A stretch of 64,000 nt of DNA from Diplonema japonicum (GCA_964019335.1 OZ025740.1:124001-188000), one strand, 5' to 3'. Positions 1 through 64,000 are shown, counted from the first letter of the stretch. The notes: generated from the letters alone by a model not told the origin. Program-made: numbers and translations.

Positions 1-792
1 CTCCGCCACCCCCTCCACAGGCCCGTTGTACACCATCTGCCCGTAGCGCAGCAGCATCACACGGTGGAACAGGTCGAACACCTCACTGGAGGGCTGGTGG
101 ATCGTGCACACGATGGTGCACCCCGCCTCCGCCAACCCCCGGAGGATCTTCACGAGTTCAAACGCGTTGTGCGAGTCCAGCCCGCTCGTCGGCTCGTCCA
201 AGAAGATCAGTGACGGTGACGAGATGAGCTCCACAGCCACCGCCGTCCGCTTCATCTCACCACCAGACAGCCCAGGCGACAGGACGGACCCGATCAGCGT
301 GTCGGCACAGCGGTCCAGGTTCAGAGAGTTGATCGCCCTGTTCACCAACTCCTCCCTTTCCTCCTCACTCGAGTCGGGGAGCTTCAGGGCCGCCGTGAAG
401 TGCAGGCACTCTCGAGGGGTCTGCGTCGCGAACAGAGCATCCTTCTGCATCACGTAAGCAAGCTTCGTCTTGTACTGCTTCGGGTCCACAGCCTCCCCGT
501 TCATCGTGATGCTCCCAGAAGCCCTTCCGTAAGGAGCCCTCCCCGCCAGTACGTTCATGAGGGTGCTCTTCCCCGCCCCAGACGGGCCCATGATGGCGGT
601 CAGCTCCCCAGGACGCAGCGTCCCACCCAGGTCGCTCAGGATCTGCTTCGTCTCACCCTTGCTCAGGTCCACAACGAAGTCGAGGTTGCTCCACTTCAGG
701 GTGAGTGGCTCGATGAGAGACTTGTCATGGAAGCCGGTGCTGGTGGGGGCCTCCTCGTCGAAGGGGGCCGTCGTCGTTGGGGCGGTCGACAT
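1..792 (-). CDS. ABCG (White-type) half transporter, copy 1; 5' part only, runs off the window start
   Basis: ATG at 792. Matches 2375-3166 at offset 2374 (identical shadow-ORF translations in the track). Walker A GPSGAGKST, signature LSGGE, Walker B LIFLDEP. Confidence 0.9.
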   Translation of the reverse strand, partial: MSTAPTTTAPFDEEAPTSTGFHDKSLIEPLTLKWSNLDFVVDLSKGETKQILSDLGGTLRPGELTAIMGPSGAGKSTLMNVLAGRAPYGRASGSITMNGEAVDPKQYKTKLAYVMQKDALFATQTPRECLHFTAALKLPDSSEEEREELVNRAINSLNLDRCADTLIGSVLSPGLSGGEMKRTAVAVELISSPSLIFLDEPTSGLDSHNAFELVKILRGLAEAGCTIVCTIHQPSSEVFDLFHRVMLLRYGQMVYNGPVEGVAE

Positions 793-1336
793 AGTTTCGC
801 GGTAGTTTATTTCCTGGAAGGGTTTGGAGGGGGTAGCGATGGAAGATAACAATAGCGAGGGAAGATAACAATAAAAGAAAAGGTGCAGTAAACACAGAGA
901 AGAAAAGAAAATGAGCGCTAGCTTGACGATGCAGGTGCTAGAAAATTATTGCATGTACTTACTAATCAAAAGGAAGGAGGGAATAAAAAAGAAATTAAAA
1001 AGAAATGGGGCTTTGGTTGCAACAAATAAAAGAAGTAGTGAGGAAGTACTTTTTCTTTTCTCTTCTTTAAACCCGATGGGTTGTCGAAAACAAAGAAAAA
1101 TAAAGGAAAATAAAAACAGAATAAAAACAATAGTTAGGAAAATGGAAAAAAAACAAGGAAATATAAAAAGGTGAAAGAAAGATCTCAAAGAAAATAAGAA
1201 AGGGGGAGTGACCCTTTTCTTGGTTTCTTTGCTGGATTATTTCTTTTCTTTCACAATAGCAAAATATTTTACTTGTTGGAAAAGTTGTAAGGCTTGTGAA
1301 ATAATATCAACAAGAAAATTACAAGTCGTTTTTTTC

Positions 1337-3166
1337 TTAATGGAACTGCTGTGCCTTCCTCGCCAGCACAGTGGCGGCAACCACTCTGATGAAGACGAAG
1401 GCCCCCAGCATGATGAGGGTGTAGATCCACCAGTCGTCCCTGTTGATGTTGCTGTCCTCGATGGTGCGGGCGACCACCTCCAGTGCGAAGGTGTTGTTGT
1501 CGGGGAGGTTCTTGTCCGAGAACTCGACGATGGTGCTGAGGGCCACCCCGTACTTCAGGAAGCAGCCCCACTGAATCCAACGCATGAAGGCAGGGATCGC
1601 ATCGCTTGTGATGAAGAACCCCGCGAACAGGATCTGAGGGACGTAGATGGCCGGCACAAGGTTCACTGCCGTCTCCGCACTTGTTGTCGATGCACCAAGC
1701 AGCAGCGCCGTCGACCCAGACACAATAGCGAGGAGGGTCAGTGCAAGCACGTGAAGAAAGAAGTCCCCTTGGTAGTCGATGAGGAAGTACACCACAACAA
1801 GACCGAGCAGCTGCTGCAGGAAGGCTACCGGAACGTCGACCATCGTCTTCGCAAGGAAGTAAGCCGACGTCCCGTAGGTCCCTGTGATGTACTCTCTGAT
1901 GAAGACTGGCCGCTCTAAAGGGAACACCAGCAGCAACGGCTCCGCCGACAGGAACATCGCGTTGATGGTGAAGAATTGCAGCCCACCCCAGTGGTTCTTC
2001 ACCTTCTTCTCCACATCAGCCCCTGTATCTCCGTCCCCCCACTTGCCCCCTGACCCCATGAAGATCAACCCAATCAGAATCGCCAGCACGATCGCCATCC
2101 CGAACCTGCTCATCAGTGTCATCTCGTCACGCAGCACTTGGTAGAACTCCCGCTTCACCAGGTGTCGGAACTGCGTCACGAAGGGTGCAGGGTTCGAGTC
2201 CCACATCCCAGACGCAGCGGACACCCCTTCGATCTCACTCCCCTCCTTCACCACGCTCTGCACTGTCTGGATCAAGGGCTGCGCCTCCTCGTCTGTGATC
2301 CGCTGCACAGTCGTCATCGCGAAGTCGGCGGGGTTGTAGTTTGGTTTGCAGTGGTGGCCGTGTGCCGCGAAGTGCTCCGCCACCCCCTCCACAGGCCCGT
2401 TGTACACCATCTGCCCGTAGCGCAGCAGCATCACACGGTGGAACAGGTCGAACACCTCACTGGAGGGCTGGTGGATCGTGCACACGATGGTGCACCCCGC
2501 CTCCGCCAACCCCCGGAGGATCTTCACGAGTTCAAACGCGTTGTGCGAGTCCAGCCCGCTCGTCGGCTCGTCCAAGAAGATCAGTGACGGTGACGAGATG
2601 AGCTCCACAGCCACCGCCGTCCGCTTCATCTCACCACCAGACAGCCCAGGCGACAGGACGGACCCGATCAGCGTGTCGGCACAGCGGTCCAGGTTCAGAG
2701 AGTTGATCGCCCTGTTCACCAACTCCTCCCTTTCCTCCTCACTCGAGTCGGGGAGCTTCAGGGCCGCCGTGAAGTGCAGGCACTCTCGAGGGGTCTGCGT
2801 CGCGAACAGAGCATCCTTCTGCATCACGTAAGCAAGCTTCGTCTTGTACTGCTTCGGGTCCACAGCCTCCCCGTTCATCGTGATGCTCCCAGAAGCCCTT
2901 CCGTAAGGAGCCCTCCCCGCCAGTACGTTCATGAGGGTGCTCTTCCCCGCCCCAGACGGGCCCATGATGGCGGTCAGCTCCCCAGGACGCAGCGTCCCAC
3001 CCAGGTCGCTCAGGATCTGCTTCGTCTCACCCTTGCTCAGGTCCACAACGAAGTCGAGGTTGCTCCACTTCAGGGTGAGTGGCTCGATGAGAGACTTGTC
3101 ATGGAAGCCGGTGCTGGTGGGGGCCTCCTCGTCGAAGGGGGCCGTCGTCGTTGGGGCGGTCGACAT
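1337..3166 (-). CDS. ABCG half transporter (NBD-TMD), copy 2
   Basis: GPSGAGKST, LSGGEMKR, FLDEPTSGLD, TIHQP, NPADF and C-terminal TM helices. Start placed at ATG 3166 (MSTAPT), directly after an AG and where identity with copy 1 ends. Confidence 0.95.
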   Translation of the reverse strand: MSTAPTTTAPFDEEAPTSTGFHDKSLIEPLTLKWSNLDFVVDLSKGETKQILSDLGGTLRPGELTAIMGPSGAGKSTLMNVLAGRAPYGRASGSITMNGEAVDPKQYKTKLAYVMQKDALFATQTPRECLHFTAALKLPDSSEEEREELVNRAINSLNLDRCADTLIGSVLSPGLSGGEMKRTAVAVELISSPSLIFLDEPTSGLDSHNAFELVKILRGLAEAGCTIVCTIHQPSSEVFDLFHRVMLLRYGQMVYNGPVEGVAEHFAAHGHHCKPNYNPADFAMTTVQRITDEEAQPLIQTVQSVVKEGSEIEGVSAASGMWDSNPAPFVTQFRHLVKREFYQVLRDEMTLMSRFGMAIVLAILIGLIFMGSGGKWGDGDTGADVEKKVKNHWGGLQFFTINAMFLSAEPLLLVFPLERPVFIREYITGTYGTSAYFLAKTMVDVPVAFLQQLLGLVVVYFLIDYQGDFFLHVLALTLLAIVSGSTALLLGASTTSAETAVNLVPAIYVPQILFAGFFITSDAIPAFMRWIQWGCFLKYGVALSTIVEFSDKNLPDNNTFALEVVARTIEDSNINRDDWWIYTLIMLGAFVFIRVVAATVLARKAQQFH

Positions 3167-3327
3167 CTGTTTCTTAATTCTCTTTAGTTGTAAAAACCTG
3201 TACAATCTTTTTCTTTTTTTGCAAAAACAAAACCAAATTTGTATTTCTCAATAAAAAAAATAATAAGAAACTAGAAATCCAGGTTAGTAAAGGACAAACC
3301 CCCCCCCCCCCCCCCCCCAGGAGAGGC

Positions 3328-4245
3328 TTATTCCACAATCTTAATCGTAGGTACAACTAACAGCGAACTATTTTCAAACAAGCCCTCCCCAAGGAACTTT
3401 ACTGAGGTCAACGGTGAGACGTCAACATGACGTAGTCCGGACCCAGCCAGAAAGTACCAACCCACAGAAGTAACATGTGTAAAAGCCGAGAGGTCGACAG
3501 AGGATAGAGCCCGCGTCCCTCGCAGAAAGTTACGCCCGATACTGGCAACAGACTTCAACGGGGTTAGGTTGATGTGGTACAGGTTGCGGCAGTACGTGAA
3601 GAAACCGTCAGAGATGGTAACGAGCGCGGGCATAGAGGAAAGATCTATCGTAGTCAGCGATGTGCAGTTGGTGAAGAACCCAGTTGGAGTTTCTTTGACG
3701 AGGCAGAGCGGGGAAAGGTCGACACTCTGTAGTGACTCGCACCACACCATGAACCCCTGCTCGATGGTCTTCACTCCGTCCAGAATCGTGAAATCAACTT
3801 CGACAACATTCGGTAGAAATCGAAGGAAGTCCCTCGCGATACTTGAGATAAGCAACCCGCTTGAATTCACCAGAACGATTTTTCTCACACAGTCCGGGAC
3901 GTCATCGTAGATGTCGAGGGTTAGGGTTTGCTCGCAGATCTGCGATGCGACGTCCAAGACGAGGACTGCCTCGGGGATGCTTTCGATCTCCCCGCGTCTT
4001 TCTTTCAGGTCTTCGACAGCTACCTCTATTCTCCGCGTCCTGCCAACCTCCAGCTGATCCCCGTTTTGCATGACGCTCTCCTTCACACACTGGTCGGTCC
4101 TCCCCAGAATGTCTCCTTCATGCGAAAGCTCTATGCAGTTGGGGTCCAACCCGAGCTCCTTCGCCACAAGGTCGTACAAAGCGGAGTACGTCGTGTTGCC
4201 CGGCACTTCGAGCGATGCGCGGCCTGCGTACAGCGTGAGCGACAT
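3328..4245 (-). CDS. Ubiquitin-like domain + BspA-type leucine-rich repeat protein
   Basis: N-terminal ~70 aa Ub-like pattern (L...EG.IL....G D.L.V) followed by repeats of I...F...C..L..VDLS.L. Confidence 0.8.
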   Translation of the reverse strand: MSLTLYAGRASLEVPGNTTYSALYDLVAKELGLDPNCIELSHEGDILGRTDQCVKESVMQNGDQLEVGRTRRIEVAVEDLKERRGEIESIPEAVLVLDVASQICEQTLTLDIYDDVPDCVRKIVLVNSSGLLISSIARDFLRFLPNVVEVDFTILDGVKTIEQGFMVWCESLQSVDLSPLCLVKETPTGFFTNCTSLTTIDLSSMPALVTISDGFFTYCRNLYHINLTPLKSVASIGRNFLRGTRALSSVDLSAFTHVTSVGWYFLAGSGLRHVDVSPLTSVKFLGEGLFENSSLLVVPTIKIVE

Positions 4246-4312
4246 TTCTTTCTTTTTTTTCTTTTTTTGTTAACAAATATTTATCTTTTAAAAAAAGAAA
4301 ATGATTTTAATA

Positions 4313-4962
4313 CAGGGCCCCCCGGTAAGGTGGGGATAGACCGGCGATCGCCGGCAATTTTTGAATAAGTCGCCGGACTATGTAGACAGGCGAATTTCTT
4401 GTGCCTGCGGGGGGGCAGGGGTTGCCCCTTTTGTGAGGAATCGTTCAGCTAAGGAGTTGGTCGAGCCGTTGCTTCACCACTTAGGCAACCAAAGAGGCGA
4501 AGGATAAAGTGTGGAAGAGGGTGCACATCAGCTTGTCAAGCTCAAGACAAGTTCTTCTCCCATCAACCAAGACACCATCAGGGAGACTCTAGAGGGCTCT
4601 TTCCTAAGCCCTGCATCGATAGAGTTCTTCTTGCTGCTATCCGCAGGTCGAACGCAGTTTCAGCAAGCTGCGCCTCGTGTTCACAATGCCCAGGACATCA
4701 ATTAAACCTGAGAAACTGAACTGTCTATTGGTGATAAGCACGGAGGGGGCAGATGTTCCGAGTGAAGACTTCATCAGTTGCGTCATAAGACGGTTTCATG
4801 GAGACGTTCAGGGAAAAAAAAAGTGTTCACAGTGTGGCCGAGAGGCCCAATTAACGTTCACCCCTATTTTTTATTTTCTTTTTGAAAAAAAATCGGAGCC
4901 AAAAAGTATAGCAGGTCTATCGGAAAAAAAAAAAAAAACCCATTTTTGAACCGGGGGCCCTA
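4313..4962 (+). mobile_element. Internally deleted hAT transposon (650 bp)
   Basis: TIRs CAGGGCCCCCCGGT / ACCGGGGGCCCTA. Imperfect 8-bp TSD ttttaata (4305-4312) / ttttataa (4963-4970). hAT dimerisation-domain relic VERSFSKLRLVFTMPRTSIKPEKLNCLLVISTEG from 4647. Confidence 0.85.
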
Positions 4963-5235
4963 TTTTATAACTATATGCAAAAAGGCTTTCGCACATAAAA
5001 ACTTTTTTTTTTTTTTTTTTTTTTTTTTGCTCGTGCGAACAACATGTCCCCCTTTTTTTTTTTGCTTTTGTTTTTTTTATATAACTCCAGCCAGATTTTC
5101 AAGTGCTTCACTTTATTCTCACGGTGTGTTTCAAGCTTGTTTTATAAGAAAACGGGTGCAGCAATGAAAATTACTTTATGAGTGAATATTTAAAGTACTT
5201 TATATATTCACGCCAGCCCTATTTCCACTGCACAG

Positions 5236-5304
5236 CAAGATTCGGCGCTCATGCTCGTCGCCCTGAGCAGGTGCGTTACGTTCTTCCACTCGGGCGCTAC
5301 CGGT
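5236..5304 (-). repeat. Family A (ribozyme-headed SINE-like) fragment
   Basis: caagattcggcgctc...ccctgagc...tacgttcttccactcgggcgctaccggt matches 59020-59102. Confidence 0.75.
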
Positions 5305-5452
5305 ATAAGGGTTGCCAGTATTCCGCAAATAAGTAAGTCCTTACTTGAAATGAAAAAAAAAATACGAGAAAAAAAAAAAAAAAAAAAAGACCGAAAAAAA
5401 ATCCGTCACACTCGGAAGAGCGAACATCCTTCTTTTTTTTTTTTTTTTTTTT

Positions 5453-6454
5453 TCACCAAGCAGCACGCAGCAACGCCAGCTTGAAGTGATCAAGCATGAC
5501 CTGGCCCGACTGGGAGCCTATCCAGGACAGCGTTGACTTGAAGAGGGCCTTCGGGTCCCCGCCATCCCCCGAATCGTGCATGCCTCCGCATATTTCGAGA
5601 AACAGTTTTTCAGCCCGCTCGAAGGGGAGCGATTTCTTGCCCCCGGACGCTTTAAGAAAAAGCTCAACGTGTTCGGGGTCCGTGTGAGACGATGCCTTCG
5701 AGGAGTCGTTCGAGTGGGAAGGCGAAGGTTCCGGTGAGGTGGTGTCGTTGGTACAATTCTGTATGACAGCCTCGATGGCGACTGTAAGCTCATCCCTCCT
5801 CCTGTGCAAAACGAGAATCTTTTCCTTGATCGGGTGCGTGATTTCCATTTGCTCGTTTTCATAATCTTCAAGCTCCAGTTCCAGATCACCCTTCTTGTCA
5901 CCACTGTCGTGATCAGCTTGTATTTTACTAATGGACTCCTGGTAGGTTTCTTCAAGGTTGGTCAGTGCATCATTTAGGTCATCTAAAGTTGCAATGGCTG
6001 CAGATCGGCACGACTTAGCAGTTTCCAAGGCTGTTCTCCCGTTTATGTTTTTTATATCCGGGGAACACCCTAAAGATAGAAGGGTTGCAATGATTTCCGT
6101 GTTGCAGGTTTCGGAGGCTGCGATGTGCAGACAGCTTCTCCCGTAGCCGGTGAGGACGTCCATATCTGCTCCTTCATCAGCGAGAAGTTTTAGTATTTCT
6201 GTTCTGCTTTCCATGGTTGCAAAGTGGACGGCCCGCAAGCCATCTTCGTTTCGATAGTTGACCGCGGTGGACCTCCTTGCTCTGATTAGCCTGGAAGATT
6301 CTTCGTTGGTGAAATGTCTCTCCCCGGAGTGGGCCACCGTTTCATGGTTGCCTTTTTCGCATTTCTTCAGAATCTGTAGAAGTTCCTCTCGATCGCCGTC
6401 TCGGACTGCCCTGAGAAGCCCCCCGCCCCACCATGAGTTTCGGATGACGTCCAT
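5453..6454 (-). CDS. Ankyrin-repeat protein with coiled-coil/acidic C-terminus
   Basis: Ankyrin units DGLRAVHFA, YGRSCLHIAA, NGRTALETA. Confidence 0.88.
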   Translation of the reverse strand: MDVIRNSWWGGGLLRAVRDGDREELLQILKKCEKGNHETVAHSGERHFTNEESSRLIRARRSTAVNYRNEDGLRAVHFATMESRTEILKLLADEGADMDVLTGYGRSCLHIAASETCNTEIIATLLSLGCSPDIKNINGRTALETAKSCRSAAIATLDDLNDALTNLEETYQESISKIQADHDSGDKKGDLELELEDYENEQMEITHPIKEKILVLHRRRDELTVAIEAVIQNCTNDTTSPEPSPSHSNDSSKASSHTDPEHVELFLKASGGKKSLPFERAEKLFLEICGGMHDSGDGGDPKALFKSTLSWIGSQSGQVMLDHFKLALLRAAW

Positions 6455-6475
6455 GAAAATTGTTCTTGTGGAAAC

Positions 6476-6518
<43 letters not shown>

Positions 6519-6583
6519 CAAAAGAGAAATTTAAAAAAAAAAAAAAAAAAAGTTGTTTGGAATGTGCTGCTCCTGATGAAGGG

Positions 6584-6619
<36 letters not shown>

Positions 6620-6851
6620 AAAAAATGAAAAAATAAAAACGCCAGCCCAAAGTTACCCTTAAAAATCACTTCAAAAAAAAATGGTGTCTAAAGAGGCCGG
6701 AGTTTCTTTTTTTTTGAAAATTTACCCGGTGGTGTAAAAATGGTCTGTTGGTAGATGGTTAAAAAAAAAAAAACTTTTCTTTTTTTTTTGTTGTGTCTTT
6801 TTTTCCCGTTCATGATATATATATATGAACCGGGTTATTATTGGGTGTCAA

Positions 6852-6888
<37 letters not shown>

Positions 6889-6978
6889 AAATAGCTATTT
6901 ATTAAATGAAAATCAGATGGCCTGATTTCAAGCGGACCCCACAAGTGAAATCATGCTCTGATTTTATTCAATACTACA

Positions 6979-7420
6979 TTTTATTTAATGATGAGCTGCT
7001 CTCGCAAAGAATTTGGGTGCTGAGTGTGCTTCGCTGCTGCCTGCTTGTGGCGGCACAATGCGACCCCTTTACTACACGGTACTGGGTTTGGTATGATCAA
7101 TTCAGCGAATCGACGTTGACGTTTGAGTCAAACGTGATTCTGGGCACTGTTGAAGTAGTGGGCTGTGTCGAAGGGGCAGGGCTGAAGGGGGCGTTGCAGG
7201 GGCATTTTCTCGAGGCTGATGCCCTTGGCTCGCTTCCCGGTCGCCTTCGGTTTTCTTCCCTTTTTGCTAGAAAATGACTGTGAGCGTGAAATAAAGTACC
7301 TGATTTTCTTGGCTTAAAAACATGAGGAAAAAAATCGGATCTGGGCGTGAAATAAAGTGAAACCTGATTTATATCTTCTAGCCTAAATTCTTTAAGAGAG
7401 CTGCTCAGAATTAAATAAAA
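6979..7420. mobile_element. MITE-like element with ~40-bp imperfect TIRs
   Basis: ttttatttaatgatgagctgctctcgcaaagaatttgg (6979-7017) versus the reverse complement of 7382-7420, ttttatttaattctgagcagctctcttaaagaatttagg. Internal repeats gcgtgaaataaagt...cctgattt. Confidence 0.6.
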
Positions 7421-7504
7421 AAAAAAATAATTCTTTATGACTATATGTCTTTGTTGTGACTATGTAAAAAAAAAAAAAAAAAAAAAAAAATAATAATAAT
7501 TCTT

Positions 7505-7615
7505 TATGATCGCACGAGCAAAAAAGGTTTTTTTAAAAGCTGCGAAAGTTTTTTGCTCGGCACAAGTTGCATATAGTTATAAAATCATTTTTTGAAAGAT
7601 AAATATTTGTAACAA
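7505..7615 (+). repeat. Dispersed repeat family B (also 4265-4312+4963-5045 inverted, 25070-25130, 41770-41890)
   Basis: Shared cgcacgagc-A(n)-gctgcgaaagtt..gctcggcacaagtt(g/a)catatagttataaa..gaaagataaatattt. Confidence 0.8.
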
Positions 7616-7619
7616 AAAA

Positions 7620-7636
<17 letters not shown>

Positions 7637-7652
<16 letters not shown>

Positions 7653-10243
7653 GAGTGGAAGTCTTTGTGAGACGCCCCCTTGTTCTCATCTTCTACCTGC
7701 ACCTATCCCCTTTCAGCAGCGGTTTCTCCTCCTTTGGTGGTCTTGCCGGCCTTCTCCCCAGCCTGGCCGCTCTTTCTCTTCGTTCTCTCGCCCATTGTCC
7801 TTTCAACGCCTCTAGGTCATGCTTGGTCTTCGGTGATGCAAATATCGCCCTCCTGTTCCATCCGATCACCGCCTTTGTCCTCCCGATGGATCGTAGTGTG
7901 TGCACCCTTGTGCTCGGCTCAGCTGGGAAGGCCCTCCTTCCTTTCACCTTCTTCAGTACCCTCCCTAGCTCCCATGTGTGCCAGATCTTCTTCATCAGTC
8001 CATGCAATCTCCTCGCTTTCTGCTGTACTTCTGCGAGATCCCCCCAGCTTCCCTCCAAGGGTCTTCCCGGTCACGTTCTCGAAATCCAGTGCCAGCTCCA
8101 CCGTCGACACTGACGTGTTCCTGTTGCCTGCATACCAGCGCAGTTGCCGCATCCACCTCAGCACCTCCTTCGTGTACTCCCGTAGGACATCCCCTGCCGG
8201 TAGCTTGCCGAAGTCCTTGTCCGACGGTACTGGGTGTTCTTGACCTTGTGTGATCTCCAGCCACTGGTGTGTGTGGTACACCTCCTGCCTCTTCGCTTGT
8301 AGGGCTGCGTCCCGCTCCCCCACCACCGCCAGCAGGTACCTCTGCGTTCCTTCGAGCCTTTCCCTGACATCCTTCCCTGCTCCCCTTGCAGGATGCCATG
8401 CAGCTTCGTACACGGTTCCAGCCCCCTGCGCGTCATGCCTTCGTGTTCTTCCCGCTGTTGCACTTCCTTGGCCTTTTCGCACTCCCACAGTGCGTGCTCC
8501 AGCATGTTGGGCAGCTGTTGCTCCTGACCGCAGATGTCGCAGTGTGCCGTCGTGGGTTTGGCCTGCTTAGCTTCTTGCTTCCTCGCCTCCGCAATCAGCC
8601 ACTTTTCGGTGTCCTCTTCTTCTTCTTCTTGTTCATCTTCAGCCTCGTCTTCATCCTCGTCTTCTTCTCCTTCCGCCATCGGGATGTGCTCCACCGTGTC
8701 CGTGCGCCATCCCCGTGGGTTGATGTAGAACACTGCCCCCGAGATGATCCTTCGCACGTCCCTTGCTGCAATCGGGTCCGTCACCACCAGCTTCCTCCAC
8801 AGCGCGTTGGTCTCCGCTGCTGCCGCAGCTTCCATGCCCCCCATGGTGCTCCGTTTGCTCATGATTTCCTGTGCTTCCGCCCGCCTGAGTCGGTCCCTGA
8901 TGTAGTGCTTGTAGGGCTCCTTTTCCAGTGCGTGGGTGTCCTTCTGCTGTGCCCAGCTTAACTTGATCTGAGGCAGCCACCTTTCCATCATGTTGCCCAC
9001 CGGTCCCAGCGGTATCTTCTTCCCGCTGTACCGTTTGGCAATGGCGTCGCAGCGTGTCCACAGCTTGTCGTCCTTCTTGCAGGCTCTGTATAGGAGCATA
9101 AGTGCTCTGTATGCGGCTGTCATCTGTGGGTGGCTCGTGTGTCCCGGCAGTGTCACGGATAGTACTGTGCCTGGGTTCCTGGTGCAGTACTTCTGCCCCC
9201 AGAGCGCGTACGTGGTCTCCTTCACCAGCGTGGCCATTTGTCCCGTTTTCGGCGGTGAGAATGGGCAGTCGTAGAGGCAGCTCGGTAGGATCGTGCTGCT
9301 GATGATCTTCGCCTTCTGCTGAAAGGACAACGGCGTTGCTCCCAGCCTGCTCAGCGTCCCGAGTGCCTCCGCCGTCCTGTCGCCGTTGGTTTGCGGCCTG
9401 CCGTCTGTCCGCAGCTTGGCTCCCAGTACTCCTACAGTCCGTGTCGGCTGCAGTTCCTCGCCTTTCACCTTCACCTCCGGTGTCTTCCTGTTCACTGCAA
9501 AGGTCTTCGTCTTCCTGGTGTTGAGCTTCATCCCCACCTGTTTGCAGAAGGCTTCCACTGCGTCTACGCCTTCCTGCAACGCCGCACCGAGCCGTGCCAA
9601 GAGGTATGCATCGTCCGCGTAAGACAGCGAGCGGACCCCTGTGTCGTTCTCCACCTGCTTCATTAGTACCGCCAACAGCGCGTTGATGAGTACCACTGAA
9701 ATCGGGCATCCCTGAAGGATTCCATTGGTTGTGTGGAACTCCTCCCCCACGCCTGCTGCGTACCTGAACCGTCTTCGCATGCCTGCGTACATTCCTTTCA
9801 GTGCCCTGAGGATGCCTGTGTCCATGCCCATGTCCTCCACCAGCTCCAGAACCAGCTGTTGCGGTACACTGTCAAAGCATTTCGCAAAGTCGAGTGCCAC
9901 CCCGACTAGCGGTTTCCCCTCCAGAATGGATTCTTCGATGTCAAGGGCGAGGTCCAAAAGTGCGTCCTCTGTCCCGAAACCAGTGCGGAATCCGTATTGC
10001 TTGTCGTGTATCCATTTCTCCTGCCAGATGAGGATATCAGACAGTCGCGCGCATGCCCAGAGTCTGTACACCGCAGATGTGACTGTGATAGGCCTGTGCT
10101 CCAGTGGTCCCGCATCGTCGCACTTCGGTACGAGGGTAACCAGTGCCGTTTTCATGGCTTCCGGCCACCTCCCCGTTGCTTCGATCGCATGGAAGAGCAT
10201 CGCCCAGGCGTCTAGTACTGACTCGCTGCTGCAACCTCGCTGT
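7637..10243 (-). mobile_element. 5'-truncated non-LTR retrotransposon (RT + Zn knuckle + C-terminal domain), two frameshifts
   Basis: RT motifs RPITVTS, QYGF, LDFAKCFD, GILQGCPIS, YADD, then CDIC..HALWEC. The ORF continues across shifts near 8375 and 8040-8045 (6 C here versus 5 C in the 17461 copy). Ends in an (AT)n/T tail. Confidence 0.93.
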
Positions 10244-10318
10244 TGTCTCAAAAAAAAAAACACGCGCGACAAGAAAAAAAAGGAAAAAAAAAAAAGTAAG
10301 GATAAAAAAAAAAAAGAG

Positions 10319-10597
10319 ATATATATATGTGAGTTAAGGAAGTCTGAGATGCCCCCCTTTTTCTCATCCTCTACCTGCACCACACATAAAAAAAAAAAAA
10401 ATAAAATAAAAAAAGCTCGGTTGATTGTTTGTGCAAAGTACGTAAACTTGTTCCATCGAGAAAAAAAAAAGAGTCGGTTGATTGTTGTTTGTGCACAGCC
10501 GGGGTTAACCTGTAGAAGGAGAAGCCACTACTCTTTTTAGCACCAACAATTCATTATCAATAATATTATTATATTGTTTTTCTTGTTCATGCAAAAA
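10319..10597 (-). mobile_element. Miniature composite: YR-element 5' leader + YR internal piece + LINE 3' end
   Basis: 10486-10597 matches 19406-19513; 10471-10501 matches 17654-17683; 10319-10380 matches the LINE terminus 17059-17124. Confidence 0.7.
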
Positions 10598-10670
10598 GAA
10601 TTCACTATGATAGGAACGAAGTGGTTAGCAACGGCCCGCCAAAAAAAAAAAAAAAAGAACTCAAATTGGC

Positions 10671-10723
10671 ATGCAGTGAAGGGACATCTTTTTATGGCGA
10701 AGAGCTGCACAGGGAATGAGGCC
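10671..10723 (+). repeat. Short dispersed repeat family C (also 24438-24493, 30281-30296)
   Basis: atgcagtgaagg(g/a)acatc...gctgcacagggaat(g/a)aggcc. Confidence 0.6.
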
Positions 10724-11158
10724 TTCCCGAAAAAAAAGAAAAAAAAAACTTAACCGCCACGGTTTTATTCCCATCCCCCCCCCCCCCCCCCCCCCCATCA
10801 CGGCTATCTTATCGTAACACACACACTCTTTCTCTAGCAGAGCATACAGGCTACAAAAGAAAATCCCTGATAGCTTGGAGTACTCCTTTAATTCACATTG
10901 AACAAACAACAAAAATAAAAAAGAAAGAGAGAGGCATTTGAGAGTACCTGCTAAAAACATGGGAAGAAAGATCAACGTAACTGAATGGAGTTTTTTTTTT
11001 TTTTTCTCTGGAAAGGGGGGGGGAGGGGGAGGGGTTAAGTTTTTTTTTTTTTTTTCCTTGAAAAAAAAAAAGGGGGAGGGAGGTTTTAGAAAAATTATTT
11101 TCTTTGGAAAAAGAAAACAAAAACAAAAACAAAAAAAAAAAAGTTCACACCCCCCTAG

Positions 11159-13299
11159 CTAGCGAGACTCCTGTGGCCTCGCGCGCATAGACGGAGTCGA
11201 AGACAACCCTTGTGGTTCTGCACTCATGGCATAATTCTCTTCCGGGGGATAATTTTGCCCCCTCGATGATCTGGGTATGTGTGTTTTTTTTTTTTTTTTT
11301 CCATACACGATATCTTTGTCCCCCGCTACTTTTCTTACGACCCTGTCCAACCTGAAGGACCCCACCGATATCATCGACGGGTTGGGAGCGGATAAATTCG
11401 TTGTAAAACTCGCTTTGCTGTAAAAAAAAATTTTTTTTTTCCCCTCTCCACATACGACCCCATGTCTGTGAAGTTCACCCCAGACTGATGCTTCAGAGGG
11501 TTCCTCGCGGAAACATGTGATATATTGGACCCCTGTCGGTAATATGTTTCACAACACGATGCAGTTGTGGTAGTCAGTTCGTCGTCAGAGGAGATTCTGG
11601 ACTCCACTTCAGCCTTACCGTCGTTTGTTTCTTGCATTCGAAACTCTACCGAGGACCGTAGCTGCTCTTCGATGTTCGGGAAAATTTTGAAAATCCCGAG
11701 GAGATCATCCTTGACCAGTTTGAAACAGGAACAAGCAGTAACCGTTCGAACGGACGCGGTTCGCTGTGTGTGCCGGAGAAGCGCGATCTCCCCGAACCAA
11801 GACCCACCCTGCAACGTTGCCACCGTGATCTCTTCTGCTTTATTGTTCGTTATAATAACTTCGACAACGCCCTGTCCTATAAAATACATCTCGTTTCCAA
11901 TCTCACCAGCGGTTATGATATTTTCATTGGGAGGGACGAGAACCTGCTGCGTGACAGCCGCCAACGCGGACAAAACCCTTTCAGGCATGTTGTGAAAAAA
12001 CGGGACCTGCGACAGAATCTTGCGTTTGATGAACAGCGTGACCTTTTCCTGCATAAACGGCGGGAGATCGTTCAAAATAACAAAGTAATCCTTCAACGAC
12101 GTCTCCAGCAACGCGGGGTAAATATTAAACGCCTCCTTCTGCACCTCCCAAGGCACGTCGTAACGGTTCATTAAAGAGTACAATTTTTCCTTCTTCTCGT
12201 GAATCTGCTGTTGGAACGCGTCAAGACGAATCACAGAGGATGCTACCTGACCGGTCATCACGGAAATAACAAGAACCGACAGCAAGATAACAGGAATTGT
12301 GAATAATTTGCTCCCACGGCCTGTGGGGACAACGTCACCATACCCGACAGAAGAAATAGTTATCGCTGCCCAGTAGTACCCTTCCAAGTACGTATCTATG
12401 TGAAGCATAGAAAAATTGTCCGGATTTCTGGACCCACCTGACAGGTCGGTCGAATATTTTTCTTCAACTACAAGGAAGAGGACGCTGATGATGTTCAGCG
12501 TCCACAGCGCCCAGAAAACTGCGAGTACTGTTGATACCCATGACGATCGTGCTTTTAACGGATTGGCTGTCTTGAAAAGACTCTTCACTCGAATCGCATG
12601 GCACATTCTCGGCAGTGCGAAGAACGGCCCCAACCGCGTTTCAACAAACATGAGATCGTACGGAAGAGAAGACAGAACGTCAAACCAAAACCACCCCGAC
12701 AAATAAGCCTTCCTCACAGTTCTGAGATCAGCGTCAATCAGCTGGTACCCATTGAGGGCGGCCGTTCTAGACGACAGAAGGATGAAGAGCGAATGAACAA
12801 CAGTGTAGACTGACTTTAAAGGCGCGGTGAATGCAAGGGGCAATGCGTCCTCCCACAGTATTGAGATGGGGACCTCGTGGGATTCGATAAGCGTGACGAT
12901 AAGAAAAAGAACATCGGTTACTATCCGGAGGGGTCGGTCTGGGAGCAGTATACCCTGGCCTGTTCGGTATCTAGGGTTAACTGTTGTGTGTCGTTCCATT
13001 CTTGCTACTTTTTGGTCGAATGGCACTGCCACGCTGGTCGTTTCGTCCTCACAGAATTTATAGCCTGATAGAGTATCGGCGTCGTTCTGCCTACCTGCAC
13101 GGCGCGATCTCCCTGTTGGTGAGGAGCACAGTCTGTTTTTGCCTTTTGAACTTGACTGGTTCGACATCGTCTGTTCTATCTTGATGATCCGGTCTACGAT
13201 GTCGTCTAGAACCACCCGTTGGTCCATCAGCATCTCCACCATCGTCTTGTTGGCCACTTCCGAGTTGAACTCGCTTCCTCTTTTGAACGAACAGTCCAT
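11159..13299 (-). CDS. Cyclic-nucleotide-gated/EAG-like K+ channel; predicted introns 11418-11455 and 11271-11306
   Basis: TM helices, pore TISSVGYGD, cNMP-binding GEIGNEMYFI..G / FGEIAL..RTASV. Removing GTATGT..ACAG (38 nt) and GTATGG..CCAG (36 nt) joins the ORF to 11159-11374 and removes the poly-K/F stretches. Confidence 0.88.
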
Positions 13300-13473
13300 C
13301 TCCCTCCCCTCCCCCCTTTTTTTCTTCTTCTTTTCCTTATTTTCTTTTTTTTTTTTTTTTCTTTTTTTAAAAAGAAATTATTTTTCTTCCCATTTACGTG
13401 TGTGTGAAGAAAGAGAGTGAGGGGGGGATTTGTGTATCTCTGTATTTTTTTTTTGTTGTTTTTGTTTTGTTTG

Positions 13474-13474
<1 letters not shown>

Positions 13475-13506
<32 letters not shown>
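13475..13506. repeat. (AAT)n microsatellite
   Basis: About 10 perfect AAT units. Confidence 0.9.
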
Positions 13507-13507
<1 letters not shown>

Positions 13508-13569
13508 GATAGCACTGGTCTCTCCCTGTGTAAACATAAATAAAGCACCCACAGGCTCTAAGGCCTCCC

Positions 13570-13869
13570 TCACGCCTGCTTCCTTCCTTTATTTCCCAAG
13601 AAAAACCGGCTGACAAAATACATTGGGACTAGCACCAGAACCCACAGCACGACGAGCTCAACAGTGTTATCAGTGAAAGTGTCCTCTTGCTCTGCTTCGT
13701 ACCTGTCTTGCATGCGCTTCTCCAGCTCCCTCCTGGATTGGATGGCCGCCGCTTCTTCGCTGTCCCACGCCCGGCCTGCTTTCTCTATGTTTTTTTCGAG
13801 CATGGCATCATCTTCCATCAGCGCCTTCGCGTACCCAAGGCCAGGGTCTGACTCTGTTGCTTCCGGCAT
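13570..13869 (-). CDS. Small tail-anchored membrane protein (99 aa)
   Basis: ATG after an A-tract, charged helical body, C-terminal hydrophobic VELVVLWVLVLVPMYFV. Confidence 0.7.
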   Translation of the reverse strand: MPEATESDPGLGYAKALMEDDAMLEKNIEKAGRAWDSEEAAAIQSRRELEKRMQDRYEAEQEDTFTDNTVELVVLWVLVLVPMYFVSRFFLGNKGRKQA

Positions 13870-13938
13870 TTTTTTTTTTTCTTCCCTTTTCTTTTGTAAA
13901 AAATAATCTTTTTTGGACAAAAAAAAAAAGTTGTCACA

Positions 13939-14700
13939 TCATATTAATGGCAGGTTTTTGAACGCAGCGTGCCCTCGTAGCCTCTTTGCCTCGCCTGGAA
14001 GGCTGCCCTTCTCTGAAAGCTCTTTGACGAATGACACAAATGGTTGTGGAACGGACTCCGACAGGAGACTCAAGTCGAGATCGGGTTTTTGAGAAGCAAG
14101 GAGCGAAATGCAACAGAGTAGGGACGGAACGGAAACCGTCTCGTTCTGCTCGCCAAGGGTGCTGAGGGTGAAGGGCTTGTCGTGGGTAACAACACACGCA
14201 TCGGGAGAAGCCGGGAGCGCGGTTAAAAGTTGGCGGACAGCAACCAGCAGTTCAGAATAAGACAGCTCGGGGAACACCGATGTGTAAAGAGCCAACGGAA
14301 CGCCTTTCGAAACCACACCAACCTTGTACTCATCCCGCACTATTATCTCTCCGGGCTTTACGATCACCCCGGTGGGAAAGCTGTCGATGCTGTAGCACGT
14401 AACAACCCCCAGTGAAGCAGACCCATGGATCATTGTGACCCAATAGTTGTTCCCCAGCAGAACCACTACAGGGTAGACAGCTTCTATACATCCAACTATG
14501 CCACCGCTGCCTAGCATTCTGTCAATACGTTCGAAACGTTTCTTTTTTATGATCCAAAGTACTATGTTTCCTACTAGCAAAGTTGCCATCCCTGTGACAG
14601 CTGCACGTGTAACCGACCTGCGTAGGTCGCCTTTGAACAGGAACAGCAGTCGGCTCAGCATGAGGATGGTGTTCACCATGCCAGCCGCTTCGAGGAGCAT
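13939..14700 (-). CDS. Hypothetical membrane protein; C-terminus resembles a kinase C-lobe end
   Basis: ATG after an A-tract, N-terminal hydrophobic segments, FVSFVKEL...EAKRLRGHAAF. No catalytic kinase motifs. Confidence 0.6.
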   Translation of the reverse strand: MLLEAAGMVNTILMLSRLLFLFKGDLRRSVTRAAVTGMATLLVGNIVLWIIKKKRFERIDRMLGSGGIVGCIEAVYPVVVLLGNNYWVTMIHGSASLGVVTCYSIDSFPTGVIVKPGEIIVRDEYKVGVVSKGVPLALYTSVFPELSYSELLVAVRQLLTALPASPDACVVTHDKPFTLSTLGEQNETVSVPSLLCCISLLASQKPDLDLSLLSESVPQPFVSFVKELSEKGSLPGEAKRLRGHAAFKNLPLI

Positions 14701-15176
14701 TTTTTTTTTTTTTTCTTTTTTTTTTCCCCCCTCGTTCCCCCCGCACACCCCTGTCGTGGTGGTTTAAGTTGCGATGTTAAGAAATGAAAAAGTAAGTATG
14801 TTGGGTTGCTTTCTTCGCTTTCTTTGTTGACGTGTCGTAGCAAGATATCGGCGTGGCATTTTTCTGGGTGGCACCAGCAGCCGAGGGTTTTGTCTTTTAA
14901 TTCGAGAAGTTTGTCCCTCATGGCTTCGTCCTTCAGCAGCTTTTCAATATGTTCGCTGTACAGTTCCAGAGACTCTTCTCTGGTGCGGGTCTTGTTGATT
15001 TTGTAAGGGTTGGCCCAGATGGAGCTGCTTTTGGGGAAGCGTTCCTTTTTCCCCTTCACTGTCACGAACACGACCCCCGCCCTACCCACGTACTCGTTGC
15101 CGTCGTGTGACATCCAGTCTTGCAGGTCGCTATATTGAGGACGGATGTTCGTAACTTTCACGTTAACTACTGACAT
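14673..15176 (-). CDS. DUF4326 domain protein (true 3' end uncertain)
   Basis: YVGR..SIWANPY..R..SLE.Y..L.ELK.KTLGCWCHPEKCHADIL. The ORF tail runs through an A-tract into the next gene. Confidence 0.85.
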   Translation of the reverse strand: MSVVNVKVTNIRPQYSDLQDWMSHDGNEYVGRAGVVFVTVKGKKERFPKSSSIWANPYKINKTRTREESLELYSEHIEKLLKDEAMRDKLLELKDKTLGCWCHPEKCHADILLRHVNKESEESNPTYLLFHFLTSQLKPPRQGCAGGTRGEKKKKKKKKCSSKRLAW

Positions 15177-15359
15177 TTTTTTTTTTTTTTTTTTTTTTTG
15201 TTGTTGTGTGTATGTCTTCTGAAAATATCTTTCATTTTGGAATTAAAAAAAAAAAAAAGCGTTGAAGGGAAAACCTAGATAAAAAAGAATTAGCTCCTGC
15301 TCAGGGGTTAGTCAAAAAAAAATGCAGAATTGCAGTTTAAAATTCAAGTATCCAAGTAT

Positions 15360-15643
15360 CCATCTAACACGGAAGGCCTTAAATAGGTTTTTATAGAATT
15401 TTACAGTCGATTTTTTTTGACTTGTTTTTTGTACCCCCTCTCGGGCACTTCAAGAACGATATTTTTGACAATGTTGTGGGGGTGGGCCCTGCTGTGGGCA
15501 CCCTCTCTCTAGAATTGGGACATCTGGAGGCATTTCCGGGGGCATATAGCCCCGGCGTTGCGCTAGAATAGTTTTTTTTTTTTGAGGTTTTGAAAATTTA
15601 CCCCCCCCTGGTGGGCAAAAATGGTCCGTTGGTAGATGGTTAA
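15360..15643. mobile_element. piggyBac-like MITE relic (related end at ~6715-6762)
   Basis: Imperfect TIR ccatctaacacgga / tccgttggtagatgg followed by TTAA. The same right end, aaaaatggtc(c/t)gttggtagatggTTAA, occurs at 6736-6762. Left TTAA is absent. Confidence 0.45.
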
Positions 15644-15668
15644 AATTCAAGTTTCCAAGTTATCCAAT

Positions 15669-17027
15669 CTAAGACTTCTTGGTAGATATTTTCAAGAGAG
15701 GCATCCCAAGCCCCGCCAGCTTGCGGACGATGCGAAACCCTTGCCTCCGAAGGGCAAGGTGGCTGACGTCCATCTTCGCAAAGTTTTTGTGGTGAAGGTA
15801 CGCGTGAAATTCCTCGGGGTCCAGCACCGCTTGTGCATGGGCAAGCACCGATGCAAAATGCGGGCGGCTGCCTCTGACCGCAAACATAAGGATTGTGTCG
15901 TTCGCATTATCCCTCATGGTGTGCACCTCAGGGCACTTCAACACCCACTTCACAACCTCACTTGACGTCAGTTTATCCTTCACGGCAAAGAAAGAAGGCG
16001 GTTTCCCACTTTTGTCCCTCGAGGTGCGCAGCGGGTAAAGGCATTCAGGTACAGGTTCCGTACAGTTCTGCAGGTAGTAATGAAGAGCATTCCGACCGTT
16101 TTTGTCTTTATCGTTGATGTTTGCACCGTTCTCTACCAAGTAGGGCACCAACTCACGGCGGTTCTGTCCAGATGCAGCATACATAAGAGGAGTGCATTGC
16201 ATCGTGTCTCGCTGTGTCAAATCGATGGGATGCGTGATGTTGGGGTTGAATATTTCATCTAAATGGTCTTTTGGGATCTTCATCTGGAGCAACACCATGA
16301 AAATAGTCGACGAGGTGTGGTTCGCGTAGCGGGACAACATGTAAGGGTCGATGAGGGAGTTCAAGTCGCACCCGTTGTGGAGGAGCATCTTGAAGGTGCG
16401 AAACGAAGCAGCATGAAGTTCATCGAAATATTTCCCTACAATTGTGCAACCCCCAGCGACAGGCCCGATGCAGTGAAATGCCTTTTCAAGCTGTTTCGGG
16501 TCCTTCACGGCTTCAAAGTACACCTCGTGGTGCTCTCGTAAACACGCTGTGAAGTTCGGGCATCCGTACAAAATCTCAGTTATACTAGAAGGTATGCAGC
16601 TGTTAAATAAACGGCCGATTTGTTCCGCTACATCGCTTCGAGAACCGTATTGGCCATTTTTCATTGAATTGAATTCGAGAAGGGTGAGGGCATGCCCGAG
16701 GAGCTCCCAGTTGCAATTGTCGATAATACCCTTAAGCAGGGTTCTAAAGGGCTGTTTTGTGAAGTCGATGCTTTTGTAGGTGGCCTTTATGCAAAGCTCA
16801 GCATGGGTCTGCGGGTTCAGCGTTAAGACGAGGACGGTCCCTTCCACAACCCCTGCCTCGTCCATTGTTTCGTGTGGGCTGAGAATATTCCCCTCATACG
16901 TTATGTCTGTGGCCTCTATGGTGTATCCTGCAGAGCGGATCAATTCCCCCACTGTCCATTGCCCGCTGGGGATTTCTACTGATATAGGGCCTTGTCCGGA
17001 GATTGCCACATATGCGGTGTATGACAT
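15669..17027 (-). CDS. Ubiquitin-like domain + ankyrin-repeat protein
   Basis: Start MSYTAY. Ub-like ITYEGNIL..ETMDEAGVVEGTVL; ankyrin units CTPLMYAA, GRNALHY, DTILMFAV. Confidence 0.85.
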   Translation of the reverse strand: MSYTAYVAISGQGPISVEIPSGQWTVGELIRSAGYTIEATDITYEGNILSPHETMDEAGVVEGTVLVLTLNPQTHAELCIKATYKSIDFTKQPFRTLLKGIIDNCNWELLGHALTLLEFNSMKNGQYGSRSDVAEQIGRLFNSCIPSSITEILYGCPNFTACLREHHEVYFEAVKDPKQLEKAFHCIGPVAGGCTIVGKYFDELHAASFRTFKMLLHNGCDLNSLIDPYMLSRYANHTSSTIFMVLLQMKIPKDHLDEIFNPNITHPIDLTQRDTMQCTPLMYAASGQNRRELVPYLVENGANINDKDKNGRNALHYYLQNCTEPVPECLYPLRTSRDKSGKPPSFFAVKDKLTSSEVVKWVLKCPEVHTMRDNANDTILMFAVRGSRPHFASVLAHAQAVLDPEEFHAYLHHKNFAKMDVSHLALRRQGFRIVRKLAGLGMPLLKISTKKS

Positions 17028-17058
17028 TGCTGTGTGCTTTTTATCATGAAAAAAAAAA

Positions 17059-17641
17059 ATATATATATATGAGTTAAAGGAAGTCTTTGTGAGACGCCCC
17101 CTTGTTCTCATCTTCTACCTGCACCTATCCCCTTTCAGCAGCGGTTTCTCCTCCTTTGGTGGTCTTGCCGGCCTTCTCCCCAGCCTGGCCGCTCTTTCTC
17201 TTCGTTCTCTCGCCCATTGTCCTTTCAACGCCTCTAGGTCATGCTTGGTCTTCGGTGATGCAAATATCGCCCTCCTGTTCCATCCGATCACCGCCTTTGT
17301 CCTCCCGATGGATCGTAGTGTGTGCACCCTTGTGCTCGGCTCAGCTGGGAAGGCCCTCCTTCCTTTCACCTTCTTCAGTACCCTCCCTAGCTCCCATGTG
17401 TGCCAGATCTTCTTCATCAGTCCATGCAATCTCCTCGCTTTCTGCTGTACTTCTGCGAGATCCCCCAGCTTCCCTCCAAGGGTCTTCCCGGTCACGTTCT
17501 CGAAATCCAGTGCCAGCTCCACCGTCGACACTGACGTGTTCCTGTTGCCTGCATACCAGCGCAGTTGCCGCATCCACCTCAGCACCTCCTTCGTGTACTC
17601 CCGTAGGACATCCCCTGCCGGTAGCTTGCCGAAGTCCTTGT
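17059..17641 (-). mobile_element. Non-LTR retrotransposon 3' fragment (~580 bp), same family as 7637-10243
   Basis: Near-identical to 7637-8221 with the same (AT)n tail. Confidence 0.92.
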
Positions 17642-17644
17642 CTG

Positions 17645-19513
17645 TAAAAAAAAGAGTCGGTTGATTGTTGTTTGTGCACAGCCGACTGGAGGCCAGTCTG
17701 TGTGTCAACCACGTCCTCGCGGGCCGAAACAAGGCACCCCCGGTAGGTACCAGAACCCCCTGACCCCTCCCGTGCCGGTCGGTCTTCCCTCCTACCAGCA
17801 TAAGAAGGCTCTCCTCCGGCCTCAGGAACACGTGGCGAATCAATAGCCTCTCCAGGTCCACATACCTCGCCGCGCAACTCCACTGTGTCGAAAGAGCTGC
17901 AGCCATCTGGCCTTCGGTAACGGAGAGGACCTGGAGTACCCGATCCTTCTTGACAGTTTTCCGGCCTGCCTCCAGCCTGCGGTCGAAGACTTCCAGACGA
18001 CCCTGAAGTGCCCTCCGGTACGCGTCCACTGGAGCGACCTGACCCATGCGCCAATACGTGATGTACTGAAGGGCCGAGGAGTTTGACAGCTGCCCTGCAG
18101 CCCGTTTTCGTTGAACCCACATGAGGAAGGCCTGATCCTCGTTGACCGATGGGTACCACCTCCTCACCTCCCCTACGAAGGATCGCCCCCTTTGCATAAC
18201 CGACGGCATTGAATCTCTCGAACGGTAGCAGTTGCCCATGATCTGCTGTGTCTGGTCGAATAAGGGCTGAATCTCTTCTTGCGTTATCGAGAAGTCGTTG
18301 AGTACAACGACCTCGTCTCCGATCTGCAGAAGGATGTATTGTCTGAATAGAAAAGGGGTTTAAAGATGGAAGGGAGGGAATCGAGGGAGGAAGGTGAGGA
18401 GGAGGAAGGTTGTTGATGATCGGGGGAGGAGCCGGGCCGGCTCCCAGGGGCAGGTTCGGTCTCTTCGCTTCAACGCTTCGTTGAGGGGCGAAAGAATCGA
18501 GGGCGTTTGGTGCTCGGCATGTCGTCCGTACTCCTCGGATCCTCCCTGATGGCCGTGACGTTCTTCATCACCTGGCAAAGCACCTCCTCGGTGTAGCTAG
18601 TCCAAGGGACAGTGTGCATCGGTCTCCGGTATCTCCCTTCCCTGATATCTGATACGAATCTCGCTCCAAATCTCGCGTCGCACGAACGGATTTGTGAAGT
18701 AGCCCTTCCATGAGATAGGGCGTTTTATATCAAGGGAATCGGGAAGGGCTTCGAAGGAGCCGACATGTTCCAAGCGTCCCTGGAAGCTTGCAGGCTGACC
18801 TCCACGGTCAGTGAGGTCTCCGCGACCTAGCAAGCTTCCGGACTGACCTCCGCGGTCAGTGGGGCCTCCGCGGCCCATTTCTTGTCCAGGCTGACCTCCG
18901 CGGTCAGCGAGGCCTCCACGGCCTAGGACCTCTTCGGGCTGACCTCCGCGGTCAGTGGGGCCTCCGCGGCCCGTTTCCTCAGTGAGGTGAACAAGCTCTC
19001 CGTGTCTCGTGCGCACGTGGGCAACACCTTGAGGACTGTTCAGGAAAGCTTCAACTGCTTCCGTCAAGGAGTTCTTGGAAGGAGTTGATCCTTCCGGAGG
19101 AACAGGGGCCTTCGGGGAGGGAGTGGGAATGATCATCTCCTCGCCGTTGATCTGAACTGCCCAAAGGCAGGGCGGACAGACCCAACTTCCGAGTTCAAGG
19201 TCGGCAGTGAAAGTCTTTCCCACCTTCTTCAGCGTAGACTAGCAGCGACAGCAGTTGTATCCTGAACTGTGGTTTTTCTCACATTCAAGGAATATGCAAC
19301 TGTCTGACGCTGGAGCCTTCTCCTCGTGGAGAGGGTCCTCCGTCGCGGTAAGCAGTTCGAGTTTTTCACCTTCAAAGGGGATGGCAACAGACATTTTTTT
19401 GTTTTTGTTTGTGCACAGCCGGGATTAACCTGTAGAAGGATAAGCCCAACAATCCACCACTACTCTTTTTAGCAATAACAATCATTATCAATATATTGTT
19501 TTTCTTGTTCATG
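17645..19513 (-). mobile_element. Truncated tyrosine-recombinase element (VIPER/TATE/DIRS-like): leader, Cys-finger ORF1 pseudogene, N-terminal YR
   Basis: ORF1 ATG at 19394 (C..C..CCRC*..WVCPPC, in-frame TAG at 19239). YR motifs AARYVD (catalytic R) and GGKTDRHGRG (K). HxxR/Y and RT are missing. Confidence 0.72.
18785..18976 (-). repeat. 48-bp (16-aa) tandem repeat x4 inside YR-element ORF1
   Basis: GRGGPTDRGGQP-type units, each containing the hairpin ctgacc-tcc(g/a)c-ggtcag. Confidence 0.85.
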
Positions 19514-19699
19514 CAAAAAAAAAAAAAAAAAAAAAAATGGGGGGAAAAAAATATGTAAGTACGGAGAAAGGGCAGGCTTGGGATTGGGAGAAAAAAAAAA
19601 AAGAAAACACAAGGAATCTCAATCCACACTTTTTTTTTTTTTTTTTTTTTTTCTTCTTATTTTTTTTTTAATCCATGAACGGATGAGATAGATAGGCCC

Positions 19700-19730
<31 letters not shown>

Positions 19731-19993
19731 GGATTCTTTTTGCAAAATTTTTTTTAACCAGCCCCGAAGCATTTTCAGCACAGGAGCGGGATCTAAAGTG
19801 GTCCCTCTGAAGTGGGTGCGGGACGGCACCTGACAAATTTACTGACACGAAAAAAAAAGAAGTCTTTGAGGGAACCTGCAGTACGTGACAGGATCGCCTA
19901 ACGACAAAAAAAAACTCGGATATTTGCCAGTCCGGTAGCAGATCATTGGGCTTGGGTTTCTTTTTTTTTTTTTTTTCCCCCTGCCGCCACGTG

Positions 19994-20264
19994 TTATTTT
20001 GTATCAGGTTCAGGTGACGTTGGTGCTACTCGGGGCCGGGGGCCTTCGGGCAACTCTTCTTCATATTTTCGCTTCTCCGTCTCCTTTTTTTTTTAATTTT
20101 TTTTTTTTTTTAGAGGATTTTTGTAATACCTCCCAGTGATACGCCGTAACCAGCCGATCGAATTCGTCAATCCCAAAATTAGGCAGGCCCTGGTGCTCTT
20201 CTTCCCGCGCTGCTTCGGCCCGCTGCCAAAAAAAAAAAAAAAAAAAAACGTGTTGTTTGGAAAG

Positions 20265-20297
<33 letters not shown>

Positions 20298-20461
20298 ATA
20301 TTTTATCATACCTGTTGTGCCTCCTGTACCTCTCTCGTCTTTTTTTCCCCCGGAACTAAGTCCATAGATCGAAGTACTCTTTTGAACCCATCTTGCCGCC
20401 AAAAAAAATACAGCCCGATGGGGACTACAAATACTACCAGAAACGCAAGCACCAGATTCAT
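19994..20461 (-). CDS. Three-exon small single-TM protein (110 aa), absent from the ORF track
   Basis: Exons 20461-20312, 20222-20130, 20083-19994, all phase 0. Introns GTATGA..GCAG and GTATTA..AAAG. Product MNLVLAFLVVFVVPIGLYFFWRQDGF...QEAQQ|RAEAAREE...YHWE|ETEKRKYEEE...PDTK*. Confidence 0.7.
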
Positions 20462-20864
20462 CTGTGGAATGGAGGGGGGAGGCCCTGCTAGAATAATATT
20501 TTAAGGCGGCAGCGCGGGCATGGGGCAACAACGGTAGGCATACGACATGACAAAAAACCCATTACCGAAAGAGAAACTGTACCTCACGGCTCAAAACCGA
20601 ACACAAGTCACTGGAATGACCATTCTGGGTACTTACAGAACGAGATGGGGGCGCTGAGGAAGAAAAAAAAAAAGAAATAGGAAAGAAAAAAAAAAAAAAA
20701 AAAAACAGAGGGGAGAGAAAGAGAGAGAGAGAGGGGGACAGAAAAAAAAAAAAAAGACACTTATAAAAAAAAATAAAAAAAAAGAAAACACACGGATAAC
20801 AAAAAAGAAGAAATAGAACGAAAAAAAAAAAAAAAAAACCTCACACTTTGCACCACGTATACTT

Positions 20865-20897
<33 letters not shown>

Positions 20898-20905
20898 CCC
20901 GTTCC

Positions 20906-23838
20906 TCAGTCAAACGAACGGTTGTTCGATGGCAGCACAAGGCTGAGGAGGTTCTTGTTGTTCCTCTCCACGGCCTCGGGAGGGATAAGGCCCAAGTACA
21001 TGGCGTACAACTCATAACACCGTACTGTCTTCTTGTTCACATCACGGGCCATATACCCTTCAAGGTGGTCCCTGATAGCCCAAGGCCGGTTCTGAATAAC
21101 GCTCAGCAGCGCCGGATCGATGGGAAGCTCCTCATCGTCAGTCTCAACCCAGATTTTGTGGTAATACTGAACTGCTGAATCGCCCCATAACGACTCCGTG
21201 TACCCTTTAGCGACAAGAATCTGTGCACCGTTTAACATTTTTGTGACTTTTGGGAAAAGCCCCACCTCCGTTGCTTGTTGTTGTTCCGCGGTGAGGTGCA
21301 TGAACCCATCATTGCACTCATTTCCTTCAAACGGCCGCATTGGTAGAATCCTGGGGCTGATCACCCTGTTGTGTGAAATCCTATCGACCAGGATGAAGTG
21401 CATCAACCCTTGGCACTGTTCCATGTACGGCCCACCAACTAGATTGAAATGCGTTTTCTCCAGCGTCGTAATAAAGTCGACCAAAGGGGTCAGCTTACTG
21501 CGAATGTCCTGACGGATTTCTTTCATGCGGGGCAGGCATTCTCCTGCGTCCAAGGGCATCCAGCCTCCCCGGGATGTTTTTTGAAGTTCTTCGATGATGC
21601 ACACTCTGATGCTGTTGAACTTCAGCTCGGTTTCCTTCCCCTGTGCGGCCTTTCGTGCGCGGGACCGCGGAGTCAGCTCATCGTCGAGCTCTGTCGCGGT
21701 TGAACTGCCCAGCGAGTCAACAAAGACAGCATGTGGCCGCCGTTCCGACCCTGGGCCTTGCTGCAGCCACAGCTGCTTCAAGTTGGGCAGGGTAGGCGTG
21801 AAAGAATGCGGAGCCTCCTGATCCTTTACCGAGCTGTCCTCGCTCTCTGTGTCACTGTTCAGCTCGTCTATAAAATCCTCCTCGTTCCCCCACGACGAGG
21901 GTCCCAATGTGCCCGCCGGTGCTGTCGCCCTCCTATCTCTTTCTTGTTGCGCGTTTGCTGCACCTATTTTGTCGAACCTACAATTAAAAAAAAAATTTTT
22001 TTTTTTTTAAAAAGTTTTTTTTTTAAAACATACCATGAAGGGTCCCTCGTTGCGCCGAGTTGTTGGCAAGCTTCGTAGGCTGCGATGACAGGGCCTGTGG
22101 AACCCTTGGAACACCCTCCTTCCTGCCCCTTCAGATCGGACAGGGAAGGGGACAAAGGCCGCGCGAAAGAGTTGGCCAATGTGGTGCGGACCTTTGCGGG
22201 GAGGTCGGACGGTGGTGGGGTATCATCCGGTGTGGACGACCATTCAGAGTCGTGAGCGGTTGATGGAGCAGGCTGCTGGGCAGATCTCCTCTTCTTGCTG
22301 CGGCCGTAGCACACAAGAACATCCCACTCGTTCTTAACACGCCGCGCTTCCGGCAGCTTCCCGTGCCGACGAAGTGTCGCAAGGTGGGCCATCACATGAC
22401 CTTTCTTCGCCGCATAGTTATTTCTGTCAATCCTCCACTTGGACAAGAACTCCTCCGCGGCGGCAACCTGTGCCTCGCCGACAGTTCGATTCTTGTCGGG
22501 TTTCTCTTGAGGCTCCTCTTGCTCGACATTGACGTTTGAGAAAGCTGGGGCGAGCGGGTCCCACGCAGCTCCAACACCAGGGTCGTACGACTTCCCGTCA
22601 GCCCCACGGAAGACCCCTTCAACAAACGTTGACAGAAGAAACACATCAGTCGCAGAAAGCTGGGTGTGACCTTTCTTTGTGTAACAGCACGCCAGCTTAT
22701 TGTTCACGAAGACGAGGCAGTGGACCACGTTTGAGCCCTTTTTGCTCGAACCGCTTCCAAAGCTGAACACGCTGTCGGCTTGCGGGGCGTCACCGGCGGA
22801 CAATGCCGATTCAACGTAATCCACGAGGACCGTCTGTGTGGTCTGCCCCTGGTTCGTCTGCCATGCTGTGCTTCGGTCGTTAGAGTAAGGCTTGAACTCG
22901 TGAATGCACTGAACGCCTTGCGTCGTCATGGAAGGGTTGTTCACATCTGACATTGAGTGCATCAACGCACGGATGACGCATCCGAGCACGGCTTGAACGC
23001 TTTGCGCGGTTCCGTGGCGGAGGTTGTACACCGACCCGAGGACCATGTCTGTTGCTTCCTTTGCGACCATTGTCAGTCTTCTGAGCATGGCCGGTGACTC
23101 CCCTTGGTCAGACGCGATGGTAAAAAAAACATTATTGTCGTCCTGTTCGATACCGTGAGGGGTACGGGTTGACGTCTTCCACTGCACGCGTTCGCAGGCG
23201 ATTTGAAGGCGGCCGTAGGAGATGACATTGGCGTGGGGAAGCTCGCCTGTACAGGAGAGAAAGGATTGGGTGGACGCCAAGCGTGGGTTGCAGTTTCTTA
23301 TTTGGCTCACTCGGATACAGTCTTCCGTGATGGACGCCGATAGACAGATCAGTTCATAGATGGGCTCCAAGAAATATCCGAAAACGGTCTTTGCAACGGT
23401 GGACTTGAGTGTTTTGTCGGAAATATACGGTTCGAGACGGATGACCAGCTCATCGTCCATGTTGGAAGCAGACAGGAGCGCGTCGTACGAGAGGTTCTCA
23501 GCGTACTCTTGAAAAAAGTTTTCCTTGTTTGCTGTGACATCTGATACGAAAGCTGTCCATGCGTCTTTGCCCTTCAGAGGTTCTTGTTTTTCCGGCTCGT
23601 CCTCGATGAACAGTGCGAGCTCCAGGGTTGCCTTCAGGATGAGGTATGCTTCTGCGATTTTGTAGCAGCACTCCGGGGTCTCTCGTTCTCTGCTAAGGGC
23701 TTCAAGTGCCTTATCCGCGTTCAGGTCTCTTAGAACACCTTGGGCAGCCTTGTGTGCCAAAAGCGTTTCACCTGTGCTGTCGGCGTCCCAGAACCACTGG
23801 GGAACCCCGCATTCGTGGGCTACCATGAGGACTCTCAT
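20906..23838 (-). CDS. HPS1: HPS1-like (BLOC-3 subunit, longin domains), ~958 aa, one 56-nt intron 21978-22033
   Basis: HPS1-like motifs in both ORFs: DQGESPAMLRR, HCLVFVNNKLACCY..LSATD, GLMHFILVDR, KGYT, VRCYELYAMYL..IP. Removing GTATGT..TAG joins the frames with no stop. Confidence 0.82.
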
Positions 23839-24542
23839 TTTTTTTTTTTTTTTTTCCCTCCTTTCCTCCCCCCCCTGCCCTCTCCCTCTGAAAAGTTATA
23901 AAAAAGGTTTTTTCTTTTTTTTTTTTTTTGGTTTGACAAAGAGAGATTATATAAAAGTACATACAGGATTCAAATAAATCCCATTTATGTGGGGGAAGAG
24001 GAAGAAAAGAAGAAATATAAATTTTATATATTCCCCGCTATTCAGGAAAGATCGGATTATAGTGCGGTCCCCCTGCAGTTAGCGTGGGGGTTGTTTGTTC
24101 GGTTTTCTTTTTCTTTGTGCAAAAAGATGATTAGGTTACCGTAAAAACTAAAATTAACATGCAAACTCCTAAAGCGAAAGCCATGCCCTAAAAAGGGAGG
24201 GGGTATGGTCAGTACTAGGTGTCTCTCAGTTTCGGTCAAATCTGGCAAGTAGCACCCTTCATTGGCTCCCACTAGCGTCCCAGCAGTATGGAGAGTTCTT
24301 TTCCCGACCAAAAAAAAAAAAATGAAGGGAAAAGAAAAACTCCTTTCGTTTTTTTTTTTTTTTTTTTTTTTTTTTTGAGCGAAGAATGAGAAGAAAAAAA
24401 AAAAAAAAAAAAAGAAAGAAAAAAAACTCAAACTGATATGCAGTGAAGGAACATCATTTTTGGCTCCGCGTAAGCTGCACAGGGAATAAGGCCACTACTA
24501 GGCATCTTTCAGTTTTCGGACTCATCTTGCGTTTTTTAATCA

Positions 24543-24589
<47 letters not shown>

Positions 24590-24663
24590 GGCTAGAAAGG
24601 AAGTTAGAAAAAACAGTAATTGTAAAAGAAATGAATTGTTAGCGCTAAGAGAAAGGAACAAAA

Positions 24664-24700
<37 letters not shown>

Positions 24701-25430
24701 AAAACAAAAAAAACCATCAACTCTTTTTGTTTCGACGAAAAAGCACACGAAATGATGACATTAATGTTTGGCGCTTCATTGGCTTGAAGGCACGCAAGCA
24801 GTATTTTATCTAAAAGAGGAACTGGCCGTTGTTTTGTAGGGTGTTGTCTTGGCAATAATATTGTTTTTGAAAAAAAAAAAACACATCAATCCTATTTTTT
24901 TGAATTAACTTTTTGAGCGAAAAAAAAAAGAAAAGAAAAAATAATTCATTATGACGCAAAAAAGAAAGAATAACTTTGGTTGCTTCATAAACCGCCTGGC
25001 GAGCAACTTCTTAACCGCGCTAGCGGATGTTGCTACCCTTCTGTGCTGAAGGATGCATGGCTGTGGGAAGGAAAGGTTTTTTAAAAAGCTGCGAAAGTTT
25101 TTTGCTCGGCACAAGTTGCATATAGTAACAAAAAAAAAAAAAAGAAAGAACAAAAAAAAGATAAGGTTATTATTCTTTTTTTTTTTTTTTTTTTTTTTCC
25201 GTTTTGTATCTTCAAACCACTAGGGCCAAAAGAAAAAGTGATAACGGTCATTATTATATTTCTTTTGTAGAATCTTTTTTTTTTTTTTTGATAGTGGGTT
25301 TGCGGGTTGTGAAAGGGAAGGCTTCTTCTGCGCAGGCAGGGGACGAAGGAAACACGGTATCTCTTGAAAAAGACGTAAAGTAACAAAAATAACATAAACT
25401 ACTTTTAAAATAATTGGTTTTTCTATAAAG

Positions 25431-25474
<44 letters not shown>

Positions 25475-25607
25475 CCAATAATTCTCTATTTGCATTTGAG
25501 GTTTTAAGAGGTTTATTTGCGCCAAAAGATGCTGCAAAAAAAAACATTTCTTTCTTTTTTTTTTTTTTTTTTGCGGCAGCCACAAAAAAGAAAAAAAGAA
25601 AAGAAAG

Positions 25608-25646
<39 letters not shown>

Positions 25647-25792
25647 AGGGTTGCTTTCTGTTTTAGTTGCTGCATTGTTTTAAATAATAGCTCACAGCTG
25701 ACTGTTTGCTATTGTAAATCTGCAACGGCGAAAAATGACAAGAAGGGGCTGTGATTGTCAGGCAACATAAGAGGGAAACAAAACAAAAAAAC

Positions 25793-25898
25793 AAAAATGG
25801 GGCTTTGATACGCGCAACAAGGGGCCGACGAGGAGGTCACAACAGCAAACAACGGATCTGATGTACTTTCTTATATTTCCCATGTTATCTCCACCACC
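25793..25898 (-). repeat. Family A copy, internally deleted (keeps P1 5', P2 5', P3/L3)
   Basis: ggtggtg..ataacatggg..aagtacatcagat..tttgctgttgtgacctcctcgtcgg joined to atcaaagccccattt, as at 58848. Confidence 0.75.
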
Positions 25899-26392
25899 AA
25901 AAAAAAATAAAGAGGTAAAAAGAAATCCCTGATTTTGGACGTCTTCCACGCCCCTATACAAAAAAAAAAAAAAAAAAAAAATTGAAACCATGTCAAAAAG
26001 GAGAAGCAAAAGGGTCATCAGGTTAGGCTACCACACGCGCTTCTTCCCTTTTTTTTTTTTTCTTTTTTTTTTTTTTCACGTTTAACTAAAGTATTACTTT
26101 CGGCTCGACTCCTGCACCGGAAGATGCCGGGTCCGGTGCACCTTCTTTTTGCTGACGGTTAATTTTAAACAAGCGCCGCTGATGTGTCAAAGGGGGGGAA
26201 AGGGGGGAGATACAACACGAAAAGAAATTTCGGTGTGAGTTACCGGGGAAGAACAGGCAAAAAAAAGATCAAGCAGCAAAAAAAAAAAAAAAAAAACAAA
26301 AAAAAAAAATTAGTTTAGGGCACGCTTGAGTTAGAGATTCTTTTTTTTTTTTTTTTTTTTTTTTCATTTCAATTTTTTTTTTTTTTTTTTTT

Positions 26393-27541
26393 TCACCATT
26401 TCGATTTGTCCCACAGCAGTTCCTGTATTCTGCCGAACCGGTCCGGGCAGCCCTCCACCCACAGTTCGAAGAAGCCTCGCGGGACACCAATAGGGTCCAC
26501 ATGGAAGAGGTGTGTTACCTGTATCTCATCCTTGCCCATAGGTTGACAAGCAAAACCCATTTCATAAACTATCCCCCGACAAGCCCACTTACCACCCATC
26601 GGGTGTGCCTCCACCGGAACAGAACGAAAAGGACAGTAAAGAGTGTTGTCAAGCGCCCAACCACTCAGCGTCATCATCATATATTCACGTTGTTTGAAGG
26701 GCCATGGAGCGATTTTTTTTGCCATGCGGGTCATACTGATGGGGCCGTCGGTTGCGATTACAGCTTGCGAAGTCGTTTCGGGGAAAATATATTTCTGAGC
26801 GTTACTTCCGTGTTCTTGCATGGCGCGGTGAAGGTTTGAAAAGTCTTTCAAGGTACCTTGAAGCCTCGCGGACATCCTGTAAGCAGGGTGGGGGGTTGTT
26901 TTCCGCACGCTTTTCCATATTTTCACCTCGGTCCTGATGGCCGGAACCCACAATTGTTTCCACGGTTTAAAATCTTTTGAATCGTGAATTGACCGAATGA
27001 ACCTAGGAAGCAGAGATTCCCCTAGTGAGGCCCCGTACTTTCCCTTGACGATGTCGGTATTTGAAATTAATCTGTAGACGAGGTTAGCTACATCCGAAGG
27101 ACCGTTTTTATCAGCTTCGAAAGATGGAATACCGCCTGGGTCGTGGTACTGGTGGATAGTTAATGTCAACCCTTCGCCTACGGAATCTTTGGACACTTCA
27201 CAGCGTTGGTTTAAATAAGCATTTTGCGGGGTTTTCATTGGTTCGCTTGTGTCCGAGGTTAGCTGAATGAAGCCTTCTCCTTCTGTCTTGTTCATGATGT
27301 ACTTTCTCGGCTCGTACAAATTGGGGTAAACCACTTCCCTGGTGATTGTGTTATTTGCTTCATCGAAGGTGTCGGTGGGTAACAGGACCCTTTGTAGAAC
27401 CTCCTCTACCGTCTGGCCCACGAACCTGTGGCTGCATTTGTACACCCCGCAGTTTTGTTTCTGCAACACGTGGTATATCTGGCCGTCAATATCGTACTTT
27501 CCTCTGGAGTAGAATTCGCCTTCTTTCAAGTCGTGCTGCAT
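26393..27541 (-). CDS. START/SRPBCC-domain protein
   Basis: PWPFKQREY..FRSV..HP..RG..GF..P...VTHLFHVDP.G pattern. Confidence 0.82.
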   Translation of the reverse strand: MQHDLKEGEFYSRGKYDIDGQIYHVLQKQNCGVYKCSHRFVGQTVEEVLQRVLLPTDTFDEANNTITREVVYPNLYEPRKYIMNKTEGEGFIQLTSDTSEPMKTPQNAYLNQRCEVSKDSVGEGLTLTIHQYHDPGGIPSFEADKNGPSDVANLVYRLISNTDIVKGKYGASLGESLLPRFIRSIHDSKDFKPWKQLWVPAIRTEVKIWKSVRKTTPHPAYRMSARLQGTLKDFSNLHRAMQEHGSNAQKYIFPETTSQAVIATDGPISMTRMAKKIAPWPFKQREYMMMTLSGWALDNTLYCPFRSVPVEAHPMGGKWACRGIVYEMGFACQPMGKDEIQVTHLFHVDPIGVPRGFFELWVEGCPDRFGRIQELLWDKSKW

Positions 27542-27719
27542 TTCTTTTTTTTTTTTTTTTTCAAAATTCTATTTCTTTTTTTTGGTGGGGGGGAAAATGA
27601 GAATAAGAAAAAGGGGGGGAAAAAGAGGGGGAAAAAACAAAAAAAAAGGAGAAGCCCTCAGCCATTTTTTTTTCTTTTTTTTTTTTTTTTTTTATCGCCC
27701 CATATTCGCTAAGTGACCC

Positions 27720-29690
27720 GCCCTATGTCTCAAAGGGATTACAGGGGGCTATAGGGGAAAAAATGTCAAAAATGCTCAAAGGTTCATTGAATTTTTTTTC
27801 CCAAAAAATCCATATGTCGAACATGAAAGAACGGTGAGTTCCAAGGAAGTTCCAAAAAAATTATGCCAAAAAAGTTTTTTTGGGGGCCAACCAAAATGAC
27901 CTTGGAAGTCGCCATTTTGAGTTTTGGCCATTTTTGCAAACTTTTGCACCTGGGCACTTTTCCCTTTGAAAACCCTCGGAAAACTGGTTCGATCCCAGAA
28001 GCCAGCATCTTCCTGACCAGTAGTTCAGCGGAAAATATTTCGAAGGCCAGGGTGGTCTAGTTGGGAGGGCTTTGCCCTGCACCTAGGCGAAGCGGGTTCA
28101 AACCCCACTCCGGCGGATTTTTTAGGTACACCAGGAGGAGCCTGTACCGGTATTTCTGCTTTTGTAAGCTTGTGGGAGTCTAGTTGAGAAAAGTGCGGTT
28201 TTTGAGGGAAGGACAGCTCTTAACATTGTAAGAATTGTTAGTTGTTAGAGAGTAAAAGCATAACAGGGGGTGGAAAATGGTTTTCAGTGCCCGTATCTGT
28301 AGAGACTGCAAGAAGACATCGGATGAGGTGACCCTCCTCTCCACAAATTGTGTTCTGCAGAACATGGTCGAGTTTCTGCGCCTGCCTCAACCCCGAGGCA
28401 ATAATAAAAGCCAGGCGGCGCAAAAGCGAAAGAGGAAGCGGGAGGCGGAAGAGCCCGGATGAGGGAGTACTGCGCGAGGCGTGTGCTGGGAAAGCTGTGC
28501 TCAAACGGAAAGAGTGCGTTGCCTTCTATTTCGGGTGCCGAGATAGGGTAAAATGCAACGGCAACGCTGCGACCCACGGGCATGTGTCCATCGGGTGGCC
28601 GAGCTGGCTTGAGGAAGGACCGCTGTGCTCTCGTCATTACAACATGAAAGAGCAAAAAATACAGCTGCAGGGAGGAAGAAGCGGAAGAGCGGGGCAAAAA
28701 GGCGCATATCCGTGAACAGAGCCTCGCAGATTACGCTGTTGAACAGTTGTATCAACAGGAGAGTGCTCTGTACGACGAGACCAGCCGCAAGACTCGTAAC
28801 TGCATGACGGCGTTGCTGGCCCGTACAAAAAAGCACCGAAGCGGACACTCGACTCGTTTCTCGCAAGCCCCGTCACAGGGCTCACCATAAACGAACTCGT
28901 GAAGCAGTTTTGGACGTCTGGGAGGATGACTGGCGTACGACCTGTGGAAAGAAGGGAGAGAAACATGTAAAGTGTTACCCCCTGCAACCTCCCAAAATGC
29001 TTCACGATAAGTATATTGCGAAGTATCCTCTTGATAACAGCACCCGTCGGAGCAAGCTTGTTTCGTACTCCTATTTCCTCAAGTCCCGTCCCAGCTACGT
29101 TGCCCTGAAACTTCCGAAGGGTGGCCACTACTGCCCCATACGAATACAGGCAGAGCTCCTCATCCGCGACCTCCGCTCACCCCGGTCTTGCCGGCCTGCC
29201 AAGGAAGCCCTCTGAGTTCCTCGCTCCAGCAAAGCGGCCGTGAAGGCATGGCTGAGGGGAGCGACGCGCGCGAGGTACGGCAACGATGCTTCACAGCCTC
29301 GTTACGAATGGCGACAGTCTCCCACTCCCTCCCCTCTGTTTTAGCAAAATGCGAGTTCTGGTGGGCCACTTAGCGAATATGGAGCGTATTTCATTCTTCA
29401 GAAATTACTTCACGCACTAGGGGGCCCATTACTTCACGCTAAATCTCATTACTTCACGGTGAAATAATGGCCTGTTTTCCGTGAAGTAATAGGTTTCCGG
29501 TAAATAATATGCCTCGGTAGGCCGTTCAGTTCCCAGTGGGGCGCCCCTGGTGGTGAAGTAATTTCAGAGTGTCGTGAAATAAAACCACTTACCTACCGCC
29601 AAGTAATGCTTTACCGACCTCGAGGTAACGGTAAAGTCATTACTTGTTGGCAGTAAATAGTTATTAATACCACCCTTCCCCCCCATGTGC
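27720..29690 (+). mobile_element. Degenerate DNA-transposon-like segment (broken + strand ORF, clustered subterminal-type repeats)
   Basis: Frameshifted Cys/basic ORF 28277-29215 with YIAKYP..VSYSYFLKSRPSYV..HYCP. About 10 copies of ATTACTTCACG-like motifs in both orientations at 29400-29670. No TIR pair found. Confidence 0.45.
28046..28115 (+). tRNA. tRNA-like pseudogene (no isotype assignable)
   Basis: A box TGGTCTAGTTGG, B box GGTTCAAACC, GCCAGG/TCCGGC ends. Stems are mismatched and the anticodon loop is abnormal. Confidence 0.5.
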
Positions 29691-30729
29691 ATACACGTTA
29701 TCCCACAACCGTTAAAAAAATGAGGGGGGGAAAAAAAATATAGTTAGACATTTTTCTTCTGTGTGTCTTGGAAGAGAACTAACATAATAGGAAATGAGAA
29801 AAGGAGGGCGACCCCCTCCCCCTCCCCCTCCCCCGTGTTGTGCTGGTGGCGATTGGCAACATAGCAACCGCAGGACGGGAGCCGGATGCACCGAGGATCT
29901 CTCACCCACCCCAATCAGAATAGGTATAACGTGCTCGCTTATGCATTATATTTACAGGAAAACTGTTTTTCTTTCGTCCCCCTCTTTCCTTTCTTTTTTC
30001 TGTTCCCCTTACTCTATATGGATTGGTAAACCCGAGAGAACAAAGAAATGAGGTTTAAAAACAAAAGAAACCAGAAAGAAGTGGGGGGGCGGACGTAGAG
30101 CGAGGGGAAACAAAGATAGGTTTCATTTTCCCTCTCTCTCTCTTTTTTTTTTTTTTTTTTTTCCTTCTTCCCTTCCAAAAATACAATTGTCTCGAGGGGA
30201 AGTAAAAACGGCATCTCTGGGCGAGAAAAAAAAAAAAACAATGATGATGCCTTGCCAGGAGGGGGCTTGTTATGGTCTTTGCAGTGAAGGGACATCAACC
30301 TCTTTTTAGAAGAAAAAAAAGAGACAGAAAAAAAAAAAAAAAAAAAGAAAGGTAAATATGTATAGGTACTGTTATTCAAAAAAAATAACATAAAGGCCGA
30401 CACAAAGTCTAACCTTGCAGGTAGGGTGGTGGTGGGGGGGGAGGGCATCTTTTTCTTTTTCTTCTTTCGAGGTCCCTTGAAAAAATAAAATAAAAAGGCG
30501 CGCCAATTTTTTTTTTTTTTTTTTTGCATTTGCCTTGCACACACGGTACAAATCCTGAGATAAGAGCTACATGTGTTTTGTTGTTGGTATTTCTGTTTTT
30601 GTTTTTGTTTTTTTTGTTTTTTTTTTTTTCTTTTTGTCACTTTGTAAGAAGAGGGTGGAAACAAAACAAAAGATTATTGCGACAGAGTTGTAATTTTACG
30701 TGTATAGCTTGACATCCCCTCCCCCCCTC

Positions 30730-32235
30730 TCAAATTAAATGCGTTTCCATAGACCTTATATGCCGCATCTCAGAGGCACTTACCAGCGAATCGAGGCTCT
30801 GCTTCTGCTTGGTTACCTCCGACAGCGAGCTTACACACCTCACAAACCTCGCTTTGAGCCTCTCAAAAACCGCAAAAACCGACGGCTGGTAAAGATTGGG
30901 GTGCCCCAACTCCCTTTCATACAATAATACAGGCTCAACAAGTAAAGAAGAATAGTCAGAAGAACACGCAGCACCGACACCAGAAGACAGATAAATCTTG
31001 GTTAGATCGAACACCTCACGCATTACAAAAGTCATGTTTCTAATATGTTTGCGATGGTCGAGCAATGACGCGCGTAAAGCTCTGTTTTTGCAGGTTTCAG
31101 CAGCAATTATACACCCGGAGACGACGGTGCGCTCCCATTTGTTCAATATCGAGATTTTCACGGCGAGATCTTCCTGGATCTTCTCGGCCCCACCCGGTTC
31201 GCACACAGCGCTTAACGGTACAAAACCATCGCTGAAATACCCCGCAACCTGTCTGCTGACAACTGTTGTAAAATACAAAACATGGTCCACCGCGAATTTC
31301 TCCGTCCACTCCCCTGTTCCGGGTGATCTCGACGTTTCGTTTAAAACTGATACAAGAGAATCTGCAAGCTTTGACACCGCTTCGGTTCGATCCTCCTGGT
31401 TCTCTGATATGAATTCAGCATAGGAACCCTCGGCTTTCTGAAGCGTTTCCGAAACATATTTCGAAACAAGGCACGAGCTTTTGAACCGTTGTAAAGCGTG
31501 GGTGAACCACAGGTCCGGGTTGACACCAAAGTACACGTTTAGTTCTTGTTCTGTTTCGTCGCTGTTGCATAACGCGTGGCATGGCTTCAAGGCTTCCGTC
31601 AAGATCCTCCATGACGCAATCGCGTCCGCAGGAGGTTTTCCGGCTATCTTTGCCACACCGTCGTCCCATATAAGCATTAGCTTGTCGATCCTTCCGTGCA
31701 GCTCTCGAGACTTTGACACTAATTTCGTCAACCCTAACGGTTTTGCCGGGGACATTGAAACAAGTTTCTTCCACGTTTTGCAGACACGTTCCGCTGCCAC
31801 GCATGTTAAATAATCAAAAAAATGAATAAGACTGTGCTCGAGTACATCTACTGGGAACGGCTGCTTGCTGTAGTGTATCCTGTCGGGTTTCCTTTGAGCG
31901 GGAGCCTTGCCTCCTCTTTGAAATGAAGGGGAGGGTTGTTGTTGTTGTTGTTGCTGTTGTTGTGCGCTTTCGCGGCGAGCGGGTGGGTGTGGCGGGCCGG
32001 TACGCATTGCCGGCATGACTAGTTGTCCCCATTTTACAGCCTCTGCTTGTTTCATGGTCTTAAGAACGCCTTCTAGCACGCCTGCCTGTTGTGTGTTGTG
32101 GACTGCCCTGTCGCATTGGACAGACCCCGCTCGCCTCACTGGTGGCCGTACCACCACCACGATTTCGCAGTCGTTTTCTTCAGTTGTTGCGCGTCTTGTC
32201 TGCATCACCTTTCGTGCGCCGCATACCTTTATCAT
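30730..32235 (-). CDS. F-box-like protein with polyQ tract (start uncertain)
   Basis: FPVDVLEHSLIHFFDYLTCVAAERVCKTWKKLVS; 501-aa ORF. Confidence 0.75.
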   Translation of the reverse strand: MIKVCGARKVMQTRRATTEENDCEIVVVVRPPVRRAGSVQCDRAVHNTQQAGVLEGVLKTMKQAEAVKWGQLVMPAMRTGPPHPPARRESAQQQQQQQQQPSPSFQRGGKAPAQRKPDRIHYSKQPFPVDVLEHSLIHFFDYLTCVAAERVCKTWKKLVSMSPAKPLGLTKLVSKSRELHGRIDKLMLIWDDGVAKIAGKPPADAIASWRILTEALKPCHALCNSDETEQELNVYFGVNPDLWFTHALQRFKSSCLVSKYVSETLQKAEGSYAEFISENQEDRTEAVSKLADSLVSVLNETSRSPGTGEWTEKFAVDHVLYFTTVVSRQVAGYFSDGFVPLSAVCEPGGAEKIQEDLAVKISILNKWERTVVSGCIIAAETCKNRALRASLLDHRKHIRNMTFVMREVFDLTKIYLSSGVGAACSSDYSSLLVEPVLLYERELGHPNLYQPSVFAVFERLKARFVRCVSSLSEVTKQKQSLDSLVSASEMRHIRSMETHLI

Positions 32236-32631
32236 GTTGGGCCTCCACCTCCCCCCCTTTTGGTGTTTGTTGGGTTTTGAAAAAAAAAATTTTTTTTGGA
32301 GAGAGAAAAAAAAAGGGGGGGGGGTTGGACGGAGATAGACACACCTCTGGAGGTCTCCAGATTGGGGAATTCACTCTCGACAACGAGGCCATAGAAAATG
32401 GGGAAGAGGGGGGAAAGAGAAAAAAAAAATGTTTTTAAAAGAAGTCTTTAGACGCCTCCCCTTTTTTTTCAGCAGCGGTTAAAGAACAAATAATTCTTTT
32501 CTTTTTTTTTTCTTTTAAGAAAGATTAATGTTTCTTTCTGTTCTTCTTTTCTTTGTTTCTTTTTTTGATTCCTTTCCTCTTCTTTGTATGACAACAATAG
32601 TAAATAAATTCTGTTTTTTTTTTCTTCTTAA

Positions 32632-34082
32632 CCCTTAAACGCCCAACTGCTTCTGTAGAAGCAGTTAATAGGTGTAATTGTTCTGTGATCATCTAGACCA
32701 AAGCCTCGGATCGGTTTTCATAAAAAAAAGATGGAATGGAAAGATATTGAAAATCTGCGTTAAATGCGCTATTTGTATCGATCTGGAACCTCATAACTTC
32801 ATCCCAGAACGGGGTGCCAAGACACTGGGTGACACCAAAAATGGGCATTTTCCGGATTTTCATGATTTTTCCATGATTTTTTCCCTCTTTTTTTTTTTTT
32901 TTCCCCGAGTCACTAGGCCTTATCAAAATCAGCATGCCAGCACACAACAGGAGCAGTTCCCGTCGAACTGCAATGTTCATATGGGTTAAATCCACCTCTC
33001 TACCTCAATCCTCGTTTCTTTTTAATTTACCAGGACCGCGATGACGATGTAGTTATGGGTCCGGTTGGGTCCTACGAAACAGGTGGCCACCTTTCTGGAG
33101 AACGATGGTTTTTTTGTAGTCGGGGATGCACTCGTTCTTCGTCGCGTCCCAATGGCACCTCCCGCAGTCCCTCTGGGCAGTCTGCATTCGGCACCTTCAA
33201 CCACTTCTCCCGCACGAAGATCGCTCCACAGGGCTTCGGGTCGCATTTGGTCCCGTCCCACTTGCACAGGAGGTTCGGGTCGCTCGTGCAGGCCCTCTGG
33301 TCGATCGTCCCCATCGTCGTCGTGTGCGTGGTCACACGGGAAACGGATGGCCTGGTGTGGAAACCAGCACTGGTGTGACGTTTGCAACCACCGATCCCAG
33401 ACGGTGACCAGCATAACGGAGCATGCATGGGTAAAGAACGTATTGAAAAGCAAGCAGTACACAGAGTGAAGTGAGAAGGCCTCCCGTCTGCCACAGCCCA
33501 CCACAAGATTATCCCAAGCGAAAGTAGTTCAAAGCAAAGGAATGTGCCGGTGCAACAATACCTCCTGAAATTGTGACCGAGCAGCTGGAAAAAGGAAGAG
33601 AGTGCTCACCTCCAACCCCTGGGATGACCCCCCGGGTAAGAAGTCCAGAAATGCCCACCTCTGGCACCTTGGACACAGCTACGGCACGAGGTCTCTTCTC
33701 CTCGAACCAAATTGCCTCCCTGCCTTGCACAACATGTAAATGTTTCTCGCCCAGATGCTGTCCATCTCATTGCGACAAACAGTCACCGCAGGCACCAGAA
33801 CAGTGAACACCCCCATGCACACTGAGATTTTAGCGAGTTTCGCATGCATGATTTCCAGGAAAAGCAAATGAACTCATGGCATCCGGTCGATGCACCTCCA
33901 TGGGTCGAAAACACTAAATATTTAGTGGAATGAATGCAAATCTTTCAAATCTTTCAAATGCGTACCTCGAATCAAAAAATAACCTCAAGACTCAGCATGT
34001 TTGACCCAATGCCAACAAAGACCCAAAATCGAAAAAGTTCGAAAATCAATTACCCCCCCCCCCCCCCCTGGGCGTCTAAGGG
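32632..34082. mobile_element. Non-autonomous piggyBac-like element (1451 bp)
   Basis: TTAA (32628-32631) CCCTTAAACGCCCA ... TGGGCGTCTAAGGG TTAA (34083-34086). Confidence 0.85.
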
Positions 34083-34671
34083 TTAAACCTTAATCGTTTT
34101 TTTTTTTCTTTTCTCTCTCTCTCTCTCCTTTCTCCCCTTCCCTTGCCGCCCTTTTTTTTCTTTGCAAAAAAAAATAGGTTTTTCTTTTTCGCGAGGCTGG
34201 CTAAAAGAGAGGTTAAAAAAAAAGAAGGAGAGGGGGGTGATCCACCGGAAAAAAAAAAAGAAAAAAAAAAAAAAAACATCATCAGATGTTTTTTTTTTTC
34301 CATCTATCTGGTCATAAAGTAAAAAAAAAGTGCCTGGCTGAAATATAGGAATTTGTCAGACAGGACAATCTGCAATTTCTTTCGCTTTTTTGCGTAACGT
34401 TGTGATTACCAAGGTATCCAAAAGAAAACACTACTTCCAGTCCACTACAAAATAATCTCTTTTTTATTTTTTTTAGGTATATAAAAAAAAAAAGAACTTG
34501 TAAAAGAAAAAAAAAGAAAAAAAAAAAACAGTGCTGTTTACTTTTTTTTTTAAATCCAATGACGTCGGTTCACCAGCAGAAAAGCGTACAAAAGTGGCCC
34601 CTCGCTATCAGCAGCGGGGAGAAGAGAAAAAAAAAAAAAGAATATAAAAATAAATAAATAAATATAAAAGA

Positions 34672-34792
34672 GAGATAAAGGAGGCCACTGCTAGCGGTGC
34701 CTTGAACAAGTTCTTGAATACAGAGGGCGCTCGTGCAGTTTGCTGCCTGTTCGTCACCCTAGGAACAAATCTGAGTACTTTCTTATATCCCC
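34672..34792 (-). repeat. Family A copy, deleted
   Basis: gcgctcgtgcagtttgctgcctgttcgtcaccct..gtactttcttatat; terminus gagataaagga. Confidence 0.7.
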
Positions 34793-34934
34793 GTGCCAAG
34801 AAAAAAAAAATTGCGGGCCCCCCGCAATACTCAAAAAAAAAAAGAACTTCTTGTTCTTTGTGGTGGCCCCTCTGTTTTCTTATTTTACTTAATTCTTTTT
34901 TATTTGCGCCTTACGTCTACAAAAATAAAAAAAG

Positions 34935-34974
<40 letters not shown>

Positions 34975-35097
34975 AAAGGAAGAATGACTTCGATTCACTT
35001 CATAAACCTGGCGTACGAGCAGCGGGTCGGGCGGACTGCGCTCTGTAGCCCAGGCGCGACGCTGCCCCTCGCTGTGGAAAAATAAATATATAAATAA

Positions 35098-35400
35098 GAG
35101 TTTAAAGGAGGCCGGTGTTGGCGGCGCCCTGCACAAGAATTCCGCGTCGTTTCCTTAATTACACGCGTGCGGTGTACAGCTCAACCCCAGCCGGGGCATT
35201 CCGGGTAACCAAGATTCGGCAATCCATTTACTCTGAGACTTGCATGGCTTAATCCTTGAAACAAGCATATGACTACTGGCAGGATCGCTCATATGCAGTT
35301 TGCTGCCTGTTCGTCACCCTGAGCATCTGCAATACGTTCTTCCACTCGGGCTTCCACATCTGATGTACTTTCTTTATATTTCCATGTTATCCCCCACCCA
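35098..35400 (-). repeat. Family A copy carrying an 18S rRNA insert
   Basis: Matches 58955-59175 except for an insert at 35221-35286 and loss of P3/P1'. Confidence 0.8.
35221..35286 (-). rRNA. 66-nt fragment of the SSU (18S) rRNA 5' end (not a gene)
   Basis: - strand reads GATCCTGCCAGTAGTCATATGCTTGTTTCAAGGATTAAGCCATGCAAGTCTCAG, the conserved eukaryotic 18S start. Confidence 0.92.
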
Positions 35401-35524
35401 ACCCTTTAAAAAAAAAAAAAAAGACATAAAAGACGATGGGTCAAATGTTTCATTTCATAAATGTTCCCCCCCCCCCTCCCCCCTTCTTTAAAACACCCCT
35501 CCCTTTTAAATACAAAAAAAAAAA

Positions 35525-36661
35525 TCAAGGGGACTGTGAAGGAAGAAAAACGTTGGATCTTAAAGCGGCAACCTCCCGACACTTCGGGTGCATGGGGTTG
35601 GCGCCGCATCGGACCAACACCGTCACGATGTGCTGGGGCTCGTTCTGCCCCAACACTACCCTGTCATCGGATCGGTCCAGCGCAACAACAAGCGGCGTAC
35701 GCCCGGATGTGTCCTCCCTAGAAGGATCCCCCCCATATCGGTACAAAAGCAGAATCAACGACACACTGCGATACGCCGCAGCGTGGTGAAGCGGCGTCCA
35801 GTTCGTGTGCCACCCAGCGTTCGGATCAGCACCAGATGACAGGAGAATCTCAACAATTTCCTCATGGCAGCGTTCTATCGCCAGGTGAACAGCGGTCATC
35901 CCCCGATCGTTGACCTTATTCAGATTGATGTGATCACTAGTTACAAGCTCAAGAACACACGGCAAGTGCCCTCCTGACGTGGCTGCATGCAATGGTGCGG
36001 AAGCATCAGAAGTACCTCCATTCGGATCGCAGCCTGCTTCCAATAACATCTTCGTTGTAATGGAGTCACCATTTTGCGCGGAGAGAGAGAGTGGTGATAA
36101 TGCCCAGTCGACCTTTGCATTGTGTTCTAATAAGATTTTGACTATATTTGTGTTTGTGTAGAATGCAGCGTAATGAATGGCAGCCCATCCCTTTGGAGTA
36201 GTGATGTTGGGGTCAGCTCCGTGTGACAGGAGAAATTTTGTCGCATTCGGGGAGTTTCTCTCTGCGAAGGATTGCAGGAGCGTTTGTCTAGTTCGGGTCT
36301 CTGCGTTGAGCAGTTCCCCGTCTGCCAGGAGGACTAGCTCTGCAGTTTTGAAATCTTCGCTCCGAAGAAATCTTGATAGAGTTTCCATGCTTGCCGTTAC
36401 GTTCATGTTCTTTAATTGTTTCTTGGCGAAGAATCGTTTCGATAGCACAACTGTCAAGGTTCCGTCCATCGATAGCGGGAGGCTGCTGACTTTTTGTTCC
36501 ATCCACTCCGACGGGAGGCTTGTCGTTTCGTATTCTAACTCCGCGTCTTTCAAATCGTATCCTGTTTGCAGTGCTACTTTCTTCACGACATCTTCCAGGG
36601 TGTCCCCCCAGTTCGCTTCAACATGGTATTCTTCCGTACCAATAGCTATGGCCAGGTTCAT
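35525..36661 (-). CDS. Ubiquitin-like domain + ankyrin-repeat protein
   Basis: Start MNLAIA; ankyrin units GWAAIHYAA, APLHAA, GMTAVHLA, WTPLHHAA, GRTPL. Confidence 0.9.
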   Translation of the reverse strand: MNLAIAIGTEEYHVEANWGDTLEDVVKKVALQTGYDLKDAELEYETTSLPSEWMEQKVSSLPLSMDGTLTVVLSKRFFAKKQLKNMNVTASMETLSRFLRSEDFKTAELVLLADGELLNAETRTRQTLLQSFAERNSPNATKFLLSHGADPNITTPKGWAAIHYAAFYTNTNIVKILLEHNAKVDWALSPLSLSAQNGDSITTKMLLEAGCDPNGGTSDASAPLHAATSGGHLPCVLELVTSDHINLNKVNDRGMTAVHLAIERCHEEIVEILLSSGADPNAGWHTNWTPLHHAAAYRSVSLILLLYRYGGDPSREDTSGRTPLVVALDRSDDRVVLGQNEPQHIVTVLVRCGANPMHPKCREVAALRSNVFLPSQSP

Positions 36662-36664
36662 GCG

Positions 36665-36696
<32 letters not shown>

Positions 36697-36824
36697 CCCG
36701 CCTGGAAGGTTGGGGAGGAACACGAAAGAAACACACTGTGAGGGGGGGAAAAAAAAGTTTTTAAAACAAAGTGATTTTTTTTTGTCCCCCCCCCCTATTT
36801 CTTTTTTTTTTTTTTTTCCCGTTC

Positions 36825-37973
36825 TCAGTCCGACCCATATCCGCCAAGTCCGAGGCCGTCGTACTGTTCTTCTTCTTCTTCTTCTTCTTGCTTAGGTTCC
36901 GGGGTCAAGGATTTCAAAAGGGATGCGACACCGTGGGCAGCTTCGATTTCTGTTCTTTTCCTCTTCACGGGGCTCGATGTAACGGTGACGAACCCGTCCG
37001 TCTCGATCTTCGGCGTCGTTTTGTTCCGAATTTTGTTTTGTAGGGCAGCCTCTGCGTCGTCACGGGCCCGTTTTCGAGAGGCTTCCTCTGCCTTCGCGAG
37101 GGCAGCCACAGCTAGAAGTTTCTCTTCGGCCTCCATTCGCTTTTTTGCGCGGGTTTCCAAAATGGATTTTCGCAGTGCGTCGCTCACGTTGGCAGGGATA
37201 TCCTTGTCCCCTTCGAACTGGCCACCTCCTGTGAAGACGTCGGTGAAGTCTCCGAAGCTGGAAAATCCCTTTAGCTTTCCTTTGTCATCGATGAATTTGC
37301 AGTTTTTTTCGGCGTCCGTTCTGGAGATAATCTGCATTGTCGTGCGTCCAGACTCCTCTTCCTCAATCCACTCGGGAATCTCAGAGGCCTCTACCTGCTT
37401 TCCAATGTATTCAGTTGCAAAGACCGCCGTTTCCTGCGCTGTCCAGTTGTTGTTACGCATTTTTTCAAGAATATGCGCGCGGCTTTCTGAGACTATATAG
37501 TCGAAGGCCATGAGTTGCTCTGATTCGTGTTTCTCTTGGTAAAGACCGGCTGTTTCAAGCTGCGATTGTTTGTAAATCTCGTATTCTATTCTTCTGTAGT
37601 CCTCGTGGTTGGTCTTTCTGTTCTCCTTCAGCGCTTCGAACGAAAATCGTCCAACCTTCGCGACACCTGTCTTGATGTCGTAGGCACGTCTCCTGGTCGG
37701 GTCAAGCAGTGTTACTTTTGCAAGATTAAGCCTTTCGAAGGCTTCTTGATACGCCTGCCTGAACGTAGATGTAGTGTGTTTGTCGGGGTGCAGGCGGATG
37801 GCCCGTTTCTTGTACGTGCTTTGGATCTCGTCCTCCGTAGCATCCACGGGGAGGCCCAGCACGTCATAGTGATTCGAGTTGTCCCTGATCGCGTGGAGCT
37901 GCTGTTGGGTTAGTTCAGAGATCTCTTCGATAATGACTTCAGACCGCTTCTCTTCGGGCTCCAGGAGAGACAT
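36825..37973 (-). CDS. DnaJ-domain protein
   Basis: HYDVLGL..EIQSTYKK.A..LHPDK..AFE.L..A...L.DP.RR.AYD. Confidence 0.92.
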   Translation of the reverse strand: MSLLEPEEKRSEVIIEEISELTQQQLHAIRDNSNHYDVLGLPVDATEDEIQSTYKKRAIRLHPDKHTTSTFRQAYQEAFERLNLAKVTLLDPTRRRAYDIKTGVAKVGRFSFEALKENRKTNHEDYRRIEYEIYKQSQLETAGLYQEKHESEQLMAFDYIVSESRAHILEKMRNNNWTAQETAVFATEYIGKQVEASEIPEWIEEEESGRTTMQIISRTDAEKNCKFIDDKGKLKGFSSFGDFTDVFTGGGQFEGDKDIPANVSDALRKSILETRAKKRMEAEEKLLAVAALAKAEEASRKRARDDAEAALQNKIRNKTTPKIETDGFVTVTSSPVKRKRTEIEAAHGVASLLKSLTPEPKQEEEEEEEQYDGLGLGGYGSD

Positions 37974-38018
37974 TTTTTTTTTTTTTTTTTTTGTGGCCTG
38001 GAAAATGGAGATTACGAT

Positions 38019-38053
<35 letters not shown>

Positions 38054-38080
38054 GATTTTTTTTTTTTTTTTTTTTAGAAT

Positions 38081-38848
38081 TTACTCTTCCTCCTCGTCGT
38101 CATCCTCCGGTACGTTCTCCACGATTTCTTTTCCGATGCTCCTCGAGTCCCACAGTTGCCGTTTTTGCTCCTCCGTCAGCCTCACGTGACTGCCAGCCTC
38201 CTTCAACCCAAGGGATTCTAAAGTACATGAACCGATGCCAGATCTGTGCAGGCGGGTGACGGAACACCCTATGTGGTCTAGCATTCTCTTCACAATATGG
38301 TTTCGACCTATATTAAGGGAAAGAAGAACATCACATTTGATTTTAGTCACCGTCATTGTTGCAGGGGGCTCAGAAGGGTCTGAAGGGTTTTTCTTGTCTC
38401 TTTTCCGTTTTCTTGTGCGCTCCGCGGGTACTACCCGGTCGGTCTTCTCAACAGATAGAAGTGTTGCTTTGAGGGCCTTCGCGGGTCCGTCTTGAAGCTC
38501 GATGCCTTTTTCTAAAATGTCGAGTTTTTCCTGCGTGCAAAGCCTTTCTGTAGTTGCAATGTAGTCCTTCTTAAGCATCCCAGGAGTGCATATAAATCTC
38601 CCGAACATCCCTACCGAAGTGATCAGCATGAGGCCAGTAGTCTTCTTGTCCAATCTTCCTATGTGAAACAACCGTGTGCCGCCAACTTCTTCGGACATTT
38701 GTCGCTCCCATATCCCCATGGAGGATCTTCGGTGGTCCACTTTTATGTGCTCCTGCAGTTTGTTCGTGGTGAGCATTCCCCTTGGCTTGTAGACGGCGTA
38801 GACGATAGCTTCTTCCAGCCATGCGGGGTATTCTGTTTTTTCCGTCAT
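38081..38848 (-). CDS. RsuA-family pseudouridine synthase
   Basis: YKPRGML, HIGRLDKKTTGLMLIT (catalytic D), KDY, GRNHIVKRM, V.RLHR..IG. ATG at 38848. Confidence 0.88.
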   Translation of the reverse strand: MTEKTEYPAWLEEAIVYAVYKPRGMLTTNKLQEHIKVDHRRSSMGIWERQMSEEVGGTRLFHIGRLDKKTTGLMLITSVGMFGRFICTPGMLKKDYIATTERLCTQEKLDILEKGIELQDGPAKALKATLLSVEKTDRVVPAERTRKRKRDKKNPSDPSEPPATMTVTKIKCDVLLSLNIGRNHIVKRMLDHIGCSVTRLHRSGIGSCTLESLGLKEAGSHVRLTEEQKRQLWDSRSIGKEIVENVPEDDDEEEE

Positions 38849-39058
38849 TTGGGTTTTTTTTTTTTTTTTTTTTTTTTTCCTGGCTGTTGAGCACGAGATA
38901 ACAGGCGGTTCTCCCCCCCCCCCCATTCCTCCGCACAACGTGCACACAACTAACAATCAGCTTTTTTTTTTTTTTCGGAACGGGATAAATAATAATAATA
39001 AAAAATTGGTGTAAATATAAAAAAAAAAAAATTTTTTTTTTCTTTTTTTTTTTTCTCT

Positions 39059-39268
39059 TCACATGTGGTAGCCTTCTCCCAATGTGTTGCAGTTCATAGT
39101 GTCGTACACGTTGCTGTATGCAGTGAGTATGGACTTCTTGTAGCCCCCTCCGAGGGGACGGGTGCCGTTGGGCGTGTTTTTCACAAGAAGCTTCAAAGCA
39201 GCGACCGAGTGTGCGTCTTTGATATCAGCGCAGGCCTGGCCCCGCGGTGCTGCAGTCTTTGCAGACAT
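39059..39268 (-). CDS. Small hypothetical protein (69 aa)
   Basis: ATG after AG/A-tract, coding-like composition, fills the island between homopolymer tracts. Confidence 0.5.
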   Translation of the reverse strand: MSAKTAAPRGQACADIKDAHSVAALKLLVKNTPNGTRPLGGGYKKSILTAYSNVYDTMNCNTLGEGYHM

Positions 39269-39379
39269 CTCTCTTTTTTTTTTCCCTTTCCCCCCCCCTT
39301 TTTTTTGTTCCCGCGTCTCGGGAAAGATGTATTAAAAAAGAAAAAAGACTTTTGTGACCCCCCCCCCCCCACACCCCCC

Positions 39380-39790
39380 TCAGCATTCTTCATCATCACT
39401 GTCGGGAAAGTGGAGTTGCATTGCTGTTTCAAGCTCCACAGGTCCATCTGGTACTGGTGTTCTGTCCTCTTTTGTGTACGCCTGGTATTCGCATACGGGA
39501 TACTCGATAGGTGAAAGCTCCTTGCCCATGTTGAAGAGGAAGCACCGCAGTTCGTGGGCCTGCTTGTTCTCCTCGGCATCGCGCAGCGTGCGTTGAATCT
39601 GCATTTTTGCCTCTTCCTCCTCGTGCTTGGCCGCTGCCTCCGCGGCCCGCTTGCTGTCGATCCTTTTGTACTCCAAGACCCTGCTGCACTGTTTCGCCTC
39701 CTTGTTCGTCAGGTACTCTATCTCTTCAAGCTGCTCCCGTAGCCTGGCGTCTTTTGTGTCCTCGGACGATGTGTCGCTGGCGACATCCAT
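39380..39790 (-). CDS. Hypothetical coiled-coil protein (136 aa)
   Basis: ATG after an A-rich leader; E/K/A-rich helical sequence. Confidence 0.72.
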   Translation of the reverse strand: MDVASDTSSEDTKDARLREQLEEIEYLTNKEAKQCSRVLEYKRIDSKRAAEAAAKHEEEEAKMQIQRTLRDAEENKQAHELRCFLFNMGKELSPIEYPVCEYQAYTKEDRTPVPDGPVELETAMQLHFPDSDDEEC

Positions 39791-39942
39791 TTTCTTTCTT
39801 TTTTTTGTTGTGTAAATGCTGAAGGAAATCGTATTCAGGAGTGGAGGGTCACCTTCAGTAGGGGTGTAAACACGGACAAAAGCTGCCTCTAACAGTTCTT
39901 TTCAACAGTTTTGGATGATTTCTTTTTTTTTTTTTTTTTTTT

Positions 39943-40437
39943 TCAAAGATTTTCCAACCTGCCACGCTGTACCTTAACGGCCTTGATGCACTGTGGGACA
40001 AACAGCAAGCCATGCTCCACACTGGCGTTGAGGGGGGTTTCTTCAACACTTTCCGCGTTCAAAGGTGAACAGCTTGCAAGGTCTGGAAGGTTGGTCGTTG
40101 TAACATCAGAAATGGCGTCGAAGGCCGTGGTGGAGCATGCCCGCCGGAGGGCCACAAGTGACTTTCTTGCTGAAGGTTCCGCAGGTCCACCTTCAGCTAG
40201 CTCTTCCCCCAGAAGGGCGGAGAAATCAAGTAGTGCGTCCTCAATACCCACCGCGGCACCTATGTTGAAACTCGCTTTGGCCACATCTACCAGCACCTCG
40301 TTCGCCACCTGTTGTACGCCTTCATCGCGAACCCGCATCGAGCCTTCGTAGTACCCCACATTCTTCATTCGTTCCTCTGTTGCAAGCCTGTCCCTTGCCA
40401 TCATATCGCGTTCATCACCTTCCATATCCGAGTCCAT
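39943..40437 (-). CDS. Hypothetical protein, weakly Yae1-like
   Basis: Start MDSDMEG; GYYEG....DEGVQQ..F.IG...G recalls the Yae1_N glycine-spaced helix. Confidence 0.55.
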   Translation of the reverse strand: MDSDMEGDERDMMARDRLATEERMKNVGYYEGSMRVRDEGVQQVANEVLVDVAKASFNIGAAVGIEDALLDFSALLGEELAEGGPAEPSARKSLVALRRACSTTAFDAISDVTTTNLPDLASCSPLNAESVEETPLNASVEHGLLFVPQCIKAVKVQRGRLENL

Positions 40438-41101
40438 GTTCCCCTCCTGTTCTTTTCCCCCTTCCTTCTCTGCTTCATGTTCATGCAGCAAAGTTATTTG
40501 AAAAAGAAAGAAAAACGGGAAAGATAGGTGTGCTAATTTGACCCTAAAGTTTTTGAAATGCTCAAGAAACCGCACAAGTTTAAGTATTTCATTCGCTCCA
40601 AGAGTGCTAGACAAACTACAGGCGGAGGATACCTCTTCTTGCCCTTCCCAACACTTTTCTTATAGTTGGAAGTGTAGCTCAACCCATTAAGGTATTCTGT
40701 CAAAAAATCATAAAACACTTTTTTTTCACGAGTTCTTTTATTCACGATGGGGGGGGGGGGGGGGGGGGGGGGGGATAGGGGAAAAGAAAAAAAAAAAGAA
40801 AATGCATATTTATTTCACAATAAAATTGGTTCCGAAGGGGCCCAAGACACCTGTCAGGGAAAAAGGTAAGCCCTACTTATCCCCCAAGTGCAACCATTAC
40901 TGTTTTATGTGAAATGTTTAAATATGGGAAAAAAAAAGGAAAGGAGTGGCTAAAATCAATGTTTTTCAAATTATTAAATCCCCCCCCCCCCCAACAACAA
41001 AACAAAAAAAATAAAAAATAAACATCACACGGAGTTACTCTTTCTTTTTTTTTTCCCCCCCTCTTTTTTGTGAGAAAGTGCTAACAGCACCATTCCCAAA
41101 T

Positions 41102-41566
41102 TCAATTAACACAGAAACTACAGTCGTTGGCCGCATCAGCATAAACCGTAGCAGCTTTGGTCAGCTGTGCTGTGGTGAGTGCAATGCCAAACCTGCATGT
41201 GGCAGGTGTGGTTCCGGAGCAGTTGGCCTGTGTGGCAGCGGCCAAAGGGAGACTAGCGCCAAGGAAGTCTTGAGCAAGCTCCACATCATCATCACAAGTC
41301 TCAGTGCATGAGGAGCACACCTCTCTTGTCACATTACCAGTCTGTACGGCAGTGGACACAAGGGACATGACATTTCCAACTGCCTGAACGCAGCCGTTTG
41401 GTTGTGTGTTGTTGCAGGCATGGACAGCGGACGCGCACCCTTTCAGAGCCAGCTCGATTTGTCCGCAGGTCACTTGAATGATGTTTTCGCAAGCTAGCCC
41501 CTCGTCGCCCTTTCCCCCCAGCACCAGCAGCGAGGCTACAGCAGCGAGCACTACACACCGAGACAT
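41102..41566 (-). CDS. Small secreted cysteine-rich protein
   Basis: Signal peptide MSRCVVLAAVASLLVLGGKG; about 12 Cys in a two-fold internal pattern. Confidence 0.75.
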   Translation of the reverse strand: MSRCVVLAAVASLLVLGGKGDEGLACENIIQVTCGQIELALKGCASAVHACNNTQPNGCVQAVGNVMSLVSTAVQTGNVTREVCSSCTETCDDDVELAQDFLGASLPLAAATQANCSGTTPATCRFGIALTTAQLTKAATVYADAANDCSFCVN

Positions 41567-42159
41567 GGGGTACACTTCCCCCCCCCCCCCCCTCCCCCCC
41601 AACTTTTTTTTTTTTGCGGAACTTATATTATTGTCGAGTATCGCAGTATTAAAAAAAAAAGAAAAAAAAAAAAAAAAGAGGAAGAAAACATATGTGAGTA
41701 AAACGACGTCTAAGTAGCGAGACCCCCCCCCCCCCCCCCCCCCCCAGGGCTATGCTGGCATGGAAACGCGTAATTTTTTATGACTGTCTTTGTTGTTCGC
41801 ACGAGCAAAAAAAAAAAAGCTGCGAAAGTTGCTCGGCACAAGTTACACATAGTTATAAACCTTTTTGAAAGATAAATATTTATAACAGCAAAAAAAAAAA
41901 AAAAAAAAAAAAGAATCAAATACAAAAAGAAGAAGAGGAAGAAGAATGGAGTAGGTTGTTGTGCTCTGTAGTCAGGCACGAAGGGGTCGGACCACTCTTT
42001 TCTCTGTGCAGTAGGTACTGCGCACAGTCTTTCAAGTATTTCGCATCTTCTGCTAGATGCGAAATTTCGGCCTTCCGGTGTACCCCTTTAATCGCTTGGG
42101 TTGATCTTAACGCCACGGATTCTGTGATTTCCCTGGGCAAAAAAAAAAAAAAGAGACTA

Positions 42160-42478
42160 TTTAAGGGTGCCTGCAGTATGTGGCAGGGCGCCCTGCTCAA
42201 GTATCGTCTACTTGATTACAGGGGGCGCGCCTCGGCCTAGTTGTAGCTTCTTCTGCGTTCCGCGTCGTGTCCTTAATGCGTGCGGTGTGCAACTCAACCC
42301 CAGCCATGGCGCCCCTGGTAACCAAGATTCTGAGCCCGTGCAGTTTGCTGCCTGAGCATCTGCGATACGTTCTTCCACTCGGGCGCTACCGGTGATGACC
42401 GACGTGGAGGTCAACAGCGAACAACGCATCTGATGTACTTCTTTATATTTCCATATTTCTGTGTTATCCCACTACCCC
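42160..42478 (-). repeat. Family A copy, near full length but J4/2 deleted
   Basis: Has GGTAGTG..ACC TCCACGTC GGT CATCACC GG but lacks gggtgacgaaca. Confidence 0.85.
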
Positions 42479-42803
42479 CAAAAAAAAAAAGATGTCTTTG
42501 AAGGGAACATTCAGTATGTGACAGGATCGCCTTAAAAGCGAGTGCAGCAAGGTCGAAAATGCCGAAGCGGAACCAAATCTCAAAAAAAGGAGAAGGCCGA
42601 CCGCTGTCTACGTGGACCGGCGACTTCTCAAGAACTTCCAAGACCGACCACCCTACTAAGGAGAATTATTACTCGTAATTATTTATTACGGAGGGAAACC
42701 GCCTCTGGCTGCAGCCGCCTATGGCTTCCGGACATTTTTCCTTCCGGTATTATTATTCTTTACCATTGGAATATCTACTGGAAAGTAGAAGACAGTTTTC
42801 TCC

Positions 42804-44555
42804 TTATCTCAGTACAGAACAAGAAACACCCATGGAGATGGCCTCCCTCAGAGACGCAACAGCAAATCGAACAGATTGTGGTGCTTCCACCCCTTCCTTC
42901 TCCTGTGCATCAAGGATCTCAACCGCCTCATCCCCTTCCCCTATCAAGTACTTCAAACAAGCTGTATTATAAGGACCCCACACATCATCAGACACATGGT
43001 ACAGCCACTCACCTTCATGGTTGCCACTAGCTGCTTGCACAGAACATTCAGTCACCTCAAACACACGAAGTGGTGCCTCCCTGCCCCTCACAGTAACATC
43101 GACAGGGAGAAGCCTCATGTCATACAAAAACGCCAGCTCCCTCTGAACAGAGCCATCACAGGTCACCTTGTGCCCCTCGTGCCGACCGAACCTCTCCAGC
43201 AGCGACGCCGTCACAGCCACCTGACCCATGATCGCGAACACCTTCAGCTCGTTGTTCCCAACAGGGCCACAGTGTGCACTCCCGCTGCACAGACCAGAAG
43301 ACACAGCCAACTCTTTGTTGTTCTTTCCCATCTCCATGAGGGAGTCAGCCGCCCTCCGAGCATGACCCACACACCGCTTCGCAGCATTGAACGAGGAGTG
43401 AACATGGTCCCCAACAACGACACCCACAACACCACCGTGTTTCCTGACTGAGAGCAGGACGGCTGTCATGAAACTGTCGTAAGTGTGACTCAGAAAAATG
43501 GAAGGGCTGTCCTCCAATGCCTTCTGCGACCCAAGCATGTTTGTCACAGTGCTTGTCACCAGCTTCCTGTAATTCTCAATCAGTGGAGACCGCACTTCCT
43601 CGAAGCTACCATTGTTCATGAAATCTCTCTCTTTTCTGTAGTTTGAGGGGGAACCGCTGCTCATCCGCCCGTTGCTGCCAATACTGGAATGGGTAAGACT
43701 ACCGGCGCTTTCTTCCTTGTCGTTGAAATCCTCACGGAGAGTCTCAAAACAGGACTGAGGGAGGTAAGGACGGTAGGTGTGGAGGTTTGCAAGGATGCTG
43801 TCGAACGCTGTCTGCAAGGGGGGAGGGAGGGGGGAGTCAGTGAGGGCTGTCTCCGCTCCCTCCAAGTCGAAACGGGAAAGACACTCTGCAATCCACTCAG
43901 AGGCGGTGATCACGTTCTGCATGGACTTCCGTTCCTTTTGAAGGTCCGAAGCAAAGCCACGCGTGAAGTAGAAGTCAAGAAGGAAGATCGTAATTGGGCC
44001 AGTACAACTGAATAAGGCTTTCCCAAACTGGGCAGCGCAGGGAATATTGTCACAGTCACACATCTTTGTTCTCTCCTCCTGGCTTGGGAGGAGCCCATAG
44101 CCGACGTCGAAGAGGCCGAAGCGGAGCCACGATTCAATTGCGGTGATGACGAGCCAGATGCTGACCATTGCGATGAGGGTCTTGTTCACACGGACAGGGA
44201 GGCTGCACATCAAGGAAATGTCCACTAAAATCACGAAAGGCGGCCACGTGCGACCATCATTTCTTACTGCATTCTGCCAGTCCCCGTAAAGCACAGACAC
44301 TGAACACGAGTACAGCATGAACTCCACCACTCCTTTTCTTATCCTCCTCTCGACAAGCAGCTGCACAAGCAACACAAGACCACCAATAATACAGGGTTCG
44401 AAAGGTGGAACAAACAAGAAATACTCTGGCTCGACAAAACCCCAGACCGTAAAGAGAACTATAGCAACCACGCAAGAGGTCAAGAGAAGCTTCTTTCTGA
44501 ACACAGTCAGCTGGTCATCTTCGGGCAGTAGCAGTCGGCGCAGAACACATTGCAT
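42804..44555 (-). CDS. Multi-TM class III nucleotide-cyclase-like protein, copy 1
   Basis: N-terminal TM helices, YRPYLP linker, degenerate cyclase domain (VTNMLGS; HGG....VGD; CGPVG..F.IMG). Confidence 0.82.
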   Translation of the reverse strand: MQCVLRRLLLPEDDQLTVFRKKLLLTSCVVAIVLFTVWGFVEPEYFLFVPPFEPCIIGGLVLLVQLLVERRIRKGVVEFMLYSCSVSVLYGDWQNAVRNDGRTWPPFVILVDISLMCSLPVRVNKTLIAMVSIWLVITAIESWLRFGLFDVGYGLLPSQEERTKMCDCDNIPCAAQFGKALFSCTGPITIFLLDFYFTRGFASDLQKERKSMQNVITASEWIAECLSRFDLEGAETALTDSPLPPPLQTAFDSILANLHTYRPYLPQSCFETLREDFNDKEESAGSLTHSSIGSNGRMSSGSPSNYRKERDFMNNGSFEEVRSPLIENYRKLVTSTVTNMLGSQKALEDSPSIFLSHTYDSFMTAVLLSVRKHGGVVGVVVGDHVHSSFNAAKRCVGHARRAADSLMEMGKNNKELAVSSGLCSGSAHCGPVGNNELKVFAIMGQVAVTASLLERFGRHEGHKVTCDGSVQRELAFLYDMRLLPVDVTVRGREAPLRVFEVTECSVQAASGNHEGEWLYHVSDDVWGPYNTACLKYLIGEGDEAVEILDAQEKEGVEAPQSVRFAVASLREAISMGVSCSVLR

Positions 44556-45626
44556 GTCCCCCCCCTCTTTCTTTTTGCTGTAGCAACTGTTGTCTTCGCT
44601 AAAAAGAGCATTTTAGGAACACGTGGGTAGACCTGAAACGAGCACCTTGAAGGGTAGTTGAATTTAGTAGCGAAACCGGAGACAGGTGACCCCAGACACC
44701 CTTTGTTTTGAATTCTTTTGTAAATTAAATTAACCGAAAACGAGCGACGCACTAAGATAACCCGGCTATGGGCTCATCTGGGGTGAAATTACACAAAGCT
44801 CACTAGATTAACGAACGACAACTGAATTGTACGGATTGCAACTATGTGCACATACCAAGTGACACAAAATATGGATTGCACGGGCTGGCTTCGTTAAAAG
44901 AAGCAAGAAAGGAAGAAAAGAGGTTCATTGGAAGAAGCTTGACCAGTGAAGTGACAGCTGAAAATGTAAGTCAGCTGTACGTCCCCACAGACGCCAAAAA
45001 AAAGAGAAAAAAAAGAAGAATGACTTTGAATGCCACGGATTCTGTGATTCCCCTGGGCATGAATGGCTTTGGGCGCGTGCCTCGGCTGCGCCATCAGCTT
45101 TTCTATAATTTTTGCCAATCGGTTGGCCCTCTTGGTGAGAGCTGTTGCTGTTTCTTTTGGGTTGCTGCAACCTTCCTCTTCTAGGATGTTTGGCCGGTTG
45201 TGCCTGCCTGTCCGTCATCGGACGCGGTTGTTTCGTGCGGGCTGCAGCTTCCTCCTCATCATATGCCAGGAAGTGCTCGCTCTCCACACGTTGCTCCGAA
45301 CACGTGTATGTACGGGAAGCTACTTTCAACTACCATCACGGCGATCCTCAGTCCGGTTGCCTTTGCTAAGGCCTGCAATACCAGCCAGTCCCCTTACCTT
45401 GGCATCCTCATTCTTGAGATGTAATCATCCCAATCTCCTTCAACGCACCTTGCACATATCGCGTCTGTCTCCAGCTCGTACACTGCCATATCTCTGATAT
45501 GGCGTGCTGCCGTCACGTCTTGGTTCAATACGATACTGCTCTAAAGAGGGAATCCCCTCCCTTTCCGACTGAATGGGCTGCAAAAAGGAAATTAGAAAGA
45601 AGAGTAACTACTGGAAAGTAGTTCGT

Positions 45627-47369
45627 TCACTGCAGAACAGAATAAGAAGCACCCACGGAGATGGCCTCCCTCAGAGACTCAACAGCTAACCGAACAGATT
45701 GTGGTGCTTCCACCCCTACCTTCTCCTGTGCATCAAGGATCTCAACCGCCTCATCCCCTTCCCCCATCAAGTACTTCAAACAAGCTGTATTGTAAGGACC
45801 CCACACATCATCAGACACATGGTACAGCCACTCACCTTCATGGGTGCCACTAGCTTTCACAGAACATTCAGTCACCTCAAACACACGAAGTGGTGCCTCC
45901 CTGCCCCTCACAGTAACATCGACAGGGAGAAGCCTCATGTCATACAAAAACGCCAGCTCCCTCTGAACAGAGCCATCACAGGTCACCTTGTGCCCCTCGT
46001 GCCGACCGAACCTCTCCAGCAGCGACGCCGTCACAGCCACCTGACCCATGATCGCGAACACCTTCAGCTCGTTGTTCCCAACAGGGCCACAGTGTGCACT
46101 CCCGCTGCACAGACCAGAAGACACAGCCAACTCTTTGTTGTTCTTTCCCATCTCCATGAGGGAGTCAGCCGCCTTCCGAGCATGACCCACACACCGCTTC
46201 GCAGCATTGAACGAGGAGTGAACATGGTCCCCAACAACGACACCCACAACACCACCGTGTTTCCTGACTGAGAGCAGGACGGCTGTCATGAAACTGTCGT
46301 AAGTGTGACTCAGAAAAATGGAAGGGCTGTCCTCCAATGCCTTCTGCGACCCAAGCATGTTTGTCACAGTGCTTGTCACCAGCTTCTTGTAATTATCAGG
46401 TATTATGGTCCGCACCTCATCGTTATTCCTTGACTCTCTACCTTTGCTGTCGTGGCTTGAGGGAAGAGTAATGTTGCTCATCCGCCCGTCATTGCTGTTG
46501 GAATGAGTAAGACTGCCATCACAATCATCACTGCCACTGAAATTCTCACGGAACCTCTCAAAACAGGACTGAGGGAGGTAAGGACGGTAGGTGTGGAGGT
46601 TCGCAAGAATGCTGTCGAACGCTGTCTGCAAGGGGGGAGGGAGGGGGGAGTCGGTGAGGGCTGTCTCCGCTCCCTCCAAGTCGAAACGGGAAAGACACTC
46701 TGCAATCCACTCAGAGGCGGTGATCACGTTCTGCATGGACTTCCGTTCCTTTTTAAGTCCAGAAGCAAAGCCACGCGTGAAGTAGAAGTCGAGGAGGAAA
46801 ACTCCCAACGGGAACCCAAATGATTCTATAACCTTCTCTAAACTCTTGGGACATGGCAGTGTGTTGCAGCCGCACGCCATCTCTCTCCTCTCTTCCTGGC
46901 TTGGGAGGAACCCATGGTCGACATCGAAGAGGCCGAAGCGGAGCCACATTTCGATGGATGATATGGTGAGCCAGATGCTGACCATTGCGATGAGGTTCAT
47001 GTTGACACGGACAGGGAGGTCGCACACCAAGGCAATGTCTACCAAAAGTATCAAAGAAGGCCATGCCCGATCCTCCAGCCACACGATTAAACTCCAGTCT
47101 CGGTGGATAAGAAACAACCCTGACAAGTACAGCATCATCTCCACCAATCCGTTTCGTATCTTCCTTTCGACAAGCATCTGCACAAACAAACCTATCCAAA
47201 TCAGGTACGCTATTCCTCGAGATCTAGAGCCCGAGTTGCGAACACGTGAAACATATCCCACAAGGAAGAGGATCATTCCTACCATACATATTGTGAGCAG
47301 TGCCTTCTTCCTGAACACAGTCGGCTGATCGTCATCAGGTAGCAGCACCCTTCTAAAGAAACACGACAT
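45627..47369 (-). CDS. Cyclase-like protein, copy 2
   Basis: Paralogue; C-terminal half near-identical to copy 1. Confidence 0.82.
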   Translation of the reverse strand: MSCFFRRVLLPDDDQPTVFRKKALLTICMVGMILFLVGYVSRVRNSGSRSRGIAYLIWIGLFVQMLVERKIRNGLVEMMLYLSGLFLIHRDWSLIVWLEDRAWPSLILLVDIALVCDLPVRVNMNLIAMVSIWLTISSIEMWLRFGLFDVDHGFLPSQEERREMACGCNTLPCPKSLEKVIESFGFPLGVFLLDFYFTRGFASGLKKERKSMQNVITASEWIAECLSRFDLEGAETALTDSPLPPPLQTAFDSILANLHTYRPYLPQSCFERFRENFSGSDDCDGSLTHSNSNDGRMSNITLPSSHDSKGRESRNNDEVRTIIPDNYKKLVTSTVTNMLGSQKALEDSPSIFLSHTYDSFMTAVLLSVRKHGGVVGVVVGDHVHSSFNAAKRCVGHARKAADSLMEMGKNNKELAVSSGLCSGSAHCGPVGNNELKVFAIMGQVAVTASLLERFGRHEGHKVTCDGSVQRELAFLYDMRLLPVDVTVRGREAPLRVFEVTECSVKASGTHEGEWLYHVSDDVWGPYNTACLKYLMGEGDEAVEILDAQEKVGVEAPQSVRLAVESLREAISVGASYSVLQ

Positions 47370-47773
47370 TGTTAGCCCTGGTTTTTTGTTGTTTGTAAAT
47401 TTGTGTACCCTTTTTAAAAAACTAAGAAAAACATGGAAACACCCATTCGCGCATCTACTGGAAAGCAGGGCTTTAACTCAAAAAAGAAGAAGTAAACGTA
47501 ATTCATAAATAGAACAAGAATCACTCTGGTAGATGGCCTCCCTCGGATTCAACAAATATTACAGATCAGATCGTGGTGTTTCCACCCCTGCCTTCCCTTG
47601 TACCAAGGAACATAATCGCTTGCCCGGTGCATCAAAGCAGGGCCGTCAAACTGCGAAAAAAGACCGTTGCCACCTAGACTGCCAAACATTAGATTAAAGT
47701 AGTTTCTTCGTTTACTGAAGAAGGTGATAATAAACACCCATGAAGAGGCTTCACCACAGCTTTACATTGGTCT

Positions 47774-49516
47774 TCACTGCAGAACAGAACAAGAAGCACC
47801 CATGGAGATGGCCTCCCTCAGAGACTCAACAGCTAACCGAACAGATTGTGGTGCTTCCACCCCTACCTTCTCCTGTGCATCAAGGATCTCAACCGCCTCA
47901 TCCCCTTCCCCTATCAAGTACTTCAAACAAGCTGTATTGTAAAGACACCACACATCATCAGACACATGGTACAGCCACTCACCTTCATGGGTGCCACTAG
48001 CTTTCACAGAACATTCAGTCACCTCAAACACACGAAGTGGTGCCGCCCTGCCCCTCACAGCAACATCGACAGGGAGAAGCCTCATGTCGTACAAGAACGC
48101 CAGCTCCCTCTGAACAGAGCCATCACAGGTCACCTTGTGCCCCTCGTGCCGACCGAACCTCTCCAGCAGCGACGCCGTCACAGCCACCTGACCCATGATC
48201 GCGAACACCTTCAGTTCGTTGTTCCCAACAGGGCCACAGTGTGCACTCCCGCTGCACAGACCAGAAGACACAGCCACAGCCAGCCCCTCCTTGTTCTTTC
48301 CCATCTCCATGAGGGAGTCAGCCGCCTTCCGAGCATGACCCACACACCGCTTCGCAGCATTGAACGAGGAGTGAACATGGTCCCCAACAACGACACCCAC
48401 AACACCACCGTGTTTCCTGACTGAGAGCAGGACGGCTGTCATGAAACTGTCGTAAGTGTGACACACAAAGATGGAAGGATTGTCCTCCAATGCCTTCTGC
48501 GACCCAAGCATGTTTGTCACAGTGCTTGTCACCAGCTTCTTGTAATTATCAGGTATTATGGTCCGCAACATCTCATCGTTATTCTTTGACTCTCTACCTT
48601 TGCTGTCGTGGCTAGAGGGAATGCTCATCTGCCCGTCGCTGCGGGTGAAATGGGTATGGCTGTCACTACAATCATCGCTGACTCCGAAATCCTCACGGAA
48701 CCTCTCAAAACAGGACTGAGGGAGGTAAGGACGGTAGGTGTGAAGGTTTGCAAGGATGCTGTCGAACGCTGTCTGCAAGGGGGGAGGGAGGGGGGAGTCA
48801 GTGAGGGCTGTCTCCGCTCCCTCCAAGTCGAAACGGGAAAGGCACTCTGCAATCCACTCAGAGGCGGTGATCACGTTCTGCATGGACTCCCGTTCCGTTT
48901 CAAGTCCAGAAGAAAAACCACGCGTGAAGTAGAAATCGAGGAGGAAGACAGAAATCGGTGCAACGAATGTGATGAGAACGCTCGTGAACCCCCTGGGGCA
49001 CGGTGGTGTGTTGCAGTCACACACCTTTCCCATAGTTGATTGATGTGCGAGGAGGAAATAATCAACATCTATAAGGCCGAAACGGAGCCAGATTTCGACG
49101 GAAGAGATGGCAAGCCAGATGCTGACCATTGCGATGATGTTCTTGCTGACACGGACAGGGAGGTCGCACACCAAGGCAATGTCCACTAAAATCACGAAAG
49201 AAGACCATGCCCGCTCCATGGACCACTTGACGTAGCTCCAGTCCCTGTGAAGAATTGAAATCCCGGACAAGTACAGCATGCACTCCACTGCCCCTTTTCT
49301 TATCTTCTTCTCAACAAGCATTTGCACAAGAACAACCAACCAAGAGAAGAACCCCAATTCTCGAATCGCGAAGGACACGAAGTCCTCAGGTGACAACGTC
49401 AGTGCAAACACATACAACACAACAGCAATGCAGGCCAACACGACCAGCACCTTCTTCCTGAATATAGTTGGCTGATCGTCATCAGGTAGCAGCACATGTC
49501 TTAAGATACACGACAT
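47774..49516 (-). CDS. Cyclase-like protein, copy 3
   Basis: Paralogue, 580 aa. Confidence 0.82.
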   Translation of the reverse strand: MSCILRHVLLPDDDQPTIFRKKVLVVLACIAVVLYVFALTLSPEDFVSFAIRELGFFSWLVVLVQMLVEKKIRKGAVECMLYLSGISILHRDWSYVKWSMERAWSSFVILVDIALVCDLPVRVSKNIIAMVSIWLAISSVEIWLRFGLIDVDYFLLAHQSTMGKVCDCNTPPCPRGFTSVLITFVAPISVFLLDFYFTRGFSSGLETERESMQNVITASEWIAECLSRFDLEGAETALTDSPLPPPLQTAFDSILANLHTYRPYLPQSCFERFREDFGVSDDCSDSHTHFTRSDGQMSIPSSHDSKGRESKNNDEMLRTIIPDNYKKLVTSTVTNMLGSQKALEDNPSIFVCHTYDSFMTAVLLSVRKHGGVVGVVVGDHVHSSFNAAKRCVGHARKAADSLMEMGKNKEGLAVAVSSGLCSGSAHCGPVGNNELKVFAIMGQVAVTASLLERFGRHEGHKVTCDGSVQRELAFLYDMRLLPVDVAVRGRAAPLRVFEVTECSVKASGTHEGEWLYHVSDDVWCLYNTACLKYLIGEGDEAVEILDAQEKVGVEAPQSVRLAVESLREAISMGASCSVLQ

Positions 49517-50095
49517 ATTTCTCCTTTTTTTACCCCCACCTTCTTTGTATGAGTCTGTCCGGAAAGAAACTTCAACAAAAATGGCCCTCTTCCCTACACT
49601 TTGGACGAAACCTCCCTCCAGCTGTTGCCGTTGGGGTTAAAAACAAAAACGAAGCCCGTGCCGACTGCTAGGTGTCACCCTTGAGCACCTACTTCGTTCT
49701 GTTCAGAATGTTAGGTACCCGACGTATTTTGAGGGAACAGCCTCGTACTGTTACAACTGAACAACGCAGCATCAAATATGAAAAACACTCATTGTTGCAA
49801 CTACTGGAAAGTAGAGCTAAAATACATCGGATCGGTAAAAGTGTTAGTGGTGGAAAGGTGGAGGTTTTCGTGTGTCGCGAAGTAAAAGAATATAGTCCGA
49901 GTAGGTGGTTCCCAGTCTGCGTTGTTGGTCCCCTTCTATTCCGCAGTATGTGAGCGCGTGTATGTTGTGCCATGCCTCGACCACCATGTCTTTGTCAGTG
50001 GGTTGATCTGCATCCCTTGGGTGTCCTCCTTCACGGGCGGGTCGGGAATTATTTGGGAAGTTTAGAGCGGAGAAAAAAAAAAAAGAGGCATTTAA

Positions 50096-50144
50096 GTACG
50101 TCCACCTTTAAAAAAAGAAATAGAGTTTTTTAAGGTGGACGTAC
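50096..50144. repeat. Isolated ~19-bp inverted repeat
   Basis: gtacgtccacctttaaaaaa / ttttttaaggtggacgtac. Confidence 0.75.
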
Positions 50145-51018
50145 ATCGGTTATAGGCCGTCAATTCCTATAAAGTACAAATCATTACGCACCCCCTCTTT
50201 TCACAGCATCTTTTTCTTTTCCTTTCCGGTTTATCCGGCTACGATTTGCTGCAGCCCTTCCCTCCCCCTTGTGCTCGGTTCTTCCTTACAAGGGCCTTCC
50301 TTGTCACACCTCCGTGTTGTGACATTCCTCGCGCTCCGGTTTGGTTCGGGCTACAGACCTTCCTTGCTTTGCTGTTCTTCTCTTTTCGGTGAGAAGGGTT
50401 ATGCTAATTTTCCATAAGATAAAAATAAATGAATAGAAAGATGCTACTTTTTCCTCCGATAAATTGCAAGGCACTATTTTTCGTTCCTAGGTTTTGACCC
50501 TCCTCCCCGGCTATCAGGAAACCAAGAAATAATAAATACTGCATACGAAAACAGAGAGTCGAATAAAAAAGGAAAAAGGTGACTGACATCCTCAAGAGGA
50601 GCCTCCCACGTACCAGGAATTAAGCAGAGGTTGCTTCCATGGCCCAAATGGCAAAGAATAATGAAAATAACGGAACGAAGTGAAAAAGGAAAAGAGAAAA
50701 GACGGCCTGGTCGCCAGGAAGTGCTGGTTCAGACGCGTCGGCGGACGCAGTTTAACGTCATACCCGGGACCGAAAACATGTAGGAAAAGGAAAAAGCAGA
50801 AAGGGTAATAACAAGCTTAAAATTGGAAAGAAAATGGAAAGGGTGGAAACTAAATAAATAATAGGGTGCGAGGTCGTGAAACCTTGCATAGCCTATCGCC
50901 CTCGTAGCACGCCGGGCCGGCACTCCTACATTGTGTAGGGTTGTTTCCGATTGTTCCTAGTTGTAGGAATGCAGGACAGTCGACCACTGCGATTCGTTGT
51001 AATAGAGGGTCCCGGCCC

Positions 51019-52170
51019 CTACAAAGTCAGCCCGGATGCGTGCTTCCATCCACCTTGGGCGAAGAACTCCGACCACCACTGTTGCTGCACCGGGGTGTTC
51101 AGTCCCGAGTGCCACTCGTCGTAGCCGGAGACGCTCGGACTCGCAACGGGCGCCTCCAGGGTCAGTGTTTGGACGCCGACCGCCGGTTGGAGTGTCGCGT
51201 GTCCCATGCCAGACGGCATCGGTGTGTCAATCCCGTGCCCGGTGCAGACCGCGAGCTCAGTGGGTGCCACGCTCGTTGATGGCGGCTGGTACGGTGTCAA
51301 CTGCGGCCCAGCATTCGTCCGTCTCAACAGAGTCGCGCGGGTGTAGAGGCTGCAAGCGATCGCGGTTCTATAAGGAGGGTGCGGTCATCCGGGGTGTTGA
51401 CAGCACCCTCAGCCGTTTCTGGATTCGAGTAGCTTGCCTGCGGTGCCGCCGGGGTGACGACCGGCTCTAACTCGCGGCGCTCTGCCTCAGGGTCAAGAAC
51501 ACGTGTAATGTGTTTCCTGCCCGGGGCTGTCTCGGCCCACGTCTTGTCTGTGATGCAGAGGATGCTGTGCTCGCGGTAGGTCGTGCAAAGCTGTTGGACA
51601 CGCTGGGTCCTTAACTTTTTGTCGGTGTCTTTAACGACGTACCGTCCGTTTGTAAGGAGAGCGATAATCCAGTGGCCGCTGCGACTGCGTTTCAGGGGAC
51701 CGATTATCAGACAAGGGGCTTTCATTTCGCCCGCTCTGAAAGTTACCAGTTTGCTCCGACTACCATGAGGCAGGCGCGTGACATGGTTGAGCGGGAGAAG
51801 TTGCCAAGAGGATCGGGCGCTTCTGCATTGTCGGAAGGGTTGACGCTTCGTGCGAAGCCGTGGTACATCTTCTGGATCTCTTGCATTGTAGAGAAGGGGA
51901 TGCGACGGCCCCGGCATACTCTGCCAACCAGTTTATGACGGCCCAACCGCATTCCAGGCCCCAACGACCCTCCCCACTTTTGTTGTGCAGGTTGATGGGG
52001 GGCGCAAACACCTGATCCGCGGCATCGGATGGTGAGACCACGGAGGCTGCTCGGGGTAGTGTCGGTCCAGCTAGACCTGAAGAGCTATCCGAGGAGTTGC
52101 CTGAGGAACCACCCAAGGGCTTGCCTTCATGATTCCCCGTTCGGCTATCCGGCAGTCCATTTGTCAACAT
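51019..52170 (-). pseudogene. Frameshifted Josephin-like cysteine-protease ORF, possibly a retroelement relic
   Basis: Three frames in order: LECGWAVINWL, PLGNFSRSTMSRA, GHWIIALLTNGRYVVKDT. Pro/Thr/Ala-rich tail. Confidence 0.45.
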
Positions 52171-52397
52171 AATTAGAAAAGGTATAAAAACACAAGTGGG
52201 TGAAAGTTATAACAAAAGAGGTTTCATGTTCACTAAAAAGAGGAGAATTTGGATCTTTGGTGGGAGGGATAAAATGGGTAGCTTGCTCCTGCATGCCCAA
52301 AATAGAATCGCTCGCTTTAGGAGGTGCCGCTACTCTCCTGGCTTTTACACCCTGCTGCCTATGAAAAGAATCGCCCCCCCCCCCCCCCCCCCCCTTT

Positions 52398-52577
52398 ATT
52401 AAGGGTGCCTGCAGTATGTGGCATCGTCTACTTGATTACAGGGCGCGCCTCGGCCTAGCTGCTTCTTCTGCGTTCCGCGTGTCTTAATGCGTGCGGTGTG
52501 CAACTCAACCCAGCCAGGGCGCCCCTGATAACCAAGATTCGGCGCTCGTGCAGTTTGCTGCCTGTTCGTCACCCTGA
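52398..52577 (-). repeat. Family A copy lacking its 5' half
   Basis: Matches 42160-42350 and 58908-59064. Confidence 0.8.
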
Positions 52578-52705
52578 AAAAAGTGATTTAGAAAAAGAAA
52601 ACCGCTAGACTGCCAAACATTCTTTCTGAACCGTTGGCCTACCTCCGTTGGCCTGCCAAACATTCTTTCTGAACCGTTGGCCTACCTACTGAAAAGTAGT
52701 TTCTT

Positions 52706-54475
52706 TTACAGAAGAAAGCGACAAGAAGCACCCATGGAGATGGCCTCCCTCAGAGACTCAACAGCTAACCGAACAGATTGTGGTGCTTCCACCCCTACCT
52801 TCTCCTGTGCATCAAGGATCTCAACCGCCTCATCCCCTTCCCCTATCAAGTACTTCAAACAAGCTGTATTGTAAAGACTCCACACATCATCAGACACATG
52901 GTACAGCCACTCACCTTCATGGTTGCCTTTAGCTGCTTGCACAGAACATTCAGTCACCTCAAACACACGAAGTGGTGCCTCCCTGCCCCTCACAGCAACA
53001 TCGACAGGGAGAAGCCTCATGTCGTACAAAAACGCCAGTTCCCTCTGAACAGAGCCATCACAGGTCACCTTGTGCCCCTCGTGCCGACCGAACCTCTCCA
53101 GCAGCGACGCCGTCACAGCCACCTGACCCATGATCGCGAACACCTTCAGCTCATTGTTCCCAACAGGGCCACAGTGTGCACTCCCGCTGCACAGACCAGA
53201 AGACACAGCCAACTCTTTGTTGTTCTTTCCCATCTCCATGAGGGAGTCAGCCGCCCTCCGAGCATGACCCACACACCGCTTCGCAGCATTGAACGAGGAG
53301 TGAACATGGTCCCCAACAACGACACCCACAACACCACCGTGTTTCCTGACTGAGAGCAGGACGGCTGTCATGAAACTGTCGTAAGTGTGACACACAAAGA
53401 TGGAAGGGCTGTCCTCCAATGCCTTCTGCGACCCAAGCATGTTTGTCACAGTGCTTGTCACCAGCTTCTTGTAATTATCAATCGTTGGAGACCGCATTAC
53501 CTCAAATTTATCCTTGGGGTTATCAGTGCTGTTCATGGGATCTCTCTCTTTTCTGTAGTTTGAGGGAAGAGTCTCGTTGCTCATCGCCCTGTCGCTATCG
53601 GTGCTAGAAAGGGTAAGACTACCGGCACTTTCTTCTGTGACTCTGAAATCCTCACGGAACCTCTCAAAACAGGACTGAGGGAGGTAAGGACGGTAGGTGT
53701 GGAGGTTTGCAAGGATGCTGTCGAACGCTGTCTGCAAGGGGGGAGGGAGGGGGGAGTCAGTGAGGGCTGTCTTAGCTCCCTCCAAGTCGAAACGGGAAAG
53801 GCACTCTGCAATCCACTCAGAGGCGGTGATCACGTTCTGCATGGACTTCCGTTCCTTTTCAAGTCCAGAAGCAAAGCCACGCGTGAAGTAGAAGTCGAGG
53901 AGGAAAACCAAAACCGGTCCAAGGAATGTGGTGAAAATGCTCTCGAACCCCCTGGGGCACGGTGGTGTGTCGCAGTCACACACCTTACCTATCGCTTCTT
54001 GGCTTGGGAGGAGGAAATAATCAATATCTAAAAGACCGAAACGGAGCCAAATTTCGATGGAAATGATGATGAGCCAGATGCTGACCATTGCGATGAGGTT
54101 CATGTTGACACGGACAGGGAGGTCGCACACCAAGGCAATGTCTACCAAAAGTATCAAAGAAGGCCATGCGCGCTCCATGGACCACTTGACGTAGCTCCAG
54201 TCCCTGTGAAGAATTGAAATCCCGGACAAGTACAGCATGCACTCCACTGCCCCTTTTCTTATCTTCTTCTCAACAAGCATTTGCACAAGAACAACCAACC
54301 AAGAGAAGAACCCCAATTCTCGAATCGCGAAGGACACGAAATTCTCAGGTGTCGCCGACAGTGCTAATATATACACCGACACAGCGACGCAGGCCAACAC
54401 TACCAGCACCTTCTTCCTGAACACAGTTGGCTGATCGTCATCAGGTAGCAGCACATGTCTTAAGATACACGACAT
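52706..54475 (-). CDS. Cyclase-like protein, copy 4
   Basis: Start MSCILRHV, set by paralogy. Confidence 0.82.
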   Translation of the reverse strand: MSCILRHVLLPDDDQPTVFRKKVLVVLACVAVSVYILALSATPENFVSFAIRELGFFSWLVVLVQMLVEKKIRKGAVECMLYLSGISILHRDWSYVKWSMERAWPSLILLVDIALVCDLPVRVNMNLIAMVSIWLIIISIEIWLRFGLLDIDYFLLPSQEAIGKVCDCDTPPCPRGFESIFTTFLGPVLVFLLDFYFTRGFASGLEKERKSMQNVITASEWIAECLSRFDLEGAKTALTDSPLPPPLQTAFDSILANLHTYRPYLPQSCFERFREDFRVTEESAGSLTLSSTDSDRAMSNETLPSNYRKERDPMNSTDNPKDKFEVMRSPTIDNYKKLVTSTVTNMLGSQKALEDSPSIFVCHTYDSFMTAVLLSVRKHGGVVGVVVGDHVHSSFNAAKRCVGHARRAADSLMEMGKNNKELAVSSGLCSGSAHCGPVGNNELKVFAIMGQVAVTASLLERFGRHEGHKVTCDGSVQRELAFLYDMRLLPVDVAVRGREAPLRVFEVTECSVQAAKGNHEGEWLYHVSDDVWSLYNTACLKYLIGEGDEAVEILDAQEKVGVEAPQSVRLAVESLREAISMGASCRFLL

Positions 54476-54731
54476 TGTTCCCCTTTTGTTGCCCCACTTT
54501 TCTTTTTTTGGTTTTGGCATCTTTTTTCAACCGAAAAAATGCAGAATTCGTAAATGAAATCACTCATTGTACTGGAAAGTAGAGCTTAAACATTTGTTGA
54601 GGAGAAGATGCTTTGCTTCACCACAACATTGGATTGGTCTTCATTAGAAAGAGGGAATCCCCTCCCTTTCCGACTGAATGGGCTGCTAAAAGGAAATTAG
54701 AAAGAAGAGTAACTACTGGAAGGTAGTTCGT

Positions 54732-56525
54732 TCACTGCAGAACAGAACAAGAAGCACCCATGGAGATGGCCTCCCTCAGAGACTCAACAGCTAACCGAAC
54801 AGATTGTGGTGCTTCCACCCCTACCTTCTCCTGTGCATCAAGGATCTCAACCGCCTCATCCCCTTCCCCTATCAAGTACTTCAAACAAGCTGTATTGTAA
54901 AGACTCCACACATCATCAGACACATGGTACAGCCACTCACCTTCATGGTTGCCACTAGCTGCTTGCACAGAACATTCAGTCACCTCAAACACACGAAGTG
55001 GTGCCTCCCTGCCCCTCACAGTAACATCGACAGGGAGAAGCCTCATGTCGTACAAGAACGCCAGCTCCCTCTGAACAGAGCCATCACAGGTCACCTTGTG
55101 CCCCTCGTGCCGACCGAACCTCTCCAGCAGCGACGCCGTCACAGCCACCTGACCCATGATCGCGAACACCTTCAGCTCGTTGTTCCCAACAGGGCCACAG
55201 TGTGCACTCCCGCTGCACAGACCAGAAGACACAGCCAACTCTTTGTTGTTCTTTCCCATCTCCATGAGGGAGTCAGCCGCCCTCCGAGCATGACCCACAC
55301 ACCGCTTCGCAGCATTGAACGAGGAGTGAACATGGTCCCCAACAACGACACCCACAACACCACCGTGTTTCCTGACTGAGAGCAGGACGGCTGTCATGAA
55401 ACTGTCGTAAGTGTGACTCAGAAAAATGGAAGGGCTGTCCTCCAATGCCTTCTGCGACCCAAGCATGTTTGTCACAGTGCTTGTCACCAGCTTCTTGTAA
55501 TTCTCAATCGTTGGAGACTCACATTTATCGATGCTGCTCGCTGTCGTCAGCCGTTTGCTGTTGTGGCTTGAGGGAAGAGAATCGCCGCTCATCTGCCTGA
55601 CTTTCACCCGCTCGTCGCTGCCGGTGCCGGAATGAGTAGAGTTGCCATTATCGTCACTATCATCACTGCCACTGAAATCCTCATTCTCACGGAGAGTCTC
55701 GAAACAGGACTGAGGGAGGTAAGGACGGTAGGTGTGGAGGTTTGCAAGGATGCTGTCGAACGCTGTCTGCAAGGGGGGAGGGAGGGGGGAGTTGGTGAGG
55801 GCTGTCTCCGCTCCCTCCAAGTCGAAGCGGGAAAGACACTCTGCAATCCACTCAGAGGCGGTGATCACGTTCTGCATGGACTTCCGTTCCTTTTGAAGGT
55901 CCGAAGCAAAGCCACGCGTGAAGTAGAAGTCGAGGAGGAAGATCGTAAGTTGGACAGCTAAACCATCGAGGGCGGTTACAAAGGGAACAGGACAAGGAAG
56001 CTGAGCACAGTCACACCAGTCAGCTTTGACCACCTCTTCTTTGTGAACGAAAATGGGATCGATGTCGAAGAGGCCGAAGCGAAGCGACGATTCGATGGAT
56101 GATATGATGAGCCAGATGCTGACCATTGCGATGAGGTTCCTGTTGACACGGACAGGGAGGTCGCACACCAAGGCAATGTCCACTAAAACTACAAAGATCG
56201 GCCACGATCTAGCTGACATTTCAGCTAAGTCCAACCAGTCATGGATGATCATAGAAATTCCAAATAGGTACAGCATGCACTCTGCAACACTATTCCGCAG
56301 TCTTCGCTCGAGAAGAAGCTGAAGCAGAAACCCTAGAGATCCCAGAAAACCAGGGTCACAGACACAGTATAAAAGAGATACCGGGCCTCGTGATGAAATA
56401 TGAGATGAAGCTATACCAAGAAACAAAGACACACTTAGCACCGCCATGGCAAGTAGCACTTTCTTTCTGAAGGCAGTCAGACAGTCATCACCAGGAAGCA
56501 ACACTCTTCGGAGCAAAAAGAACAT
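54732..56525 (-). CDS. Cyclase-like protein, copy 5
   Basis: Start MFFLLRRV, set by paralogy. Confidence 0.82.
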   Translation of the reverse strand: MFFLLRRVLLPGDDCLTAFRKKVLLAMAVLSVSLFLGIASSHISSRGPVSLLYCVCDPGFLGSLGFLLQLLLERRLRNSVAECMLYLFGISMIIHDWLDLAEMSARSWPIFVVLVDIALVCDLPVRVNRNLIAMVSIWLIISSIESSLRFGLFDIDPIFVHKEEVVKADWCDCAQLPCPVPFVTALDGLAVQLTIFLLDFYFTRGFASDLQKERKSMQNVITASEWIAECLSRFDLEGAETALTNSPLPPPLQTAFDSILANLHTYRPYLPQSCFETLRENEDFSGSDDSDDNGNSTHSGTGSDERVKVRQMSGDSLPSSHNSKRLTTASSIDKCESPTIENYKKLVTSTVTNMLGSQKALEDSPSIFLSHTYDSFMTAVLLSVRKHGGVVGVVVGDHVHSSFNAAKRCVGHARRAADSLMEMGKNNKELAVSSGLCSGSAHCGPVGNNELKVFAIMGQVAVTASLLERFGRHEGHKVTCDGSVQRELAFLYDMRLLPVDVTVRGREAPLRVFEVTECSVQAASGNHEGEWLYHVSDDVWSLYNTACLKYLIGEGDEAVEILDAQEKVGVEAPQSVRLAVESLREAISMGASCSVLQ

Positions 56526-56802
56526 TTTTTTTGTTTTTCTTTTGCTGTTGTTGGCGTCACTGTTTTTACCGGTATATACATAAACCGGTGGAATTGAGAG
56601 CATTCTTCCTTCTTTTTTTTTTGATCTTTTTTGCTCTCTTGTTTTGGAAAGTTTTCCGTTCGATTCGCGATAAAAAAAGTTGTCTCGATTTTAGTGGTGT
56701 GTGACACAGTGGCCACCCTTGTGAAACTTCGCCCCGAAGCCTCCCAAGTCCCCTGTGGTCCCGTAGAATGTAAAAGTGGAGAGGTAAAGAAAGCTTGGAA
56801 AT

Positions 56803-56984
56803 ACTCCACCTTGGGAAAAAAAAAAAAAAAGAGACATTTAAAAAAACTTACTGGAAAGCAAGATTGTGTTGCCTACTTGTTATCGAACGCCTTTACTTTA
56901 ATGGCTACCTTCGTCAGAAGCAAAGTCAGAAATGGGTGATGCTGCATCAGGCTTCGTTGTCCATTCCAAGTTGGGATATTTTTC
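56803..56984 (-). repeat. Duplicated 3' end of the 60096 surface-protein gene
   Basis: Matches 60030-60221 with small deletions. Confidence 0.88.
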
Positions 56985-56988
56985 GACG

Positions 56989-58324
56989 ATTGTAAGGACT
57001 CCACACATCATCAGACACATGGTACAGCCACTCACCTTCATGGGTGCCACTAGCTTTCACAGAACTTTCAGTCACCTCAAACACACGAAGTGGTGCCTCC
57101 CTGCCCCTCACAGCAACATCGACAGGGAGAAGCCTCATGTCATACAAGAACGCCAGCTCCCTCTGAACAGAGCCATCACAGGTCACCTTGTGCCCCTCGT
57201 GCCGACCGAACCTCTCCAGCAGCGACGCCGTCACCGCTACCTGACCCATGATCGCGAACACCTTCAGTTCGTTGTTCCCAACAGGGCCACAGTGTGCACT
57301 CCCGCTGCACAGACCAGAAGACACAGCCAACTCTTTGTTGTTCTTTCCCATCTCCATGAGGGAGTCAGCCGCCCTCCGAGCATGACCCACACACCGCTTC
57401 GCAGCATTGAACGAGGAGTGAACATGGTCCCCAACAACGACACCCACAACACCACCGTGTTTCCTGACTGAGAGCAGGACGGCTGTCATGAAACTGTCGT
57501 AAGTGTGACACACAAAAATGGAAGGGCTGTCCTCCAATGCCTTCTGCGACCCAAGCATGTTTGTCACAGTGCTTGTCACCATCAGCTTCTTGTAATTCTC
57601 AATCGTTGGAGACTCACATGTATCGACGCTGCTTGAGTGAAGAGTCTCGTTGCTCACCCGCCCGTCGCTGCCGGTGCCGGAATGGGTAAGACTGCCACCA
57701 CAATCATCACTGCCACTGAAATCCTCACGGAGAGTCTCAAAACAGGACTGAGGGAGGTAAGGACGGTAGGTGTGAAGGTTTGCAAGGATGCTGTCGAACG
57801 CTGTCTGCAAGGGGGGAGGGAGGGGGGAGTTGGTGAGGGCTGTCTCCGCTCCTTCCAAGTCGAAACGGGAAAGACACTCTGCAATCCACTCAGAGGCGGT
57901 GATCACGTTCTGCATGGACTTCCGTTCCTTTTGAAGGTCCGAAGCAAAGCCACGCGTGAAGTAGAAGTCAAGAAAGAAGATCGTAAGTTGGACAGCTAAA
58001 CCATCGAGGGCTCTGACAAAGGGAACAGGACTTCAGCTAAGTCCAAACAGTCATGGATTATTATTGAAATTCCCAATAGGTACATCATGCACTCTATTCC
58101 GCAGTCTTCGCTCGAGAAGAAACAGCAACCCTAGAGATCCCAGAAAACCAGGGTCATAGAAACAGTTTAAAAGAGACACCAGGCCTCGTGAAGGGATATG
58201 AGATAAAGTTAAAACCAGATACAAAGTCACACCTAGAACCGCCGAGCAAAGTAGCACTTTCTTTCTGAGGACAGTCAGAAAGTCATCGTCAGGTAGCAAC
58301 ACTCTTCGAAGCAAAAAAAAACAT
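56989..58324 (-). pseudogene. Cyclase-like copy 6 (pseudogene)
   Basis: Frameshifts, a ~225-bp deletion at 58031 relative to copy 5, and a 3' end replaced at ~56985. Confidence 0.85.
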
Positions 58325-58815
58325 TTTTTGTTTTTTTGTTTTTTTCTTTTTGGCGTCATATGTTTTTACCGCGGTATGTATACATAGACAAATATAAAAT
58401 AAAGAGAGAAAACGGCTTGCAATAAACCATGGGGACGGTGAAATTGAGAGCATTTTTTTTTTTCTTCTTGCGTTCAACTTTTTCTTCTTTTTTCCGCGCG
58501 AGCAGTTTTTTTTCTGTCAGAGAGTGATTTCTTTTTTTTTTTTTTCCTTCTTTTCTTCCTTCTTTTTTTTTGATCTTTTTTGCTCTCTTGTTTTGGAAAG
58601 TTTTCCGTTCGATTCGCGATAAAAAAAGAAGAAGAAAGCTGCAAAGAAGAAAAAACGGAAGTGGGGAAAACGGCGGGTGTTTTCAGAAAAATAGGCAGTC
58701 TTTTATTTTTTCTCCTCCCCCCTTTTTTTTTTCTTCTTCCCCGGTTTCCGACTCCTGGAAACTGGGGGAGGAGGAGGGTTTTTAAGACCTTTAGAAGAAA
58801 GTAAAATAAGGGAGC

Positions 58816-58846
<31 letters not shown>

Positions 58847-58847
58847 G

Positions 58848-59177
58848 AAAATGGGGCTTTGATTGCAACACTAGGTGGCGTTAAGCGTGCAACGAAGCAC
58901 GAAATACCTACTTGATTACAGGGGGCGCTCCTCGGCCGAGCAGTAGCTTCTTCTGCGTTCCGCGTCGTGTCCTTAATGCATGCGGTGTGCTCAACCCTAG
59001 CCGGGGCGTCCCGGGTAACCAAGATTCTGCGCTCGTGCAGTTTGCTGCCTGTTCGTCACCCTGAGCATCTGCGATACGTTCTTCCACTCGGGCGCTACCG
59101 GTGATGACCGACGAGGAGGTCAACAGCGAACAACACATCTGATGTACTTCTTATATTTCCATGTTATCCCCACCACC
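58848..59177 (-). mobile_element. Family A, most complete copy (SINE-like, ribozyme-headed)
   Basis: Homology with the other six copies ends sharply at 59177, which is ribozyme G1. Confidence 0.75.
59040..59177 (-). ncRNA. HDV-like self-cleaving ribozyme (predicted)
   Basis: P1 GGTGGTG/CATCACC, P3 ACC/GGT, L3 TCCTCGTC, P1.1 CC/GG, P4 CGCCC-GAGT/GCTC-A-GGGTG, J4/2 CGAA (catalytic C at 59055), P2 GTTCGCTGTTG/CAGGCAGCAAAC, all in canonical order. Confidence 0.8.
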
Positions 59178-59192
59178 TTAAGAAAGTATAGG

Positions 59193-59915
59193 ACCATAAA
59201 CTTCCAAAGGGGTCATAATCAAATCGGGATTTTTTGAGAAATCTTTTTTTTTTTTTTTTTTTTTTCCGACCAACGTTTTTACGGACACATAATTATTTAT
59301 AGTTGGGTTAAAGGAAGTCCTTGTGAGAACGCCCCCCTTGTTCTCGTCCATTACACTAATAAGCACAAATCCGGTGTGTCAAAAGATTATTTTGGGACGA
59401 ATCTAAAAACAGAGAAGAAGCCCAAGGTACTTTACTATATGGCACGGGGCGTAAAAGTGCAAAACCCCCTCATGGAGGGCCGCCCTTAAAAGAAAATGCA
59501 AGACTTTTGGAAAACTTACAGGCATAGTATGTGAGAACGTTCACATCGGGCACATAATTAAGAATCACCATAAACTTCCAAAGGGGTCATAATCAAATCG
59601 GGATTTTTTGAGAAATCTTTTTTTTTTTTTTTTTTTTTTTCCGACCAACGTTTTTACGGACACATAATTATTTATAGTTGGGTTAAAGGAAGTCCTTGTG
59701 AGAACGCCCCCCTTGTTCTCGTCCATTACACAAATAAGCACAAATCCGGTGTGTCAAAAGATTATTTTGGGACGAACTTAAAAACAGAGAAGAAGCCCAA
59801 GGTACTTTACTATATGGCACGGGGCGTAAAAAAACAGGGCAAACCATGTCTATTTGGAGGAAAAAAAAAAAAAATGCAAGACCTTTGGAAAACTTACGGG
59901 CATAGTATGTGAGAA
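59193..59915. repeat. Tandem duplication (~374-bp unit), each unit with a LINE 3'-end stub
   Basis: 59193-59537 matches 59567-59915; gttaaaggaagtccttgtgagaacgccccccttgttctc in each unit. More stubs near 59921 and 32437. Confidence 0.88.
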
Positions 59916-60095
59916 ATGTTTGAGTTAAAGGAAGTTTTTATGAGACGTTTCCCTTTTCAGTAGCGGTGGCTGCTTTTTTTTCCCCCCCACCGTATTTTCG
60001 TCATTGTCGATGGAAATATTGCTGCGGGTACTCCACCCGGGAAAAAAAGAAAGAAGAAAAAAAAGAAAACTTGCTGGAAAGCAAGATTGTGTTGC

Positions 60096-63000
60096 CTACT
60101 TGTTATCGCTATCGAACGCCTTTACTTTAATGGGCTGCGAGCTACCTTCGTCAGAAGCAAAGTCAGAAATGGGTGATGCTGCATCAGGATTCGTTGTCCC
60201 TTCCAAGTTGGGATATTTTTCAGGGTGTGTGGCGGCTCGGTCTATCTTCGACACTGAAGTGGACTCAGAGGATTCCCGGCGCTTCAGATAGATCACAACA
60301 GCAGCAACACAAGCACCTATAGCTACAACTACACCAACCACGATCCCTGCAATGAGTCCAGCGGATGTGCCACTGCTGCTGCTTGATGAAGGGATGCCAA
60401 CCTGTACCAAGGAAGACCCAGCAGGCAGGACGCTTCCCACCTCTACGCTGGAGTCCATGACAATCTTGGCAGCCTCTGCTTGGGGCTTTTCGGTCTCGAT
60501 GTCGAGTGTCATGTAGTACTCAGTTGTGGTGTTAACGGTCTGCAGGGTGGTGCCTGCTCTGCCTGCCTGCACCGAGCACGACACGCAGGAACCTCCCTGC
60601 ACGCAGATCAACACGCACCTCACGGAGAAGGCTCCTAGCACAGTCTTCACCTTCAACACCAATGCCGCGCTGTGCTGTTGGATGACCTGCACGCTGTTGA
60701 CACCGACGAACGTTAGCAACAACTGCACAACGGAGATCGGTGCGGGGGTGTTCGGAGCGGGTGTTGCAGGGGCAGCTGTACTAGGCACCCCAGTCCGCGG
60801 CGGGTTTGTCACTGGAGCACTAGACGTGCCGGGCGGTGCAGGTGTGCTCGGAACGGTTGTCGTGCCCGGTGGTGCACGTGTGTCGGGAACCGTGGTCGTA
60901 CCCGGCGGCGCAGGCGTTGCAGGGCTATCGGTTTTCGGAGCAGGTGTGTCAGGAGCAACGCTTGCTCCCGGAGGCGCGGGAGTTGCGGGTGCGTTCGTCG
61001 CAGGGCTACCTGTCTTCGGAGCTAGTGTGTCAGGAGCAACGCTTGTACCCGGAGGTAAGGGGGTGCTGGGTGCGCTCGTCGCAGGGCTACCTGTCTTCGG
61101 AGCTAGTGTGTCAGGAGCAACGCTTGTACCCGGAGGTAAGGGGGTGCTGGGTGCGCTCGTCGCAGGGCTGCCCGTCTTCGGAGCAGGTGTTGGGGCGGCG
61201 CACGTCTTTGGGGTCGGGCCGTAGAAGTTCCTCGTGTATTGGCCTAAGGGGCCTTTGTACGCACAGGTGCCGGGACACGATGCAGTGCAGTCCCCATCGC
61301 CGCGGTCGAAGGGGCTTGGGACCCATTCCGAGAGGCGGTTCCAGCACTGCCGCCCATCTTGGCCATTCGTGGTGATGTATTTAGGGCACTTCGTGTTGTC
61401 CCACGCAAGACCGCAAAAACCATCATCGGGACCGAAGACGAGGGCAATGCATTTTGAGGATGCGCTGCACTGTGCAACGCACGACGCGAGGGTGTAGGGG
61501 GAGTCAGCAGTCAACGAGTCCCCGATGATACAGTTGTTCTCGCCCCTGCACGCCCCCGGCTTCCCGAGCTTGCTGAGGAGGTGGTAGTACCCATAAGGGT
61601 TCTCGGTCGTCTGAGAATGTTTCATCGCACCTGAGTAACTACTAGAGAAGCAAACTATCGTGTAGTCAGTCCCATCGGATATGTCGGAACCATCTATGTC
61701 CTTCAGAGCTGTTGCAGAAAAGACAGAATCGGAGATCGAGCCGGTGTGGGTGAGATCAGATGAGATCTTGTTGATGTCGTCCATCGAACCGGGCACGGAG
61801 GTTTTTGATGTGTCGCGTGACACGGCGCACTTCACGCTTGCTCCCTCAAGATGCGTGGCTTGGACAGCGATTGTGATGCCTTGCGGGTTGCCGCCCGTGT
61901 CGGGCCACGTGTCGACTATGGACATCTTCGCATCATGCTTCTGATAGCTGGCCTTACCGTATGTGGAGAAGCAGCTTTCAAAGGCACACCCATTTTGTTT
62001 GTCATGAGACTGTTCAGTGCATGTTGAATACATGCTGCACTTCATCGATCCGTGGTCCAACGTGAAATACTTGCATTTGGCTTCCCCGGTGCACAAAGCA
62101 GCGCAACAGTCGTGGTCGGCGACGTTCTGCGTGGCAACGGGTGCCTCCGAGCACGTTTTGAACCCGAACGGGTGTTCTAGCAAGCTGTACCCGTCGATCA
62201 ACGGTGCCATCCCTTCCCTTGAACACATGAAGGTATCGTAATAACCCGAGCTGCGCAGCGTATCCGAGCCCCCCATCTTGTGGATCAATATACACTTGTG
62301 GAACAGTGTATCAGACTGGTCCTTCTTCATGAACGTGAACCCGATGCACAGGACATCCATGTCGCACATTGTCTTGCAGTAGTCCGGATTGTCGTATGGG
62401 CCCAAAGGGACATCGGGCAGAGAAGGAGGCTGGTTGTAAGCGTTGCCTCTGTCAGTGTATATGCCTCTCTTGTCGGGGTCGAAGAAGACCTTGTTGACGT
62501 GGCGTACCCACCTGTTGCATCGTGGGCGTTCGATCCCGGTGGGGTTGGAACCGGGTTTGGTTGGGCACACGGCAGGGCCGACAATGCGTACGCCGTAATG
62601 GGCCTTTTGAAGGGATTGTGTTTCCATCCAGCACGTTTTCGCTGTGTGCCCGCCTGTCGGAAACGCCCAGTTCCAGTATCGGCACGGCCCTGTGGAACCG
62701 GAATGGTCTCTGCATAGTTGAGCGCATTCTTGTGCGGTACTCACTTTCCCCCATTCGCCGAGAACTATGTCGTCTGGTCCTGGCAGATCGTGGCCCATGG
62801 TGACGCCTCCTTCCGCGCATGGTCCGAACTCTTTCTCGTAATCTGAAATAGGGTGGCGTGGCCCCAACTGTTGCGACTGCGAGTCAAACGGCTTCTCACC
62901 GTGCTCGTTCGCAGCCACGACGATGAGGTAGTGCGGGTTGCATGCGTCGTTCGCCGCCGTTGTTCGGTCCAAACGGTCGTACGATATCTTGCACCTTTTG

Positions 63001-63698
63001 ACATCCTCGGCAGATGTACCCATCGGGATCTCATACGTAATGTCGCAGCCTGTTTTGTTAAGCCTTACTAAAAGCCGGGTGTTGTCTGTGAACTTGAACT
63101 GCTCCCACGAGATGGGGTTCTTAAGGCCGCACGACGGTACCTTCCGGACGGTTTTTGCAAAGCCCCAATACACGTTGTAGTGTGTGATGTCGGTTTCGTC
63201 CACAGCCCGGAGAACTGTCATCTTCCCTCCATAGCGGAACCTGTCTGGGTCCAAATCGACGAAAACGATTCCTTGCGCGTCGTGCTTGGGAGCTTTGTCA
63301 ACAGCGTCGCAGCAGGTGAAGTCGTTGCACGGGAAGTAAGGGCATGATATCGATGAAGCGTCTGATCTAAGTTTCCCTGTTTTGCAAGTATACGTGTTGC
63401 AGATCTCCTCTGCGCAGCACTGTTGGTCCGTGCAGACACCGCCGTACTCATCACCCAGTGCGTAGTTAGCGCAGATGATGCCAGCAGAGTCGTGGCGCAG
63501 GGTTCTCCCGGAGGTGCACGTGTGTGGGGCGACGTCGGCTGGTGGCAGCGATGACGCCATGTAGCTGTATTTCGTTTGCCCGTCGTTGGGCCTTCTGTTG
63601 CAATAATGCCACTTGGGGAAATCGTTCGCGTTCTTCGGTGCCAGCCACGAGTCGCATGCCGACAGTGCTGTGCAGGACACCAGCAATGCAACCGACAT
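60096..63698 (-). CDS. Large type I membrane/surface protein (Cys-rich and PAN/Apple-like modules, Pro/Thr stalk)
   Basis: Signal MSVALLVSCTALSA; repeated C...C.....C..F/W......C modules; 22-aa APKTGSPATSAPSTPLPPGTSV repeats; TM GLIAGIVVGVVVAIGACVAAVVIYL followed by KRR. Confidence 0.88.
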   Translation of the reverse strand: MSVALLVSCTALSACDSWLAPKNANDFPKWHYCNRRPNDGQTKYSYMASSLPPADVAPHTCTSGRTLRHDSAGIICANYALGDEYGGVCTDQQCCAEEICNTYTCKTGKLRSDASSISCPYFPCNDFTCCDAVDKAPKHDAQGIVFVDLDPDRFRYGGKMTVLRAVDETDITHYNVYWGFAKTVRKVPSCGLKNPISWEQFKFTDNTRLLVRLNKTGCDITYEIPMGTSAEDVKRCKISYDRLDRTTAANDACNPHYLIVVAANEHGEKPFDSQSQQLGPRHPISDYEKEFGPCAEGGVTMGHDLPGPDDIVLGEWGKVSTAQECAQLCRDHSGSTGPCRYWNWAFPTGGHTAKTCWMETQSLQKAHYGVRIVGPAVCPTKPGSNPTGIERPRCNRWVRHVNKVFFDPDKRGIYTDRGNAYNQPPSLPDVPLGPYDNPDYCKTMCDMDVLCIGFTFMKKDQSDTLFHKCILIHKMGGSDTLRSSGYYDTFMCSREGMAPLIDGYSLLEHPFGFKTCSEAPVATQNVADHDCCAALCTGEAKCKYFTLDHGSMKCSMYSTCTEQSHDKQNGCAFESCFSTYGKASYQKHDAKMSIVDTWPDTGGNPQGITIAVQATHLEGASVKCAVSRDTSKTSVPGSMDDINKISSDLTHTGSISDSVFSATALKDIDGSDISDGTDYTIVCFSSSYSGAMKHSQTTENPYGYYHLLSKLGKPGACRGENNCIIGDSLTADSPYTLASCVAQCSASSKCIALVFGPDDGFCGLAWDNTKCPKYITTNGQDGRQCWNRLSEWVPSPFDRGDGDCTASCPGTCAYKGPLGQYTRNFYGPTPKTCAAPTPAPKTGSPATSAPSTPLPPGTSVAPDTLAPKTGSPATSAPSTPLPPGTSVAPDTLAPKTGSPATNAPATPAPPGASVAPDTPAPKTDSPATPAPPGTTTVPDTRAPPGTTTVPSTPAPPGTSSAPVTNPPRTGVPSTAAPATPAPNTPAPISVVQLLLTFVGVNSVQVIQQHSAALVLKVKTVLGAFSVRCVLICVQGGSCVSCSVQAGRAGTTLQTVNTTTEYYMTLDIETEKPQAEAAKIVMDSSVEVGSVLPAGSSLVQVGIPSSSSSSGTSAGLIAGIVVGVVVAIGACVAAVVIYLKRRESSESTSVSKIDRAATHPEKYPNLEGTTNPDAASPISDFASDEGSSQPIKVKAFDSDNK

Positions 63699-63796
63699 AT
63701 GGTTACCCCACACAAAAAAGAAGAAAAGAAAAACCTTTTTTTTTTTTAATTCTACAGACTCTTGAATGAAGTACAGAAGCAAAAAAAAAAAAAAAA

Positions 63797-63839
<43 letters not shown>

Positions 63840-63840
63840 G

Positions 63841-64000
63841 AACAAGTAAACAAATTTTTGAAAAGAATTGTTATTGCAAAAAGAGTAGAGGCAGCTTGTC
63901 CGTTTATCCCTACTGTAGGTGAAAACGGCTTGCACAAACAAAAATGGCTTGCGCAGACATCGACCCGTCGGAGTTGTCGGTTATACTATACCCGGAGGGG
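63841..64000 (+). mobile_element. 5' leader and ORF start of a second, diverged YR-type element (runs off the window)
   Basis: ttgttattgcaaaaagagtag..ttatcc..aggt..cggcttgcacaaacaaaaATG (63944) mirrors the reverse complement of 19394-19510. Confidence 0.55.

What the first reader, a model, noticed from the sequence alone, without database searches (positions are those of the whole stretch)
59040..59177. Complete HDV-like ribozyme fold at the 5' end of a dispersed repeat
Seen on the - strand, every element of the nested double pseudoknot in order. P1 GGTGGTG (59177-59171) pairs with CATCACC (59106-59100). J1/2 is long (~39 nt). P2 pairs 59131-59121 with 59051-59040. P3 is ACC/GGT with L3 TCCTCGTC (HDV: UCCUCGCU). 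P1.1 GG is at 59099-59098, followed by P4 and J4/2 CGAA with C at 59055. Repeat homology begins exactly at G1. The 25898 copy has TTTGCTGT, which pairs even better with GCAGCAAA. Known: R2, L1Tc/ingi and SIDER2 elements carry 5' HDV-like ribozymes. Inference: an active ribozyme cleaving between 59178 and 59177, unlike the trypanosomatid 77-nt signature in sequence.
Basis: partly seen in the sequence, partly recalled or inferred. Interest (0 to 1): 0.92.

Follow-up and report, generated by a model that had tools for sequence, protein, structure and literature searches.

The report
Self-cutting RNA heading a retroposon
A short mobile element copied hundreds of times in this marine protist genome begins with an HDV-like self-cleaving RNA fold that most likely trims the element's RNA to its exact 5' end; this device is already known from other retrotransposons but apparently not from this lineage.

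Summary
On the - strand, 59177->59040 carries every element of an HDV-like nested double pseudoknot: P1 of 7 bp, P3 ACC/GGU, L3 UCCUCGUC, P1.1 GG, P4, J4/2 CGAA with C59055, and P2. These are the first 138 nt of a 326-nt retroposon ("family A"; about 240 exact 5' and 3' ends; the best-matching copies 92-100% alike). Homology starts at G59177 in 23 of 25 near-complete copies sampled by their 3' end. My descriptor finds only this site in the window (0.03 expected by chance).

Six other retroposon families in the same genome, a diplonemid-like euglenozoan, start with the same architecture. Their catalytic-core letters are identical, while P1, P2 and P4 differ in sequence but stay complementary. 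One family heads an autonomous APE+RT LINE.

Spliced-leader-fused copies fix the RNA sense. They are enriched for ribozyme deletions (4/11 against 1/23).

Cleavage itself is untested. Family A alone has G1-C instead of G.U, and Rfam gives no hit.

Verdict: a new member of a known kind (R2, RTE and L1Tc-type 5' ribozymes). The scan had already flagged this motif on other DNA of this genome (113 unchecked notes).

The parts
59178..59185 (-). Upstream flank (tttcttaa), not part of the repeat. The predicted scissile bond lies between 59178 and 59177.
   Evidence: Flanks differ between copies up to the -1 base.
59171..59177 (-). P1 5' strand GGUGGUG (G1 = 59177), the first nucleotides of the repeat.
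59132..59170 (-). Long J1/2 (39 nt). A possible peripheral hairpin pairs nt 9-18 (59169-59160) with nt 41-50 (59137-59128).
   Evidence: The hairpin is weak: -5.2 kcal/mol, z = -0.65.
59121..59131 (-). P2 5' strand GUUCGCUGUUG.
59107..59120 (-). P3 (ACC 59120-59118 with GGU 59109-59107) enclosing L3 UCCUCGUC (59117-59110). C62 and C63 of L3 pair with the P1.1 GG.
   Evidence: L3 letters U1, C2, C3 and G6 are invariant in 9 representatives.
59100..59106 (-). P1 3' strand CAUCACC.
59098..59099 (-). P1.1 GG.
59057..59094 (-). P4 (CGCCCGAG ... CUC-A-GGGUG).
59052..59056 (-). J4/2 A-CGAA. The predicted catalytic C is at 59055.
   Evidence: A C follows P4 plus one purine in all nine representatives.
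59040..59051 (-). P2 3' strand CAGGCAGCAAAC.
58852..59177 (-). The whole family A retroposon copy (326 nt, ending ...CAAUCAAAGCCCCA). Its ribozyme region is identical to the family consensus except T at nt 104, a minority variant.
58819..58851 (-). 3' T-rich tract (TTTT C T28) that follows the element.
   Evidence: Its length varies from 2 to 38 T between copies.

Best explanation
59177-59040 (- strand) is a genuine HDV-like self-cleaving ribozyme. It forms the 5' module of a 326-nt non-autonomous non-LTR retroposon, which I call family A.

The element lies in sense orientation inside a one-directional gene cluster, so it is transcribed as part of a longer RNA. The ribozyme folds into the nested double pseudoknot, and C59055 in J4/2 cuts the chain 5' of G59177. 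This releases an RNA that starts with 5'-OH G1. A LINE reverse transcriptase copies that RNA to its very end and inserts it into T(n)A sites, so nearly every full copy starts at G1.

Shown here: the fold, its position, the RNA sense, its conservation by covariation in six sister families, and its presence at the head of an APE+RT LINE.

Inferred: catalysis in vivo, co-transcription, and the integration steps.
For: (1) All fold elements are at the stated coordinates. The descriptor gives 1 hit in the window against 0.03 expected.

(2) Seven families (A to G, nine representatives) share P3 ACC/GGU (GCC/GGC in family G), L3 U-C-C-N-N-G-N, P1.1 GG, and a C just after P4. Their P1, P2 and P4 differ in sequence but remain complementary, with 2 to 6 pair types at most helix positions. 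Shuffled flanks equal the real helices in at most 0.3% of 1000 trials each.

(3) The invariant letters are the ones known to be essential in HDV ribozymes: G1, C21/C22-G38/G39, the U20.G25 pair, and C75. This is established knowledge; for the L3 G see also PMC3774820.

(4) Family D's ribozyme (L104:22-131) directly precedes a 2008-aa ORF with APE and RT domains on the same strand.

(5) The 5' end is sharp. In the sample chosen by 3' end, 23 of 25 near-complete copies start at G1, and the -1 base is variable.

(6) Thirteen copies carry a spliced leader fused to G2 or G1, eleven of them family A. This fixes the RNA sense and shows that read-through precursors exist.

(7) SL-retaining family A copies have ribozyme deletions of at least 5 nt in 4/11 against 1/23 naked copies (one-sided Fisher p = 0.029; SL-G2 type 4/8, p = 0.0098). 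This is what is expected if an intact ribozyme removes upstream RNA.

(8) 5S rRNA chimeras also join exactly at G1.

(9) Sister family C gives Rfam's HDV-F-prausnitzii as its best hit among 4227 models, though below threshold (25.9 and 22.5 bits).

(10) With P1, P3 and P4 enforced, the fold reaches -29.5 kcal/mol before P2 and P1.1 are counted, against a nested MFE of -36.3.
Against: There is no direct evidence of cleavage. All public runs were available only as contigs, which cannot show RNA ends.

Family A has G1-C78 at the base of P1, whereas the other eight representatives have G.U. P2 has a C x A mismatch, and the J1/2 hairpin is weak.

There is no Rfam hit for family A, even at E <= 10. 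The nested MFE fold is not unusually stable (z = 0.45).

Seven SL-fused family A copies, and 5S-fused copy L239, have intact-looking ribozymes. Cleavage is therefore either incomplete or these junctions arose after cleavage.

An A sits at -1 in 70% of family A copies, in most sister-family examples, and in some 5S junctions. A cleaved RNA cannot carry this base, so it has to be target-derived or non-templated.
Confidence: 0.78

Rival explanations
1. The fold is a relic. Family A inherited the ribozyme module from a LINE, but its own version (G1-C78, mismatched P2) no longer cleaves. Its 5' end is set instead by transcription initiation at or next to A(-1)/G1 from an internal or upstream promoter, as Pr77 does in L1Tc.
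For: G1-C occurs only in family A. A is preferred at -1, even at 5S junctions. Intact ribozymes occur in 7 SL-fused copies. There is no Rfam hit. PMC3383444 describes a dual promoter/ribozyme at the L1Tc 5' end.
Against: The core letters are intact in the young, abundant subfamily: 150 copies score 180-197 bits against the family model. The only feature the seven families share at their 5' ends is the ribozyme fold, not a sequence motif that could act as a promoter. The -1 base is variable. Ribozyme deletions are enriched in copies that kept upstream RNA.
Confidence: 0.13
2. Trans-splicing defines the 5' end. The T-run plus AG (A at -1, G1) is a 3' splice site, and the element RNA is cut there by the spliceosome.
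For: Upstream flanks are polypyrimidine tracts followed by A|G. Eight copies carry SL fused exactly to G2.
Against: A trans-spliced RNA carries the 39-nt leader, yet only 11 family A copies do, against about 240 exact 5' ends. Naked copies keep G1, which splicing after AG would remove.
Confidence: 0.04
3. The element really lies on the + strand as an A-tailed SINE that ends ...CCACC-TT-A(n). The - strand 'ribozyme' would then be antisense and meaningless.
For: On the + strand the copies end in CCACC followed by T(T) and an A-run of variable length, which is how a poly(A) tail looks.
Against: The spliced leader, always a 5' addition, is fused in sense to the - strand start. In family D the same module lies in sense with the APE/RT ORF. 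All family A pieces in the window lie in sense with the genes.
Confidence: 0.02
4. Chance resemblance to the HDV fold.
For: The loose descriptor would give about 30 chance hits in a genome of 62.5 Mb (rate taken). The nested MFE shows no extra stability.
Against: The match sits exactly at a repeat boundary. L3 and J4/2 match HDV letter for letter. The same design recurs with covariation in six other families.
Confidence: 0.01

Closest known systems
HDV-like ribozymes at the 5' end of R2, RTE and Baggins non-LTR retrotransposons (Eickbush & Eickbush 2010; Ruminski et al. 2011, as cited in PMC4908430; PMC3774820)
   Same: A nested double pseudoknot sits at the exact 5' end of the element RNA and releases it from a co-transcript. 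The L3 U..CC..G, P1.1 GG and J4/2 C are the same. 5' junctions are variable when cleavage is at the element's own first base (PMC3774820 abstract).
   Different: The host is a trans-splicing euglenozoan. Insertion is not site-specific in rDNA. The elements end in T-runs, not A-tails or R2-type 3' UTRs. Family A is a 326-nt non-coding element. J1/2 is long (39-64 nt) in six of the seven families.
L1TcRz / Pr77 hallmark of L1Tc, NARTc, ingi, RIME and SIDER in trypanosomatids (PMC3185411, PMC4035085, PMC3383444)
   Same: It is an HDV-like ribozyme in the first nucleotides of LINEs and their short non-autonomous derivatives, within Euglenozoa with polycistronic transcription.
   Different: According to PMC4035085, the trypanosomatid ribozymes differ strongly from HDV and R2 in P1 and P1.1. 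The ribozymes here keep the canonical HDV core letters. The LINE's relatives are diplonemid proteins at 34-50% identity. Sequence similarity to Pr77 was not tested.
Large HDV-like ribozymes with a peripheral J1/2 (P1.2) domain, such as drz-Agam-2-1 (PMC4908430)
   Same: A long insertion lies between P1 and P2. Families C and F have stable J1/2 hairpins (z = -2.3 to -3.7).
   Different: In families A, D and E the J1/2 hairpin is weak or absent. Whether it accelerates cleavage here is unknown.
Rfam RF02682, the HDV ribozyme from Faecalibacterium prausnitzii
   Same: It is the best Rfam match of sister family C, sharing CACCUC..GUGGU, GGCAACG and CGGCU-AGA.
   Different: The scores are below the gathering threshold (25.9 and 22.5 against 44 bits). 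Family A does not match at all.
R2-derived SIDE elements and NARTc: non-autonomous elements that keep the parent's 5' ribozyme (PMC3414825, PMC3383444)
   Same: These are short non-coding retroposons headed by the ribozyme of a LINE lineage.
   Different: The LINE partner of family A, which should share its 3' end ...CAAUCAAAGCCCCA, was not found in the DNA I could fetch.

Membership tests
HDV-like self-cleaving ribozymes | Strand order P1 - J1/2 - P2 - P3 - L3 - P3' - P1' - P1.1 - P4 - J4/2 - P2' (nested double pseudoknot). | tested here: met
   All helices are canonical apart from one C x A in the distal part of P2.
HDV-like self-cleaving ribozymes | The cleavage-site nucleotide G1 opens a 6-7 bp P1. 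| tested here: met
   GGUGGUG/CAUCACC, 7 bp. G1 is the first base of the repeat.
HDV-like self-cleaving ribozymes | A G1.U wobble closes P1. This is typical of HDV, CPEB3 and most relatives. I treat it as common rather than obligatory, on my own knowledge. | tested here: not met
   Family A has G1-C78. The eight other representatives in this genome have G.U. Some family A relatives have CATCACT, which gives G.U.
HDV-like self-cleaving ribozymes | A 3-bp P3 closing an L3 of 7-8 nt with U, CC and G at positions 1, 2-3 and 6. | tested here: met
   ACC/GGU with UCCUCGUC. These four letters are invariant in 9 of 9 representatives.
HDV-like self-cleaving ribozymes | P1.1: two G-C pairs between the L3 CC and the GG directly after P1'. 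| tested here: met
   C62, C63 with G79, G80 (59099-59098). Found in 9 of 9 representatives.
HDV-like self-cleaving ribozymes | A catalytic C in J4/2 just after P4, followed by a purine-rich linker into P2'. | tested here: met
   A-C59055-GAA, where HDV has G-C75-GAA. All families have (G/A)-C-N-A...
HDV-like self-cleaving ribozymes | Helices supported by covariation. | tested here: met
   Within family A the top-matching copies are too alike to tell. Across seven families P1, P2 and P4 co-vary, and P3 does so once; control. The counts come from my own script, because the CM-based alignment was unreliable.
HDV-like self-cleaving ribozymes | A score above the gathering threshold of an Rfam HDV-type model. 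| tested here: not met
   No hit for the window. Family C is sub-threshold on RF02682. Rfam's HDV-type models are each built on narrow groups.
HDV-like self-cleaving ribozymes | Divalent-ion-dependent self-scission giving a 5'-OH and a 2',3'-cyclic phosphate. | not testable with these tools
   Only contigs of public runs were served.
Non-LTR retroposons processed by a 5' ribozyme (R2 / RTE / L1Tc type) | The ribozyme occupies the exact 5' end of the mobile unit. | tested here: met
Non-LTR retroposons processed by a 5' ribozyme (R2 / RTE / L1Tc type) | An autonomous APE/RT element carries the same kind of ribozyme. | tested here: met
   Family D: L104 has the ribozyme at 22-131, then a 2008-aa ORF with Exo_endo_phos and RVT_1 domains. 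The partner of family A itself was not identified.
Non-LTR retroposons processed by a 5' ribozyme (R2 / RTE / L1Tc type) | Retroposition hallmarks: dispersed copies, 5' truncations and target-site duplications. | tested here: inconclusive
   Dispersed copies and 5'-truncated copies are clear. TSDs such as ATTTCTTTTTTT (L023) and TTTTTTAAAA (L073) are visible. Overall they do not exceed permuted pairs, because the flanks are of low complexity.
Trypanosomatid Pr77 / L1TcRz | Sequence similarity to the 77-nt hallmark. | not tested

The most novel reading that the evidence does not exclude
The 5S rRNA-ribozyme-body units could be Pol III-driven source genes. These units consist of 5S plus its trailer joined to G1 of family A at five or more loci, and also to families D and G.

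In this reading the 5S head supplies the internal promoter and the 3' T-run is the terminator. The ribozyme then cuts the promoter-bearing head off. The released RNA is promoter-less and U-tailed, and it primes reverse transcription on A-runs of the opposite strand.

That would be a SINE design in which a ribozyme enforces a 'master gene' regime. It would also explain why these retroposons have T-tails instead of A-tails.
Probability: 0.2. Interest if true: 0.8.

Novelty: new member of a known kind. Interest (0 to 1): 0.5.

Why it matters
This extends the 5' HDV-like ribozyme strategy of retrotransposons to a diplonemid-type marine protist, where at least seven families, LINE and SINE-like, use it.

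It also provides natural sequence variation that maps which parts of the fold are free to change. In this genome, ribozyme cleavage, spliced-leader trans-splicing and template switching to 5S and 18S rRNA all leave readable scars at one and the same nucleotide.

For genome annotation, it explains a large share of the intergenic repeats and their strict sense orientation.

Tried and rejected
**Rfam.** The gathering and E-value scans of the site found nothing for family A.

**MFE folding.** It showed no signal (z = 0.45). Nested folding cannot represent the pseudoknot.

**Covariance model R1 on the whole genome.** It returned only the 150 best, near-identical copies, so it gave no covariation. 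Its alignment of the sister families was out of register. I therefore counted pairs with my own anchored script and controlled by shuffling the flanks.

**Target-site duplication statistics.** They did not exceed permuted pairs.

**Metagenome scan with the family A core.** It gave 120 matches, and none of those whose immediate flanks I screened resembled family A. They look like chance matches in unrelated contigs.

**Read laying.** All runs were served as contigs, so there was no information on RNA ends. Two seawater RNA libraries do hold family A-like contigs.

**The look-up of encoding contigs.** The Diplonema papillatum LINE homologues could therefore not be checked for upstream ribozymes.

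**The genome search.** Later DNA came from the fetch from genomes.

**LINE partner of family A.** A search through its 3' end found nothing in the fetched DNA.

**Reverse-orientation reading (+ strand A-tailed SINE).** I considered it early and rejected it on the SL-fused copies and the ORF orientation of LINE D.

Full report
**1. What is at the site**

Read on the - strand, the window gives the following, starting at 59177:
- GGUGGUG (P1 5' strand)
- a 39-nt J1/2
- GUUCGCUGUUG (P2 5' strand)
- ACC (P3)
- UCCUCGUC (L3)
- GGU (P3')
- CAUCACC (P1')
- GG (P1.1)
- UAG
- a P4 of 8 bp with one bulge (59094-59057)
- A-CGAA (J4/2, with the C at 59055)
- CAGGCAGCAAAC (P2 3' strand, ending at 59040)

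Every coordinate in the finding is correct. L3 matches the genomic HDV L3 (UCCUCGCU) in its first six letters. J4/2 matches HDV C75-G-A-A. The HDV sequences are from my own knowledge of the literature.

I wrote a descriptor requiring all these elements. It finds this single site on both strands of the 64-kb window. In 60 dinucleotide shuffles of the window it found 2 sites, none with UCCUCG plus CGAA. That rate would still give some 30 chance hits in a 62.5-Mb genome, so the descriptor alone is not proof.

Rfam gives nothing for this site, at gathering thresholds or at E <= 10. Nested MFE folding shows no special stability. With P1, P3 and P4 enforced, the RNA reaches -29.5 kcal/mol before P2 and P1.1 are counted, against -36.3 for the best nested fold. 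The ribozyme fold is therefore energetically competitive.

**2. The repeat**

The site is the head of a dispersed element that I call family A. It is 326 nt long, from G1 to ...CAAUCAAAGCCCCA, and is followed by a T-run of 2 to 38 T.
- There are 239 exact copies of its first 28 nt and 242 of its last 23 nt.
- The 29 other best-matching copies are 92-100% identical to the window copy, most of them 97% or more.
- 150 copies score 180-197 bits on a model of the ribozyme.
- The window copy is identical to the consensus over the ribozyme except for T at nt 104, a minority variant.

Homology begins at G1. In 47 copies with different flanks, the -1 base is A 33, G 7, T 5, C 2. I also took an unbiased sample of 40 copies chosen by their 3' end:
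- 23 start exactly at G1.
- One starts at G2 and one at nt 3.
- 11 are 41-45-nt tail-only pieces.
- 4 are otherwise truncated.

**3. Which strand is the RNA**

The flanks are T-rich on the - strand on both sides. On the + strand the element therefore looks like an A-tailed SINE, and I took that rival seriously. It fails on three counts.
- The genome uses a spliced leader..ACCAACGAUUCUAAAGCUACAGUUUCUGUACUUUAUUG. It is two letters away from 'Euglenozoa 14' in PMC3795323.
- Thirteen retroposon copies with independent flanks carry this leader fused in sense to G2 or G1 of the - strand element. Eleven of them are family A.
- All large ORFs in the window, and all family A pieces in it, are on the - strand.

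The element is thus transcribed in sense with a one-directional gene cluster. This is the situation in which a 5' processing device is needed.

**4. Independent support from sister families**

I ran a pattern for the core (ACC-UCC-not U...GGU-N7-GG). It matched 366 places against 54 for the reversed control. Fetching examples, and noting one compact ribozyme my descriptor had already found in L028, gave six further families (B to G).

Anchored parsing of nine representatives shows the following.
- **P1:** GGUGGUG/CAUCACC (A), GGGGACC/GGUUCCU (B), GGGGUC/GGCCCU (C2), GGGGCU/GGCCCU (D), GGGGGC/GCCCCU (E), GGUGGGG/CCCCACU (G).
- **P2:** GCUGUU/GGCAGC, GUUUCC/GGAAAC, GGCUGCC/GGCAGCU, GCUGGGG/CCCCAGC, CCCGGCGC/GCGCCGGG, GCUGG/CCAGC, CGCGG/CCGCG.
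- **P4:** unrelated sequences in every family, all complementary.
- **P3:** ACC/GGU, but GCC/GGC in family G.
- **Invariant in all nine:** G1, the G2-C pair, L3 positions 1, 2, 3 and 6 (U, C, C, G), the P1.1 GG, and a C one purine after P4.

These invariant letters are the known functional nucleotides of HDV ribozymes.

My parser chooses helices by complementarity, so I controlled for that. I kept each core and shuffled its flanks 1000 times. Helices as good as the real ones in all three stems arose in 0 to 0.3% of trials. In each family the P1 5' strand falls where homology between copies starts.

Family C also gives Rfam's F. prausnitzii HDV ribozyme as its best match. The scores are below threshold, at 25.9 and 22.5 bits against a gathering score of 44.

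Six of the seven families have a long J1/2 of 39-64 nt. It forms a stable hairpin in C and F but not in A, D or E. This resembles the 'large' HDV-like ribozymes with a peripheral P1.2 domain (PMC4908430).

**5. Link to an autonomous element**

In L104 the family D ribozyme (nt 22-131) is followed on the same strand by a 2008-aa ORF with an APE-type endonuclease and a reverse transcriptase. The element ends in ...CUCAUAUAUAU plus a T-run.

Its closest protein relatives are EukProt transcriptome ORFs at 80-88% identity and many Diplonema papillatum proteins at 34-50% identity. One homologue carries an OTU domain. The host is therefore a diplonemid or a close relative.

The D. papillatum genome paper mentions LINEs but no ribozymes. 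A full-text search for HDV-like ribozymes together with diplonemids found no paper that links them.

**6. Traces of function in vivo**

Three kinds of junction meet at the same nucleotide:
- genomic T(n)A targets, in most copies;
- the spliced leader, in 11 family A copies;
- the 3' trailer of 5S rRNA, at five or more family A loci with five different junction sequences, and also in families D and G.

This argues that G1 is the physical 5' end of the RNA template.

If the ribozyme is active, RNAs that kept an upstream leader should often be ribozyme-defective. Deletions of at least 5 nt inside nt 1-138 occur in 4 of 11 SL-fused copies against 1 of 23 naked copies from the unbiased sample (one-sided Fisher p = 0.029). 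For the SL-G2 class it is 4 of 8 (p = 0.0098). The samples are small and age is not controlled, so I count this as suggestive.

Seven SL-fused copies look intact. Cleavage is therefore not complete, or the attached leader interferes with it.

The public runs were served only as contigs. Two seawater RNA libraries contain family A-like contigs, but nothing can be said about RNA ends.

**7. Weak points**

- Catalysis is untested.
- Family A is the only family with G1-C instead of G.U.
- P2 has a C x A mismatch, which is repaired in L029.
- An A at -1 is preferred in all families and even at some 5S junctions. A cleaved RNA cannot carry it. Clear TSDs such as TTTTTTAAAA (L073) suggest it is often target-derived, and variable 5' junctions are known for R2 elements that cleave at their own first base (PMC3774820). 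The 5S cases remain unexplained, however, and they keep alive a rival in which RNA starts at A(-1).

**8. Comparison and verdict**

It works like, and by its tested features belongs to, the HDV-like ribozymes that process the 5' ends of non-LTR retrotransposons. These include R2, RTE and L1Tc/NARTc (PMC3774820, PMC3185411, PMC4035085).

It differs from them in several ways:
- the host lineage;
- the canonical HDV-like core, compared with the divergent trypanosomatid ribozymes;
- the long J1/2;
- T-run 3' ends in place of A-tails;
- its spread over at least seven LINE and SINE-like families.

I rate it a new member of a known kind, of moderate interest.

The scan's first-stage notes had flagged the same motif on other DNA of this genome: 113 notes, none followed up. 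Their leads on 5S-headed units, SL-headed copies and poly(T) flanks were tested here and largely hold.

Noticed in passing
G000-wide; examples L032-L054: The spliced leader followed by GT occurs 160 times in the genome, dispersed and often near contig ends. It heads several unrelated repeat families (GTCGTTCGTG.., GTACCCAATC.., GTATCGACCG..). These are retroposed trans-spliced RNAs, and true SL RNA genes may be among them.
   Followed up: partly
L238-L242, L245-L252, L257, L259 (for example G000:C91:25371-25635): Most 5S rRNA matches are not plain genes. They are 5S plus its trailer (CTAAAC or CCAAAC, with 0-5 T) joined to the start of a retroposon: family A at G1 in 5 loci, plus families D, G and others. 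Their upstream flanks are unrelated and mostly T- or A-rich. They are either template-switch chimeras of the U6/L1 kind or uncleaved Pol III co-transcripts.
   Followed up: partly
window 35221-35293 (- strand): The first ~70 nt of 18S rRNA (GAUCCUGCCAGUAGUCAUAUGC...) sit inside a family A copy. Rfam SSU_rRNA_eukarya matches model positions 1-87 with E = 9e-6.
   Followed up: yes
L267, L268, L272, L279, L281, L283, L284, L287, L291, L294, L297: 11 of 40 copies sampled by their 3' end are 41-45-nt 'tail-only' pieces that start at nt 282-286 of family A. Seven of them start at nt 286. A 5' end this discrete suggests either a separate mini-element or a preferred stop for the reverse transcriptase.
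   Followed up: no
L282: A partial spliced leader (..AAGCUACAGUUUCU) is joined to nt 31 of family A through the shared letters GUAC. This looks like microhomology-guided template switching.
   Followed up: no
all families; window 59178: An A precedes G1 in 70% of family A copies, in most sister-family examples, and in several 5S junctions, where the native 5S trailer would have T. Its source is unexplained: it could be a target base, a non-templated addition, or a true RNA start.
   Followed up: partly
L104:22-240: Every long J1/2 contains an AUG. In LINE D the J1/2 AUG (L104:65-67) opens a 601-aa frame (38..1843) that runs through the ribozyme core. The 2008-aa APE/RT frame has its first AUG at 223. 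Translation may start inside the ribozyme.
   Followed up: partly
L095-L097: Another element family shares the first ~113 nt of family A, with P1' CAUCACU (G1.U). It then switches to a different body that ends in an A-rich tail, so it lacks J4/2 and P2'. It is a chimeric or decayed head.
   Followed up: no
window 42208-42476, 25776-25912, 5242-5457, 34727-34876, 52428-52626 (- strand): Further family A pieces, all in sense with the genes. The 42.4-kb copy has a 12-nt deletion that removes CAGGGUGACGAA, including the catalytic C.
   Followed up: partly
window 52706-54520 / 54732-56603 and 45627-47369 / 47774-49516 (- strand): Two pairs of tandem ORFs of about 580-620 aa. The three of these four ORFs that I scanned have no Pfam match. 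There is also a lone RT ORF at 8158-10383.
   Followed up: no
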